DNA from: a bacterium
GTDB lineage: Bacteria; JACRDZ01; JAQUKH01
NCBI GenBank assembly: GCA_028719205.1
Contig: JAQUKH010000015.1
Span: 1 to 55,922, forward strand
Reading direction: 5' to 3'
Length of the DNA stretch: 55,922 nucleotides
Within the stretch, counting starts at the first letter, position 1; every line of letters begins with the position of its first letter. Of this stretch, positions 1 to 55,922 are shown in pieces. The notes below the pieces were generated by a model. It was not told the origin of the DNA, did not search any database, and was given only the letters and a program-made list of their open reading frames with translations. The position numbers and the translations under genes were made by a program.

Positions 1-914
1 GGTTTCTAAGTATACCGCCTGAAAGGCTGATAAAGACACTTTTTTATAAAATTGACAAAGAACTGGTGGCTGTTCTTATTCGCGGGGACCTGATCTTAAA
101 TGAGGCGAAATTATCAAATCATTTTGGCGGGAAAGAAGTAGCGCTCGCGAAAGAAGAAGAAATAATTGGAGTTACCGGGTCTCCGGTTGGTTTTATAGGG
201 CCTGTTGGTTTGAAGGATATAAAGATCCTGGGTGACCGGTCAATTGAGAAAATAGTTAATGGTGCCGCCGGCGCGAATAAAAAAGATAAACATATAATAA
301 ATGTAAATTATAAAAGAGATTTTTCAGCAAATGAGCTGATCGATCTTGTAAAAGTCAAATCGGGTGATATGTGCCCGCGATGCCGTGGAAAACTTGAGAT
401 CGTAAAAGGGATCGAGGTCGGGCATGTTTTTAAGTTGGGGCTTAAATACAGCAAAGCGCTTAAAGCGGTTTTTCTTGATGAAGACGGCAAGGAAAAATTT
501 ATTGTTATGGGATGTTATGGAATAGGGGTAAGCAGGACAGCCGCCGCGGCGATCGAACAGAATCATGATAAGGATGGAATAATCTGGCCTATGCCTTTGG
601 CGCCTTACCAGGTTCTTATCACGCTTTTGGATGTTTCCGATGAGATGACAAAAAAATTGGCGGAGAGTTGTTATCAGGAACTTATTCAAAGCGGTATTGA
701 AGTTTTATTTGACGATCGCAACGAAAAACCGGGAGTAAAATTTAAGGATGCGGACCTGATCGGGATTCCTATAAGAATAACGATCGGCGCTAAACGGGCA
801 GTTAATAATGAGGTTGATATAAGGTTGCGGAATACCGGTGAAGTTAAGATAGCAAAAACAACAGATTTACTGAGTGAGGTAAATAAAATTATTTTGCAAA
901 GCAAGGGGGCATGA
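1..914 (+). CDS. proS: Proline--tRNA ligase, C-terminal part (5' end outside window)
   Basis: Frame is open from position 3 (FLSIPPERLIKTLFY...); INS/editing region, GIEVGHVFKLG, MGCYGIGVSR and anticodon-binding DDRNEKPGVKFKDADLIGIP motifs. Confidence 0.97.
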   Translation, partial: FLSIPPERLIKTLFYKIDKELVAVLIRGDLILNEAKLSNHFGGKEVALAKEEEIIGVTGSPVGFIGPVGLKDIKILGDRSIEKIVNGAAGANKKDKHIINVNYKRDFSANELIDLVKVKSGDMCPRCRGKLEIVKGIEVGHVFKLGLKYSKALKAVFLDEDGKEKFIVMGCYGIGVSRTAAAAIEQNHDKDGIIWPMPLAPYQVLITLLDVSDEMTKKLAESCYQELIQSGIEVLFDDRNEKPGVKFKDADLIGIPIRITIGAKRAVNNEVDIRLRNTGEVKIAKTTDLLSEVNKIILQSKGA

Positions 915-921
915 CCCCTTG
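902..921 (+). promoter_or_regulatory. Hairpin immediately upstream of rimP, possible leader structure
   Basis: caagggg-gcatga-ccccttg overlaps the proS stop and ends 13 nt before the probable rimP ATG. Confidence 0.4.
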
Positions 922-934
922 TCCGGAATTGTTT

Positions 935-1405
935 ATGTTTGATAAAGAAGCTTTAGAAAAAATAAAAGAAATTATCCGGCCGGTTATTGAAGGAGATAAC
1001 CTGGAATTTGTGGGTATTGAGTTTAAAGTAGAATGCGGGCGCAAGATCTTAAGAATTTTTATTGATAAAGAAAATGGCGTTAATGTGGAAGATTGTGCTA
1101 AAATAAGCGGCAGGATAGATTCTTTATTAGATAGCTGTGCTTTTGTTTCCGGAAGTTATTGCCTTGAGGTTTCCTCTCCCGGGCTTGACAGGCCTTTGTT
1201 TGGAGAACCGGATTTTAAAAAATTCGAAGGCAGCCTTGTTAAAATTAAGATTAGCCACGCGATAGACGGGCAGAAAAATTTTATCGGATATTTAAGAGGT
1301 TGTAAGGATCAGAATATAATATTGGAAGAAAAATGTTCGGGAAAAAATTTTGAGATAAATCTGAGTAATATTTCAAAGGCAAAATTAGAAATAGATGTAT
1401 TGTAG
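935..1405 (+). CDS. rimP: Ribosome maturation factor RimP
   Basis: LRIFIDKENGVNVEDCAKIS and YCLEVSSPGLDRPL motifs; lies upstream of nusA; ATG 935 preferred over 911. Confidence 0.95.
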   Translation: MFDKEALEKIKEIIRPVIEGDNLEFVGIEFKVECGRKILRIFIDKENGVNVEDCAKISGRIDSLLDSCAFVSGSYCLEVSSPGLDRPLFGEPDFKKFEGSLVKIKISHAIDGQKNFIGYLRGCKDQNIILEEKCSGKNFEINLSNISKAKLEIDVL

Positions 1406-1450
1406 GGGTTCAAAATTTTGAACCCTTATGAAGTATCACGGGAGACAGAG

Positions 1451-2803
1451 ATGACTGATAAGTTAGTTGAAGCGTTAGAGCAGTTAGGCAGGGAAAGAGG
1501 TTTGGATCGCGAGGTTCTGATAAATACCTTGCATGTAGCTTTTTTATCCGCCGCGAAAAAGACTTTTGGATATATCATTAAAGCCAGCAGCCTTGAGATC
1601 AAAGAGGATGCGGACGGCCATATTAGTGTCAATTGGATAAAAAAAGTCGTTGATGATCCTAAAGAATTTTTTGAGATAGACCTGAAAACCGCCAAAAAGA
1701 TAGATCCGGAAGTAAAATTAGGTGATGAAGTTAAGGTCGCGTTATCTCCCGCGGATTTTACAAGGACCGCGGCCCAGACGACAAAGCAGATAGTTATCCA
1801 GAGGATCAAAGAGGCGGAGAGAGATAATATTTATAAGGAGATCAAGAAAAAAGAAGGCGATATCATTACCGGGAATGTTGAGAAAATAGAACGGAATTAT
1901 ATTAATATATTGTTAGGAAAAGTAGAGGGTGTTTTATCTTATAGAGAACAGGTAAAGAATGAAAAATATATGGTGGGTGACAGAATAAAGGTGTATGTGG
2001 TTGAGGTTGTTAAATCGAGTAAAGGCCTTCAGGTAAAACTCTCGCGGTCTCATCCCGGATTAGTAAGAAGGCTTTTTGAGCTGGAGGTTCCCGAGATCGG
2101 GGAAAAGACCGTAGAAATAAAAAATATAGTTCGTGAACCCGGAGAGAGGACAAAAATAGCGGTTTATACTAAAAACGCGAATATTGATCCGGTTGGGGCA
2201 TGTGTAGGTATGAAAGGGAGCCGGATACAAGCTATTACGAAGGAATTAAGAAATGAAAAATTGGATATTATACAATGGTCGGAAAATGATACCGAGTTTA
2301 TTATCCATGCTTTAAGCCCCGCGAAAATAACCAGAGTGATACTGGACAGGGAGACTAAACGGGCCTTAGTCATAGTTCCGAATGACCAGTTATCGCTTGC
2401 TATCGGCAAAAAGGGACAGAATGCGAGGCTCAGCGCGAGGTTGACTAATTGGAGAATTGATGTAAAAAATGAAGATGAATTTAAAGAGGTTCAGCGCCAG
2501 ACTTTGAGCAAGATATTTAAAGATAACCCGGATACGCAGGAAGATGTGTCATTATCTTCACTCGAGGGTATAGGCGAAAAAACCATTCACAGGCTCGAGG
2601 CGGCCGGAATGCACAACCTTTCAGATATTAAAAAGGCCGGAATAGAGCAACTTGAGACTATTGAGGGAATCGGAAAAAAGACTGCGGAAAAACTTTTACA
2701 TATGGCTGAAGAAAATACAGGTACTGAAAAGCAGGAGCCTGAGGCGGAAAAAGAGGCGGATGATAAAAAGGATGACAATTCCGGGGCAGAATTTAATAAA
2801 TAG
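1451..2803 (+). CDS. nusA: Transcription termination/antitermination factor NusA with C-terminal HhH extension
   Basis: AAQTTKQIVIQRIKEAER, REPGERTKIAV, DPVGACVGMKGSR, SLAIGKKGQNARL; GGAG SD before ATG 1451. Confidence 0.97.
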   Translation: MTDKLVEALEQLGRERGLDREVLINTLHVAFLSAAKKTFGYIIKASSLEIKEDADGHISVNWIKKVVDDPKEFFEIDLKTAKKIDPEVKLGDEVKVALSPADFTRTAAQTTKQIVIQRIKEAERDNIYKEIKKKEGDIITGNVEKIERNYINILLGKVEGVLSYREQVKNEKYMVGDRIKVYVVEVVKSSKGLQVKLSRSHPGLVRRLFELEVPEIGEKTVEIKNIVREPGERTKIAVYTKNANIDPVGACVGMKGSRIQAITKELRNEKLDIIQWSENDTEFIIHALSPAKITRVILDRETKRALVIVPNDQLSLAIGKKGQNARLSARLTNWRIDVKNEDEFKEVQRQTLSKIFKDNPDTQEDVSLSSLEGIGEKTIHRLEAAGMHNLSDIKKAGIEQLETIEGIGKKTAEKLLHMAEENTGTEKQEPEAEKEADDKKDDNSGAEFNK

Positions 2804-2819
2804 AAAAAAGGCAGGTATA

Positions 2820-4919
2820 ATGAGGGTTCACGAGTTAGCTAAAAAAATAAATGTTCCAAGCAAAAAACTTATTGACGGGCTTAGGCAGTTAGGTGTTGAC
2901 ATTAAGAGCCATATGAGTGTTCTATCTGAGGACACGATCCAGATGGTTCTTACTGCTATGAATGATGAGAAAAAGAAAATCAGTGAGCCCGTTAAAGCGA
3001 AACCGGTTAAGGAAACAAAAATTTCTCCTGTTACTAAAGCTATTCCCAAAGTCTCAAAAAAAGAACCTCTGAAAAAAACGGAAACTGAAGAGCAGATAAC
3101 CGAAGACATATCTGAAAAAAAAGAAATTCTGAAAGAAACAGCGAAAAAAGAAGAAATAAAAGAGAAAAAGAATGTCTTAAAAATCAGCGGGGATTATATT
3201 ATTGTAAGTGAATTAGCGAATAAATTAAATAAAGAACCTTCCGAGGTTATTAAAAAATTAATTGATTTTGGCGTCATGGCAGCTATTAACCAGCGGATAG
3301 ATATGGATACCGCGGGAACAATTGCCGCTGAATATGGATTTGAAATAGAATCAGCACCTCTTTTTGGAGAGGAAATTATTGTAAAAGAAGAAAAAGAAGA
3401 TCCCGCTAAATTAAAACACAGGGCTCCTATCGTGACAATTATGGGGCATGTTGATCACGGTAAAACAAAACTTCTTGACGCTATCAGAAAAACCAATGTT
3501 GTCGATCAGGAATCAGGCGGTATTACACAGCATATCGGGGCATATCATGTAAAATCAGATAAAGGAACTATAGTTTTTCTTGATACACCGGGCCATGAGG
3601 CATTTACCGCGATGCGCGCGAGGGGAGCAAAGGTTACTGATATTGTTATTTTAGTTGTCGCCGCGGATGATGGAGTAATGCCTCAGACAAAAGAGGCTAT
3701 TGACCACGCTAAAGCGGCTAATGTGCCGATAATCGTGGCTATCAATAAAATAGATAAAAAAGAAGCTAATCCGATGCGGGTAAAACAACAGCTTAGTGAT
3801 TACGGATTAAGCCCTGAGGATTGGGGCGGAAAAACAATTTTTGTGGAAGTTTCAGCCTTGATGAAAAAAGGTATTTCAGAACTGTTGGATATGATCCTTC
3901 TTCAGGCAGAGATGCTGGAATTAAAAGCTAATCCGGATCGCCCTGCTAAAGGGACCATAATTGAGGCTTCAATGGATAAAAAACGCGGTGTTATTGCCAC
4001 AGTTCTTATCCAGCAGGGAACGCTTCATGTAGGTGATCCGTTCATCAGCGGGCATTGTTTTGGAAAAGTGAAGGCAATGGTTGATGATTGGGGAAAAAGA
4101 TTGAAAGAAGCGGGCCCGTCAACGCCTGTTCAAATAATGGGAATTTCAGAATTGCCTCAGGCCGGAGACCTGTTCTATGTCGTGAATGATGAAAAAACGG
4201 CCCGTCAGATAGGTATAAAACGCAGAGAGATGGATCGTGAAAGAGGCCTTGGGGAAAAAGGGCATATTAAACTGGGTGAGGTATTCAGCAAGATCCAGCA
4301 GGGTGATATGAAGGGCCTTAATATTGTAATTAAGGCGGACGTGCAAGGTTCGATCGAGGCTTTGCAGGGGTCATTAGAACAACTCTCTACTCCAAAGGTT
4401 AAGCTCAATGTTATCCATAGCGGAGTGGGAGCAATTACTGAAAGCGATGTTTTGCTGGCGTCCGCGTCAAACGCGATCATTATAGGATTTACTGTCCGTC
4501 CCGAACCGAAAGTTAATGATCTTGCGGTAAGAGAAGGTATTGATATAAGGCTGTATAGGATCATATATGATATTATTGACGATGTCCGCAAGGCAATGGT
4601 AGGATTATTAGACCCGAAATTTAAAGAAGTAGTTTCCGGCAGGGCTGAGATCAGAGAAGTATTTCGTATTCCAAAGGGGAACATAGCGGGGGTATATATA
4701 ACTGACGGTAAAGTTACAAGGTCCTCTTTTGTCAGATTGCTTAGAGATAATGTTGTTGTGTTTGAAGGTACGATTTCATCTCTTAAAAGATTTAAGGAAG
4801 ACGCGAAAGAAGTGTCTGCCGGATATGAATGCGGGCTGGGCCTTGAAAATTATAATGATATTAAACAAGGCGATATTCTTGAGTTCTATGTTAAAGAAAC
4901 AGTAGCGCAGGAATTGTAA
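2820..4919 (+). CDS. infB: Translation initiation factor IF-2
   Basis: MRVHELAK N-terminus, [23 protein letters not shown] 2820 after GCAGGT. Confidence 0.98.
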
Positions 4920-4925
4920 TTAAAA

Positions 4926-5282
4926 ATGAAATCGATTAGATTAGAAAAAATTAATTCACTTTTACGCGAAGAGATAGGCAGTATTATCCAGAGAGACCTG
5001 AAAGATCCAAGAATAGGGTTTGTTTCAGTTCTTGAGGTCAGGACCAGCCCGGACCTTCGCGAAGCCAGGGTTTTTGTCAGTATTTTTGCCGATGAGGAAA
5101 ATAAACGGAAAACAATTAAAGGCTTAAAAAGCGCATCCGGATTTATTCATAAAGAAATTAAAGACAGGTTGAGGTTAAGGAATATCCCGAACATTATTTT
5201 TGAATTGGATGATTCCATTGAAAAGGGCGCGCATATTTTGGAATTAATAGATAAAATTTCCCGGGAAGAAAAGATAGAATAA
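4926..5282 (+). CDS. rbfA: 30S ribosome-binding factor A
   Basis: LKDPRIGFVSV...SPDLREARVFVS...LRNIPNIIFELDDSIE; follows infB. Confidence 0.96.
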   Translation: MKSIRLEKINSLLREEIGSIIQRDLKDPRIGFVSVLEVRTSPDLREARVFVSIFADEENKRKTIKGLKSASGFIHKEIKDRLRLRNIPNIIFELDDSIEKGAHILELIDKISREEKIE

Positions 5283-6256
5283 TGAACGCGTTAAGAGTCA
5301 TTGCAGAAACGATTAAAAAAGGCAGCAGCTTTTTATTTGTAAGCCATATAAATCCTGATGGGGATTCCATTGGTTCACAGTTAGCTCTTGGGAAAGTCTT
5401 GGAAGGTTTCGGGAAAAAGGTAACTATTTTAAATCAGCATCCGGTTCCGGATATATATAATTTTCTTTATGGAAGCGGGAAGATAAAAAATGAAATTTCA
5501 CCTTCGGAAAGTTTTGATATCGCTGTTGTTCTGGACGCGAGCGATAAAAATCGCTTAGGGGATGTGGTTAATAAAGCCCTGGAGAAGGTTCCTTTTATAA
5601 TAAATTTGGATCATCATGTAAGCAACAATAAGTTCGGGCAATTGCAGTATTTAAACCAGCAGGCGTCAGCCACAGCTGTTATTGTTTATGATCTGATTGT
5701 TCTTTTAAACGGAAAGATAGACAAAGATATCGCGGAATGCCTTTACACGGGTATTTTGACTGATACAGGTTCGTTCCATTATTTAAATACAGACGCTAAA
5801 AGTCATCAGGTGGTGGCCGAAATCCTTAAATATGGAATAAGTCCGAACAAGATCTATGAAGAAATATATGAGATCTTTAATTTAGTTTCAATAAAACTTT
5901 TAGGTTTGGCATTGTCAAGTATTGAGATGGATAAGACGGGAAAGATTGCCTGGATGAAAATAAGGAAAAGTGATTTTAATCTTTCCAGCCTCACCAACGG
6001 AGAAACGGAAGGTTTTATTAATTATGTTCAGATGTTAAAAGGTGTAAAAGTTTCTCTTTTCTTTAAAGAACTGGTGAATGATAAGAAGCAATTGGTAACT
6101 AAGGTAAGTTTTCGTTCCAAAGAGGATGTAGACGTAAATAAGATCGCAAGCGGGTTTAATGGCGGCGGGCACGCGCATGCCGCCGGTTGTGTAGTTTTGG
6201 GTGATATGGATACCGCGTTGGATAAGGTTATTAAGGAAGTGGAGAAATACATTTAG
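5282..6256 (+). CDS. nrnA: DHH/DHHA1 bifunctional oligoribonuclease / PAP phosphatase
   Basis: HINPDGDSIGS, DHH, TDTGSF, GGGHAHAAG motifs. Confidence 0.92.
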   Translation: MNALRVIAETIKKGSSFLFVSHINPDGDSIGSQLALGKVLEGFGKKVTILNQHPVPDIYNFLYGSGKIKNEISPSESFDIAVVLDASDKNRLGDVVNKALEKVPFIINLDHHVSNNKFGQLQYLNQQASATAVIVYDLIVLLNGKIDKDIAECLYTGILTDTGSFHYLNTDAKSHQVVAEILKYGISPNKIYEEIYEIFNLVSIKLLGLALSSIEMDKTGKIAWMKIRKSDFNLSSLTNGETEGFINYVQMLKGVKVSLFFKELVNDKKQLVTKVSFRSKEDVDVNKIASGFNGGGHAHAAGCVVLGDMDTALDKVIKEVEKYI

Positions 6257-7149
6257 TGGATGGTATTCTAAATATTAATAAGCCCGCGGGAATGACATCT
6301 CATGATGTTGTTGATTATATTAGAAGAATTACTAATATAGAAAAGGTTGGGCATACGGGTACGTTAGATCCTGACGCGACCGGAGTTTTACCGGTATGTA
6401 TCGGGCGGGCTACAAAGATCGTTCAGTTCCTGATAAATGAGAATAAGTCTTACAGAGTAACTTTATTACTCGGTGTTTCTACAAGTACTCAGGATATTTC
6501 AGGGAACGTTGTAAAAGAAGTTAAAAATTTTAATATTACTCAGAAAGATATCGAAGATATATTAATTTCTTTTACAGGGGATATCGAACAGATTCCGCCT
6601 ATGGTTTCGGCTTTGCGTATAAATGGGAAAAGGTTATATAAGTTAGCCCGCCAAGGCAAAGAGGTGGAAAGAGAAGCCAGAAAGATTACTATTTACAAAA
6701 TAGGCCTTTTGGAAGTAAAATTACCTTATGTAAGCCTCGAGATCGATTGTTCAAAAGGAACTTATGTAAGAACTCTATGTTCTGATATCGGAGACCGGCT
6801 TGGAATGGGTGCTTGTCTTTATGATCTTGTCAGAACAAGATCGGGGAGATTTGATCTTAATAACGCGGTTGGATTAAAAGATATAAAAGATATAGAAACT
6901 TTAAAAAATAATTTAAAGCAAATGAATGAGGTGCTTGATCATTTGCCGATGATCAGGGCATTGTCAGGCGGAATAAAATTGCTCAGGCTTGGAAAGCCTC
7001 TGACGGAAAATAATATTTCCTTTTTTCCCGGTATATCAGGTACTCAGAATTTATATCGTTTATATCAGGATAAAAGTCCGGAGCTTTTGGGTATAGTTGA
7101 AAAAGTTTCTAAGGAGGGTAAAATTTTTAAGATCGTAAAATGGTTATAA
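6256..7149 (+). CDS. truB: tRNA pseudouridine(55) synthase
   Basis: NKPAGMTSHDVV, GHTGTLDPDATGVL, QIPPMVSA, CSKGTYVRTL; GTG start. Confidence 0.96.
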   Translation: MDGILNINKPAGMTSHDVVDYIRRITNIEKVGHTGTLDPDATGVLPVCIGRATKIVQFLINENKSYRVTLLLGVSTSTQDISGNVVKEVKNFNITQKDIEDILISFTGDIEQIPPMVSALRINGKRLYKLARQGKEVEREARKITIYKIGLLEVKLPYVSLEIDCSKGTYVRTLCSDIGDRLGMGACLYDLVRTRSGRFDLNNAVGLKDIKDIETLKNNLKQMNEVLDHLPMIRALSGGIKLLRLGKPLTENNISFFPGISGTQNLYRLYQDKSPELLGIVEKVSKEGKIFKIVKWL

Positions 7150-7191
7150 TTAAAAATTGGGGTTTAATTTTCAGGAAAGGAAGGAGTTTTT

Positions 7192-7461
7192 ATGTCATTA
7201 ACTAAAGAAGTAAAAAAAGAAGTCGTTGAAAAATTTAAAAAACATGATAAAGATACTGGATCTGTGGAGGTTCAAATTGCTTTGTTGACCCAGAGGGTAA
7301 ATGAGTTGACAGAGCATTTTAAAGCTCACATCAAAGACCATCATTCAAGGCGGGGGCTTTTAAAAATAGTCGGCCAGAGGAGAAGGCTGTTAAATTATCT
7401 GCAGCAGAAAGATCAGGCCAAGTATCAGGAGATCATTAATAAATTAAATATTAGAAAATAA
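7192..7461 (+). CDS. rpsO: 30S ribosomal protein S15
   Basis: [13 protein letters not shown]...[31 protein letters not shown]. Confidence 0.99.
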
Positions 7462-7504
7462 AAATAGCAATAAGTAGTTAGTGTCGAATAGAAAAGGAAA
7501 AAAT

Positions 7505-9613
7505 ATGAAAAAAATGGAATTGGAATTAGGCGGTAAAAAGTTGATCATTGAGGTAGGGCATCTGGCCAAACAGGCCAATGGCGCGGCGTTAGTCAGATAT
7601 GGAGATACTGTTCTTTTAACTACAGTGGTAATGGCAAAGGAACCAAAAAAGGATATAGATTTTTTCCCTTTATCAGTTGAATACAAGGAAAGGACTTATG
7701 CCGCGGGTAAGATACCCGGAGGTTTTTTTAAACGGGAAGGCCGGCCGACGACAAAAGAAATACTTACATGCCGCCTGGTTGACAGGCCGCTCCGTCCGCT
7801 TTTCCCGAAAGGTTTTAAACATGATGTGCAGATCGTTCCTATGGTGCTTTCCGTGGACGGGGTCAATCCGCCGGATATATTATCTATTATTGGCGCGTCA
7901 GCCGCTCTTACTTTTTCAGATATACCTTTTTATGGGCCGGTCGGCGCTGTAAGAGTTGGAAGGGTTAATGACCAGTTTATTTTAAATCCGGGTTATGAAG
8001 ATATGGCAAAAAGCAGTTTAAATATTGTTATTGCCGGTAAAAAAGATGCTGTTTTGATGATAGAAGCTGAAGCAAATGAGGTTGCGGAAGAGGTTATTAT
8101 TGACGCGATAAATTTCGCCAAACCTTTTATTACGAATATTATAAAGTTCCAGGAAGAATTTGCCAGAGAAGTCGGCAAGGCTAAGAGAGAAGTGATAATT
8201 TCCTCAATATCTGAAGATATAAAAACTAAGGTTGATAACTTTGCGCGGGAAAAAATGAAGAAGGCTCTTGATACTTCAGATAAAAATCTTATGAAGGAGA
8301 ATTTATCAAATCTTGAAAAAGAGGCGATGGAGCATTTTAAATCCGGTTTTAGCGAAGATGAAAAAGGTGAATTGATAATAAATAATATTCTTGAGGAAAT
8401 GGAGAAGGGAATAGTCAGGAATAAGATCTTAAATGAATCAAAAAGGACGGATGGACGTTCTTTAACAGATATCCGCCAGATAACCTGCGAGGTAGGAGTA
8501 TTGCCGAGGACTCATGGTTCAGGCCTTTTTACACGCGGACAAACACAGAGTTTATCCGTCGTTACGCTTGGAACAACGCAGGATGAACAAAGAATGGATG
8601 ATCTTGAAGGTGAATCTACCGAATCTTTTATGCTGCATTATAATTTTCCTCCTTTCAGTGTGGGTGAAGTCGGAAGATTCTCGGGGCCCGGAAGAAGGGA
8701 GATCGGCCATGGCGCGCTGGCTCAAAAAGCTCTTAAGTCTATTTTGCCTACGTCAGATAAATTTCCTTATACGATCAGGCTCGTGTCGGAAATTTTGGAA
8801 TCAAACGGTTCATCATCCATGGCTACGGTATGCGCCGGGACATTGAGCCTTATGGACGCGGGTGTTCCTATAAAATCTCCTGTTGCGGGTATAGCGATGG
8901 GATTAATCAAAGAAGGCAATAAAGTAGCGATACTTTCTGATATTCTCGGACAGGAAGACCATCTGGGCGATATGGATTTTAAAGTCGCGGGAACCAGAAA
9001 CGGCATAACAGCCTTACAGATGGATATAAAAATAGACGGGCTTGATGAAAGTATTATGAAGACCGCGCTGAGCCAGGCAAAAGCAGGAAGATTATTCATA
9101 CTTGGAAAAATGGAAGAGGTAATTTCAAAACCAAGAGCTGATATATCGAATTACGCGCCGAGAATAATAATAATCCAGATCGATCAGGCGAAGATCAAAG
9201 ATGTTATCGGGCCCGGAGGGAAGATCATCAGGGGAATTATTGAGCAGACGGGAGTAGAGATAGATATCAAGGATAGCGGACAGGTTTATATATCATCTGT
9301 GAGCGTGGAATCAGCGAAGATGGCGCAGGATATGGTGGAATATCTTACCCGTGATGTGAATATCGGTGAAATATATACCGGAAAAGTTACCCGGGTAGTT
9401 AATTTCGGAGCCTTTGTCGAGATCCTTCCCGGAAAAGAAGGATTGGTCCATGTTTCCCAGTTGGCGGACCATCATGTTAAAAATGTTGAAGATATTGTGA
9501 AAGAAGGCGATGAGATTTTAGTTAAGGTAATAGAGATTGACAATCAGGGAAGAATTAATTTAAGCAGAAAAGCCGCTCTCACACCCGAAAAATTAAGGGA
9601 TGAAAAAAAGTAG
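7505..9613 (+). CDS. pnp: Polyribonucleotide nucleotidyltransferase
   Basis: GKIPGGFFKREGRP, RREIGHG, ESNGSSSMA, GDMDFKVAG, plus KH and S1 domains. Confidence 0.98.
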   Translation: MKKMELELGGKKLIIEVGHLAKQANGAALVRYGDTVLLTTVVMAKEPKKDIDFFPLSVEYKERTYAAGKIPGGFFKREGRPTTKEILTCRLVDRPLRPLFPKGFKHDVQIVPMVLSVDGVNPPDILSIIGASAALTFSDIPFYGPVGAVRVGRVNDQFILNPGYEDMAKSSLNIVIAGKKDAVLMIEAEANEVAEEVIIDAINFAKPFITNIIKFQEEFAREVGKAKREVIISSISEDIKTKVDNFAREKMKKALDTSDKNLMKENLSNLEKEAMEHFKSGFSEDEKGELIINNILEEMEKGIVRNKILNESKRTDGRSLTDIRQITCEVGVLPRTHGSGLFTRGQTQSLSVVTLGTTQDEQRMDDLEGESTESFMLHYNFPPFSVGEVGRFSGPGRREIGHGALAQKALKSILPTSDKFPYTIRLVSEILESNGSSSMATVCAGTLSLMDAGVPIKSPVAGIAMGLIKEGNKVAILSDILGQEDHLGDMDFKVAGTRNGITALQMDIKIDGLDESIMKTALSQAKAGRLFILGKMEEVISKPRADISNYAPRIIIIQIDQAKIKDVIGPGGKIIRGIIEQTGVEIDIKDSGQVYISSVSVESAKMAQDMVEYLTRDVNIGEIYTGKVTRVVNFGAFVEILPGKEGLVHVSQLADHHVKNVEDIVKEGDEILVKVIEIDNQGRINLSRKAALTPEKLRDEKK

Positions 9614-10868
9614 TTTTTATTCCCACGAGACTTTAAAGAACGGGCTTAAGGTAGTTATGGAAAAAATACCTTATGTCCGTTCTGTTTCTTTAGGCCTGTG
9701 GGTTGAGGCCGGGTCCCGTGATGAAAATAAAAATGAAAGCGGTTTTTCACATTTTATAGAACATCTCCTTTTTAAAGGAACAAAGAAGCGGGATGCGCGC
9801 TCTATCTCTTCTGAATTAGAAAGTGTCGGCGGACGGCTGGATGCCTTTACCGGCAGGGAATATACCTGCCTTTCCGCCAGGGTTCTCGATACCCACCTTG
9901 ATCTCGCGCTTGAGCTCATCTCGGATCTTTATCACAATTCAACTTTTCCAAGAGACGAACTGGAACGTGAACGGCAGGTGGTTCTCGAAGAGATCAAAAT
10001 GTCGGAGGATATCCCCGAGGATTTTATTTTTGATATTTTCAATGAGTCCATTTATCCGGACAACAGTTTAGGCAGGCCGATCCTTGGCTACCGGGATATT
10101 ATCCTGAAATTGTCACGCGATAAAATTTTTGATTTTTATAAAAAATATTACGATCCCTCTAAAACTATTTTAGCGCTCTGCGGAAATTTCTCAGAGAAGC
10201 CTTTTATTGAGAAAACAAAAAAATATTTTAAAAGTCCCGGAAGTAAAATAAGTTTTCCGGCGAAAATTACTCCCGAATATCACCAGGGAATAAAAGTCCA
10301 TACAAAAAAGTTAAATCAGGTCCATATCTGCCTTGGAGCCGAAGGATTAGAGTTCGATCATAAAGACAGGTCGGTAATACAGGTTTTGAACGTGATGCTC
10401 GGAGGAAGCATGAGTTCCCGCCTTTTCCAGGAGATCCGTGAGAAGAGGGGCCTAGCGTATTCAATATATTCCTGCCAGAGTTCGCATAAGGACAGCGGCG
10501 CGATAATGATCTACGCGGGCACTGCTAAAGACAAGGCTAATGAGGTGGTCGCTCTGATACTAAAAGAATTGAATAGCGTTAAAAGAGGAAAGATAACTCA
10601 GGCTGAAATGAATCTTTCAAAAGAACAGTTAAAAGGCAACATCGTTCTTGGCGCTGAAAGCACTGAAAACAGGATGATGAGGCTTGCCACTTGTGAATTT
10701 TATATGCGTAAATATATTTCCCTCGAAGAATCAATAGCCGAGATCGATAAGGTTAAAAAAGACGACGTGATAAGGTTAGCCGCCCAAATTTTCAATCCCT
10801 CAAAATTAAATCTTACCTGCCTGGGCCCGGTCAGTAAAAAAGAAATTTCATTCAATAATTTTAAATAA
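9600..10868 (+). CDS. M16 family (pitrilysin-like) zinc peptidase
   Basis: HFIEH inverted zinc motif, SSRLFQEIREKRGLAYS; usual position after pnp. Confidence 0.93.
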   Translation: MKKSSFYSHETLKNGLKVVMEKIPYVRSVSLGLWVEAGSRDENKNESGFSHFIEHLLFKGTKKRDARSISSELESVGGRLDAFTGREYTCLSARVLDTHLDLALELISDLYHNSTFPRDELERERQVVLEEIKMSEDIPEDFIFDIFNESIYPDNSLGRPILGYRDIILKLSRDKIFDFYKKYYDPSKTILALCGNFSEKPFIEKTKKYFKSPGSKISFPAKITPEYHQGIKVHTKKLNQVHICLGAEGLEFDHKDRSVIQVLNVMLGGSMSSRLFQEIREKRGLAYSIYSCQSSHKDSGAIMIYAGTAKDKANEVVALILKELNSVKRGKITQAEMNLSKEQLKGNIVLGAESTENRMMRLATCEFYMRKYISLEESIAEIDKVKKDDVIRLAAQIFNPSKLNLTCLGPVSKKEISFNNFK

Positions 10869-10929
10869 ATAACGCTGAAAACTCAGGCGCTCCGATTTAT
10901 CGGAGTCGCCTGAAGTGCTGTTGTTAAAA
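10867..10929 (-). mobile_element. Integron attC site (distal)
   Basis: Minus strand TTTTAAC-aacagc-ACTTCAGGCGACTCCGATAAATCGGAGCGCCTGAGT-tttcagc-GTTATTT: R'' and R' boxes flank an imperfect hairpin with extrahelical bases. Confidence 0.75.
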
Positions 10930-10991
10930 TTTTAATTTATGTTAATCTTTTATATTTTTGTAAATTTTCTTAAATTTTTATATTTCTGTTT

Positions 10992-11573
10992 TTATTTAAA
11001 TATTTCTTCTGTTTTTAAAATATTTTTTAGCCAGGAAGTTAAATCTTTTGCGCTATCCGATAAATTAAAATAAGACCAATCTCCTTCCACGCAGAGTTCA
11101 ACCACTTTATATTTGTTTATTTTTGGATCAAATAAGTAAGCGATATAATCAGTGCCTCCCTGATCAGCACCCATTCCAACCCTTTCAGAATAATTTCCTT
11201 TGCTTGCTGATTCAATAAGTTTTGATTTTTCATTTAGGATTTTAATGTCAATTACTTTTATGAGCTTTTTCAAATGACTATATTTTTCTGATAATTCTTC
11301 TTCAGTATAAAATTTGTTTTCATTAAAATCAAATTTCTTATCATTTTTACTATATTGGTAACTATAAATACTTCCTTCATTATCAATATAGAAGCCATAG
11401 TGATTATATCCCCAAGCAAAATTTATATGCTCTAATTCAAAAAGAAACTTTTGTTTTAAATCATTTGATTCAATTGCACTTACAGAATTATCCCAAGGCA
11501 TGTTACAGCCAAAGCCAAAAATAATAATTACTAATAAGATTAAACAACTAAAATATTTTGTAATATATTTCAT
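10992..11573 (-). CDS. Hypothetical lipoprotein (integron gene cassette 2)
   Basis: Signal peptide ending IIIFGFGC; AT-rich; lies between two attC sites; AAGGA SD just after the upstream R' box. Confidence 0.8.
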   Translation of the reverse strand: MKYITKYFSCLILLVIIIFGFGCNMPWDNSVSAIESNDLKQKFLFELEHINFAWGYNHYGFYIDNEGSIYSYQYSKNDKKFDFNENKFYTEEELSEKYSHLKKLIKVIDIKILNEKSKLIESASKGNYSERVGMGADQGGTDYIAYLFDPKINKYKVVELCVEGDWSYFNLSDSAKDLTSWLKNILKTEEIFK

Positions 11574-11596
11574 TATTATCCTTTATTATTTTTTAC

Positions 11597-11679
11597 TTTT
11601 AACGGAAAAGCTCACCGGTTTTGAACAGACGGCATCTTTTTGCCGGCTGTTCAAAATCCGGTGTAGCACCTTGTTAAAA
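11597..11679 (-). mobile_element. Integron attC site (proximal)
   Basis: Minus strand TTTTAAC-aaggt-GCTACAC-cggattttgaacag...ctgttcaaaaccg-GTGAGC-ttttcc-GTTAAAA: R''-L''...L'-R' layout with one extra base in L''. Confidence 0.85.
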
Positions 11680-11764
11680 GCTTTTATTTTATATACTTTT
11701 AGGAACACCCCTCAAGACTTTTAAGTTCCTGTACATTTTCTGAACCTTTTTTTAATTTATATTT

Positions 11765-13726
11765 TTATTCCCCTTTAGCTATTAATTCTTGCAATCTTTT
11801 TGGAGTAGGGATTCTATAAAGTGATTTTTCACCAGTTATTGTACTTGACTTGCAAAAATATAACCATTTTTCGTCTGATGAAAGTTTAGGATCATTAAAA
11901 TTAAATTCTTCGCTTTCCCAAATAACTTTTTGAGATGATAAGCTATATAAACTAATTTTACATTTATTCCCAGATCCTATAAATATTATATACTTACCAT
12001 TATTACTCCAAACAGGATTTCTATTATTATTTATAATGTTTAACAATTCTGTCTTAATAATTTCATAATCAGGTGAAAAATATGTTAAAGTGTATTCGAA
12101 TATATGTTGCTCAGTTGTTTTGCTATTTATACAGATTAAATTATTAGGCGACCAAATACTCTCATTATATGAAAACATTCCATTAAATTCATCACTCTTA
12201 TTTTTATTATAATTATATATAAAACGCTTTGCCTTTCTTTCAACTTTTTGCTTTGTAGGTTTAGTTGAATATATTTCAGGATCAGGAACCGAATATGCAA
12301 AAGAGTTATTACGGGGTAGCCATTTGTAAGCATAAGAATTTTTTTCTTTAATATCTTTTAACTCGTGTGTTTTAGTATTATATATGCCAATATAATAAAA
12401 ATAGGTTTTGGAATCTTCAGATCCTTTATAATAATATTTTTCTTCTGCTTCCTTACTTCTTTGAAAAACTAATAATTCTCCATTTGGTGACCAAAAAGTA
12501 CTATAATCAAAACTATTTGTTAAGTTATTTACTAGTTTTTTTTCTTCACCTTCGATTTCTTTTAGCCATAATTCATCATTTCTTATTCTATTATTTTCTA
12601 AATAAACAATTTTTTTATAAGCAACCATTTTCCCATCAGGACTTGATATTGGATAAATTCCTTCTGCCAATCTTTTAATACCGCTCCCATTCATTTCGCT
12701 TGTCCATATATAGTTACTTTTTTGTTCTACTTCTCCATATATCTCTAATATTTTATTTTCAGCTGCATCTTTCTCAAAAAGTATTTTTCCATGCGGAATT
12801 AATTTAAAACTTTTTACATCTGATAAAACTAATTCCCAATCATTTTCGAGACTTTCTAACTTCCTCACTTCTTCATCACTTAAAAGTTCAAAAGAAGCTT
12901 TTTTAATTTGATTATTATAATGTTTTATTTTTTTAATTGTTTCCATTTTTATTATCTTACCGCTTTCCGGATCAAACCAACTTTTCCCTTTCAGTGATAT
13001 TTGAGCCCAAATCTCATTTTTATTACTCGCACTTCTTATGATTCCTGACTCTTTATCATTTGATCCATCTCTCGCCTCACCAATTTTTGTTTCAATTATT
13101 ATACATTTTTTACCTTTAACTATTTCTTCGCCTAAAATTTCATAGTGAGCCGTTACACCATTGTACATATTAACATCCTTAGACCATTTATTTCCTAGTG
13201 GTATTTTTTGCTCAAATTGAGGCTGTGTTATAAAGAAAAAATGGAAATCTGGATGTAAATTCCCTATTATAGCCCCATTTTTTTTTATTATATATGATTT
13301 ATCGTTTGGGCCCGATAATAGTTCACCCGTGAATGACAAAATTGCACCATAAGGACCCTCATGACTTCTTTTTGGCTCTTGCCATATATTATTTCCCATG
13401 CTCCAACCACTTTCATTTTCTTTGTACTCTTTAACTTTAAAAATCTGGATTCCTTCAGTGCTTTCTGAAAATTTAAATAGCGATGGAAAAATTCTTCCAA
13501 ACCTTAGCAAATAAAATAAGCCGTTATATAAACGATATAAATAATATGGCTTATAATCTGCCTTCAAGGTTTTTTTATAATATAAATTTTCGCCTTCTTT
13601 ATATTTATATTCCAATACATTATCTGTTTTTATTGAAACTGATTTAGCCTGATTAGCCAAAATATTTGTGCTAAATAAAAATATTAATATAACTATTTTT
13701 AAAAATATGTTTGTGTATATTTTCAT
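11765..13726 (-). CDS. Secreted protein with C-terminal TolB-like (PD40/WD40-like) beta-propeller (putative cassette 1)
   Basis: N-terminal signal peptide; repeats SSPDGKMVAY, FWSPNGELLVF, PVWSNNGKYIIF, PKLSSDEKWLYF. Confidence 0.8.
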   Translation of the reverse strand: MKIYTNIFLKIVILIFLFSTNILANQAKSVSIKTDNVLEYKYKEGENLYYKKTLKADYKPYYLYRLYNGLFYLLRFGRIFPSLFKFSESTEGIQIFKVKEYKENESGWSMGNNIWQEPKRSHEGPYGAILSFTGELLSGPNDKSYIIKKNGAIIGNLHPDFHFFFITQPQFEQKIPLGNKWSKDVNMYNGVTAHYEILGEEIVKGKKCIIIETKIGEARDGSNDKESGIIRSASNKNEIWAQISLKGKSWFDPESGKIIKMETIKKIKHYNNQIKKASFELLSDEEVRKLESLENDWELVLSDVKSFKLIPHGKILFEKDAAENKILEIYGEVEQKSNYIWTSEMNGSGIKRLAEGIYPISSPDGKMVAYKKIVYLENNRIRNDELWLKEIEGEEKKLVNNLTNSFDYSTFWSPNGELLVFQRSKEAEEKYYYKGSEDSKTYFYYIGIYNTKTHELKDIKEKNSYAYKWLPRNNSFAYSVPDPEIYSTKPTKQKVERKAKRFIYNYNKNKSDEFNGMFSYNESIWSPNNLICINSKTTEQHIFEYTLTYFSPDYEIIKTELLNIINNNRNPVWSNNGKYIIFIGSGNKCKISLYSLSSQKVIWESEEFNFNDPKLSSDEKWLYFCKSSTITGEKSLYRIPTPKRLQELIAKGE

Positions 13727-13815
13727 TTTTTATTATTTTAACAATTTAATAGACGCAATACCTGTTAATCGTTATTTTTGTTAATATTTAACAAATTTTA
13801 ATTTTAACAGGCTAT

Positions 13816-13844
13816 ACTATAACAATCAGGGTTTCTCTTGTCAA
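13816..13844 (-). promoter_or_regulatory. Sigma70-type promoter driving the cassette array (Pc-like)
   Basis: Minus strand TTGACA-17 nt-TATAGT with TG extended -10. Confidence 0.7.
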
Positions 13845-13969
13845 TAAATAAAGATATGTGGTTATTTATATATTGGGTGTTTTTCGTGATTACTTTGTAA
13901 TAGCAGGAAATACGCATTGCGTATAAACTTGAGTTAAACGAAAGATTTTGACCAAAGGTCAAGTTCTTT

Positions 13970-14002
13970 CGCTTTTACTCATTGTTATCCTCGTAGGGGA
14001 TA
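13970..14002 (-). repeat. 33-bp dispersed repeat, copy 1
   Basis: Reverse complement is TATCCCCTACGAGGATAACAATGAGTAAAAGCG, identical to 29964-29996. Confidence 0.9.
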
Positions 14003-14021
14003 TTAATGGATTTTTGTCTGA

Positions 14022-14525
14022 TCACACAATCCCAACATACGCAGGGAAATCTTTGACTGTGATCTTTCGTATTGCCTCGGGGCCGAGTTCTGGGTAGGCG
14101 ACCAGTTCGTTTTTTGTGATAAATTGGCGGAGGTAGGCGCCGGCGCCGCCGTAGGTTACAAAATATACGGCTTTGTGTTTTTTTATGGCGTTCGTTACTT
14201 CTTTTGACCTTGTTCCTTTTCCAATTGTTCCTTTTAGCCCGTGTTCCAATAGAATCTCTGTAAATGGATCCATTCTTTTGCTTGTAGTAGGGCCCGCGGA
14301 ACCGATAATCTCTCCTTTTCTCGCGGGAGTCGGCCCGCAATAATAGATGATCTGGCCTTCAAGCGGGAAAGGCAATTTTTTGCCTTTTTTGATCAGTTCA
14401 ATCAACTTTTTATGCGCCTGGTCGCGGGCGATGTAAAACGTTCCGGTTATTTCAACTTTATCACCGGGATTTAGGTTTTTAATTACTTTTTCATTTATAG
14501 GAGTAGTAATTTTACTGGTATCCAT
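14022..14525 (-). CDS. Fe-S hydro-lyase (class I fumarate hydratase / tartrate dehydratase) beta subunit
   Basis: ARDQAHKKL, YYCGPTP, AGPTTSKRMD, IGKG, YPELGPEAIR; probable start ATG 14525. Confidence 0.92.
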   Translation of the reverse strand: MDTSKITTPINEKVIKNLNPGDKVEITGTFYIARDQAHKKLIELIKKGKKLPFPLEGQIIYYCGPTPARKGEIIGSAGPTTSKRMDPFTEILLEHGLKGTIGKGTRSKEVTNAIKKHKAVYFVTYGGAGAYLRQFITKNELVAYPELGPEAIRKITVKDFPAYVGIV

Positions 14526-14561
14526 GGTAAAATTATAACACAAATTTAAAAAGGAGTTAAT

Positions 14562-14807
14562 ATTAAAGATATTGTTAATACAACCATAAAACACGCGAAA
14601 AGAATAGTAATGGTAGTTATTGGATTTACTGTATTACTTATCGGAATTGCAATGATAGTTTTGCCCGGGCCGGCGATACTGGTAATACCCCTGGGGCTCG
14701 CGATCCTGGCGGGAGAATTTTTATGGGCAAAAAAACTTCTGGATAGGGTCAAATCGGGAGTTCAGGATGCTAAGGATTATGTTAATTCAAATTTTAAAAA
14801 GAAATAG
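14562..14807 (+). CDS. PGPGW-domain small membrane protein
   Basis: IGFTVLLIGIAMIVLPGPAILVIPLGLAILAGEFLWAKKLL; first ATG is at 14610, but AAGGAG at 14551-14556 precedes an in-frame ATT at 14562. Confidence 0.8.
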   Translation: MKDIVNTTIKHAKRIVMVVIGFTVLLIGIAMIVLPGPAILVIPLGLAILAGEFLWAKKLLDRVKSGVQDAKDYVNSNFKKK

Positions 14808-14837
14808 AAACCTGATATTGTGGTATTATTAAAATTA

Positions 14838-14866
14838 TTGACATGGAATAAATGTCAATTTATAAT
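14838..14866 (+). promoter_or_regulatory. Consensus sigma70 promoter with overlapping inverted repeat
   Basis: TTGACA-17-TATAAT; ATTGACAT-N7-ATGTCAAT at 14837-14859. Confidence 0.75.
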
Positions 14867-14891
14867 AAATACGAATATTTATGGTTAAAAA

Positions 14892-15767
14892 ATGAGCACA
14901 TTAATACGAAAACCGGCAGTTAGCGGCAGATTTTATTCGGGTACGGAGATCAGGCTGAAAGAAGAATTAGAGGCCTGTTTTATGTCTCCTTTTGGTCCCG
15001 GAGATAAAAAAATCGGTTTAACAGGTTCTATTTTTGGCGGAGTTGTTCCTCACGCGGGGTATATGTTTTCAGGCCCGGTTGCCGCATGGTTTTATCAGGC
15101 GCTTAAAAATAATATCAAAGAAAAAGTTACTTTTGTTATTTTGGGGCCAAACCATACAGGGCGGGGGAGTTATGTAAGCCTTTATCCGCCTGATGGTGTT
15201 TGGGAAACCCCGTTGGGGAAAGTGAAAATTAATAAAAAGCTGGCGGAGAAAATAAGCGAGTGCAGGCTGGTGGAAATTGATGAAACGGCCCATATTTTAG
15301 AACATTCGATCGAGGTTCAACTGCCTTTTTTGCAATATATTTTTCCCTCCTCGTCCTCCACGGCGGATAAAGCGGGCAGGCCGGATTTTGATTTTGTGCC
15401 GATCTGCCTTATGAAACAGGACCTGACAACAGCTTTAGAGTTAGGCGCGTTTTTAGGAAAGGTTGCATTTGATCAAAAAATAGTTTTTATTGCGTCTTCA
15501 GATTTTTCTCATTATGTTCCTCCTGAGGCCGCTAAAAAGAACGATTCCTTGGCAATTTCCGCGATCGAGGGACTGGATGTTTCTCTTATGATGAAAAATA
15601 TCCAAAAATATGATATAAGTATGTGCGGATATGGGCCTATCGGGGCGGTTATGAGCGCGGTAAAAAATTTAGGTTCTAATAAAGGGAAGCTTCTGCACTA
15701 CGGCCATTCTGGAGATATTCAGCCAATGGATAAAGTGGTGGGTTACGCGTCAATTGTGTTTATTTGA
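14892..15767 (+). CDS. amrB: AmmeMemoRadiSam system protein B (MEMO1 family)
   Basis: RKPAVSGRFY, PHAGYMFSG, GPNHTG, EHSIEVQLPFLQ, SSDFSHY, SMCGYGP, VVGYAS. Confidence 0.93.
   Translation: MSTLIRKPAVSGRFYSGTEIRLKEELEACFMSPFGPGDKKIGLTGSIFGGVVPHAGYMFSGPVAAWFYQALKNNIKEKVTFVILGPNHTGRGSYVSLYPPDGVWETPLGKVKINKKLAEKISECRLVEIDETAHILEHSIEVQLPFLQYIFPSSSSTADKAGRPDFDFVPICLMKQDLTTALELGAFLGKVAFDQKIVFIASSDFSHYVPPEAAKKNDSLAISAIEGLDVSLMMKNIQKYDISMCGYGPIGAVMSAVKNLGSNKGKLLHYGHSGDIQPMDKVVGYASIVFI
15345..15380 (-). repeat. 36-bp palindromic element inserted in frame in amrB
   Basis: Reverse complement CCTGCCCGCTTTATCCGCCGTGGAGGACGAGGAGGG; adds PSSSSTADKAGR to the protein. Confidence 0.7.
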
Positions 15768-15776
15768 AAGGATGAT

Positions 15777-16250
15777 ATGTTTAATAAAGGATTTTTCACG
15801 CGATGGTTGTCAAGCAGCCTGGCATTGCTTGTTGTTTCTTATTTTTTTAAAGGCATAGAGGTCACTGATATTCCCAGCGCGTTTATTGCCGCGTTCATTT
15901 TAGGCATAGTCAACGCTGTGATCAGGCCTCTAATAGTTGTTTTTACACTTCCATTTAACATTATTACTTTAGGATTATTTACGCTGGTGATTAATGGCTC
16001 GATGCTTTATCTGACTTCGTGGTTTATGGGTGCCGGGCTTAAGATCGACGGTTTCTGGTCCGCGGTTTTGGGGGCTTTGTTTATCAGTATTGCCAGCGGA
16101 TTTTTAAATTATTTTATCAGTGATCAGGGGAAGATAGAGTTTGTAAATTTTAATACCGGAAAAGGAGCAGAAAAACAATATAATAAAGAAGACGCGGTAG
16201 AAGCTGATTATGAAATTATTGATGAAAAGGAAAAAAATAGTGGAAAATGA
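15777..16250 (+). CDS. YvlD/DUF360 'phage holin family' membrane protein
   Basis: ILGIVNAVIRPLIVVFTLPFNIITLGLFTLVINGSML signature; four hydrophobic segments. Confidence 0.88.
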   Translation: MFNKGFFTRWLSSSLALLVVSYFFKGIEVTDIPSAFIAAFILGIVNAVIRPLIVVFTLPFNIITLGLFTLVINGSMLYLTSWFMGAGLKIDGFWSAVLGALFISIASGFLNYFISDQGKIEFVNFNTGKGAEKQYNKEDAVEADYEIIDEKEKNSGK

Positions 16251-17439
16251 ATATCTTGAAAAACAGGTTCATAAATTAAATAAGATAGGTATCGCGTTAA
16301 CCAGCGAACAAAATCTGGACAAGCTTCTTGAGATGATCGTTTGGGAAGCAAGAAATCTTGTTAATTGCGACGCGGGAAGCCTTTATATAAAAAAGGATGA
16401 TCTTCTGGATTTTGTTGTAAGCCAGAATGATACGATGACAAAACGGTTAGGTGAGGCAAAAATTAAGGAGTTATTTAAAACTTTCAGTTTGCCGATAACT
16501 AAAGAGAGTGTCTCGGGTTACACGGCTTTGACCGGTGAGATACTTAATATTCCTGATGTTTATGAAATATCAAAAAACAGCGAATATAAGATCAATCTTG
16601 ATTATGATCGCCGCAACCAATATAGGTCCAGATCTATGCTGGTTGTTCCCCTGAAAGATAATGAGAACAAGGTAATAGGGGTGATCCAGTTAATAAACGC
16701 GCTGGATAAGGCCGGGAATATTATTCCATTTTCCGGGGCAATGGCTGAAGAACTTATTTGTTCATTAGGCTCGCAGGCTGCTGTCGCGATAAAAAACGCG
16801 CAATTGACCAAAGATTTAAAAGCCGCGTACCTTGATACTATTTATTGTTTATCAGAAGCAGCGGAATCAAAAGATAAAGACACAGGTATGCATATACAAA
16901 GAGTAAGTAATTATTCTGTGGCATTGGGAAAAAAATTAGGCCTGGCGGAAAGAGAGCTTGAGCTCATTCTTTACGCAAGCCCGATGCATGATATTGGTAA
17001 AGTTGGAATTCCTGATGCTGTCCTGTTAAAGCCGGGTAAATTGGACGTGGAGGAAAGAAAAATTATTGAACAGCATACTGTTATTGGCGGTAATATTTTA
17101 TCTAAGGCAAAAGGGCCTTTTTCTAAAATTTCAAAGGAAATTGCTTTAACGCATCATGAAAAATTTGATGGAACCGGATATCCCAACAAACTTATTGGAG
17201 AAGAAATTCCGCTTTCGGGAAGGATCGTTGCTTTGGCGGATGTATTTGACGCGCTTATAAACAAAAGGTGTTATAAATCAGCAATGTCCTGTGACGATGT
17301 GATTGAGATCATAAAAAAAGAATCCGGAAAGCATTTTGATCCGAAAATAGTGACCGCGTTTTTTGATTCTTATAAAGAAATAATAGAGATATTTGAAAAA
17401 AATAAAGATACACCCCTGGAAAATTCAACTAAAATTTAA
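16240..17439 (+). CDS. GAF + HD-GYP cyclic-di-nucleotide phosphodiesterase
   Basis: GAF region (CDAGSLY, SMLVVPL, VIGVIQLIN); HDIGKVGIPDAVLLKPGKL, HHEKFDGTGYP, ADVFDAL; start may be GTG 16240 or ATG 16210. Confidence 0.93.
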   Translation: MENEYLEKQVHKLNKIGIALTSEQNLDKLLEMIVWEARNLVNCDAGSLYIKKDDLLDFVVSQNDTMTKRLGEAKIKELFKTFSLPITKESVSGYTALTGEILNIPDVYEISKNSEYKINLDYDRRNQYRSRSMLVVPLKDNENKVIGVIQLINALDKAGNIIPFSGAMAEELICSLGSQAAVAIKNAQLTKDLKAAYLDTIYCLSEAAESKDKDTGMHIQRVSNYSVALGKKLGLAERELELILYASPMHDIGKVGIPDAVLLKPGKLDVEERKIIEQHTVIGGNILSKAKGPFSKISKEIALTHHEKFDGTGYPNKLIGEEIPLSGRIVALADVFDALINKRCYKSAMSCDDVIEIIKKESGKHFDPKIVTAFFDSYKEIIEIFEKNKDTPLENSTKI

Positions 17440-17470
17440 AAGAATGTTTAATATCTCTGGAAAATAAAAA

Positions 17471-20400
17471 ATGGATAATTCTATTCATTACTGGAAAGAA
17501 AAACTTATAATAGCCGCATCACTGATAATTTTTAATTTTTTAATTATTGCAAAACTTTTTTATTTCATCGCGGATACCACCCTTTTATTCATTGGGCCGC
17601 AGACTAATTCCATCTTCCAATTTTTTGTCTATGTCTTACTTACTATATTTATACCGGGAATAGTGATCAGTCTTGGGATCTTTATTTGCATACTTATATA
17701 TTATATTTTTATCCGTTCTTTATGGTTAATTGACGCGGAAGACAGTAATATCCTTGGAAAACGCGCCAATGACATTTATCTGTTTTCATTCAATGTTTTA
17801 ACTAAAATATTGATATTTATCACTTTATTTTCACTTGTGAATGTTGTTTTATTTATAATTTTAGGCGGTGAACTGGGATATTACCGGATCTATACTTTTT
17901 ATTTGAATAATCCAAATAATCTGATCTATTTTGTCGCTTTTTTAATAACAAATCTGTTTTTTATTGAAAGTGAGAGTATTCTCTCTAAACGACTGAATTT
18001 GCCAGCTATTTTCCCGAGCAAAAGGAAAGAGGTCGAAGGCAAAAAAATAAATATTAATATTTTGTTTAAATACTATTTTAATAATATTTTATTAATAGTG
18101 GTTATTAATTTAATTTTAGTGACAAGCATCCAATTTATCGGCGGTATGGCAAATCAGCTTAATTTAAAGGCACAAACAATATCAGAAAACGGATTTTCCG
18201 TTGATCCTTTGATTAAAGTGGAAGTCGCGATAAAAGGAGTCACAAATACCGGCAGGGAAAATACTATCCCGATTTATCTTGGCCGGATGAACAGGTTATA
18301 TCAGAACGCGGAACAGGAATTTGCTTCGGGGAATTATTTAACGACAATTAATTTGCTGCAAAAAGAATTAGATATGAACTCTAATTTTTCTATTGCGGTT
18401 TATAGCGATAGGATGTATCCATGGCTCAGTAAAATGTTGAGTAATAAAATATCAAACAGCGGGCTTTTCCTTAAGGATAGCCTGACAGATTCTTTGGAAA
18501 ATATAGAATATGCTGAAGATGTTGAAAAAATGGGCAAAGATGCCGAGCTTATTAATAAAGATAAATTCAAGGAATATTTCTTTATTCCTCTTGCAATGAA
18601 TGATGAACTAAAAATTAATATTTGGAGAAACGCGCGCGGTGAATATTCCCAGGTTTTTAAGAAAAGTGAACTCTTAAATATTTCACGGTCGCATATTAAC
18701 AAAAAGATCGGTGATTGTTTCCTGCTTTTAGGCAATTACGCTTCCGCTAAAGATTATTATATCCAGGCAGTGGATAAAAACAGTTATTATCTTGAAGTCA
18801 AAAATAATTTAGGTTATATCTATATGAAAGAAAATAGTTTTAATAAAGCTGAGCATGAATATAAGGATATACTTAATATCAAACCTAATTATTATTTGGC
18901 CAGCATTAATCTTGGTAATTTATATCTGAATAACGGGCAAATTGACCAGGCATCTAATATTTTACAAACAATTAATTTAGAGAGCGGCATGTCGCAAAAA
19001 GATAAAATATTCTATTATCAGGTTCTGGCAGAAGTATTTTATAAAAAAGGAGAATTTAATGAGGCAGGGAAAAAATACAGTAAAGCTTTAAAAATTGATC
19101 CGTATTATTATCCGGCATCAATAGGGTTGGCCAGAATTTATTGGGAAAAAGGAAAATTTACGGCCGCGAAGAAAATTTATGAAAATATTTTAAAGAAATA
19201 TGATATCGCTCTGGCATATATAGGAATGGCAAAATATTATGTTCAGCAGAAAGATAATAATAAGGCAATGGAGTTTTATAACAAGGCTATTAATCTTGGC
19301 AATGACTATGAAGCAGTAAGAGAAGGTTTTATCGGGATAGGCGACTTATTTGCCGGAAAAGGCAATTTAACCGAGGCTGAAAATTATTATAATAAGGCTA
19401 TTAGTATTGATCCATACAATTATTCCGCTTATCAGAAATTAGGTGAAATATTTTTTAACGCTAAAAAGTGGGAGAGCGCTAAAAATAATTTTTTAAAGGC
19501 AATTGAAATGTTTCCCCAGAATGAAGAAGTACAAAAACATTTGGAAGTAGCGTATAAAAATATCAGTAAAGAAACACAGGCTAAATATGAAAAAATAGTT
19601 GAGAAAGAAAAAGCAGGCAAAGATAAGGAAAAATTAATATACTCATATAAAAATTTAGGATGGATCCATTTAGGTAATGGAAATTATGAAGGCGCTTTAA
19701 AAAGTTTTGATCAGGCTATCGCGGTTAATCCTGATTATATCGAGGCACTCCAGGGGAAAGGGATGCTTTTTTTGAAAACAGAAAAATATAATGAAGCCGA
19801 AAAAATATTCCAGAAGATCATAGGTATAAACAAATCTTATGCTTCTGCTTACGTGGGACTGGGCATTGTTAATATCAAACATAACGAAATAAATAAAGCC
19901 ATAGAAAATTTAGAATATGTTATGAAATTAAATGATGCCGATGCTAAAATACAGTCCTGCCTGGAACTCGGGGGGCTTTATTACGGCCAAGGCAATTATG
20001 CTCTGGCTCGCAATAAATTCCTTCAAGCGAATACTTTTAATAAAGATATCCCTGAAGCGTACTACGGACTTGGAGTTATCTATGAGGTTAAAAAACTTTA
20101 TAACAACGCGATTATAGAATTCCGTAAGGCTATTTATTTAAAACCTGATTATACTCAGGCTAAGGATGGATTAAAGAGAGTTACAAGCCTTATTTTAGAG
20201 AGAACAAATAAAAAAGTAATATCTTCGCCCGAAAATATTGAAAAAGAAAACTTTTACAAAACAATTGAATTCGCGATAAATAAGGGTGAATTAGAAAAAA
20301 CTCAAAACAGTTTATTGGAGATCCTTGATGAGACACCTGCTGATACCAAGGCCTTGAAATATTTGGGCTTGGTTTATTTACAGAAAAAAATGTTTGCTGA

Positions 20401-20788
20401 ATCAAAAAAACAATGGGAAAAAATTCTTAACATAAACAGTCAGGATAGTGAAGCGCTTAATTATATAAAAATGATAAATGAAAAATTAGCGTCGGCTAAG
20501 ATCAGTGAAGAAGAGTATTTTATTCCTCTCCTTTCGGAAGGCGTTAGTTATTATACTAAAGGGGAATATGAAAACGCGAAACAAAAATTTTTAAAAGCTA
20601 ATGCTTTAAATAATACTTCGGCTGTGGTTCATAAATATCTTGGGAAGATCTACTTTAAAAACAAAGAATATGATAACGCGATCAGCGAACTGAAAAAATC
20701 GTTAGAACTTGATCCTAATCAGCCGGAAATAGAAAATACTTTAATCAAGCTGCATACGGGATACACCGTGTTTAAAGGATTGGACTAG
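17471..20788 (+). CDS. Large membrane-anchored TPR-repeat protein
   Basis: About 5 N-terminal hydrophobic helices, then many TPR units (NNLGYIY, AYQKLGEIF, AYYGLGVIY, ALKYLGLVY). Confidence 0.85.
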   Translation: MDNSIHYWKEKLIIAASLIIFNFLIIAKLFYFIADTTLLFIGPQTNSIFQFFVYVLLTIFIPGIVISLGIFICILIYYIFIRSLWLIDAEDSNILGKRANDIYLFSFNVLTKILIFITLFSLVNVVLFIILGGELGYYRIYTFYLNNPNNLIYFVAFLITNLFFIESESILSKRLNLPAIFPSKRKEVEGKKININILFKYYFNNILLIVVINLILVTSIQFIGGMANQLNLKAQTISENGFSVDPLIKVEVAIKGVTNTGRENTIPIYLGRMNRLYQNAEQEFASGNYLTTINLLQKELDMNSNFSIAVYSDRMYPWLSKMLSNKISNSGLFLKDSLTDSLENIEYAEDVEKMGKDAELINKDKFKEYFFIPLAMNDELKINIWRNARGEYSQVFKKSELLNISRSHINKKIGDCFLLLGNYASAKDYYIQAVDKNSYYLEVKNNLGYIYMKENSFNKAEHEYKDILNIKPNYYLASINLGNLYLNNGQIDQASNILQTINLESGMSQKDKIFYYQVLAEVFYKKGEFNEAGKKYSKALKIDPYYYPASIGLARIYWEKGKFTAAKKIYENILKKYDIALAYIGMAKYYVQQKDNNKAMEFYNKAINLGNDYEAVREGFIGIGDLFAGKGNLTEAENYYNKAISIDPYNYSAYQKLGEIFFNAKKWESAKNNFLKAIEMFPQNEEVQKHLEVAYKNISKETQAKYEKIVEKEKAGKDKEKLIYSYKNLGWIHLGNGNYEGALKSFDQAIAVNPDYIEALQGKGMLFLKTEKYNEAEKIFQKIIGINKSYASAYVGLGIVNIKHNEINKAIENLEYVMKLNDADAKIQSCLELGGLYYGQGNYALARNKFLQANTFNKDIPEAYYGLGVIYEVKKLYNNAIIEFRKAIYLKPDYTQAKDGLKRVTSLILERTNKKVISSPENIEKENFYKTIEFAINKGELEKTQNSLLEILDETPADTKALKYLGLVYLQKKMFAESKKQWEKILNINSQDSEALNYIKMINEKLASAKISEEEYFIPLLSEGVSYYTKGEYENAKQKFLKANALNNTSAVVHKYLGKIYFKNKEYDNAISELKKSLELDPNQPEIENTLIKLHTGYTVFKGLD

Positions 20789-20789
20789 C

Positions 20790-22652
20790 CTAGTTATTTT
20801 TCTGTAAGATTTCAAGCTTTAATTTAGCTTTTTCTGTCCATTTCCTGTCAGAAAAAACAGATATAAATTTATTGAGGTTATCAATAGCCTTCGTTTGTTC
20901 GTGTCTTTCACTATAAGCATCTGCCAGGCTGTAATAGGGCGGCGCGAAGTTTGGATTTATTGTTATGGATTGAATGAAATTTTCAATAGCTGTTTCACTC
21001 TGACCGGATAACTCATAATTCAAGCCTAAATTAAAACAGATAATTTCCGAATTTGGAAAAAATCCCTGGGCATTTTTCAGTACTTCAATTGCCTTGGAAT
21101 AATTTCCCTGTAATGTATAAGCCTGACTTAAATTCAGCCAGGCATTCAAATTATCGGTTGTGATAGAAAGAAGATTTTCATATTCGCTGATCGCGATAGA
21201 AAAGGCTCCTAATTGATAGAATTTATTTGCTATTTCAGCAATTAGATTTAAATTTTTATGGGAAGATTTAAAATAATTTTCATAACCTTTAATCATAACA
21301 TTAAAATTATCAATATCAGTTGAAAGTTCTTCGATCTTTTTGCTTGCAAGGATAAAATTCGGGTCGATCTCAATAACTTTTTTATATTGCTCCAACGCGG
21401 CCTGGATCCAGCCGTTTTCTTCATATAAGATACCGGTATTATAATAAGTCATGATATTTTGGGGATCATTCCCGGTTTTATCTTTTATTTGTTTATAGGC
21501 TTTTGAGAAATCATATATTTTGAGATATGTCAGGTCATGTGTAGTAGTTGTTACCTTAATAACATTATTTTTAGATTTTTCAGAGGAATAGTATTTAAAA
21601 AGAGCAGAAATTGAAAACACAATGAAGAATAAGATCAACAGCCAGCGGATCAGCCCCTTTCTTATAAGGGATCCGGATGGCGAGGGTAATTCTTTTTTTT
21701 GTGTTTTTTCTTCAGTTACATCTAATTTTTTATCAACGACAAAATTAGCAAAATTAATAAATATTTTCGCGAAATCACTGTTATATTCTGCTGTTTGTAA
21801 CCTATGCCCATATTGATAAGATAAATATTCAATCTTACGGTTATCTAAATTTGCTTCATAGAAAAACATTTCTTCTTTTGAACATTCATGGCATTCAATA
21901 AGGATTAAGTAGGGGTGAAGAGATAAAAAATTATTATTTTTACTTGTTTGTGACGGCGGTTGTGTTTTTGATGTACTGGAATATGTTGAATAAAGTATCA
22001 GCTGATGGTCGGGAAGAGGTATTTCCGCGTTAATTAATTCTTTTTTAAATTCAGGATGCGGGCCCATACAGTTGGAAGCATTAAAAATAAATTTTCCAGA
22101 TTTAAAACCGATACTATTAATGGTGATAAGTTGATAATCTTTCAAAAAAACCAGATTTTCCATAAGAGAGATAATTAAAGGGTATAATTCATCTATCAGA
22201 TTTTTATAAGCTCTGGGAGAAAGGGTTATTCCATGACCCTTGTTCTTATTTCTTATTTCGATAATACTTTCAATGATCTCCTTATTTTTAGATCCGGTCC
22301 CGTTCGGACCGAAATAAAATAAAGTAAATTGAGGAATGAAAGGCATTATATTTTCTTTTTTAAAATATAACATTATTTCCTGAAAAATATGATACCAATG
22401 GCCTATTGACGGGCGGTATTTATTAAGCATGAAATCTATACTGGTTTCTTTTTGTCTATTCCTGATATAATCAGAGATCATAATAATCGTATTGTATTTC
22501 AGGATGCATTCATACAGATCTATAATGCGGTTAAATTTCACAGCTTCTTCATTAGTATTCTGCATTATTCTGAATGAATATGCCAATGGGAACGGGAATT
22601 GATTTATCCAGCTATCGGGTTTCTCTAATAGGTTTGATTTTAATGTTTCCAT
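20790..22652 (-). CDS. HEPN-like N-terminal domain + transmembrane helix + TPR repeats
   Basis: RPSIGHW and IRNKNKGHG motifs, CxxC, TM helix WLLILFFIVFSISALF, C-terminal TPRs; ATG 22652 chosen because a promoter sits between it and the upstream ATG 22730. Confidence 0.75.
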   Translation of the reverse strand: METLKSNLLEKPDSWINQFPFPLAYSFRIMQNTNEEAVKFNRIIDLYECILKYNTIIMISDYIRNRQKETSIDFMLNKYRPSIGHWYHIFQEIMLYFKKENIMPFIPQFTLFYFGPNGTGSKNKEIIESIIEIRNKNKGHGITLSPRAYKNLIDELYPLIISLMENLVFLKDYQLITINSIGFKSGKFIFNASNCMGPHPEFKKELINAEIPLPDHQLILYSTYSSTSKTQPPSQTSKNNNFLSLHPYLILIECHECSKEEMFFYEANLDNRKIEYLSYQYGHRLQTAEYNSDFAKIFINFANFVVDKKLDVTEEKTQKKELPSPSGSLIRKGLIRWLLILFFIVFSISALFKYYSSEKSKNNVIKVTTTTHDLTYLKIYDFSKAYKQIKDKTGNDPQNIMTYYNTGILYEENGWIQAALEQYKKVIEIDPNFILASKKIEELSTDIDNFNVMIKGYENYFKSSHKNLNLIAEIANKFYQLGAFSIAISEYENLLSITTDNLNAWLNLSQAYTLQGNYSKAIEVLKNAQGFFPNSEIICFNLGLNYELSGQSETAIENFIQSITINPNFAPPYYSLADAYSERHEQTKAIDNLNKFISVFSDRKWTEKAKLKLEILQKNN

Positions 22653-22804
22653 TAGTAAGGGAATATAACATTTATATAAAAAAAAGTCAATAATATTAAA
22701 AGCTTTTGGCAGGCTAATTTCATTTTTCAATTGAATATTTTCTCAATGGAGTTATAATTGATTCAATTAATATGTTTTTAAAATAAAAAATAGGAGGATT
22801 CAAA

Positions 22805-23092
22805 ATGGATATGGTTAAAAAATTAATTATGGCGGGTTTGGGAGCTGCTGCTCTGACTGAAGAAAAAGTTTCAAAGATTGTTGATGAACTGGTTAAAAAA
22901 GGAGAAATTTCTGAGCATGAAGGCAAGGGCGCGGTAAAGGGTATTTTGAGCCAGGTTGAAGAAAATAAAAAATTTGTTGAAGAAAAGATCCAGGAACATA
23001 TGGATATATTTTTGAAGAAAGCGAAAATCGCGACACTTGCGGATGTGGAAAAACTTGAAAAAAGAATTGAAAAATTAGAAAAAAATAAATAA
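22805..23092 (+). CDS. Phasin-like / polyhydroxyalkanoate synthesis regulator family coiled-coil protein
   Basis: KKLIMAGLGAAALTEEK...VDELVKKGEIS...ATLADVEKLEKRIEKLE; family commonly found next to ubiB; AGGAGG SD. Confidence 0.82.
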   Translation: MDMVKKLIMAGLGAAALTEEKVSKIVDELVKKGEISEHEGKGAVKGILSQVEENKKFVEEKIQEHMDIFLKKAKIATLADVEKLEKRIEKLEKNK

Positions 23093-23118
23093 TATATTTA
23101 AGTCGAAAGGTAAACTTT

Positions 23119-24804
23119 GTGAATATAAGCGAGACCTACAGCAATATAGGGCGTGTCCGCCAGATAATTAATGTTCTGATAAAACATGGTTTTGGTCAAA
23201 TAGTATCATATTTACATCTGGATAAATACCTTTCATTTGGAAAGAGATTTTTTGGATTAAAGATCGAAAAATTGTCTGAAAAAGAGATAGATCTTTCTCC
23301 CGCGGAGCGCCTCACGCTGGTTTTAGAGGAATTAGGCCCCACTTTTATTAAATTCGGGCAGATCATGAGTACCCGCCCTGATTTGATGCCCCTGGATTTT
23401 GTTGAAGCTTTTACAAGGCTTCAGGACAGGGTTAAACCTTTCAGTTATGAAGAAGCCAAAAATATAGTTGAAGGTGAATTAGGCCAGCCGATCGAGAAAT
23501 TATTTAAAAGTTTTGATAAAGAGCCGATCGCGGCCGCGTCCATTTCTCAGGTCCATTACGCGACGCTGAATACAGGCGAAGAGGTAGTTGTAAAGATCCA
23601 GCGGCCGGGAATACAGAAGAATATTCTTACGGATATTCGCATCCTTTATATGATCGCTAATTATATTGATAAAAGATTAGGCGATGATAAATTATTTGAG
23701 CCGTTATTGCTGGTTGAAGAATTTGATAATTCGATACGCCGGGAGTTGGATTTTGTCATTGAGGCAAGCAATACGGAAAAATTGCACAATAATTTTAAGG
23801 ATGATCCCAATATCCGGTTTTCTAATGTATGGTGGGATTATACTACATCGCGTGTGCTGACGCTTGAGAGGCTATCCGGTTTTAGAATAGATGATGACGA
23901 GAAATTTAAGCAATATAAAATTGATAAGGGAAAGCTGGCTGAAAAAATAATTTACGCGTATCTTAAACAGTTTTTCGAAGACGGATTTTTTCATGCTGAT
24001 CCTCATATGGGTAATATTCTGATATCGCCTGAGGGAAAAATCCTTGTTCTGGATTGCGGGATGGTCGGATACCTCCACAGGGAACTGAAGGAAAATTTCG
24101 CGCAGGTATTTGTCGGTATTGTTACACGCGATTTTGAAAAATTAGTGGATGCTTATATAAAGCTTGGTATGATGACTCAGCCTATTGATTACGTTTCTTT
24201 TCATAAAGACATTGTCGCCTATATGGAGAGGCATTTGGATGTTCCTATAAAGCAATTTAAGATTTCTGAAGTTTTTATGGATACTCTCGCGAATGCGCAA
24301 AAATACAAGATACGTGTAAATGTTGATTTTTTACTTTTAATGCGGTCTTTGGCGATACTTGAGAATATTTCAAGAAAACTTAAACCTGATATGAACATTC
24401 TTGAAATAACCAAACCGTATGCCTTCGACCTGTTAAAGAAAAAGTTCACTTTTAAAGATATAAAGGGAGGATTGCTAAAATTAGTTTTTGATTTGACAGA
24501 TACGTCCCGTGAGTTTCCAAAACAAATAAAACAGATCCTCCGTAAAGTTCAGACCGGAGGTTTGAGATTTGAAATCACAAACCCGATGGATAAAAAGATC
24601 GAGGCGGGTATGGAACGGCTCGGAAACAAGATTTCTATAGGTATTATTATTGCCGGGCTTGCTATCGCGTCAGGTATTGTTTTACAGAATTCGACCGCGC
24701 CGGCTTTATTCGGCATACCGCTGCTCACGCTTCTTGGTTATTGCGGTGTCGGGTTTATAACCATATTCTTAATCGTATCCATCATAAGTTATAATAAGGG
24801 TTAA
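23119..24804 (+). CDS. ubiB: AarF/UbiB (ABC1) atypical kinase family protein
   Basis: ELGPTFIKFGQIMSTRPD, AAASISQVH, VVVKIQRPG, FFHADPHMGN, LDCGMVG; two C-terminal TM helices. Confidence 0.92.
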   Translation: MNISETYSNIGRVRQIINVLIKHGFGQIVSYLHLDKYLSFGKRFFGLKIEKLSEKEIDLSPAERLTLVLEELGPTFIKFGQIMSTRPDLMPLDFVEAFTRLQDRVKPFSYEEAKNIVEGELGQPIEKLFKSFDKEPIAAASISQVHYATLNTGEEVVVKIQRPGIQKNILTDIRILYMIANYIDKRLGDDKLFEPLLLVEEFDNSIRRELDFVIEASNTEKLHNNFKDDPNIRFSNVWWDYTTSRVLTLERLSGFRIDDDEKFKQYKIDKGKLAEKIIYAYLKQFFEDGFFHADPHMGNILISPEGKILVLDCGMVGYLHRELKENFAQVFVGIVTRDFEKLVDAYIKLGMMTQPIDYVSFHKDIVAYMERHLDVPIKQFKISEVFMDTLANAQKYKIRVNVDFLLLMRSLAILENISRKLKPDMNILEITKPYAFDLLKKKFTFKDIKGGLLKLVFDLTDTSREFPKQIKQILRKVQTGGLRFEITNPMDKKIEAGMERLGNKISIGIIIAGLAIASGIVLQNSTAPALFGIPLLTLLGYCGVGFITIFLIVSIISYNKG

Positions 24805-26237
24805 TTGCCCATTGTTTCCGCGATCTTTTGCGCGGTCAATTCCGAGTTATGGATGCAATCGGCAATTCCAACCCCTCGTAAATAATTTCCGTTAAAAATA
24901 AGGCCGGGATGATTTGCCGCTAATTTTTCGATTTTTTCGACTGTTGTTTCATGGCCTATGACATATTGCGGCATGCCTTTTTTCCAACGGTATGCTTTTT
25001 GAATTACCGGTTCCGCGGAGATACCCATTATCGCGTTCCATTCGCTCAGAACAGTTTCAATTAATTCTTTTTCCTCTAAGTCAGCCATTTTTTCATTCGC
25101 CGCGCCGCCTAAAAAGCCCCGCAGGAGGACGTAATCTTTGTCACAGCGATGGGAGAATTTCGATGAGGTCCAGGTAGTTGCCATGATCTTTCTTCTTTCG
25201 GTCTTTGGAACCAGGAAACCAAATCCATGAAGAGGATGTTTTATATCTTTTCTTTTGAAGCCGACTGAAACAGTTGCCGCTGAAACATAAGGGAAGTTCG
25301 AAAGAATAGATGAAAGTTCATTGTCTAAATTTTTAACAAGTTCCGCAGCGGCGTAAGCGGGGGTAGTAAGAATAACTGTATCAATATCTTTCATGGTAAA
25401 AACATCGGTTTTAATCTCATAAGATATTTTATCCCCGTTTGTGATTTTGTTAATTGACAGGGCATTATTTTTTATCATGATTTTTGTATTGTCCAAAAGA
25501 TTTAATTTTAACGTGTCTATTAACTCTATTAAACCTTCCTTTAATGTCATAAATAATGTCAATTTAGGTTCGCCGGTTTCCGGTTTTTTTGTAAACTTTT
25601 TAGCTTCATCCATTCGCGCGATCATTCCTTTTATAAGTGAGCCGTATTTTTGCTCCATCTCAAGAAACCTGGGGAAGGTGTTTTTTAAACTCATTGTTTC
25701 AGGATTTCCCGCGTGAATACCAGCAACCAGAGGTTCAGCGATCTTATCCAGTGCCTCCTGGCCCAGACGTCTCCGCACGAAACTTCCAAGTGTCTCGTCG
25801 GAACCGTCTTTTTTAGCAGGGATAAAAAGATCCATCCCCATTCTTATTTTTCCCGGCAAAGAAAATAATGGAGTTTCTAAAAAAGGTTTTATCTTTGTCG
25901 GTATCATTAACATAAGGCCTTCAGGCATTTCTATTAATTTTTTATTAACCAGTATAAACGTTTTCTTATTTTCTTCATTGGTCCCGACAACCTCTGCTCC
26001 TATTCCGAGTTCCCTGCATAATTTTAATGCCCACGGCTTTTCCGATATGAAACAATCAGGCCCGCCTTCAATAATAAAACCATTCTTGTTTAAAGTTGTG
26101 ATATTCCCTCCCAAATTGGTTTCTTTCTCAAAAATATGAATTTGGGCATCAATTTTTTTTGCTTTAAGGAATTTATTCAAATAATAGGCTGTCGAAAGCC
26201 CGCTTATACCGCCGCCAATGATTGCTATTTGTTTCAT
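24801..26237 (-). CDS. hemY: HemY-type proto/coproporphyrinogen oxidase (CgoX/PgoX)
   Basis: GGGISGL FAD motif, IEGGPDCF, EPLVAGIHAG, GFGFLVP, MPQYVIGH, GVGIADCI. Confidence 0.93.
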   Translation of the reverse strand: MKQIAIIGGGISGLSTAYYLNKFLKAKKIDAQIHIFEKETNLGGNITTLNKNGFIIEGGPDCFISEKPWALKLCRELGIGAEVVGTNEENKKTFILVNKKLIEMPEGLMLMIPTKIKPFLETPLFSLPGKIRMGMDLFIPAKKDGSDETLGSFVRRRLGQEALDKIAEPLVAGIHAGNPETMSLKNTFPRFLEMEQKYGSLIKGMIARMDEAKKFTKKPETGEPKLTLFMTLKEGLIELIDTLKLNLLDNTKIMIKNNALSINKITNGDKISYEIKTDVFTMKDIDTVILTTPAYAAAELVKNLDNELSSILSNFPYVSAATVSVGFKRKDIKHPLHGFGFLVPKTERRKIMATTWTSSKFSHRCDKDYVLLRGFLGGAANEKMADLEEKELIETVLSEWNAIMGISAEPVIQKAYRWKKGMPQYVIGHETTVEKIEKLAANHPGLIFNGNYLRGVGIADCIHNSELTAQKIAETMGN

Positions 26238-26262
26238 TTATTATCTTCCTTTCTTAAAAAAA

Positions 26263-26571
26263 CTATCCATATTTAAATGATACACCGGATCCGCCATGAG
26301 GATATTTCCAATCGATGTTGTCATGTGGACAGGCTATTTTGCAGGTACCGCACTCAAAACAGTTCTCAAAAGCAACATGGATCTCTCTTTTTGTTTCTTC
26401 CCAGGTATATGTAGTTACCGGACAGGCATAAGTACATTCTCGATTTTCACACTTCAGGCATTCCTGCCGGTCAATAATTTTAAGGTGCGGTTCCTTATCG
26501 GCATTTATTTTAGTAAGATAGATCTTATCCTCAAGGCTTAATTTTTTAGACTCTTTAAGGTTTACGCTCAT
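26263..26571 (-). CDS. fixX: FixX-type ferredoxin
   Basis: CLKC...CTYACP and CFECGTCKIACP; C-terminal WKYPHGGSGVSFKYG. Confidence 0.9.
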   Translation of the reverse strand: MSVNLKESKKLSLEDKIYLTKINADKEPHLKIIDRQECLKCENRECTYACPVTTYTWEETKREIHVAFENCFECGTCKIACPHDNIDWKYPHGGSGVSFKYG

Positions 26572-26590
26572 AGTTATTCCTTTTTTTATT

Positions 26591-27973
26591 CTACCAGTGC
26601 GTGGCTACAAAATCCTCTATTTTTTTGGAGAATCCGTAGTAGAATGATTTCATAGCGTTGCGTAATTGAACAATTTTGATTATAAAAGGGACAAATCCGA
26701 TCTCATAATTAAATTTGTTCATAATATTCTCTTCCACTATTTCTTTGGGAGTTTCAGATATCGTAAAGACTTCAGTAAGAACGGACGCGAGCCCTCCAGG
26801 CCATTTATTAAAAAGCTCAGGGCTGTTTTTTAAGACTTCAGGTACATCACTGTATTTTTTCATATCCTTAATTACAAAACTGTTTTCCAGTTTGTCTATA
26901 TAACTTGAGAGGGTAACAGAAGAAAAGTCATTTTTTCCTATTGCCTCAATAACGGTTTCCGCGGCCATCATTCCTGAAGCCATAGCAAGGCTTGAACCTT
27001 CATGAAGAGGTGAGGTGCTGATAAAACCGGCGGCATCGCCCACTAATAAGAACCCGTCTTTGAAAAGTTTCGGTATTTTTTTATAACCTCCCTCCGGGAT
27101 CATATGCGCGGAATATTCTAAAGTTTTACCGCCGCGAATCAAAGGTTTTATACAGGGATGCTCTTTAAAATGTTCAAGAATATCATTCGGATTGAGTTTA
27201 GCATTCATGATATCATTGATCACTACACCAATACCGATTGAAATGTTTGTTTTGTTGGTATAGATAAAGCCTGATCCGAATAAGCCTTGTACCGCGTCAC
27301 CATAGTATTCAAAGGCTACACCTTCGTTTCCTTCCAGGTGGAACCTGTCTTCAATTACATCTTTAGGCAGTTCAATGACTTCTTTAACAGCAATAGCCAT
27401 GGAATGCTGATCAAATTTTTCCCGCATTCCTTCTTTAAGGGCAATAGTGGAATTAGCTCCTTCGGCGCAAATGATCACATCCGCGAAGATCTGTCCTTCT
27501 TCCTTTGGAGTTCCCTCAGTGACCCTGGTTTGCACGCCGATCACTTTTCCATTTTTATCTTTTATGAGCTCATCCGCAACAGAATTACATAGAAGCATTA
27601 CTCCGGCTTTTTCAGCCTCTTCCGCGAACCATTTATCAAACTTTCCCCTGAGAACAGTGAATATATTATTATATGGCGGCCGGTTAAATTCATTATTTTT
27701 GAAACTGAAAAATATCTCTGACTCGGGTGTGAGAAGAGCAAAACACCTTTTAGGGATATTTCTTTCAACCGGAGCGCCTTTTTCCAGGAAATCAGGCATG
27801 ATCTTATTCAATATTGTGGTAAATATAACTCCGCCCATTACATTTTTTGAGCCGGGATAATTTCCCCTTTCTAAAAGAACAACGTCTTTGATCCCTCTTT
27901 GCGCTAAAGTCAGGGCGGCAGTAGTTCCCGCGGGGCCGGCACCGATAACGATAACACTAAATTTTTCTTTCAA
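26591..27973 (-). CDS. fixC: FixC-type FAD-dependent oxidoreductase (ETF:quinone oxidoreductase-like)
   Basis: GAGPAG, ERGNYPGSKNVMGG, LRGKFDKWF, EYSAHMIPEGG, LLVGDAAG; TTG start with GGGAG SD. Confidence 0.9.
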   Translation of the reverse strand: MKEKFSVIVIGAGPAGTTAALTLAQRGIKDVVLLERGNYPGSKNVMGGVIFTTILNKIMPDFLEKGAPVERNIPKRCFALLTPESEIFFSFKNNEFNRPPYNNIFTVLRGKFDKWFAEEAEKAGVMLLCNSVADELIKDKNGKVIGVQTRVTEGTPKEEGQIFADVIICAEGANSTIALKEGMREKFDQHSMAIAVKEVIELPKDVIEDRFHLEGNEGVAFEYYGDAVQGLFGSGFIYTNKTNISIGIGVVINDIMNAKLNPNDILEHFKEHPCIKPLIRGGKTLEYSAHMIPEGGYKKIPKLFKDGFLLVGDAAGFISTSPLHEGSSLAMASGMMAAETVIEAIGKNDFSSVTLSSYIDKLENSFVIKDMKKYSDVPEVLKNSPELFNKWPGGLASVLTEVFTISETPKEIVEENIMNKFNYEIGFVPFIIKIVQLRNAMKSFYYGFSKKIEDFVATHW

Positions 27974-27985
27974 GGTTATTCTCCC

Positions 27986-28903
27986 TTAAACATACATTTT
28001 AATTAATTCTTTTAAAGATTCAATAAAAATCGGATTTACATTCAAAGAAGGTGTTCTTCTGAAATTTAGTCCGAGCTTTTGGGCTTCATTTTTATATATA
28101 ACATCAATATCATATAAAGTTTCAATATGGTCACAGATAAATCCTACAGGAACAAGCAGGACATTTTTTTTATTTGTGTCCTTGATCTTTCTTAAAACAT
28201 TAGATACATCGGGTTCCAGCCACTCTCCGGGGCTTGCGCCTTTACTTTGAAAAGCCAGGTGATATTTTGTAAAGCCTGTGTTATTTAAAATAGCTTCTAT
28301 AGTTTCTTTTATCTGTGATAAATACGGGTCGCCATCATCTATGAATTTTTTAGGAATACTGTGAACGCTGAAAATAATTTCAAGGTCTTTATCAGCGAAT
28401 TTATTTTTTTCTTCAATGATCAATTCACTGAATGCTTTTATAAAAAGAGGCTGTTTATGGTAACTTTTTATAAAAGTATAATTTATCTTATTATCAAATT
28501 CGGAAAAGCTTTTAATAAAATCATTAAGATATCCTTCCGTACTGATGCGTGAATAATACGGCGTCATCGGAAGAACTATTATTTTTACGATATTTTCTGA
28601 AATAATCTGTTTTACGGTATCAGCGATAAAAGGATGCCAATATCTCATTCCTACAAAAACTGAAAATATGTTTTCAGTTTTATTTAAGCTATCTTCCAAT
28701 GCTTTAGCCTGTTTTCGGGTTATTTCGAGAAGCGGCGATTTCCCGCCGATCTGTTCATAACGTTTTACGACTTCCTGTATTTTATCGGAAGGGATCCTCC
28801 CGCCAGTCACATTTTTAATAAACGGTTCAACCTCTTCAAAAGAAGCCGGGCCGCCAAAAGCTAAAAGTAAAACGGCTATTTTATTTTCTTTTACTGTATT
28901 CAT
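27986..28903 (-). CDS. hemH: Ferrochelatase (short, CpfC/HemH type)
   Basis: RYEQIGGKSPL, GMRYWHPFI, FSVHSIP, WLEPD, GFICDHIETLYDID. Confidence 0.95.
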   Translation of the reverse strand: MNTVKENKIAVLLLAFGGPASFEEVEPFIKNVTGGRIPSDKIQEVVKRYEQIGGKSPLLEITRKQAKALEDSLNKTENIFSVFVGMRYWHPFIADTVKQIISENIVKIIVLPMTPYYSRISTEGYLNDFIKSFSEFDNKINYTFIKSYHKQPLFIKAFSELIIEEKNKFADKDLEIIFSVHSIPKKFIDDGDPYLSQIKETIEAILNNTGFTKYHLAFQSKGASPGEWLEPDVSNVLRKIKDTNKKNVLLVPVGFICDHIETLYDIDVIYKNEAQKLGLNFRRTPSLNVNPIFIESLKELIKMYV

Positions 28904-29915
28904 GGACTGTATTTGCTAAAAGGATCACATTTTCTACAGGTGTTTCCTGCAGGATCCCGTGCCCGAGATTAAAAATATGCCCGGGCTGGTTATTGGTATA
29001 ATCTAAAATTTCTTTAACTTTTCTTTTTATTTCAGCGGGTTTCGCGAAAAGGACCGTCGGGTCAAGATTTCCCTGTATCGCTGTGTCTTTACCCAATCTA
29101 TCCCATGCCTCGTCAAGATTTATCCGCCAGTCGATCCCAATCACATCGCCTCCGGCTTTTTTCATTAACTCAAGTAAATGGCTGGTTCCTGTGCCGAAAT
29201 GAATGCTTGGAACATTAAGTTTTTTAACCGCTTTAAAGATCTTTTGTGAATAAGGTAATACGAATTCCGTATAGTCATTTACAGACATGCATCCAATCCA
29301 GCTGTCAAAAAGCTGGATAAGGTCAACGCCGCTTTTAACCTGCGCTGAAAGATATCTAATGATTATTTCAGCAAGCTTATCCATCATTTTGTGCCATGAT
29401 TTGGGATCGGTGTACATCATTGTTTTTGTTTTAAGATAGTCGCGGGAATGGCCGCCTTCGATCATATAGCTTGCCAGTGTGAACGGCGCTCCTGAAAAAC
29501 CGATAAGGGGGATTTTATCGTTAAGTTCCTTTTTGACTAATTTAATTGCCTTTAACAAATAAGGCACGTCACTTTCAGGTTCGATCACTCTTATTTTATC
29601 CACATCGTGCGCTGTCCTGACCGGATTTTTTATTACCGGGCCTTCGTTCTTGCCGAAATAAAAATCAATTCCCATGCCTTCCAGAGGCAGAAGAATGTCG
29701 GCAAATATGATTGCCGCGTCAAGCGGAATTTTTTTGATCGGCTGGAGGGTTACTTCACACGCGATTTCAGGATTTTTGCACATCTCGATGAAAGAATAAT
29801 TTTCGCGTATTTTCCTGTACTCTTCCATGTATCTTCCTGCTTGTCTCATGCACCAGACCGGCGTATAGGGTGTTTTCTCTCTCCGGCAAGCTTTAAGAAT
29901 TGTATCGTTTTTCAT
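28881..29915 (-). CDS. hemE: Uroporphyrinogen decarboxylase
   Basis: PVWCMRQAGRY, DAAIIFADIL, GFSGAPFTLASY, QLFDSW, QGNLDP, FNLGHGI; ATG 29915 follows GGAGG. Confidence 0.97.
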   Translation of the reverse strand: MKNDTILKACRREKTPYTPVWCMRQAGRYMEEYRKIRENYSFIEMCKNPEIACEVTLQPIKKIPLDAAIIFADILLPLEGMGIDFYFGKNEGPVIKNPVRTAHDVDKIRVIEPESDVPYLLKAIKLVKKELNDKIPLIGFSGAPFTLASYMIEGGHSRDYLKTKTMMYTDPKSWHKMMDKLAEIIIRYLSAQVKSGVDLIQLFDSWIGCMSVNDYTEFVLPYSQKIFKAVKKLNVPSIHFGTGTSHLLELMKKAGGDVIGIDWRINLDEAWDRLGKDTAIQGNLDPTVLFAKPAEIKRKVKEILDYTNNQPGHIFNLGHGILQETPVENVILLANTVHEYSKRK

Positions 29916-29963
29916 CAGGTCCTCCATAATAGATTTATTTAAATAAATTATATCACATTATAT

Positions 29964-29996
29964 TATCCCCTACGAGGATAACAATGAGTAAAAGCG
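29964..29996 (+). repeat. 33-bp dispersed repeat, copy 2
   Basis: Exact inverted match to 13970-14002. Confidence 0.9.
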
Positions 29997-30016
29997 GGTC
30001 CCGATAAATCGGGACC
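29997..30016. repeat. CCGA-Nx-TCGG palindrome (REP-like, may act as terminator)
   Basis: GGTCCCGAT-AA-ATCGGGACC, directly after the stop of 30019-30597. Confidence 0.7.
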
Positions 30017-30018
30017 GT

Positions 30019-30597
30019 TTAACTCAAGTTTATATTTTTATCGCCAACCAGAAAAATTTTCGGACGTTTTAACAGGTCAAAAATAAAAAAATCCTTTATA
30101 TCTTTTTTAAATATAAATTCTTTTCTGTTTATGCTATATATGTTTATTTTTCTTTTTAATTTCTTTTCAAGTGTACGCATGGAACCTGAAATTTTTTTCT
30201 TGTCAGGCTGTCCGATAATAAAAATAAAAACTTCCGCTTTAAGGTTATTTTCACCTTTGGCGATAGGTCCGTAAATAAAAGCTGTTTCTATACCTTTGAT
30301 TTTGGCTATTTCTTTTTTTATCTCATCAACAAGGCCGATCGTTTTATTTACGATCTGTTTTAATTCATTAAAGAGAGGATATTTCTTGTCTAAATAATAA
30401 AAATCCAGGCGCCCCTTTTTATGGGATAAAAAAATACCGGCCTTCTTAAGATTCAATAATTCCCGCCGGATGTTGCCGACAGTTGCCTTTAATATTTTCT
30501 CCAATTGCCTGAGATAATATTCATTGTCCGGTTCAACAAAATAAAGCCTGAGTATCGCTTCCCTCAGTTTTGACTTCCCAAGATTGAGCAAATCCAT
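30019..30597 (-). CDS. Winged-helix (ArsR-like) + degenerate minimal nucleotidyltransferase (MNT) domain protein
   Basis: YYLRQLEKIL...GNIRRELLNLKKAGIF...YPLFNELKQIVNKTIG, then AFIYGPIAKG...EVFIFIIG where the family motif is GS...DxD. Confidence 0.85.
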   Translation of the reverse strand: MDLLNLGKSKLREAILRLYFVEPDNEYYLRQLEKILKATVGNIRRELLNLKKAGIFLSHKKGRLDFYYLDKKYPLFNELKQIVNKTIGLVDEIKKEIAKIKGIETAFIYGPIAKGENNLKAEVFIFIIGQPDKKKISGSMRTLEKKLKRKINIYSINRKEFIFKKDIKDFFIFDLLKRPKIFLVGDKNINLS

Positions 30598-30615
30598 TTT
30601 TGTTCCTTATTATTT

Positions 30616-30665
30616 ATTGTAGTCAATTCTGACTACAATTATAAATAAAAAAAATATTTTGTCAA
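30616..30665 (-). promoter_or_regulatory. Promoter with perfect palindromic operator
   Basis: Minus strand TTGACA (30660-65)-16-TATAAT (30638-43); ATTGTAGTCA-attc-TGACTACAAT at 30616-30639. Confidence 0.75.
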
Positions 30666-30701
30666 GATAAATTTATATTATAAACTTTTTAAAATATTTT
30701 A

Positions 30702-32948
30702 TTGTTTAAAGAAAAAATAACTGGTATTATCCGCTTAATGCCCAAAATAAAATCCTTTATTTACCGGAAATCCCGTTATATATTTATTTTGGAAACGTTA
30801 TTTATTATTTGGGGAATAATAGTTTATGCTTTTTATCCATGGAAAATCGGCCCTCAGAAGTTTATCGCATTTTCAAAAATATTATCAATTTTTGTATTAA
30901 ACGCGAAAATATCAATATTAATCAAAAGTATTTTGCCGTTGATCTTTATTTTATTCCTTATTATCCTTTCTTTTCTTATTGGAAGGTCAATAATCCGTAT
31001 TTGTAAAATAGAATTGAAAACGGGCCAAAAGACAGTAACATATTGCGGTTTAGGCTTGGGCTTTTTGTCGTTTTTGATGTTTTTTTTGGGAATGACCGGT
31101 TTATGGTTTTCGAAAGTAATAACAATTATTTTAGTGTTTTTATTTGCCAGCTTAAGTATATATAATATTGATCTGATCAGAGATAAGTCTTTGATTTCAA
31201 ATGTATTAAGGCCTATTAAAAACATAAGCATTATTGAAGCAATTATTGCCTTTTTTATTTTAATATTTTTGTGTTTAGGATTTTTAGGTGCTGCCAGCCC
31301 GGAGATATTTTATGATTCTTTGATATACCATCTTTCACTGCCGAATCTTTATCTTTTGGAACATAAGATAATTTCCACCCCGCAAAACCTTTTTTCAGGG
31401 ATACCTTTTTTAACAGAAATGCTTTATGGCTTAGGCTTGTCGATGTCCGGAGTGGAGGCTGCGAAGTTGATCCATTATTTATTCGGTATATTAGTTTTAA
31501 GTGTGATCTGGTCGTTTACTTCTCATGGTTTTTCGAAAAAAACGGTTCTTTTAGCGTCTTTTATTTTTTGTTCCACACCCATAGTTATATGGGAATTTAT
31601 GGAAGCCGCGGTTGAGTTGTCATGGACTTATTTTACTTTGCTCGCGGTATTACATATTTTAAATTTGTTTGACGCGTCTGAAGAAAAATCCATAAATAAT
31701 AACCTTATTATGTCAGGGATATTCAGCGGATTCGCGATGAGCACGAAATATCCCGCATGGCTTATTTTCCCTGTGCTGGTTTTACTTATTTATTTTATTG
31801 GAATTAAAAAACAAATGGTATTTACGGGTAGAATACGGCAAATTATTTTGTTTACCATAGTAACAAGTGTTTTAGTTTTTCCATGGATCGCAAAAAATAC
31901 ATTTTTTTACAAAAATCCTGTTTATCCTTTTTTGAATGATTATATTGCCGGTTCCTCAAATGATGACCCTGATTGGAGAATGCTTGGAGCGGAGGCCAGA
32001 GGAGAAAATATAATTACTAAACTTAGTTCTTTCCAAGGTGTAAAAAACTATATTAAATATCCATGGAATATAACTATGAATGGAATCTCTAATCATGATT
32101 TTATTGGAGCAGTTTTTCTTTTCTTTTTACCATGGCTTTTATATCCCGGAATAAAATCACAAAAATATAAGTATTTACTTTGTTTCTTTATTGGTTTTTA
32201 CATTATATTAAGTATAACGACAATTTATATTAGATTTTTTATACCGGTATTGGCATTATTATCTATACTGCTTTCGGTAATAATATGTGAATTTAGCCCG
32301 GGATATTTAAAGATATTTGCTTTTGTTTTTATAATATTATTATCCGGCTATAATTTTTGTTATACATATAATATTTGGTTTCAGACAGATTCCTGGATGG
32401 TATTTACCGGGCAAAAAAGCAGGGATGTATACCTTTCGGAAGCTCATAAGACATATCCTTCCCCTTATTACCAAACAGCTGTTTATATTAATAAAAATTT
32501 ACCGGAAGATTCAAAGATCCTTATTGTGGGGGACGAAAGAGGATTATATTATCAAAGAAAATATAATGCGTCATCCGTGTTTAATAAACAGCATTTTTTA
32601 AAAATACTTGAAAAGTCGGATAATAGCGGATCGTTCTATAATAATTTAAAAGAAGAAGGATTTACGCATATTCTTTTTAATATGATGGAGATCTACCGGT
32701 TGGTTCCGACACATAAATCAATTAAAATGCTATATACTGGTTTGGACAATAATAAAGTATCTATATTAAATGAATTTTGGAGTAAATATATTCAGGTAGT
32801 TCATATCGAAAGTAATGATTCTTCAGCGGGAGACCGGCGGTTTGTGATTTTGTATAAATTATTACCTTTACAGGAAGCAGAACAGCCTCATAATATACCG
32901 AAAAATCATTTTTTGTCTATTTTAGACCAGGTAAAAAAATCTGAATAA
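30702..32948 (+). CDS. Polytopic membrane GT-C fold glycosyltransferase (ArnT/PMT-like)
   Basis: Many TM helices, YDSLIYHLSLP loop, GFAMSTKY, PWIAKNTFFYKNPVYPF; start uncertain (TTG 30702 or ATG 30738). Confidence 0.75.
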   Translation: MFKEKITGIIRLMPKIKSFIYRKSRYIFILETLFIIWGIIVYAFYPWKIGPQKFIAFSKILSIFVLNAKISILIKSILPLIFILFLIILSFLIGRSIIRICKIELKTGQKTVTYCGLGLGFLSFLMFFLGMTGLWFSKVITIILVFLFASLSIYNIDLIRDKSLISNVLRPIKNISIIEAIIAFFILIFLCLGFLGAASPEIFYDSLIYHLSLPNLYLLEHKIISTPQNLFSGIPFLTEMLYGLGLSMSGVEAAKLIHYLFGILVLSVIWSFTSHGFSKKTVLLASFIFCSTPIVIWEFMEAAVELSWTYFTLLAVLHILNLFDASEEKSINNNLIMSGIFSGFAMSTKYPAWLIFPVLVLLIYFIGIKKQMVFTGRIRQIILFTIVTSVLVFPWIAKNTFFYKNPVYPFLNDYIAGSSNDDPDWRMLGAEARGENIITKLSSFQGVKNYIKYPWNITMNGISNHDFIGAVFLFFLPWLLYPGIKSQKYKYLLCFFIGFYIILSITTIYIRFFIPVLALLSILLSVIICEFSPGYLKIFAFVFIILLSGYNFCYTYNIWFQTDSWMVFTGQKSRDVYLSEAHKTYPSPYYQTAVYINKNLPEDSKILIVGDERGLYYQRKYNASSVFNKQHFLKILEKSDNSGSFYNNLKEEGFTHILFNMMEIYRLVPTHKSIKMLYTGLDNNKVSILNEFWSKYIQVVHIESNDSSAGDRRFVILYKLLPLQEAEQPHNIPKNHFLSILDQVKKSE

Positions 32949-32997
32949 GTTAATATAACCTTTGGAATATTATGATATTATGGACAAAGGTAATTTT

Positions 32998-34245
32998 ATG
33001 GAAAAAGCATTATTAGTTGTTCCTCATAACAGCAGAAAAGACGAATGGGATATTGAAGATACAAGATCTGAATTGAAATCTTTAGTGATCTCAGTCGGTG
33101 TCGAAGTCCTGGACCTTATGGTTTGCCCGCTTAGGGAGATAAACTCCTCATATTATATCGGCAAAGGAAAGGCTAATGAAATAAGCGAGAGGGCCAAGGC
33201 GCTTGACGCGGGTGTTGTAATTTTTAATTGTGAACTGTCGCCTGCCCAGCAGAGAGGACTTGAGGATATTCTTGAGGCAAAGGTAATTGACAGGACCCAG
33301 TTGATACTTGATGTTTTCGCGAGGCGCGCTAAAAGCAATGAAGGAAAAATTCAGGTTGAGCTTGCCCAACTGAATTATTTATTGCCGCGGTTAACCGGAA
33401 AAGGGATTGAACTTTCGCGTTTGGGAGGCGGGATCGGGACCCGGGGGCCGGGTGAGCAAAAACTGGAGATCGACCGTCGCAGGATCAAAGAAAAAATTTC
33501 GCGCTTGAAATCCGGCCTGGATGTTTTACGCGAGAGAAGAGATAATTTGAGGATCCAGAGAAGGCGGCATTCATTGCCTTTGATAAGCCTTGTAGGATAT
33601 ACCAACGCGGGCAAATCTTCGCTTCTTAACGCGCTTACCAAGTCGGATGTTGAGGTGGATAACCGTCTCTTCAGCACGTTAGACGCTGTAACAAGGAAAT
33701 TATCGCTTCCTAATAATCAGGATGTTCTTCTGACCGATACCGTCGGTTTTCTTCATAACCTTCCGCATGGCCTGATTGAATCATTCAAGGCTACTTTGGA
33801 AGAGGTCGAGGGCGCGGACCTTTTGATCCATGTCATTGATATTTCCACTCATCTTCTGGATGAAAAGTTCAAATCCGTGAACAGGGTCCTGCAGGAATTA
33901 GGCACGGACCAGAAACCGGTCATTAATGTGTTAAATAAGACCGATCAGGCTTCATCAAAGAAATTCATTAAAAGAATGTCGGATGAATTCCCGGATTCCG
34001 CGGCTCTTTCATGCCTGACGGGTGAAGGTTTGGATAATTTGCGGGATCTTATTATGAAAAAATTGGATTATCTTAATACCACGATAAAATTATTTATTCC
34101 TTTCAGCCGCATGGATATTGTCAGTGAAATATCCGCGAATGGCGATATATTTGAAAAAGAATTTACCGAAAAAGGGGTAAATGTCAGCGCGAGATTGCCG
34201 AAAATTATTGCTGATAAGTTGAAAAATAAATTAACTGAAAAATGA
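32998..34245 (+). CDS. hflX: GTPase HflX
   Basis: IDRTQLILDVFARRA, GIGTRGPGE, GYTNAGKS, DTVGF, NKTD. Confidence 0.97.
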   Translation: MEKALLVVPHNSRKDEWDIEDTRSELKSLVISVGVEVLDLMVCPLREINSSYYIGKGKANEISERAKALDAGVVIFNCELSPAQQRGLEDILEAKVIDRTQLILDVFARRAKSNEGKIQVELAQLNYLLPRLTGKGIELSRLGGGIGTRGPGEQKLEIDRRRIKEKISRLKSGLDVLRERRDNLRIQRRRHSLPLISLVGYTNAGKSSLLNALTKSDVEVDNRLFSTLDAVTRKLSLPNNQDVLLTDTVGFLHNLPHGLIESFKATLEEVEGADLLIHVIDISTHLLDEKFKSVNRVLQELGTDQKPVINVLNKTDQASSKKFIKRMSDEFPDSAALSCLTGEGLDNLRDLIMKKLDYLNTTIKLFIPFSRMDIVSEISANGDIFEKEFTEKGVNVSARLPKIIADKLKNKLTEK

Positions 34246-34250
34246 CAAAA

Positions 34251-34336
34251 AGGTCACAAGTCTCAAAGTCACCAGGTTACCAGTTAAATAAATTTATATT
34301 TGCTTGTGACGTTGTGGCTTGTTAGCTTGTGACTTT
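34251..34336. repeat. Imperfect GTCACAAG-type octamer tandem repeats followed by their inverted copies
   Basis: aggtcacaagtctcaaagtcaccaggttaccag ... cttgtgacgttgtggcttgttagcttgtgacttt. Confidence 0.65.
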
Positions 34337-34346
34337 TAAAATTATT

Positions 34347-34721
34347 ATGTTTTATTTTACCAAACAGGAAAAGATCGTTATTCTATTTTTGACCGGCGCG
34401 ATAATTCTGGGTTCAGGTATCCAGTGGGCGAGGAACAGAGGAAACCTTAAGGCAATTGAATCTATTAAAATAGAGGGGAAGACGAATGCCCCTGCGAACG
34501 GAATAAACAAAAAAATAAATATAAATTCCGCGTCCGCCAGTGAATTGGACGCTCTTTCAGGAATCGGGCCGAAGATCGCCGCGGAAATCATAAGTTATCG
34601 CGAAAAGTCCGGGAAATTCAAGGTTATAGAAGATATTAAAAAAGTACGCGGGATCGGCGGGAAAAAATTCAATGAAATAAGAGATAAAATCAGCATAAAT
34701 GACGAAACAACCATGCCTTAA
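34347..34721 (+). CDS. comEA: ComEA family helix-hairpin-helix DNA-binding protein
   Basis: N-terminal TM helix; KININSASASELDALSGIGPKIAAEIISYRE...VRGIGGKKF. Confidence 0.93.
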   Translation: MFYFTKQEKIVILFLTGAIILGSGIQWARNRGNLKAIESIKIEGKTNAPANGINKKININSASASELDALSGIGPKIAAEIISYREKSGKFKVIEDIKKVRGIGGKKFNEIRDKISINDETTMP

Positions 34722-36240
34722 GGTTCTGATCATTTTTATTTTTGGTATTATTTTAGGCCGCTATTTCTCCCTGCCGTTTTCTTATATTTTTCCGTTCCTG
34801 ATCATTTCCTTTTTTCTTTCACTTCTTTTTTTTGTCAAACAAAAAGAGATAATTTGTAATATCTTTTTTAGCCTGGCTATATTATCCTCAGGTTTTATTC
34901 TCACTATAAATTCTATTCAAAGCCCCGGATCAAAAAATCTTAAAAAATTTATCGGTGGTGACGTGGAAATTATCGGGAAAATTACGGATGAGCCGAAAAT
35001 ATATCCCCGTTGGGTAAGTTATGATCTGTCAATAAATAAAATCAATAATGAAGAAATAAAAAGGCCTGCCCGCCGTGGCGGGTTTGTCAGGCTCAGGATC
35101 TATGGCGGGCGGATATTCTCTTATAATGATATTATTAAATTTAAAACAGTGCTGGAAGAACCTCCTTTTTATTTTTTAAGCGAAAATATCAGCGCGGTTT
35201 CAGACATAAGCGGTTCAAAAGTAGAAAAGACCGGGGAGGACAGGGAAAATATTATAAAAAGCGCGAGCATATCTTTTAAAAGATATACGCAGAATCTATA
35301 TTTTTATTATCTTCCGAAAATGGAATCTGCTCTGATAAGCGGGATCGTTTTGGGCGGGGATCAGAGTATTCCTGAAGGGGTTCAGAAAATATTCAGGGAT
35401 ACAGGGACTGTCCACATCCTTGCGGTGTCCGGTATGAACGTCGGCCTTATAGGCATAATTTGCTTTGTGATCTTAGGTGATTTATTGAGGTTGCCTAAAA
35501 AAACAGCGGTTGTTCCAAGTATTTTTCTGGTTTGGTTTTATTCCATGGCTACAGGGATGAATCCGCCTGTTGTCCGTTCAGCCATTACATTGACCATCAT
35601 TTTTCTTTGATATATCCTGGAGCGGGATGGTGATGTTTTAAACAGCCTGTCTCTGGCTGCTTTGATCATTTTATTGTTAAGCCCGCTGGCCCTTTTTTCT
35701 ATAAGCTTTCAGCTTTCTTTTATTTGTGTATTATCCATGATCCTGATATACCCTGAACTGGAAAATTTTCAGATAAAAGAGATAAATAAAGAAGATAAGA
35801 AAAAGAAGGAAGATCTGGGAAAAATAAACAAGGATTTTTCGGATAATTATAAAAATAATTTTTATGATAATACAAAAAAACTTTTTTTACTTTCACTTGC
35901 GATCCAGATAGGCATATGGCCGATAGGTGCTTTTTATTTTCAACAGGTTAGTTTAATATCAGTTATAGCGAATATTTTTGTTGTGCCGCTTGTCGGTATT
36001 ATTTTATATTTGGGTGTTACTATGGTTATTTTTTTTAAAATTTCTTTTCTTGTAAAAATATTGTCAAGAACCAGTTGGATTTTTTTGGTAATATTAGAGA
36101 AAATAGTCCTCTTTTTCGCGAAACTTCCTTATTCTAATTTTCAGATACAAAGTCCTAGTTTATTTTTTATTTTGTGCTATTATATTATAATAATTCTATG
36201 TTTAAACAGGGGGAGGTTTTATGCCGGACAAAAAGGATGA
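34699..36240 (+). pseudogene. comEC: ComEC/Rec2 competence channel interrupted by one in-frame TGA (35608-35610)
   Basis: HILAVSGMNVG and PPVVRSA lie before the stop; the same frame continues YILERDGDVLNSLSLAALIILLLSP...SFQLSF...ANIFVVP. Confidence 0.85.
35065..35082 (+). repeat. 18-bp palindromic element in frame in comEC
   Basis: CCTGCCCGCCGTGGCGGG encoding PARRGG in an AT-rich context. Confidence 0.65.
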
Positions 36241-36559
36241 TATATTTGAAGAGGCAAAGAGAAATCTGGAAAAATTAGGAGAAACGGTAGTCGGGCTAGC
36301 GAAGAAGGGAAAAGAAGAGGGAATAAATTTATATCATACGGGAAAATTGAGACTGGATATAGTAAACTTAAAACATAAAGTTGAAGGCAATTTTAACGCG
36401 ATCGGTAAAAAAGTATATAAAAATCACAAGATCGAAGATAATGAAATCATTAAATTATGCGCTGATATAGATAAATTAGAGGCCATGGTAAAAAATAAAG
36501 AAGCAGAGATAGAAAAAATTATTAACAGTAAACAAAATAACAAAGACACGGGTTTATGA
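36221..36559 (+). CDS. Hypothetical coiled-coil protein
   Basis: GGGAGG SD; overlaps both neighbours; host-like composition. Confidence 0.75.
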   Translation: MPDKKDDIFEEAKRNLEKLGETVVGLAKKGKEEGINLYHTGKLRLDIVNLKHKVEGNFNAIGKKVYKNHKIEDNEIIKLCADIDKLEAMVKNKEAEIEKIINSKQNNKDTGL

Positions 36560-37425
36560 TGATCAATGGTAAAACCAAAATAACAGGTGTTTTTGGATAT
36601 CCGGTTGAACATACATTATCGCCTATAATTCATAATACCGCGTTTGAATATCTGGGTTTAAATTATGTTTATCTTCCGTTTTTGATCAAACCTGAGGATA
36701 TTAAACCCGCATTGTCCGGCATAAAGACGCTCGGTATTTGCGGGGTCAATCTGACAATTCCTCATAAAGAGACCTGTATCCCTTATCTGGACTCTATTGA
36801 TGACGATGCGGGTATTATCGGCGCGGTAAATACAGTAAAGCTCGAAAAAGATAAATTGAGAGGATTTAATACTGACGCGGAAGGTTTTATTCTCTCTTTA
36901 AAAAATGAAACAAGTTTTAAAAAGCCGAAAGGAAAGACGGTTTTTATTTTAGGCGCGGGAGGTTCCGCCCGGGCGGTTGTTTATGCGTTAGCTAAAGAAA
37001 AATGCGGGCGGATCATTGTGGCAAACAGGAGTATTGACAGGGCGGAAAAACTTGTACAGGAAATAAATAAGAAATTTCCAGGCTGTAAAATGGAGTCAGT
37101 TCCGCTTGGAGAAAAATCTGTGGAGGGATATTTGCAGGAAAGCCATCTTTTGGTAAATACCACTTCCGTAGGATTGAAACACGGTGACGGATTATTAATT
37201 AATACAAATTTTTTGCATAAAGACCTGTTATTTTACGACCTTATTTATTCTCCGTTCGGAACAAAATTGCTTATTGAGGCAAAGAAGAGAAAATTGGAAG
37301 CGATAGACGGTTTAGGAATGTTGATTTACCAGGCAATATTAGCTTTTGAAATATGGACAGGCAAGAAGCCGCCGGTCAAAATAATTCAACACGCGGTAAA
37401 GAATTTCATCAAGCAGAAGAAATAA
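36556..37425 (+). CDS. aroE: Shikimate dehydrogenase
   Basis: GYPVEHTLSP, NLTIPHK, GAVNT, NTDAEG, GAGGSARA, DGLGMLIYQA. Confidence 0.96.
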   Translation: MMINGKTKITGVFGYPVEHTLSPIIHNTAFEYLGLNYVYLPFLIKPEDIKPALSGIKTLGICGVNLTIPHKETCIPYLDSIDDDAGIIGAVNTVKLEKDKLRGFNTDAEGFILSLKNETSFKKPKGKTVFILGAGGSARAVVYALAKEKCGRIIVANRSIDRAEKLVQEINKKFPGCKMESVPLGEKSVEGYLQESHLLVNTTSVGLKHGDGLLINTNFLHKDLLFYDLIYSPFGTKLLIEAKKRKLEAIDGLGMLIYQAILAFEIWTGKKPPVKIIQHAVKNFIKQKK

Positions 37426-37455
37426 AATTACGATAATAGCGTGGAGGAACAAAAA

Positions 37456-39183
37456 ATGATCGAGAAATCAACTAAACAACTTGGCCAGATGCTTGTTGAG
37501 GCCGGGATTATTACCGAGGTTCAATTAGGAAAAGCATTAGAGAACCAGCAGAAGGAAGGCGGGACTGTTGGTAATAATTTGATAAGATTGAAATTTGTGA
37601 CTGAAGAAACTATTTCCGCGTTTCTTGGAAAACAATATGGAATTGGATCTATTGACCTCAGCCATTATGATTTTAATAAAAACATACTGAAACTTATCTC
37701 CGCGGAAGCCGCGCAAAAATATCTTGTGATCCCTCTTGAAAAAAAAGGCAATGTTTTATCTGTCGCGATCGCAAATCCAAAAAATATGTTTGCCATTGAT
37801 GATCTGAAGTTTATGACAGGCTGTGAAATTTCCCCCCTAGTTTCTTCAGAAACCGCGATTAGAAAAGTGATAGAAAATTTTTATGCCTCTTCCGGAGCAA
37901 TGGAGGAGGTTTTAAAGGACATGGATAAAGAAAAAGGAGAGGGAGGGGAACTGGAAGTTGTTGAAGAGGAAGAAGAGGTTGATGTTAATAAGCTTAAGGA
38001 GGCAGTTGAAGAGGCGCCTGTTGTAAAACTCGTAAATTCCATACTTTCTGATGCCGTAGCAAAGGGCGCGAGCGATATTCATATTGAACCCTATGAACAG
38101 GTTTTTCGTGTCAGGTTCCGTATAGACGGTGTTCTTTATGAAGTTATGCAGCCGCCTTACAGGCTTAAAAATGCGATTACTTCGCGTTTAAAAATTATGG
38201 CTGAACTGGATATTGCTGAAAGACGTTTGCCGCAGGACGGCAGGATAAAGCTTAAATTAAAAAATAAATCGATAGATTTGCGTGTTTCAACTCTGCCTAC
38301 GTTGTTTGGAGAAAAGATCGTTATGCGAATTCTGGATAAGAGCTCGCTTATGTTAGATTTGACTCATCTTGGTTTTGAGGAAAAAGAGCTGAAAGATTTT
38401 GAAAAGGGTATTCACAGCCCGTATGGAATGGTGCTGGTAACCGGCCCTACAGGAAGCGGAAAGACCACTACGTTGTATTCAGCCCTTGATACGATCAATT
38501 CAATAACTACAAATATTATGACAGCGGAGGATCCGGTTGAATATAATCTTAAAGGGATCAATCAGGTGCATATGAAAGAAGATATCGGGCTTACATTTGC
38601 CGCCGCGTTACGGTCTTTTTTACGGCAGGACCCGAATATTGTAATGGTTGGTGAGATCCGGGATTTTGAAACGGCTGATATCGCTATCAAGGCAGCGTTG
38701 ACGGGGCATCTGGTTTTAAGCACATTACATACAAATGACGCGCCGAGTACTATTAACCGTTTGATCAACATGGGTATTGAGCCGTTCCTGGTTGCTTCTG
38801 CCACGGTTCTTATCCTTGCCCAGCGGCTTATCCGGAAAATATGTCCTGAATGTAAAGAAGAGGTGAAATTTCCTGAGAAGGCATTGCTTGATCTTGGTAT
38901 AACCGCGGAAGAAATTAAAAATACCGTGTTTTATAAAGGCCGGGGCAAAGATTGCCCGAATTGTAACGGCAGAGGATATAGGGGGCGGCTTGCTATTTAT
39001 GAGGTAATGCCGATATCAGAAGAGATCAAGGAATTGATCTTAAATAAAGCCAGCGCTATAGAGATCAGGGATCTGGCAAAAAAACAGGGAATGAATACAT
39101 TACGCGACAGCGCGTTAATTAAGTTCAAAAAAGGGATGACTTCGATCGAAGAGGTTGTCCGGGTTACATTTGGAGGACACTAG
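37456..39183 (+). CDS. pilB: Type IV pilus assembly ATPase PilB with MshEN-like N-terminus
   Basis: GASDIHIEP, GPTGSGKTTTLY, LRQDP, TLHTNDA, CPEC/CPNC zinc motif; GGAGG SD. Confidence 0.96.
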   Translation: MIEKSTKQLGQMLVEAGIITEVQLGKALENQQKEGGTVGNNLIRLKFVTEETISAFLGKQYGIGSIDLSHYDFNKNILKLISAEAAQKYLVIPLEKKGNVLSVAIANPKNMFAIDDLKFMTGCEISPLVSSETAIRKVIENFYASSGAMEEVLKDMDKEKGEGGELEVVEEEEEVDVNKLKEAVEEAPVVKLVNSILSDAVAKGASDIHIEPYEQVFRVRFRIDGVLYEVMQPPYRLKNAITSRLKIMAELDIAERRLPQDGRIKLKLKNKSIDLRVSTLPTLFGEKIVMRILDKSSLMLDLTHLGFEEKELKDFEKGIHSPYGMVLVTGPTGSGKTTTLYSALDTINSITTNIMTAEDPVEYNLKGINQVHMKEDIGLTFAAALRSFLRQDPNIVMVGEIRDFETADIAIKAALTGHLVLSTLHTNDAPSTINRLINMGIEPFLVASATVLILAQRLIRKICPECKEEVKFPEKALLDLGITAEEIKNTVFYKGRGKDCPNCNGRGYRGRLAIYEVMPISEEIKELILNKASAIEIRDLAKKQGMNTLRDSALIKFKKGMTSIEEVVRVTFGGH

Positions 39184-39185
39184 AT

Positions 39186-40250
39186 ATGGTTTCTTTATCA
39201 GATATGCTGAAAACCATGGTTAAAGAGCGCGCGTCTGATTTGCATCTTGTGGTCGGAGTGCCTCCGCAGATGAGAATTGACGGGTCCTTGATATCTTTTG
39301 GAGAAGAAAAACTTACTCCGGATACCTGCCGTGAATTGGTTTATAGTATTTTAGGTGAAGATCAGAAGAAAAAATTAGAAGAAAACAGGGAATTGGATAC
39401 TGCGTTTGGTATAAAAGATCTGTCCCGTTTCAGGGTAAATGTTTATTATGACAGGAACTGTATTGCCTGCGCGATAAGGACTATACCCTATCGCATACTT
39501 TCCTGTGATGAGCTGGGACTGCCGAATGTTATAAAGACATTGGCAAGAAAACCCAGGGGGCTCGTTTTGGTTACAGGCCCTACCGGAAGCGGCAAATCGA
39601 CAACATTAGCCTCTATCATAGATCTGATCAATACAGAACGTTCCTGCCATATTATTACAGTTGAAGATCCTATTGAATATGTTCATACGCATAAGAAGTC
39701 TATTGTTAATCAGAGAGAGGTTGGCCAGGATACTTTTACATTTGTCAGCGCTTTAAAATATGTTTTACGGCAGGATCCGGATATAATTCTTATTGGTGAA
39801 ATGAGAGATCTGGAAACGATCAGTGCCGCGTTAACTATCGCGGAAACAGGACATTTGGTGTTTGCCACACTTCACACTAATGATACGATACAAACTATTA
39901 ACAGGATCATAGATGTTTTTCCTCCTCATCAACAGCCTCAGGTCAGAATGCAGTTATCTTTTGTTATGGAGGGTGTTTTGTCCCAGCAATTGATACCAAA
40001 AGCAGGAGGAAAAGGAAGGGCGCTGGCGTTGGAAGTTTTGATCCCGAATGCGGCTATAAAAAACCTTATAAGGGAGGAAAAGGTTCATCAGATCTATTCG
40101 ACTCTTCAGACAGGCCAAAAAGCGGGGATGCAGACGATGAATCAGGGATTATTGAATCTTTATGCCACGGGAGTAATTAGTTATGATGAGGCTGTTAATC
40201 ATTCGTTCAATCAGGAAGAATTTTATCAGATGCTGGGAAAAGGACGATAA
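39186..40250 (+). CDS. pilT: Type IV pilus retraction ATPase PilT
   Basis: ASDLHL, GPTGSGKSTTLA, AETGHLVFATLHT, AIKNLIRE, GMQTM. Confidence 0.96.
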   Translation: MVSLSDMLKTMVKERASDLHLVVGVPPQMRIDGSLISFGEEKLTPDTCRELVYSILGEDQKKKLEENRELDTAFGIKDLSRFRVNVYYDRNCIACAIRTIPYRILSCDELGLPNVIKTLARKPRGLVLVTGPTGSGKSTTLASIIDLINTERSCHIITVEDPIEYVHTHKKSIVNQREVGQDTFTFVSALKYVLRQDPDIILIGEMRDLETISAALTIAETGHLVFATLHTNDTIQTINRIIDVFPPHQQPQVRMQLSFVMEGVLSQQLIPKAGGKGRALALEVLIPNAAIKNLIREEKVHQIYSTLQTGQKAGMQTMNQGLLNLYATGVISYDEAVNHSFNQEEFYQMLGKGR

Positions 40251-40302
40251 TAAGCATAGTGCATGGAGTAAAAAGTAAAAAAAAGATAAGAGGTAGGTAA
40301 AA

Positions 40303-41511
40303 ATGGCGAGTTTCACATATTCAGGAAGAAGCCGTGAAGGCCAGATTATGAACGGTGTAATGGATGCGGATAATCAGGGTTCTGTCGTAACCTTTTTAAG
40401 GGCAAAGGGTATTACACCTATTTCTGTTAAGCAAAAGGGAATAAATTTCAATATAAATATTGATTTCGGCGGCCCGTCCATAAAAGTAAGAGATGTCGCG
40501 ATATTTACCAGACAATTTTCTACAATGATAAACGCGGGGCTGCCTTTAGTCCAGTGTTTAAATATTTTATCCGCCCAGATGGATAATGTGAAATTTAAGA
40601 AAATTCTTGAGCAGATAACGCAAAAGGTCGAGGGAGGGGCTACGTTCGCGGAATCGCTTGCCAAGCACCCGAAGATTTTTGACAACCTTTTTGTGAATAT
40701 GATAAACGCGGGAGAGATCGGAGGGGTTCTGGATGTAGTTATGAACCGTCTTGCCCTTTATATGGAGCATACCGAGAAATTACAGAAGAAAGTTAAAAGC
40801 GCGCTGGTTTATCCCGTAACAGTTTCTGTTATCGCTTTGGCTATTGTAAGCGGGCTTATGCTTTTTATTGTTCCCACATTTGCCAATATGTTTTCTTCTT
40901 TTGGCGGAAAACTTCCCGCTTTGACACAGTCGATGTTAGATGCCAGTAATTTTATGAAAAAATATTTTGTGCTGGTTTTTGGTTTTTTCGGAGTTCTGGG
41001 TGTACTTATTTCGAGATTTAAAAAGACGGATAAAGGCAGAAGGTTAATAGATAAATTTGTTTTAAAAATGCCGGTTTTCGGGATCCTTCTCCGCAAAGTA
41101 GCAGTCGCGAAATTTACGAGGACCCTTGGAACGCTTGTCGCCAGCGGTGTGCCTATAGTTGAGTCATTATCTATAACGGCTAAAACTTCGGGCAATACAG
41201 TGGTGGAGACCGCGGTAAATAACGCGAGAGACAGTATACAAAGAGGGGCAAATATAGCAGCTCCCTTAAAGGAAAGCGGTGTTTTCCCGCCAATGGTTAC
41301 GCAAATGATCTCTGTCGGTGAGGAAACAGGCGCGTTAGATCAAATGTTAACAAAGATCGCGGATTTTTATGATGAGGAGGTTGATACAGCGGTAGATGGG
41401 TTGACTTCTTTAATTGAGCCGCTTTTAATGGTATTTTTAGGAACCGTTATAGGTGTTGTAGTTATAGCCTTATTTTTACCGATAATCAAGATGTCGTCAT
41501 TAGTTGGTTAA
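40303..41511 (+). CDS. pilC: Type IV pilus platform protein PilC (GspF family)
   Basis: FTRQFSTMINAGLPL, KVKSALVYP, FTRTLGTLVASGVPI, GEETGALD, LIEPLL. Confidence 0.96.
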   Translation: MASFTYSGRSREGQIMNGVMDADNQGSVVTFLRAKGITPISVKQKGINFNINIDFGGPSIKVRDVAIFTRQFSTMINAGLPLVQCLNILSAQMDNVKFKKILEQITQKVEGGATFAESLAKHPKIFDNLFVNMINAGEIGGVLDVVMNRLALYMEHTEKLQKKVKSALVYPVTVSVIALAIVSGLMLFIVPTFANMFSSFGGKLPALTQSMLDASNFMKKYFVLVFGFFGVLGVLISRFKKTDKGRRLIDKFVLKMPVFGILLRKVAVAKFTRTLGTLVASGVPIVESLSITAKTSGNTVVETAVNNARDSIQRGANIAAPLKESGVFPPMVTQMISVGEETGALDQMLTKIADFYDEEVDTAVDGLTSLIEPLLMVFLGTVIGVVVIALFLPIIKMSSLVG

Positions 41512-41524
41512 AATAATATTTTGC

Positions 41525-41553
41525 TTGACGTCTATGAAGTTATGGAATATAAA
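41525..41553 (+). promoter_or_regulatory. Probable sigma70 promoter of the major pilin
   Basis: TTGACG-17-TATAAA. Confidence 0.55.
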
Positions 41554-41626
41554 TAAAATAGATTCAACTAAAGTTAAATTTTTTTTTACCGAAACTAAGT
41601 CTAGTAATGAAAGGGGGTGAATCAAT

Positions 41627-42046
41627 ATGAAGAAAATGTTTAAGAATGAAAAGGGTTTTACGTTAATTGAACTTATGATCGTTATAGCAATTTTAGGTAT
41701 TTTAGCAGCAGTGGCAATCCCTAATTTCTTAAATGCGAGAGGTAAGGCTCAGGATGCGGCAGCTCTTTCCACGCTTGAAGCGGTAAAAACAGCGATGGAA
41801 ATGTACGCGGCTGATAACGGAGTATATCCTACGCTTACTGGTGGAGCTAATACCGGTCATGACTTATCTATTGCTTTAGGCGCAGATTTTCCAACAAATA
41901 TTAAGATGGATACTACAGTAGCCGGTGCGTTGAATGACGTTGTAAGTGCTACTGGCACATACACACTATGGGCAATAGGCAGGGACGCTGATCATTATTT
42001 TAGCTTGACAAATGCTGGTGTAAAGACAGGCCCAACTACGCATTAA
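41627..42046 (+). CDS. pilA: Major type IVa pilin
   Basis: NEKG/FTLIELMIVIAILGILAAVAIP class III signal; own promoter, strong SD and terminator. Confidence 0.9.
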   Translation: MKKMFKNEKGFTLIELMIVIAILGILAAVAIPNFLNARGKAQDAAALSTLEAVKTAMEMYAADNGVYPTLTGGANTGHDLSIALGADFPTNIKMDTTVAGALNDVVSATGTYTLWAIGRDADHYFSLTNAGVKTGPTTH

Positions 42047-42100
42047 GTGATGGTTTAGTTTAAGAGCTAAGGTTGTTATATGTGATGTAAAGTTAAAAGA

Positions 42101-42136
42101 TAGCGGCGGCCGGGAAAAGGCCGCCGTTGTTTTTTT
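42101..42136 (+). terminator. Intrinsic terminator after pilA
   Basis: agcggcggcc-gggaaaa-ggccgccgtt followed by a T run. Confidence 0.8.
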
Positions 42137-42158
42137 ATGGAGTAAGTAAAAAGGGGCC

Positions 42159-42932
42159 ATGCCTCTTGTGTGGTTAATTATGCCATTAATAGTATTTATC
42201 TTTGGATTATGTATTGGTAGTTTTTTAAATGTCTGTATCAGCCGTCTGATACATGATGAATCAATAGTTTTTCCCGCTTCGCACTGTCCAAAATGCAGAA
42301 AAAAAATAAAATGGTATGATAATATTCCGGTTGTAAGTTTTTTATTATTAAAAGGAAAATGCCGGAATTGTTTTGAGCGGATCTCATGGCAATATCCAAT
42401 TGTGGAAATATTAACGGCTGTCATTTTTTTGTGTATATTCACTAAATGGGGATTTTCAAGAGAGCTGATTGTTTACAACCTTTTTGTCTCAGGGCTTTTG
42501 GTTATTGCTTTTATTGACGCGAAAACAACTTTTATTCCGGATGTTATAACCATCCCGGGAATGATAGCCGGTTTAATTTTAAAGGTTATTTTTGCGTTTA
42601 TTGACAAGAGTTTTACAAATTTATTTGACGCGGGTTCAGGTATGATCTTAGGCCTTGCGGTTTTTGGGTTCATTGTAATAGTAAGCAGAGGAGGAATGGG
42701 AATAGGCGATATTAAATTGGCGGGATTAATTGGAGTTTTTTTAGGGTTAAAAAACACTTTTTCAACGATCTGGCTTTCGTTTATTTTAGGGGGAATAGTT
42801 GGAATATTCCTGCTTGTTTCAAAGCTCAAAGGAAGAAAAGACGCGATCCCGTTTGGGCCGTATTTGGTAATGGGGGCTTTGATCTCAATGTTCTGGGGAG
42901 AGAATATTTTAAACTGGTGGTTAGGGCATTAA
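42159..42932 (+). CDS. pilD: Prepilin peptidase / N-methyltransferase
   Basis: GSFLNVCI, SHCPKC, GKCRNC, GMGIGDIKL, IPFGPYL. Confidence 0.96.
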   Translation: MPLVWLIMPLIVFIFGLCIGSFLNVCISRLIHDESIVFPASHCPKCRKKIKWYDNIPVVSFLLLKGKCRNCFERISWQYPIVEILTAVIFLCIFTKWGFSRELIVYNLFVSGLLVIAFIDAKTTFIPDVITIPGMIAGLILKVIFAFIDKSFTNLFDAGSGMILGLAVFGFIVIVSRGGMGIGDIKLAGLIGVFLGLKNTFSTIWLSFILGGIVGIFLLVSKLKGRKDAIPFGPYLVMGALISMFWGENILNWWLGH

Positions 42933-43010
42933 TTAAAAAACTCTTCAGTTTGTTCATTTTCCTTCCGATAAATTAACAAGTATGATTTTTTATAATATTT
43001 AGGAGTAACA

Positions 43011-44186
43011 ATGTTTGGTAAAAAAGATATTAGTGTCGGCCTGGATATCGGTACTGACGCGGTAAAAATGGTTCAGCTTTTAAAGAAGAAGAATGAGGTT
43101 GAACTAATTAGTTTTGGTTCAGCTACGTTTCCGCCGGAGGCGATAGCGGACGGAGTCATTGTCGATCCTAATTCAATTGTCGAGGCTATCAGAAAGGTTA
43201 TTGCTGAAAGTAATACTAAAATAAAACAGGTAAAGGTGGGCCTTTCAGGCCGTTCGGTTATCGTAAAAAAAATAAAAATGCCTTTAATGTCAGAAGAGGA
43301 ATTAAGAGATTCGATCCATTGGGAAGCGGAACAGCATATACCTTTTTCAATTGACGAGGTTGTTTTGGATTTTCAGATCATTTCGGATGAAAAAAATGAA
43401 AAACTGAAACAAATGGGTGTGTTATTGGTCGCGGCCAAGAAGGACAAAATAAAAAGCTATATGGATATTTTATCTCAGTTAAGTTTAGAACCGGTTTTAG
43501 TTGACCTTGATTCATTCGCGATCGCTAATTCCTTTGAGGCAAGCTCAGAGATTAAAGATGATGAAGTTTTATGCCTGTTAAATTTAGGGGGAGAGCTGAC
43601 CAATCTGAATATAATGAAAAAAACAAGCCCATATTTTGTCCGTGAGATATCAGTAGGCGGCAACCATTTTACAAGGGCGATACAAAAAGAATTTAATGTG
43701 GATTTTAATAAGGCTGAAGAGATGAAGATAAATATTATGAAAAGCGGGTTACAGATATTTAGTAAAAAGGCAGCCTACATTGATGAAGGCATGCAATTTA
43801 TACGGGGCGCCGGGGAATTGGAAGGGAGCAGAACGGATTTCAAAGAAGCAGAAAAAAAAGAAGAAATTCCCGTAGGGAAAAGCGAAGAAGAAAGAATGAA
43901 GATGGTTATCGGCAGTGTTATGGAGCAATTGGTCAATGAAGTCAGGCGGTCATTTGATTATTTCCATGGTATGGGAGAAGAAAAGGAGATCAAAAAAATA
44001 ATTTTGAGCGGTGGAACATCCAGAATGATTGGACTGGTTGATTATTTTTCTGATATCTTTAAAATATCTGTTGAAGTCGCGAATCCGTTTGCCAATATAA
44101 AAATTGATGAAACTAAATTTGATATAGTTAAATTAAGAGAATTATCGCCTGTTATGGGAGTAAGTATTGGATTGGCGTTGAGGTAG
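43011..44186 (+). CDS. pilM: Type IV pilus assembly protein PilM
   Basis: VGLDIGTDAVK, WEAEQHIPF, VLLVAAKKD, ILSGGTS, SIGLALR. Confidence 0.95.
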   Translation: MFGKKDISVGLDIGTDAVKMVQLLKKKNEVELISFGSATFPPEAIADGVIVDPNSIVEAIRKVIAESNTKIKQVKVGLSGRSVIVKKIKMPLMSEEELRDSIHWEAEQHIPFSIDEVVLDFQIISDEKNEKLKQMGVLLVAAKKDKIKSYMDILSQLSLEPVLVDLDSFAIANSFEASSEIKDDEVLCLLNLGGELTNLNIMKKTSPYFVREISVGGNHFTRAIQKEFNVDFNKAEEMKINIMKSGLQIFSKKAAYIDEGMQFIRGAGELEGSRTDFKEAEKKEEIPVGKSEEERMKMVIGSVMEQLVNEVRRSFDYFHGMGEEKEIKKIILSGGTSRMIGLVDYFSDIFKISVEVANPFANIKIDETKFDIVKLRELSPVMGVSIGLALR

Positions 44187-44193
44187 AGGAAAA

Positions 44194-44739
44194 ATGATCA
44201 AAATTAATTTATTGCCACCTAAAAAGAACTTATTTGGGCCGCTTCAGCAGGAAATAACCTTATTAATTTTTGTTATGATCCTGGTTTCAGTTTTAGCCGG
44301 TTTAGTTTCAGCGTACGAGAGAAACAAGATAGGAGAAATAAAAAAATCAATTGTTGTATTGGAAAAAGAATTGGCAACGTTAAGCGAGGTCGCGAAAAAT
44401 GTTGAAAAATTAGAAAAAGATAAAGCATTATTGCTCCAGAGGATGAATGTTATTAAGAAGATCGTGGTTGACCGTAATATATGGCCCAGATTTTTTGATG
44501 ACCTGACACAAAAATTACCTAATGGAGTTTGGTTTACAAATTTAACTCAAAATGACTCGAGAACAATAACAATTAACGGATTTTCATTTACAAATCTTTT
44601 ATTGGCAAAGTTTATGCAGGTATTGGAAACTTCATCTTTTGTTCAAAAAGTGGACTTGGACTACGCTCAAAAAGTTGTTCAGAGCGAAGAAGATACTGTT
44701 AAATTTCAGATAATAATAATTTTAAAACAGGAAATGTAA
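44194..44739 (+). CDS. pilN: Type IV pilus assembly protein PilN
   Basis: MIKINLLP, TM helix, coiled coil, LPNGVWFT. Confidence 0.93.
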   Translation: MIKINLLPPKKNLFGPLQQEITLLIFVMILVSVLAGLVSAYERNKIGEIKKSIVVLEKELATLSEVAKNVEKLEKDKALLLQRMNVIKKIVVDRNIWPRFFDDLTQKLPNGVWFTNLTQNDSRTITINGFSFTNLLLAKFMQVLETSSFVQKVDLDYAQKVVQSEEDTVKFQIIIILKQEM

Positions 44740-44743
44740 ACCT

Positions 44744-45310
44744 ATGGCTAAGATCAGTAAAAGACAAAGATTTGGTTTATATATGTTAGCGGTTCTGGTT
44801 TTAATCGGAGGATATGTTTACTTATTATATTTGCCGAAAGAAAAGGAATATGACACTTTAATAGAAAATAGAAGCAATAAAGAGGTTCAGTTGAGAAAAG
44901 CGTCTATTCAGGCAAAAAATCAGGAACGGCTGAAAAAAGAAATAATAGATTTGGAAGACAAACTGACAAGCGTTAAAATGCAGCTGCCTAAAGAAAAGGA
45001 AATACCTGATCTGCTTAAAAGCATTGATGCCAAAGGCAGGGAAGCAAATGTCGACTTCCTGTTTTTTAAACCTCAACCTATTATAGCCAAAGAATTTTAT
45101 GGTGAGGTTCCGATTACCATTACTGTTGAAAGTGGATTCCATAATTTAGGGATTTTTCTGAATAAAATTGCCGGTTTGTCCAGGTTGATAAATGTATCAA
45201 ATATAAAAATAAGTAATATATCCGGGAAGGATGAAAAAATTACAATAAAGACAGAAATGATAGCTAAAAGCTATATTTATCTGGAAAATGTTCCTGTTAG
45301 CGTAAAATAG
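44744..45310 (+). CDS. pilO: Type IV pilus assembly protein PilO
   Basis: QLPKEKEIPDLL, FYGEVPI, FHNLGIFLNKIAGLSRLINV. Confidence 0.93.
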   Translation: MAKISKRQRFGLYMLAVLVLIGGYVYLLYLPKEKEYDTLIENRSNKEVQLRKASIQAKNQERLKKEIIDLEDKLTSVKMQLPKEKEIPDLLKSIDAKGREANVDFLFFKPQPIIAKEFYGEVPITITVESGFHNLGIFLNKIAGLSRLINVSNIKISNISGKDEKITIKTEMIAKSYIYLENVPVSVK

Positions 45311-45315
45311 CACAA

Positions 45316-45335
45316 GTCCGCCTCAGGCGGACAGG
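45316..45335 (-). repeat. CCTGTCCGCC-Nx-GGCGGAC palindromic element
   Basis: Plus strand gtccgcc-tca-ggcggac-agg between pilO and the next gene. Confidence 0.75.
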
Positions 45336-45345
45336 GAGTTAAAAA

Positions 45346-45771
45346 ATGAAAAACATATTATTAGCATTAATTTGCGGATTATTAATTGGATGTTCGGGCA
45401 GCAACTATGGAGCTAACGGGACTTTAAAGGGTAAGATCTATAAAGCTATTGATACACCCCCGGGGGACACTAATGTCGCCGAGGTTGTTCTTGAAGGTAA
45501 AACCGGTTATAGCGGCCAGCTCTTTGTGCCGGTAAATCCGGCTGATGGTACATTTGAAATAGATATTAATCTTGGGACAGAAAGTCTGGGACCTCCCGTT
45601 GTTTATGTTAATGCGGCAACTTTTGATCTTAAACTTAAAGTTAATGGTTTAGGGTGGTCGGATGATACTACATCCAGTGAAGCTAAAGCGTTTGTGACAG
45701 GTGTGAGAGTTGAAGCGAAAAAAACTACAGATATAGGTATAGCGGTATTAAGCGGTCCGTTTTGGAAATAA
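45346..45771 (+). CDS. Hypothetical lipoprotein within the pil operon
   Basis: MKNILLALICGLLIGC lipobox; GGGAG SD; beta-rich sequence. Confidence 0.8.
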   Translation: MKNILLALICGLLIGCSGSNYGANGTLKGKIYKAIDTPPGDTNVAEVVLEGKTGYSGQLFVPVNPADGTFEIDINLGTESLGPPVVYVNAATFDLKLKVNGLGWSDDTTSSEAKAFVTGVRVEAKKTTDIGIAVLSGPFWK

Positions 45772-45790
45772 AAAAAGTCAGTGTTTAATT

Positions 45791-46246
45791 ATGGGATTAT
45801 CTATGAAAAAGGAAAGAGGTTACACATTAGTAGAGCTTATATTTGTTATATTTATTATCGGTATATTAGCATCTATAGCTGTCCCGAATTTTTTGACTGC
45901 CAGGGATAAAGCCCGGATCGCGGCCGGTAAAGGTAATTTAAATATAATTATTAAGGGCATAAATATGTATTTTGCGGAATATGGGAATTATCCGGTTCAA
46001 GCATCTATGGATAATGCCACCACGATACCTGTTCTTCAAGAAGAATTAAATAATCCGGATAGTTACCTGCGGAATTTTTATGATAGCAAAATTCAACAAT
46101 ATAAGGTTCCACCTCTTACTGCCGGAGAAAGTTCACCTTATGAAATTCTGGTACGCACTAACGCGGAACCAAATAGAGAAGGTAAAGTTTGCTGGCTTTA
46201 CTATTCAGAGTCAAAAGATTTATTAGAGGTATGGGTAGCTCCATAA
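45791..46246 (+). CDS. Second type IV pilin-like protein (minor pilin)
   Basis: KERG/YTLVELIFVIFIIGILASIAVPNF; alternative start at 45803. Confidence 0.88.
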   Translation: MGLSMKKERGYTLVELIFVIFIIGILASIAVPNFLTARDKARIAAGKGNLNIIIKGINMYFAEYGNYPVQASMDNATTIPVLQEELNNPDSYLRNFYDSKIQQYKVPPLTAGESSPYEILVRTNAEPNREGKVCWLYYSESKDLLEVWVAP

Positions 46247-46256
46247 TTGAAATATT

Positions 46257-46841
46257 ATGAAAAAAAATGTATTTCTTATTTTCATTATCTTTGTTTTCGC
46301 CGCGTGCGCGAAGCCGGTAGTTAATACAAAAAAAGAATCCGAAGAAGTAAGGGCGATAGTAAGTAAAATTGCCGGAAGAAAGGTAAGTACTTTACAGGAG
46401 ACAAAGGTTGTTGATGCGGCAGTGCAGAAGGAGGTTAAGTCAAAGGAATCGGAATTTTCGATCCTGGAACCTTCGAAATTCATATATCCTTACGAAAACC
46501 GAAAAGATCCTTTTTATTCGCTTATGCTGGAAAGAGAAAAAATAAAGGCGGAATTAGAAGAAAAGAAAAAGAAAGAAGAAGAGGAAAGAAAAAAAGCCGA
46601 ATTAGGAATGAATATGGTACAGGGAGCATGGGAGAAAGTTGAAATTGCGGCGATTTTAGGCGATGGAAAAGGTTTTTTGGTGCTTTTTGGAGGAGATGAT
46701 ACCATTTATCAGAAAAATGATTATATAGATAAGGATAAAAAAATAAAGATTGAGGATATTAACAAAAATTCAGTAAATTTAAGTATGGTTGAAGGCGGCA
46801 GGGTGTTAAATAAGCAGATCGAAATGAAATTACAAAAATAA
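46257..46841 (+). CDS. pilP: PilP-like lipoprotein
   Basis: FAAC lipobox, YPYENRKDPF motif, directly before pilQ. Confidence 0.7.
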   Translation: MKKNVFLIFIIFVFAACAKPVVNTKKESEEVRAIVSKIAGRKVSTLQETKVVDAAVQKEVKSKESEFSILEPSKFIYPYENRKDPFYSLMLEREKIKAELEEKKKKEEEERKKAELGMNMVQGAWEKVEIAAILGDGKGFLVLFGGDDTIYQKNDYIDKDKKIKIEDINKNSVNLSMVEGGRVLNKQIEMKLQK

Positions 46842-46869
46842 CCCATAATTTGAGAAGGGGGGGAGATAA

Positions 46870-48714
46870 GTGAAAAAAAATATATTCCTTTGTTTTTTAC
46901 TATTTTTTGTTTTAGTTTATTTTGGAAATAACCGGGCTGAAGAGCTGGATGTCCAGGTTAATAGCGTAGATGTAAGTATAGTTGAAAATTCGTGTAAGAT
47001 CGATATAAAATTAGACCGTGAAGCCGATTATAAGCTGCTGGAATTGAAAGATAAAAAATTTCTTGTATTTGATATTTTAGATTCCGTTTCAAATTTAAAG
47101 AGCGCTAATCAGTACCTGAGCAATTCATTTATTAAAATAATTCGTTCAAGCCAATATCAGATCACTCCAATAAAGATCGTAAGGCTGGTTTTTGAATTAC
47201 AGGAGATGTTTCCATACAAGATCGAAAAAAATAATTCAGGATTTACGATTGTTTTAGAAAAAGGAGATCCTGAAACCATATCAAATAAAGTTTTGGAAAA
47301 TAAAGAAGAGCCGAAAGCAGAGAAAACAAATATGACAGAAGGGACGGAAGAAAGCGGCTTAATTTCGATGGACTTTCGTGAAGTGGATATTAATAATGTC
47401 TTGAGAATGTTTTCGTATAAAAGCGGATTAAATATTGTCGCGGGCAGTGAGGTACAGGGAAAGATTACCCTTAGATTGTCCAAGGTTCCCTGGGAGCAGG
47501 CCCTAAAGACAATTCTTGAAATAAACGGTTTTACATATGAAAAAACAGGAAATATAATTCGGGTGGCGTCTGTTGCCAAAATAAAGTCAGATCAGAAGGC
47601 TCGCGTGGAAGAAGAACTGTCTAACCTTAAGGCTGTGGAATCCGCTAAACCTTTGATACCTTTAAATACCAAAACTATATTTGTCAGTTACGCCTCTGTT
47701 GATGAAATGAAAGAGACACTGTTGAAAATAATTAGTGAACGTGGAAGTATAATGACTGATAAAAGAACTAATTCGATGGTTATAAGCGATATACCTGAAA
47801 ATATTAAAAAGATCGAAGAAATGGTTGCTATTCTGGACAGAAGGACTCCGCAGGTAATAATTGAAAGTAAATTAATACAAATAAAAAGCGATGATACAAA
47901 GCGTTTGGGAATAAACTGGGGTGCGCCTGATGGAACAGCCGGCGGGATAAAGACAATTAATCCGAATGGCAGGGCGAATATTGATGTCGGAATGCTTCCC
48001 GCAGTTTCAGGAACAAGTAATATCACGGTTGGCACTGTATTTGATAATTTCGCGCTTAATGCCGCCTTGCACGCGATGCTTGATATGGGAACAACGGAAT
48101 TATTAGCTAGCCCTAAGGTTTGCACGCTGGATAATGAAAAGGCAATTATTACTATTGGTAAAAAGGTTCCGATAAGGCTTTTAGATGAAGACGGGCGTCC
48201 GGTAACAAGATTAGTTCCTGTTGGAATTAAATTAGAAGTGAAGCCTCATATTACTGCTGATAACCATATTTCGATGCAAATCAAACCCGAGGTTAGTTTT
48301 ATAGAACCTCAACCTGTTTCGAAGGGAGAGATCGAGATAAATACTACTGAAGCGGAAACTTTTGTAATGGTTAAAGATTCCCAGACTGCTGTTATTGGAG
48401 GATTGATAAGAAAGGATATTAGTGAAACAGAAAACAAGGTTCCGTTCTTAAGCAATATTCCATTCCTTGGTTTTTTATTTAAAAACAAAGCAAATTCTGA
48501 TAGCCGCAACGAACTTTTGATATTTGTTTCTCCGCATATTATTACAGATGATGAAATGCAGAATGACGCGTTCCTTGGGTTGAAGAGGATGGAGGAAATT
48601 GACCTCGAGAAAAGTCCCGAAGAAATTGAAAAACAAAACGCAGCGAGGGAAAGTAAATTTAAAGGGAGAAGCAAAGCCAAAGAAGAAAATAAAGTTAAAG
48701 AGGAAAGCAAATAA
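46870..48714 (+). CDS. pilQ: Type IV pilus secretin PilQ (AMIN + N domains + secretin)
   Basis: ISMDFREVDINNVL, VPWEQAL, DKRTNSMVI, PQVIIE, KVPFLSNIPFLGFLF, ELLIFVSPHI. Confidence 0.95.
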   Translation: MKKNIFLCFLLFFVLVYFGNNRAEELDVQVNSVDVSIVENSCKIDIKLDREADYKLLELKDKKFLVFDILDSVSNLKSANQYLSNSFIKIIRSSQYQITPIKIVRLVFELQEMFPYKIEKNNSGFTIVLEKGDPETISNKVLENKEEPKAEKTNMTEGTEESGLISMDFREVDINNVLRMFSYKSGLNIVAGSEVQGKITLRLSKVPWEQALKTILEINGFTYEKTGNIIRVASVAKIKSDQKARVEEELSNLKAVESAKPLIPLNTKTIFVSYASVDEMKETLLKIISERGSIMTDKRTNSMVISDIPENIKKIEEMVAILDRRTPQVIIESKLIQIKSDDTKRLGINWGAPDGTAGGIKTINPNGRANIDVGMLPAVSGTSNITVGTVFDNFALNAALHAMLDMGTTELLASPKVCTLDNEKAIITIGKKVPIRLLDEDGRPVTRLVPVGIKLEVKPHITADNHISMQIKPEVSFIEPQPVSKGEIEINTTEAETFVMVKDSQTAVIGGLIRKDISETENKVPFLSNIPFLGFLFKNKANSDSRNELLIFVSPHIITDDEMQNDAFLGLKRMEEIDLEKSPEEIEKQNAARESKFKGRSKAKEENKVKEESK

Positions 48715-48721
48715 GGATAGT

Positions 48722-49828
48722 ATGATTAGATTTTTAACTGCAGGTGAATCACATGGCAAGAGCTTAACCGCGATAATAGAAGGATTACCGGCTGGTTTGA
48801 AAATAGATTTTGCATTTATCAATCAGGAATTAGCACGAAGGCAGATTGGTTATGGCCGCGGCCCGAGAATGAAATTGGAAAAAGATACTGTGGAAATAAC
48901 AGCCGGCGTACGTTATGGAAAGACGTTAGGAAGCCCTGTTGTTCTTACCGTTCCGAATCTTGATTGGCCAAATTGGGAAAAGATAATGTCTGTGTCTTTG
49001 GATCCGTCAGGTGACTATAAAAGGATCACAAGGCCGCGTCCGGGACATGCTGATTTTGCCGGGTCTATCAAATATCATTATGATGATATTCGCAATGTTC
49101 TTGAGCGTTCCAGCGCCAGAGAAACAACTATGCGTGTGGCGGCAGGGGCTGTTTGTAAGCTTTTTTTAAAAGAGTTTGACATTAATGTATCCGCGAAAGT
49201 CCTTGAGATCGGTGGAATAAAAGCATCTGATACAAATTCCGGAAAAAAGATAGAAGCGAAAATTGATAACGCGGCAAAGAATGGTGATAGCCTTGGCGGA
49301 ATCTTTGAGATACTGGTTATTAACGCGCCGATCGGTTTAGGAACTTATGTCCATTGGGATAGGAGATTAGACGGGAAATTAGCTCAGGCGGTAATGAGTA
49401 TCCCGGCGATAAAAGGAGTAGAGATCGGTTTGGGATTTGAAGCAGGCAGAAGGCTTGGTTCAGATGTCCATGATGAGATTTTTTATAAGGGCAGGCCAGG
49501 TGAGGGGGAGTATTACAGAAAGACAAATAACGCGGGCGGCCTGGAAGGCGGGATGACAAACGGTGAAACAATAATTATCAAGGCTGTAATGAAGCCGATA
49601 CCTACCTTAAAAAAACCTCTTTCTTCTGTTGACATGCAAACGAAAAAAATGGTAGACGCGGGTTATGAAAGGTCCGATGTATGCGCGGTACAGGCGGCAT
49701 CAGTTATTGGAGAAGCAATGACTGCCATTGTTATGACGGATACTTTTATGGAAAAATTCGGGGGAGATTCAATGGATGAAATAAAGGCCGGATTTTCTTA
49801 CTTTAAAAAGTATGTTAAGAAATCGTGA
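48722..49828 (+). CDS. aroC: Chorismate synthase
   Basis: MIRFLTAGESHG, RPGHAD, ERSSARET, NNAGGLEGG, MKPIPTL, ERSDVC. Confidence 0.97.
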   Translation: MIRFLTAGESHGKSLTAIIEGLPAGLKIDFAFINQELARRQIGYGRGPRMKLEKDTVEITAGVRYGKTLGSPVVLTVPNLDWPNWEKIMSVSLDPSGDYKRITRPRPGHADFAGSIKYHYDDIRNVLERSSARETTMRVAAGAVCKLFLKEFDINVSAKVLEIGGIKASDTNSGKKIEAKIDNAAKNGDSLGGIFEILVINAPIGLGTYVHWDRRLDGKLAQAVMSIPAIKGVEIGLGFEAGRRLGSDVHDEIFYKGRPGEGEYYRKTNNAGGLEGGMTNGETIIIKAVMKPIPTLKKPLSSVDMQTKKMVDAGYERSDVCAVQAASVIGEAMTAIVMTDTFMEKFGGDSMDEIKAGFSYFKKYVKKS

Positions 49829-51714
49829 GACGGGTCATTTACATCCTGTTTACTATTCTTTTTTTTCTTTCAGTATTCTTAAGCTCCGGCGCGGGAATTG
49901 TTTCTATTAAATCCCTTGAAATATTGACCTTTTCACTGTTGTGTGTTTTCATATACCGTTCATTTCATCAGAAAAAAGTTGTATTAAAAAGAACAAATTT
50001 TGACCTGAGTATAGCCTTCCTCTTTATTTTTTCAACATTAAATTATTTATTGAATTTTAATTCGTTTTTCGCGCGCGAGGAATGGATCAAGATAATCAGC
50101 CTGATAATCCTTTATTATCTTCTGGTAAATTTTATTGAAAGTGATAAAGAAGCGGAAAGATTTATTAATATTTTTCTTTTATTTGCCTTTGTTGAATCAA
50201 TATTCGCGCTTGGTAAAAAATTTTATTTTGGGGAGGCCCGGCTGGCCGGAACCCTGGCAAGTCCGAATTTTCTTATGGGTTTTCTTCTGCCTTTATGTGT
50301 ATTTATTCCTGATAAAATAGTAGCCGGTATAAAAGATAAAAAAAATATTAAAATATTCTATTATTTGGTTTTATCAGTTTTAGTTTTTATTTCATTGATA
50401 TATTCACGATCACGCGCGGGATTATTATTGCTTTCATTGATCATCTTATTCCTGGTTTATGAGAAATTCAATTTTACAAAATGGTTTTTTGCGATTCTCA
50501 GCGTTTTTGTCCTGGCGATATTCTTAACTCCAAATATGAAAAGATTTCTGGATTTTGGGAACCAGGATATTCTTTCATATTACCGGTTATCCATATGGAA
50601 AAGCAGTATCCGGATGATAAGTGATAATTTCTGGACAGGCGTTGGGCTTGGTAATTTTAAAAACAGCTATCTTGCCTTTCGCCTGCCTATTAAGGGAGCA
50701 ATCAGCCAATACGGGAGATTCGCGCAATTCGCGCATAATGAATTCCTGGAATTAGGCGCGGAAATAGGTTTTGCCGGTATTATTATCGGCCTCATATTTC
50801 TGGCTAAATATATTCTTTCCGTGAAAGAAAAAAAGAATAGTAAATTAGTTATAAATATTTACATTGCAGGCGGTTTAATTTTATTCCAAAGTATTTTTGA
50901 CTATAATTTTCATCATCCGGGAATTGCTATTTTATTTGTTTTCTTATTGGCATCACAGGAGAGTTTAACCTGTAAAGAAGAGAAAATAATTAATTTACCA
51001 AGTTCTTATTTATCCTATTTAACGCTTATACCGGTTGCGATGTTTATGTTTTTTACTTATTTTCCCGTTTTTGCGTTTTATGAGACAAAACTGGGATTTA
51101 ATGATCTGCAAAAAAATGATGTTAAATCGGCCGCGGGGCATTTTGAAAGGGCTATCAAGTGGGCTCCTGATATTGCTCCAATTAATTCTTATTTAGCGGA
51201 AACAATACTTCTGGATAAAAATGGCAGATCAAAAGAAGAAAGAATAGTAACAACCGAAAGATTTTATCAGCAGGCTATATATTATGAACATGATAATTCA
51301 GAATTTTATTTTAAATTAGCATCTTTTTATTATTATAATTATCCTAAGGATATGAATTTTTATTTAGCCGTCGCGACAATACAAAAAAGTTTTATTTATG
51401 ATCCTTATAACGCTTTTTATCCTTATTATCTTGCGCAATTCTATCTTTCCAGATTAAAATATAGTGAAGCGGAAAGATATTTCCTGAAAAGTATAGAACT
51501 TGAACCGAATCTTTTAAGGTCAAGGATCTATTTGGATTTCATTTACGGTAAGGAAAAAGAATATGAGAAGTCTAAGAAAAATTTAGTTGAAATAGTCAGA
51601 ATTGAAAAATTGAAAAATATGGCAATTACTGATTTTGAAATAAAATTAGTCAGCTGGCCGGAAGAAGACGCGGAATTTCTAGAAAAAGTTAAACAGGAAG
51701 AGGTTAAAAAATGA
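49825..51714 (+). CDS. O-antigen ligase-like (Wzy_C) membrane protein with C-terminal TPRs
   Basis: GTLASPN, SRSRAG, RLSIWKSSIRMISDNFWTGVGLGNF, AHNEFLELGAEIG. Confidence 0.88.
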   Translation: MRRVIYILFTILFFLSVFLSSGAGIVSIKSLEILTFSLLCVFIYRSFHQKKVVLKRTNFDLSIAFLFIFSTLNYLLNFNSFFAREEWIKIISLIILYYLLVNFIESDKEAERFINIFLLFAFVESIFALGKKFYFGEARLAGTLASPNFLMGFLLPLCVFIPDKIVAGIKDKKNIKIFYYLVLSVLVFISLIYSRSRAGLLLLSLIILFLVYEKFNFTKWFFAILSVFVLAIFLTPNMKRFLDFGNQDILSYYRLSIWKSSIRMISDNFWTGVGLGNFKNSYLAFRLPIKGAISQYGRFAQFAHNEFLELGAEIGFAGIIIGLIFLAKYILSVKEKKNSKLVINIYIAGGLILFQSIFDYNFHHPGIAILFVFLLASQESLTCKEEKIINLPSSYLSYLTLIPVAMFMFFTYFPVFAFYETKLGFNDLQKNDVKSAAGHFERAIKWAPDIAPINSYLAETILLDKNGRSKEERIVTTERFYQQAIYYEHDNSEFYFKLASFYYYNYPKDMNFYLAVATIQKSFIYDPYNAFYPYYLAQFYLSRLKYSEAERYFLKSIELEPNLLRSRIYLDFIYGKEKEYEKSKKNLVEIVRIEKLKNMAITDFEIKLVSWPEEDAEFLEKVKQEEVKK

Positions 51715-52220
51715 ATATTGTTTTAATTGGTTTTATGGCAACAGGGAAAACCATTCTGGGTAAATTACTGGCTGAAAGGCTGAATATGAAATTTATTGAC
51801 ACGGATGTTTTGATCGAAGAGAACGAAGGAAAAAAAATTTCAAAAATATTTGAAAAAGAAGGCGAGAAATATTTTCGTAATTTAGAAAAAGAGGTTATTA
51901 AGAAAGTTTCACGAAAAAATAATACGGTTATTTCTACGGGCGGCGGGGTTGTGCTTTTACCCGAAAATATTGAGCGGCTTAAGCGAAAAGGCATAATAAT
52001 TTGTTTGAAAACAAGGCCAGAAGTTATTTTAGAAAGAATAAAACTGCAAAAAGGTATTCGCCCGCTTTTAAATAAACCTGAACCGCTTAAAGAGATCAAA
52101 TCCATTCTTAAAAAACGCGCGCCTTATTACAAACAGGCGGATTTTACCATTGACACATCGGATTTTGAGGCGGAAAAAATAATAGACAGGATTTCAGGAA
52201 AGATTTTAAATAAATTTTGA
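51711..52220 (+). CDS. aroK: Shikimate kinase
   Basis: GFMATGKT, DTD, GEKYFR, STGGG, RPLL. Confidence 0.96.
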   Translation: MNIVLIGFMATGKTILGKLLAERLNMKFIDTDVLIEENEGKKISKIFEKEGEKYFRNLEKEVIKKVSRKNNTVISTGGGVVLLPENIERLKRKGIIICLKTRPEVILERIKLQKGIRPLLNKPEPLKEIKSILKKRAPYYKQADFTIDTSDFEAEKIIDRISGKILNKF

Positions 52221-52245
52221 CTTTTGACATAAAATAAATTATAAT
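52217..52245 (+). promoter_or_regulatory. Promoter of tRNA-Leu
   Basis: TTGACT-17-TATAAT. Confidence 0.65.
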
Positions 52246-52292
52246 ACAAATTCTTTAATAAGATAATAATTGTCGAATAAGTATTTGTTGGT

Positions 52293-52381
52293 GCCGGGGT
52301 GGCGGAACTGGTAGACGCAGTGGACTTAAAATCCACCGATGGGTAACTGTTGTGCCGGTTCGATTCCGGCCCCCGGCACCA
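52293..52381 (+). tRNA. tRNA-Leu(TAA)
   Basis: GCCGGGG/CCCCGGC acceptor stem, GTGGA-CT-TAA-AA-TCCAC anticodon arm, long variable arm, GGTTCGATTCC T loop, encoded CCA. Confidence 0.97.
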
Positions 52382-52440
52382 CTAATAAAAAAATAGTAAC
52401 GGGTAAATATCTAGGGTAGAAGTAAAAAATAAGGTTAAAA

Positions 52441-52575
52441 GGCCGGAATCGTGGGAAAGAGGTTTGGAGAAAACGGTAGTTTTCTTCAAGGGGTGACAGT
52501 CCGCCTAAGGCGGACGCAAGAGGGGCGGAGCCCCTATTGAGAGCGAAGCGAGATTTCGGCCCCCGGCACCACTAA
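52441..52575 (+). repeat. Structured element ending in a duplicate of the tRNA 3' end
   Basis: 52552-52575 GATTTCGGCCCCCGGCACCACTAAT-like copy of the tRNA end with one mismatch; 52441-52450 is an inverted copy of the T-arm segment. Confidence 0.8.
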
Positions 52576-52708
52576 TTTTTTGCGTTAGCAAAAAATTAAA
52601 TAATTGTTAGTTTGAAGTTATAGTAAGATATTGAAAAAATAAATTTTGAAATACAAAGTATATTCTCCTTAAGTCCTTATATTTCTTTCCTAATAAGCTC
52701 CTGATTAT

Positions 52709-53443
52709 CTACATCATATTCAGTTCTAATGTGGGTATTCGTTTATTAACCCAGCTTCTTATTAAATCTTCATTTTTTATCGACATATCCTTTCCGAGTA
52801 TAATACTTGCTAAAAGTTCAGGTGGTTCTATTTTAATTGGAGGTTGTATTAATGAAGGAGTAACAATTCTAATTTCTTCTTCATTAATCCAATCATTTTT
52901 TTTGTTGAAAAAGAATATGAAACTCATAGGCATATTTGTGACGTCTATTGGTGTAATATTATCAGTATAATTAACTTCAAAGGCTGTTTTAAATATACCA
53001 TCATTAAAAAATTCAAGGCAATATCCTTTATGACTATCTGCATAGTTTGCCCATAAACTCATATTGTTCCAACGCTTTGATAATGAATATATTCGATTAT
53101 TCTTATCTAATTCATTATACATTTTTTTACAAAGGTCATTACGTAATTCATCACCTTCTGATTTGTTTACCATATTTTCAATTATTTTATAATGAAACAC
53201 TCTTTCTGTAAGGTTTAAATTAGGATTATCTAAAATAAATGAATCCCATATAAAAGTTATAAATTTATCTTTTGGTGAATTGGACAATTTTGGTCTTCCC
53301 TCTGCAGGATCATTTAGTTCACTTGGACGTGGGAAATATAGTTCATTTTTTAAAATAATTGATTCTAAATAACTAATTTTGGAATCTTTTGCACTACCAT
53401 ATTTATAAAGATGTTTTCCTTTGGGTTTAATTAAATTATCCAT
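52709..53443 (-). CDS. DUF2971-like protein
   Basis: LYKY, LYFPRPSELNDPAEG, SLWANYADSHKGYCLEF, KKNDWINEEEIR, SIILG. Confidence 0.8.
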   Translation of the reverse strand: MDNLIKPKGKHLYKYGSAKDSKISYLESIILKNELYFPRPSELNDPAEGRPKLSNSPKDKFITFIWDSFILDNPNLNLTERVFHYKIIENMVNKSEGDELRNDLCKKMYNELDKNNRIYSLSKRWNNMSLWANYADSHKGYCLEFFNDGIFKTAFEVNYTDNITPIDVTNMPMSFIFFFNKKNDWINEEEIRIVTPSLIQPPIKIEPPELLASIILGKDMSIKNEDLIRSWVNKRIPTLELNMM

Positions 53444-53639
53444 ATGCTATAAGTTATGCACATAAAAAAACAGTCAGAATATTTATAAATAGGAAAATAT
53501 TTTTCATAGAATAAAATAAATTATATTCACTTTTTCAAACAAAGGCAAGAAAAGAAGTTGGAAAGTAATATGAGCAAAAATAATTTGACATACCACTGTT
53601 TTTAGGATATTCTCAAAAAACTATATCAAAAAAAACTAT

Positions 53640-54485
53640 ATGAAAACAGCAATCATTCAAACACTAACAAACAACTTTGAATCTTATGCCAAAAAGACCG
53701 AAAGCGGAGTAGAGTTTTGGCTTGCTCGTGATTTGCAGTCTTTGTTGGGATATACAAAATGGGACAATTTTCTCAATGTTGTTTCAAAGGCAAAAACTGC
53801 CTGTGAAGTATCAGGCCATGAAATTTATGACCATTTTGCCGACGTCGGGAAAATGGTTTCTATTGGATCCGGAGCGGAAACTGAAATTTCCGATATTATG
53901 CTTACCCGCTACGCCTGCTATCTCATAGCCCAAAATGGTGACCCACGAAAAGAAGAAATTGCCTTTGCTCAAACCTATTTTGCTCTCCAAACAAGGAAAT
54001 TAGAAGTTATTGAGCGAAGATTACTTGAATCTGAACGGCTTTCTGCAAGAAAAAAATTAGCCGAAACAGAAAAAGAGCTTTCAGGGGTTATTTTTGAACA
54101 AACCGGAAGCGACAAAAATTTTGGGATTATTAGGAGCAAGGGGGACAAAGCATTATTTGGCTACACTACCGAACAAATGAAAAATAAGTGGCAAGTACCA
54201 AAAGGAAGAGCTTTGGCAGATTTTGCTCCAACAATTATTCTTAAAGCTAAAGATTTTGCCACTGAAATAACAATTTTTAACGCAAAAGCAAACCAGATGA
54301 AAACAGAACAGAAAATTTCCAATGAACACATTACCAACAATAAAAGCGTGAGAAAAACTTTAATTGAAAGAGGAATTAGGCCGGAAAGTCTGCCCGCTGA
54401 AGAAGATATTCAAAAAGTGGATAGAAAATTAAAATCAGAAGACAAAAAAGGTTTAAAAAATCCGCCCTCATTAGATAATAAATAA
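53640..54485 (+). CDS. dinD: DNA damage-inducible protein D (BRO-N domain)
   Basis: EFWLARDLQSLLGYTKWDNF, LTRYACYLIAQNGDPRKEEIAFAQTYFA, RGIRPESLPAEED. Confidence 0.92.
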   Translation: MKTAIIQTLTNNFESYAKKTESGVEFWLARDLQSLLGYTKWDNFLNVVSKAKTACEVSGHEIYDHFADVGKMVSIGSGAETEISDIMLTRYACYLIAQNGDPRKEEIAFAQTYFALQTRKLEVIERRLLESERLSARKKLAETEKELSGVIFEQTGSDKNFGIIRSKGDKALFGYTTEQMKNKWQVPKGRALADFAPTIILKAKDFATEITIFNAKANQMKTEQKISNEHITNNKSVRKTLIERGIRPESLPAEEDIQKVDRKLKSEDKKGLKNPPSLDNK

Positions 54486-54545
54486 TTCTATAAACCAACA
54501 AAAACCCTTTGACATATCGCCATTTTTAATATATTCTCTACAATC

Positions 54546-55277
54546 ATGCCCAATCTAAAAATCGGAAAAGTTATACTAGGCCGCGCCCCCGTTGTTGTCG
54601 GGACAATAACCGATTCAGAGGTAAATTCAGGTAAGCTCAAGGATAATATATTCAAAAAAATAGATATAGTCGAGATCCGCATCGATAGATTTAAAGATGT
54701 TTCCATTGATTACATAACCTCCGTGGTAAAAAAATTGAACGCCTCCCTTACTAACCCGATAATTGTCACAATAAGGGATAAAAAAGAGGGCGGGGAAAAA
54801 GCAATTACTGATGATGCAAGGTTTGAAATACTAAAGAATATTGTTCAATACATTGATTGTGTTGATATCGAGATAAATTCGAAATTGTTTAAAAATATAC
54901 CTTCTTTTTTCCATTTCAAAAAGAAGATCGTTATTGCCTCATATCATAATTTTAAAAATACACCGTCCAATGCTGCACTCGAAAAAATTCTTGCGAAAGG
55001 TAAAAAAAGCGGGGCGGATATTATTAAGATCGCTGTAATGGTAAATTCCAGAGATGATCTCGCGCAATTGATCAATTTTACTATTAAAAACAGGAAAAAA
55101 AATATTATAACGATCGCGATGGGGGATATAGGCCGTATTTCAAGGATCCTGAACCCGATATTAGGTTCACTTCTCACTTATGGATATGTAATTACTCCAT
55201 CGGCGCCGGGGCAACCGCCTGTTAATGAGATCATGGATCAGTTAAAATCATTTGACCCGGAATATAGTAAAAATTAG
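54546..55277 (+). CDS. aroD: Type I 3-dehydroquinate dehydratase
   Basis: DIVEIRID, TIRDKKEGG, SYHNFKNTP, ADIIKIA, AMGDIGRISR, SAPGQ. Confidence 0.95.
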   Translation: MPNLKIGKVILGRAPVVVGTITDSEVNSGKLKDNIFKKIDIVEIRIDRFKDVSIDYITSVVKKLNASLTNPIIVTIRDKKEGGEKAITDDARFEILKNIVQYIDCVDIEINSKLFKNIPSFFHFKKKIVIASYHNFKNTPSNAALEKILAKGKKSGADIIKIAVMVNSRDDLAQLINFTIKNRKKNIITIAMGDIGRISRILNPILGSLLTYGYVITPSAPGQPPVNEIMDQLKSFDPEYSKN

Positions 55278-55293
55278 TTTTACTGATTTTTGC

Positions 55294-55321
55294 TTGACAA
55301 TTCCTGGAATATAGTTATAAT
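55294..55321 (+). promoter_or_regulatory. infC operon promoter
   Basis: TTGACA-16-TATAAT. Confidence 0.75.
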
Positions 55322-55329
55322 ACATCATT

Positions 55330-55457
55330 ATCGAAGAAGAGGCAGATCCGCTTCTCACCTTACAGCTCAGGCTTGTTAAAGGTTAAAAAATTAAATATTA
55401 ATTAAAAATTAATTTTATTTTTCACGTTAAAGCGGATAGCAATATCCGCTTTTTTTA
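55330..55457 (+). ncRNA. L20 leader-like attenuator of infC(-rpmI-rplT)
   Basis: AGAGGCAGATCCGCTTCTCACCT resembles the Firmicutes L20 leader; terminator AAAGCGGATA-gcaa-TATCCGCTTTTTTT; upstream ATCCGCTT can pair with the terminator 5' arm. Confidence 0.75.
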
Positions 55458-55464
55458 TTAATGA

Positions 55465-55564
55465 AGACATTCCGATATGATCGGGATAGTCTGAATTAAC
55501 CCCGATGTTACATCGGGGTTCAATTCGTACTGTCATTTTTGTTCGTCCCGATGTTTTTCGGGAC
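55465..55564. repeat. Three tandem CCGA-Nx-TCGG palindromes in the infC 5' UTR
   Basis: ttccgatatgatcggga; aaccccgatgttacatcggggtt; gtcccgatgtttttcgggac. Confidence 0.75.
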
Positions 55565-55602
55565 TTCATAAATGATGTTCTCATTGAAAGGAGGTGTTAA
55601 AA

Positions 55603-55922
55603 ATACAATTTATAAAACATAAGATAAATTTCAGAATAAAAGCCAGGGATGTTCAGGTTATTGGGATCGATGGCAAGAATATAGGCGCGATTCCTTTAAG
55701 AAATGCCATTAAAATGGCAGAAGAATTAGGATTGGACCTTGTCGAGATCGCTCCTAATACAAATCCTCCGGTATGTAAGATAATGGATTATGGTAAATAT
55801 AAATATGAACTGCAGAAGAAGGCAAAAGAGGCCAAAAAACATCAAAGAGTTATAGAGGTAAAAGAAATAAAGATAAGGCCTAATATCGATGAGCATGATT
55901 ATCAGGTTAAAGTCAGAAGCCT
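55603..55922 (+). CDS. infC: Translation initiation factor IF-3, N-terminal part (runs off window), non-AUG start
   Basis: Not in the ORF track; frame reads IQFIKHKINFRIKARDVQVIG...GLDLVEIAPNTNPPVCKIMDYGKYKYE...KEIKIRPNIDEHDY; AGGAGGTG SD then ATA at 55603. Confidence 0.95.
   Translation, partial: MQFIKHKINFRIKARDVQVIGIDGKNIGAIPLRNAIKMAEELGLDLVEIAPNTNPPVCKIMDYGKYKYELQKKAKEAKKHQRVIEVKEIKIRPNIDEHDYQVKVRS

Follow-up and report, generated by a model that had tools for sequence, protein, structure and literature searches.

Our comparative analysis of a bacterial contig of 55,922 nucleotides (contig C15 of its assembly, analysed in its entirety and referred to below as the window) revealed a distinct subfamily of FixC proteins whose genes, paired with fixX, adjoin hemY in the source bacterium and in a second, unrelated clade. 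The interpretation that we favour, with a probability of about 0.6 and in the absence of any biochemical or expression data, is that HemY passes its electrons via FixX and FixC to menaquinone. According to this scheme, HemY would oxidise coproporphyrinogen III, its reduced FAD would be re-oxidised by the clusters of FixX instead of O2, and the electrons would then move through the FixC flavin to menaquinone in the membrane. Such a route would correspond to the high-potential path of EtfABCX, with HemY substituting for EtfAB; in that complex the EtfX clusters hand their electrons to the FAD of EtfC, from which they reach menaquinone (PMC10734219). The idea that FixCX might serve as an oxygen-independent outlet for HemY was put forward in an earlier note on this DNA, and the support gathered for it here is of a comparative genomic nature only (the subfamily itself, its recurrence in the second clade, the ETF-linked paralogues, the presence of AhbD without ChdC and, for the genus of the window, the lack of a terminal oxidase), the electron transfer not having been shown. 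The same note knew of no description of a HemY-FixCX coupling, and we likewise found none in the published literature.

The five genes of the locus, hemE, hemH, fixC, fixX and hemY, are co-oriented on the minus strand (Table 1). Their coordinates and profile matches confirm both the gene identities assigned earlier and the claim of a tightly packed array with gaps of at most 25 nt: hemE shares 23 nt with hemH, and the gaps between hemH and fixC, fixC and fixX, and fixX and hemY (12, 19 and 25 nt, respectively) each contain a purine run resembling a ribosome-binding site. The earlier note ended the array at 29915, which corresponds to the second ATG in the hemE frame; in its longest form this frame starts at 29927. 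On the upstream side, a terminator-like hairpin, a pattern match only, ends a gene of 192 aa and would delimit the haem operon on that side. As the scan of the region gave 34 promoter-like sites and shuffled sequences predict 26.3, the sigma-70-like site preceding hemE can be regarded as no more than a candidate. That fixA and fixB are missing from the window also proved correct, since the only two ETF-domain genes of this genome, etfB and etfA, lie on contigs C20 and C12, respectively.

Table 1. Coordinates of the genes and other sequence features of the haem locus in the window.
Feature	Position	Strand	Details
hemY, FAD-dependent porphyrinogen oxidase (read as coproporphyrinogen oxidase, CgoX)	24801-26237	(-)	478 aa; TIGR00562 359.6 bits, cut-off 97.85
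fixX-like ferredoxin	26263-26571	(-)	102 aa; PF05187 38 bits, cut-off 24
fixC-like FAD + quinone subunit	26591-27973	(-)	460 aa; PF21162 33 bits, cut-off 27.7
Subfamily-specific FixC C-terminal tail	26594-26647	(-)	about residues 443-460, ends HW; from alignment
Subfamily-specific FixC insertion, 6 residues	27503-27523	(-)	about residues 151-157, VTEGTPK
hemH, ferrochelatase (read as coproporphyrin ferrochelatase)	27986-28903	(-)	305 aa; PF00762 311.8 bits; TIGR00109 263.7 bits, cut-off 124.6
hemE, uroporphyrinogen decarboxylase	28881-29927	(-)	348 aa; PF01208 472 bits; TIGR01464 449.8 bits, cut-off 302.95
Sigma-70-like promoter candidate	29957-29984	(-)	TTGTTA-16-TATAAT, 10/12 matches, just upstream of hemE
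Terminator-like hairpin	29997-30016	(-)	consensus scan: 8-pair stem, 6 G-C pairs, then T-rich tail; pattern match only

The FixC protein begins with an FAD-binding Rossmann fold (GAGPAG, of the GxGxxG type, at residues 11-16, with several FAD-family Pfam matches within residues 5-46) and carries the quinone-binding domain of ETF-QO (PF21162). It aligns over residues 1-419 with the FixC/EtfC chain of T. maritima (7koe_C; 336 bits, E 2.9e-99), and its scores with the curated NCBIfam models of the FixC type remain below the cut-offs (346.5 bits for NF007450, cut-off 466; 334.8 bits for NF007542, cut-off 610). Judged by its sequence, it is a homologue outside the curated E. coli-type families. FixX, which contains a Fer4_ETF_QO domain (PF05187), has two cysteine motifs that read as [4Fe-4S] type (CxxCx4Cx3CP and CxxCxxCx3CP); it matches the T. 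maritima EtfX chain (7koe_D) with 94.9 bits and, as in the case of FixC, does not reach the cut-off of the corresponding NCBIfam model (NF011993; 40.9 vs 166).

Two features set this FixC apart. A 6-residue insertion occurs in every aligned row of the subfamily and is missing from the other rows and from 7koe_C, the sole exception being one ETF-linked row with a partial version of 3 residues. The C-terminal tail ends in HW here and in NW in other lineages. Both features may represent an adaptation to a new electron donor. A FixC tree of 54 rows (IQ-TREE, LG+C20) places the protein of the window in a 23-row clade (UFBoot 100, SH-aLRT 98) without a single ETF-linked member, and no ETF genes were seen near any of the subfamily loci examined. 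The possibility that this FixC would group with ordinary fixAB-partnered proteins, which would have spoken against the original inference, is thus not borne out by the phylogeny. A profile built for the subfamily scores its members at 690-787 bits over the full length and the best non-members at 568-583 bits, the latter matches ending near position 440; only in subfamily members does the match continue to position 459. This separation held in 301 genomes of the second clade's phylum, in 401 diverse genomes and among 1.84 billion cluster representatives, one of which scored 718.7 bits. A reservation with regard to the preferred reading is that nine subfamily proteins, from metagenomes, come without gene context. 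The current annotation of these proteins is either 'FAD-dependent oxidoreductase' or 'electron transfer flavoprotein-quinone oxidoreductase', and the signatures described here would let genome annotation recognise such loci.

In the second clade, the subfamily FixC is encoded in 21 genomes, with hemY located immediately upstream of fixC on the same strand in 16 of them (the remaining five were cut at contig ends or gave no hemY match) and with fixX directly following fixC in 14 of the 14 loci fetched. All of the 10 further FixC paralogues examined in this clade (five genomes) adjoin etfA and/or etfB, and an acyl-CoA dehydrogenase gene stands beside six of them. Counted over all subfamily members with a readable context, hemY is present in the flanks of 17 out of 18, and no hemY match was found in the flanks of FixC relatives outside the subfamily, neither at 78 loci of the genome collection nor at the 10 paralogue loci. 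The adjacency of hemY and fixC exceeds chance, and the link between HemY and FixCX looks functional rather than accidental, even though no HemY-FixC fusion protein was found. A point against the proposed coupling is that HemY itself occurs in 117 of the 401 diverse genomes, only two of which have the FixC subfamily. The HemY tree groups the protein of the window with the HemY of its own phylum (SH-aLRT 100) and puts that of the second clade across the deepest split (100). As the two lineages thus have HemY proteins of different groups, the hemY-FixCX linkage must have arisen at least twice; the order of the genes also differs between the two lineages. The earlier note had suggested a survey for fixCX beside hemY, an arrangement unique to this genome being a point against the coupling, and the outcome is divided: within the genus the exact hemE-hemH-fixC-fixX-hemY arrangement is specific to the species of the window, but the hemY-fixCX linkage does recur in an unrelated clade.

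The closest solved chain to the HemY of the window is 3i6d_A (314.6 bits), presumably the B. subtilis HemY enzyme, with 2ivd_A scoring 209 bits. Neither ChdC (HemQ, PF06778) nor HemJ (UPF0093, PF03653) was detected in any of 24 genomes, that of the window included, and the search for AhbC (TIGR04546) in the same 24 gave only cross-matches of ~200 bits on AhbD genes (cut-off 650). HemH is found in 23 and an AhbD-like gene in 22 of the 24. The last step of the pathway had been assumed to be encoded outside the window, and indeed the window has neither ChdC nor AhbD; an AhbD gene is located on contig C50 (TIGR04545, 552.7 bits, cut-off 500), between hemB and hemL in a hemA...hemL operon, and AhbD appears to take the terminal step in place of ChdC. 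The genome of the window yielded no AhbA/B-type domain (PF17805) and, with AhbC also missing, does not satisfy the requirements of siroheme-dependent (AHB) haem synthesis. HemF was likewise not found there, and the sole HemN-like gene of this genome scores 160.7 bits, below the cut-off of 324.95; the absence of HemF, this sub-cut-off gene and the presence of AhbD favour a CgoX over a PgoX substrate for HemY, whose specificity has not been assayed. HemE, HemY-FixCX, HemH and AhbD would together make up a coproporphyrin-dependent haem pathway without any oxygen-requiring step. The menaquinone synthesis genes MqnA/D are present in all of five genomes tested for them, and CgoN (DUF1444, PF07285) was found in none of five. 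No haem-copper or bd oxidase genes were found in the three genomes of the window's genus, and the source bacterium is apparently anaerobic. On the other hand, 14 of the 21 second-clade genomes encode a haem-copper oxidase above the cut-off, so that the module also occurs outside strict anaerobes.

One objection is that FixCX is simply the ETF:menaquinone oxidoreductase of this organism, working with EtfAB and an acyl-CoA dehydrogenase, and came to lie between hemH and hemY when a genome subject to many rearrangements underwent a neutral one. We consider this unlikely. The genome has one FixCX only, along with unlinked EtfA (C12) and EtfB (C20), so that service to ETF in the usual way, be it the sole role or a second one, cannot be ruled out here; both subunits are clearly homologous to EtfC and EtfX of T. 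maritima, and ETF linkage is seen at 59 of the 80 FixC loci of the genome collection. Moreover, the hemE-hemH-hemY cluster is uninterrupted in both other genomes of the genus (G001 and G002). In G002 an orthologous fixCX (85% identical) stands alone, far from hemY, with a promoter-like site of its own, and G001 (98% complete) lacks FixC altogether (best match E 5e-7) while keeping hemE-hemH-hemY and AhbD, likewise without oxidases. It follows that HemY does not strictly depend on FixCX in this genus. The same G001, however, possesses EtfA and EtfB, which means that ETF in the genus works without FixC. Furthermore, the subfamily includes no ETF-linked member, and in the second clade it adjoins hemY whereas the ETF linkage is held by separate paralogues (10/10). 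A chance landing beside hemY is unlikely for a subfamily that is already tied to hemY elsewhere. On our preferred reading, the FixCX pair would have been relocated into the hemE-hemH-hemY operon in the species of the window, a position that puts it under shared control with hemY.

It could also be argued that FixCX is merely co-regulated with hemY and serves some other haem or respiratory partner, either as an electron sink or source for AhbD or as a general menaquinone-reducing module needed along with cytochromes. Radical-SAM decarboxylations need an electron acceptor, AhbD-like genes accompany the module in the 22 genomes mentioned above, and respiration uses both haem and quinone. But the conserved neighbour is hemY; ahbD and hemH are found elsewhere in the second clade, and in the genome of the window ahbD belongs to a separate operon, which makes this possibility rather improbable. 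Finally, HemY might still use trace O2, with FixCX competing for its electrons as a safety valve against H2O2 in oxygen-sensitive cells rather than enabling an anaerobic route. HemY-type oxidases produce H2O2 (PMC10965808), ChdC, which is able to consume it, is lacking in all 24 genomes, and the second-clade genomes with oxidases belong to organisms that meet oxygen. Yet the chemistry (HemY to FixCX to quinone) equals that of the coupling we propose, only the physiological emphasis being different, and the genus of the window has no oxidase genes; we therefore give this variant very little credence.

The most far-reaching form of the proposal is that HemY, FixX and FixC constitute a membrane-associated coproporphyrinogen:menaquinone oxidoreductase, with the FixC insertion and tail docking HemY. 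This would be the third independently evolved solution for porphyrinogen oxidation without oxygen after HemG and CgoN, the first one to rewire HemY itself and, with AhbD, part of a fully anaerobic route in Gram-negative-type anaerobes; the case for and against it is, in our view, evenly balanced. A study in S. aureus showed that a Firmicute CgoX supports haem synthesis anaerobically, cgoX alone being required among three candidate genes, a finding that counts against our proposal; the authors left the electron acceptor used by CgoX without oxygen for future work (PMC6620371). For the oxygen-free step, a review of 2026 lists only CgoN and the S. aureus CgoX observation (PMC13564367). If true, a dedicated FixCX partner would provide HemY-type (CgoX/PgoX) enzymes with a concrete acceptor system that is open to direct testing, add a donor other than ETF to those known for the FixCX/ETF-QO quinone-reductase module, and define in full an oxygen-free coproporphyrin route in uncultured anaerobes.

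Among known systems, EtfABCX/FixABCX (T. maritima 7KOE; Azotobacter FixABCX) includes the closest solved chains (336 bits for FixC and 95 bits for FixX) and shares with the present FixCX the FAD, the two [4Fe-4S]-type motifs and the quinone-binding domain, which in those complexes delivers electrons to menaquinone (PMC10734219). Unlike them, the present pair has no linked etfAB/fixAB and has hemY as its conserved neighbour, and its FixC adds the 6-residue insertion and a tail of ~18 residues to what is seen in 7koe_C and ETF-linked FixC. The mitochondrial/proteobacterial ETF-QO (2GMH), a much weaker match (131.5 bits), unites homologues of FixC and FixX in a single polypeptide that binds FAD and one [4Fe-4S] cluster and has a quinone site; it differs from the present pair in this fusion and in receiving its electrons from ETF. 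The gene order hemE-hemH-hemY of the B. subtilis-type hemEHY operon, found also in both sister species, one genome of the same phylum and several diverse genomes, is here broken up by fixC-fixX, which follow hemH and precede hemY, and AhbD rather than ChdC appears to be the terminal enzyme. CgoN (YtpQ, DUF1444) of Priestia megaterium likewise oxidises coproporphyrinogen III without oxygen as part of the coproporphyrin-dependent pathway, a menaquinone analogue serving as the acceptor (PMC10965808), but it belongs to an unrelated protein family and replaces HemY instead of serving it. HemG (PgdH1), with which enterobacteria dehydrogenate protoporphyrinogen independently of oxygen, passes the six porphyrinogen electrons to the quinone pool rather than to O2 (PMC13564367), the same logic as is proposed here; HemG, however, consists of one flavodoxin-like FMN protein and has protoporphyrinogen as its substrate, whereas the present system would combine a HemY-type FAD oxidase with a separate two-subunit quinone reductase.

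The five genes of the window's haem locus, hemE-hemH-fixC-fixX-hemY, are co-oriented on the minus strand, hemE and hemH overlapping by 23 nt and the remaining gaps measuring 12, 19 and 25 nt. The three haem genes pass their curated equivalog models with a wide margin, and the nearest solved relatives of the FixC-like and FixX-like products are chains C (336 bits) and D (95 bits) of the Thermotoga maritima EtfABCX structure (7KOE). Gene calls, model scores and gaps thus bear out the tightly packed arrangement described in the earlier note. The 3′ end of hemY is convergent with a gene for a UbiB-type ABC1 kinase. Two further ORFs lie nearby, one of 192 aa with only a sub-threshold nucleotidyltransferase match, which adjoins the haem operon in a sister species (G001) too, and one of 748 aa without any Pfam or NCBIfam match.

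Coordinates of the haem locus and of the other features discussed (G000, the window's genome; G001 and G002, its two sister species; C, contigs; L, fetched loci)
Feature	Location	Strand	Remarks
hemE	window 28881-29927	-	TIGR01464, 449.8 bits (cut-off 302.95)
hemH	window 27986-28903	-	TIGR00109, 263.7 bits (cut-off 124.6)
FixC-like, 460 aa	window 26591-27973	-	FAD Rossmann motif; ETF-QO quinone-binding domain PF21162 above cut-off
FixX-like, 102 aa	window 26263-26571	-	Fer4_ETF_QO domain and two cysteine motifs
hemY	window 24801-26237	-	TIGR00562, 359.6 bits (cut-off 97.85)
Terminator-like hairpin	window 30016-29997		5′ of hemE; pattern match only
Promoter-like site	window 29984-29957		5′ of hemE; pattern match only
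192-aa ORF	window 30019-30597	-	
748-aa ORF	window 30702-32948	+	
etfB	G000 C20:34899-35693	+	adjoins acyl-CoA dehydrogenase
etfA	G000 C12:52971-54179	-	N-terminal two-cluster ferredoxin domain
Second haem operon	G000 C50 (L211) 1367-12463	-	rnfB-like, ccsB, hemA, hemC, cobA/hemD fusion, cytochrome, hemB, ahbD, hemL
hemH-hemY spacer	G001 L163:9836-9950		115 nt
AhbA/B-NirDLGH-type gene pair	G002 C70:8-1430		
Divergent gene, 381 aa	L007:6181-7326	-	upstream of hemY
FixC relative and neighbours	L004:4286-9784		Planctomycetia MAG
FixC relative and neighbours	L006:75-5336		Omnitrophota MAG

A survey of 80 FixC-encoding loci from a species-representative genome collection showed etfB and/or etfA flanking fixC in 59 and other or unknown contexts in 20. 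In the one remaining locus (L007, FixC 51% identical), belonging to an unrelated bacterial group, hemY ends 4 nt before the start of fixC. Among 61 relatives of this genome, 21 encode a FixC sharing 58% identity or more with that of L007, and in 16 of the 21 hemY lies directly upstream of fixC on the same strand and contig; in the other five (G045, G048, G051, G052 and G055) the genes lie at the edge of a contig or no hemY was detected. All 14 loci fetched from this second clade have fixX downstream of fixC, mostly at a distance of less than ~150 nt; two loci have wider gaps, of 517 nt and ~2 kb. Since hemH and ahbD are located elsewhere, the conserved unit of the second clade is hemY-fixC-fixX. 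Moreover, five of its genomes carry two extra FixC paralogues each, all ten of them next to etfA and/or etfB (and six also beside an acyl-CoA dehydrogenase), which argues that the hemY-linked FixC is not simply the ETF-QO of the cell. The gene divergent from hemY in L007 encodes an AhpC/TSA-thioredoxin-like domain, and ORFs of 368-416 aa, matched by size only, occupy the equivalent position in L168, L169, L170 and L176; such ORFs could be a further part of the second-clade locus, the family assignment being limited to L007.

The earlier note had proposed placing the window FixC in a phylogeny against fixAB-linked proteins. In our tree (IQ-TREE, LG+C20, 54 rows) it falls into a 23-row clade (UFBoot 100, SH-aLRT 98) without any ETF-linked FixC, in which the genus of the window is joined by nine metagenomic proteins whose gene context is unknown and by the hemY-linked clade, the latter including a Deferrisomatales-labelled contig cut 20 nt upstream of fixC. 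Sister groups of this subfamily do include ETF-linked genes, e.g. a Calditrichota locus (L003). Three features are common to its members: an insertion of 6 residues, which reads VTEGTP(K) at about residues 151-157 of the window protein, one additional residue in the DFLEKGAP stretch, and a C-terminal tail of ~18 residues ending in (N/H)W, at about residues 443-460 of the window protein. All three are absent from other FixC sequences and from the 7KOE homologue, except that one ETF-linked row (L008) has part of the insertion, 3 residues long. A subfamily profile scored members at 690-787 bits, with the match running to the last position, and non-members at no more than 583 bits, with the match stopping near position 440. 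The subfamily is rare and compact: this profile detected members in 9 of 301 genomes of the second clade's phylum and in 2 of 401 diverse genomes, namely G000 and the sister species G002; of 1.84 billion clusters formed at 50% identity, just one representative belonged to it. A metagenome scan with the FixC alignment added no member to the subfamily; it returned approximately eight true FixC relatives (40-44% identity), together with an unspecific second pattern.

Both cysteine motifs are kept in the FixX of the hemY-associated subfamily. Outside it, the first-motif cysteines are missing from five FixX rows (L003, L008, L009, L015 and L166), which are paired with FixC from various groups; as judged from the motifs, these FixX proteins probably bind one cluster. 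Two loci with a FixC relative 51-52% identical (L004 and L006) have no detectable FixX, and here the gene is flanked by a cNMP-binding/ParA-like/patatin protein and an acyl-CoA synthetase.

HemY is common: 117 of the 401 diverse genomes have it. In the HemY tree the window protein clusters with HemY sequences from the same phylum (SH-aLRT 100), amid loci of the hemE-hemH-hemY type, and the deepest split (100) separates it from the 16 FixC-linked HemY proteins of the second clade. No FixC was present within 1.5 kb of hemY in any of 27 other HemY loci. Taken with the common grouping of FixCX, this split indicates that one FixCX subfamily became attached to two HemY lineages, and the gene orders differ: hemY-fixC-fixX in the second clade versus fixC-fixX-hemY inside the hemEHY operon of the window. 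Attachment to two lineages is stronger evidence for functional coupling than shared inheritance would be.

Within the genus the arrangement is variable. In G001 hemE-hemH-hemY is unbroken, with a spacer of ~115 nt between hemH and hemY, and both ends of the locus adjoin the same genes as in the window; no FixC could be detected anywhere in this genome (best E 5e-7), which does carry EtfA, EtfB and AhbD. An imperfect inverted repeat lies in this spacer, which occupies the position that fixCX has in the window; G001 and the window species have identical ribosome-binding regions for hemY (AAGAAAGGAAG). In G002 hemE-hemH-hemY is likewise unbroken, and a fixC-fixX pair (85% identical) is found on another contig, with its own promoter-like site and unrelated neighbours. 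The hemE-hemH-hemY order is also present in a genome of the same phylum (G003), and the HemY tree places G000 and G001 as sisters (SH-aLRT 99) with G002 outside both. The simplest history is that the ancestor of the genus had fixCX elsewhere, that G001 lost it and that in the present species it was relocated into the hemH-hemY interval. The earlier note had regarded uniqueness to this genome as a potential refutation: the hemEH-fixCX-hemY order is indeed not conserved in the genus, but hemY-fixCX linkage as such recurs in the second clade.

The G000 assembly (2.59 Mb, 92.7% complete, with the window as one whole contig) has one copy each of FixC and FixX. ETF genes are present but unlinked to each other, and etfA and etfB are split onto separate contigs in both sister genomes as well. 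The expectation that the last haem step is encoded outside the window was met by AhbD, the radical-SAM haem b synthase, on contig C50 (552.7 bits, cut-off 500); ChdC and HemF were not found in G000. AhbD and a 554-aa NHL-repeat multihaem (CXXCH) cytochrome c are embedded there among early-pathway haem genes. Neither AhbC nor an AhbA/B-type domain was found in G000, so that participation of AhbD in a siroheme-dependent pathway was rejected and, by gene content, it appears to finish a coproporphyrin-type route. G002 has two adjacent AhbA/B-NirDLGH-type domain genes beside an AhbD/NirJ-like radical-SAM fragment at a contig end, a cluster for which no counterpart was found in G000. The sole HemN-like gene of G000, a radical-SAM gene on contig C5, scored below every cut-off and was rejected as a true HemN; CgoN (DUF1444) and HemJ were not found in G000, HemG being outside the families searched. 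All three genomes of the genus encode the MqnA/D family of menaquinone synthesis, and no haem-copper or bd oxidase was found in any of them. The picture, drawn from predicted genes, is of an anaerobe with HemY as the sole nominally oxygen-requiring haem step.

These gene identities, cofactor motifs, linkage patterns, phylogeny and pathway complement were established directly and support, by comparative genomics and without bench data, the idea of the earlier note that FixCX is an oxygen-independent outlet for HemY. By analogy with EtfABCX, the substrate-reduced FAD of HemY would pass electrons to FixX, and these would proceed via FixC to menaquinone, a route that would need no O2 and make no H2O2. 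Four points rest on inference: that HemY contacts FixX, that electrons run this way, that menaquinone accepts them and that coproporphyrinogen is what HemY oxidises. In the absence of biochemical or expression data we give this model a probability of about 0.6.

Several observations count against it. G001 has HemY but no FixCX, and in G002 fixCX is unlinked to hemY. The single FixCX in the window's genome coexists with ETF, leaving a dual role of FixCX possible. Haem-copper oxidases occur in 14 of the 21 second-clade genomes. Furthermore, Firmicute CgoX, the HemY-type coproporphyrinogen oxidase, functions anaerobically in Staphylococcus aureus, where only cgoX was required of three candidate genes (PMC6620371). 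No HemY-FixC fusion was detected among longer proteins (the sole relative being an ETF-FixC fusion, P0126) or among the 150 best cluster representatives (longest 529 aa); at high-GC loci, two ORFs that seemed to run through both hemY and fixC were dismissed as ORF-calling artefacts, the genes being in different frames. Prediction of a FixC-HemY complex, at a score of 0.00 in two runs that included neither controls nor FixX, does not count on either side of the binding question.

The proposed HemY-FixCX coupling, of which the earlier note knew no description, remains without one in the literature searched: no full text brought FixC together with 'protoporphyrinogen oxidase' or FixX together with HemY, and among the matches listed by a broader search on names of both enzyme types, the sole paper with one name from each side was a review of mitochondrial OXPHOS mentioning each once. 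The 2019 S. aureus paper describes the anaerobic acceptor of CgoX as yet to be identified (PMC6620371), and a 2026 review offers only CgoN and the S. aureus observation (PMC13564367). What we propose as new is the donor, HemY, for a quinone reductase of the FixCX/ETF-QO type, the reductase type itself being known. E. coli HemG and CgoN with menadione both provide precedents for delivering porphyrinogen electrons to quinones (PMC13564367, PMC10965808); they meet the same problem as that proposed for FixCX, but solve it differently.
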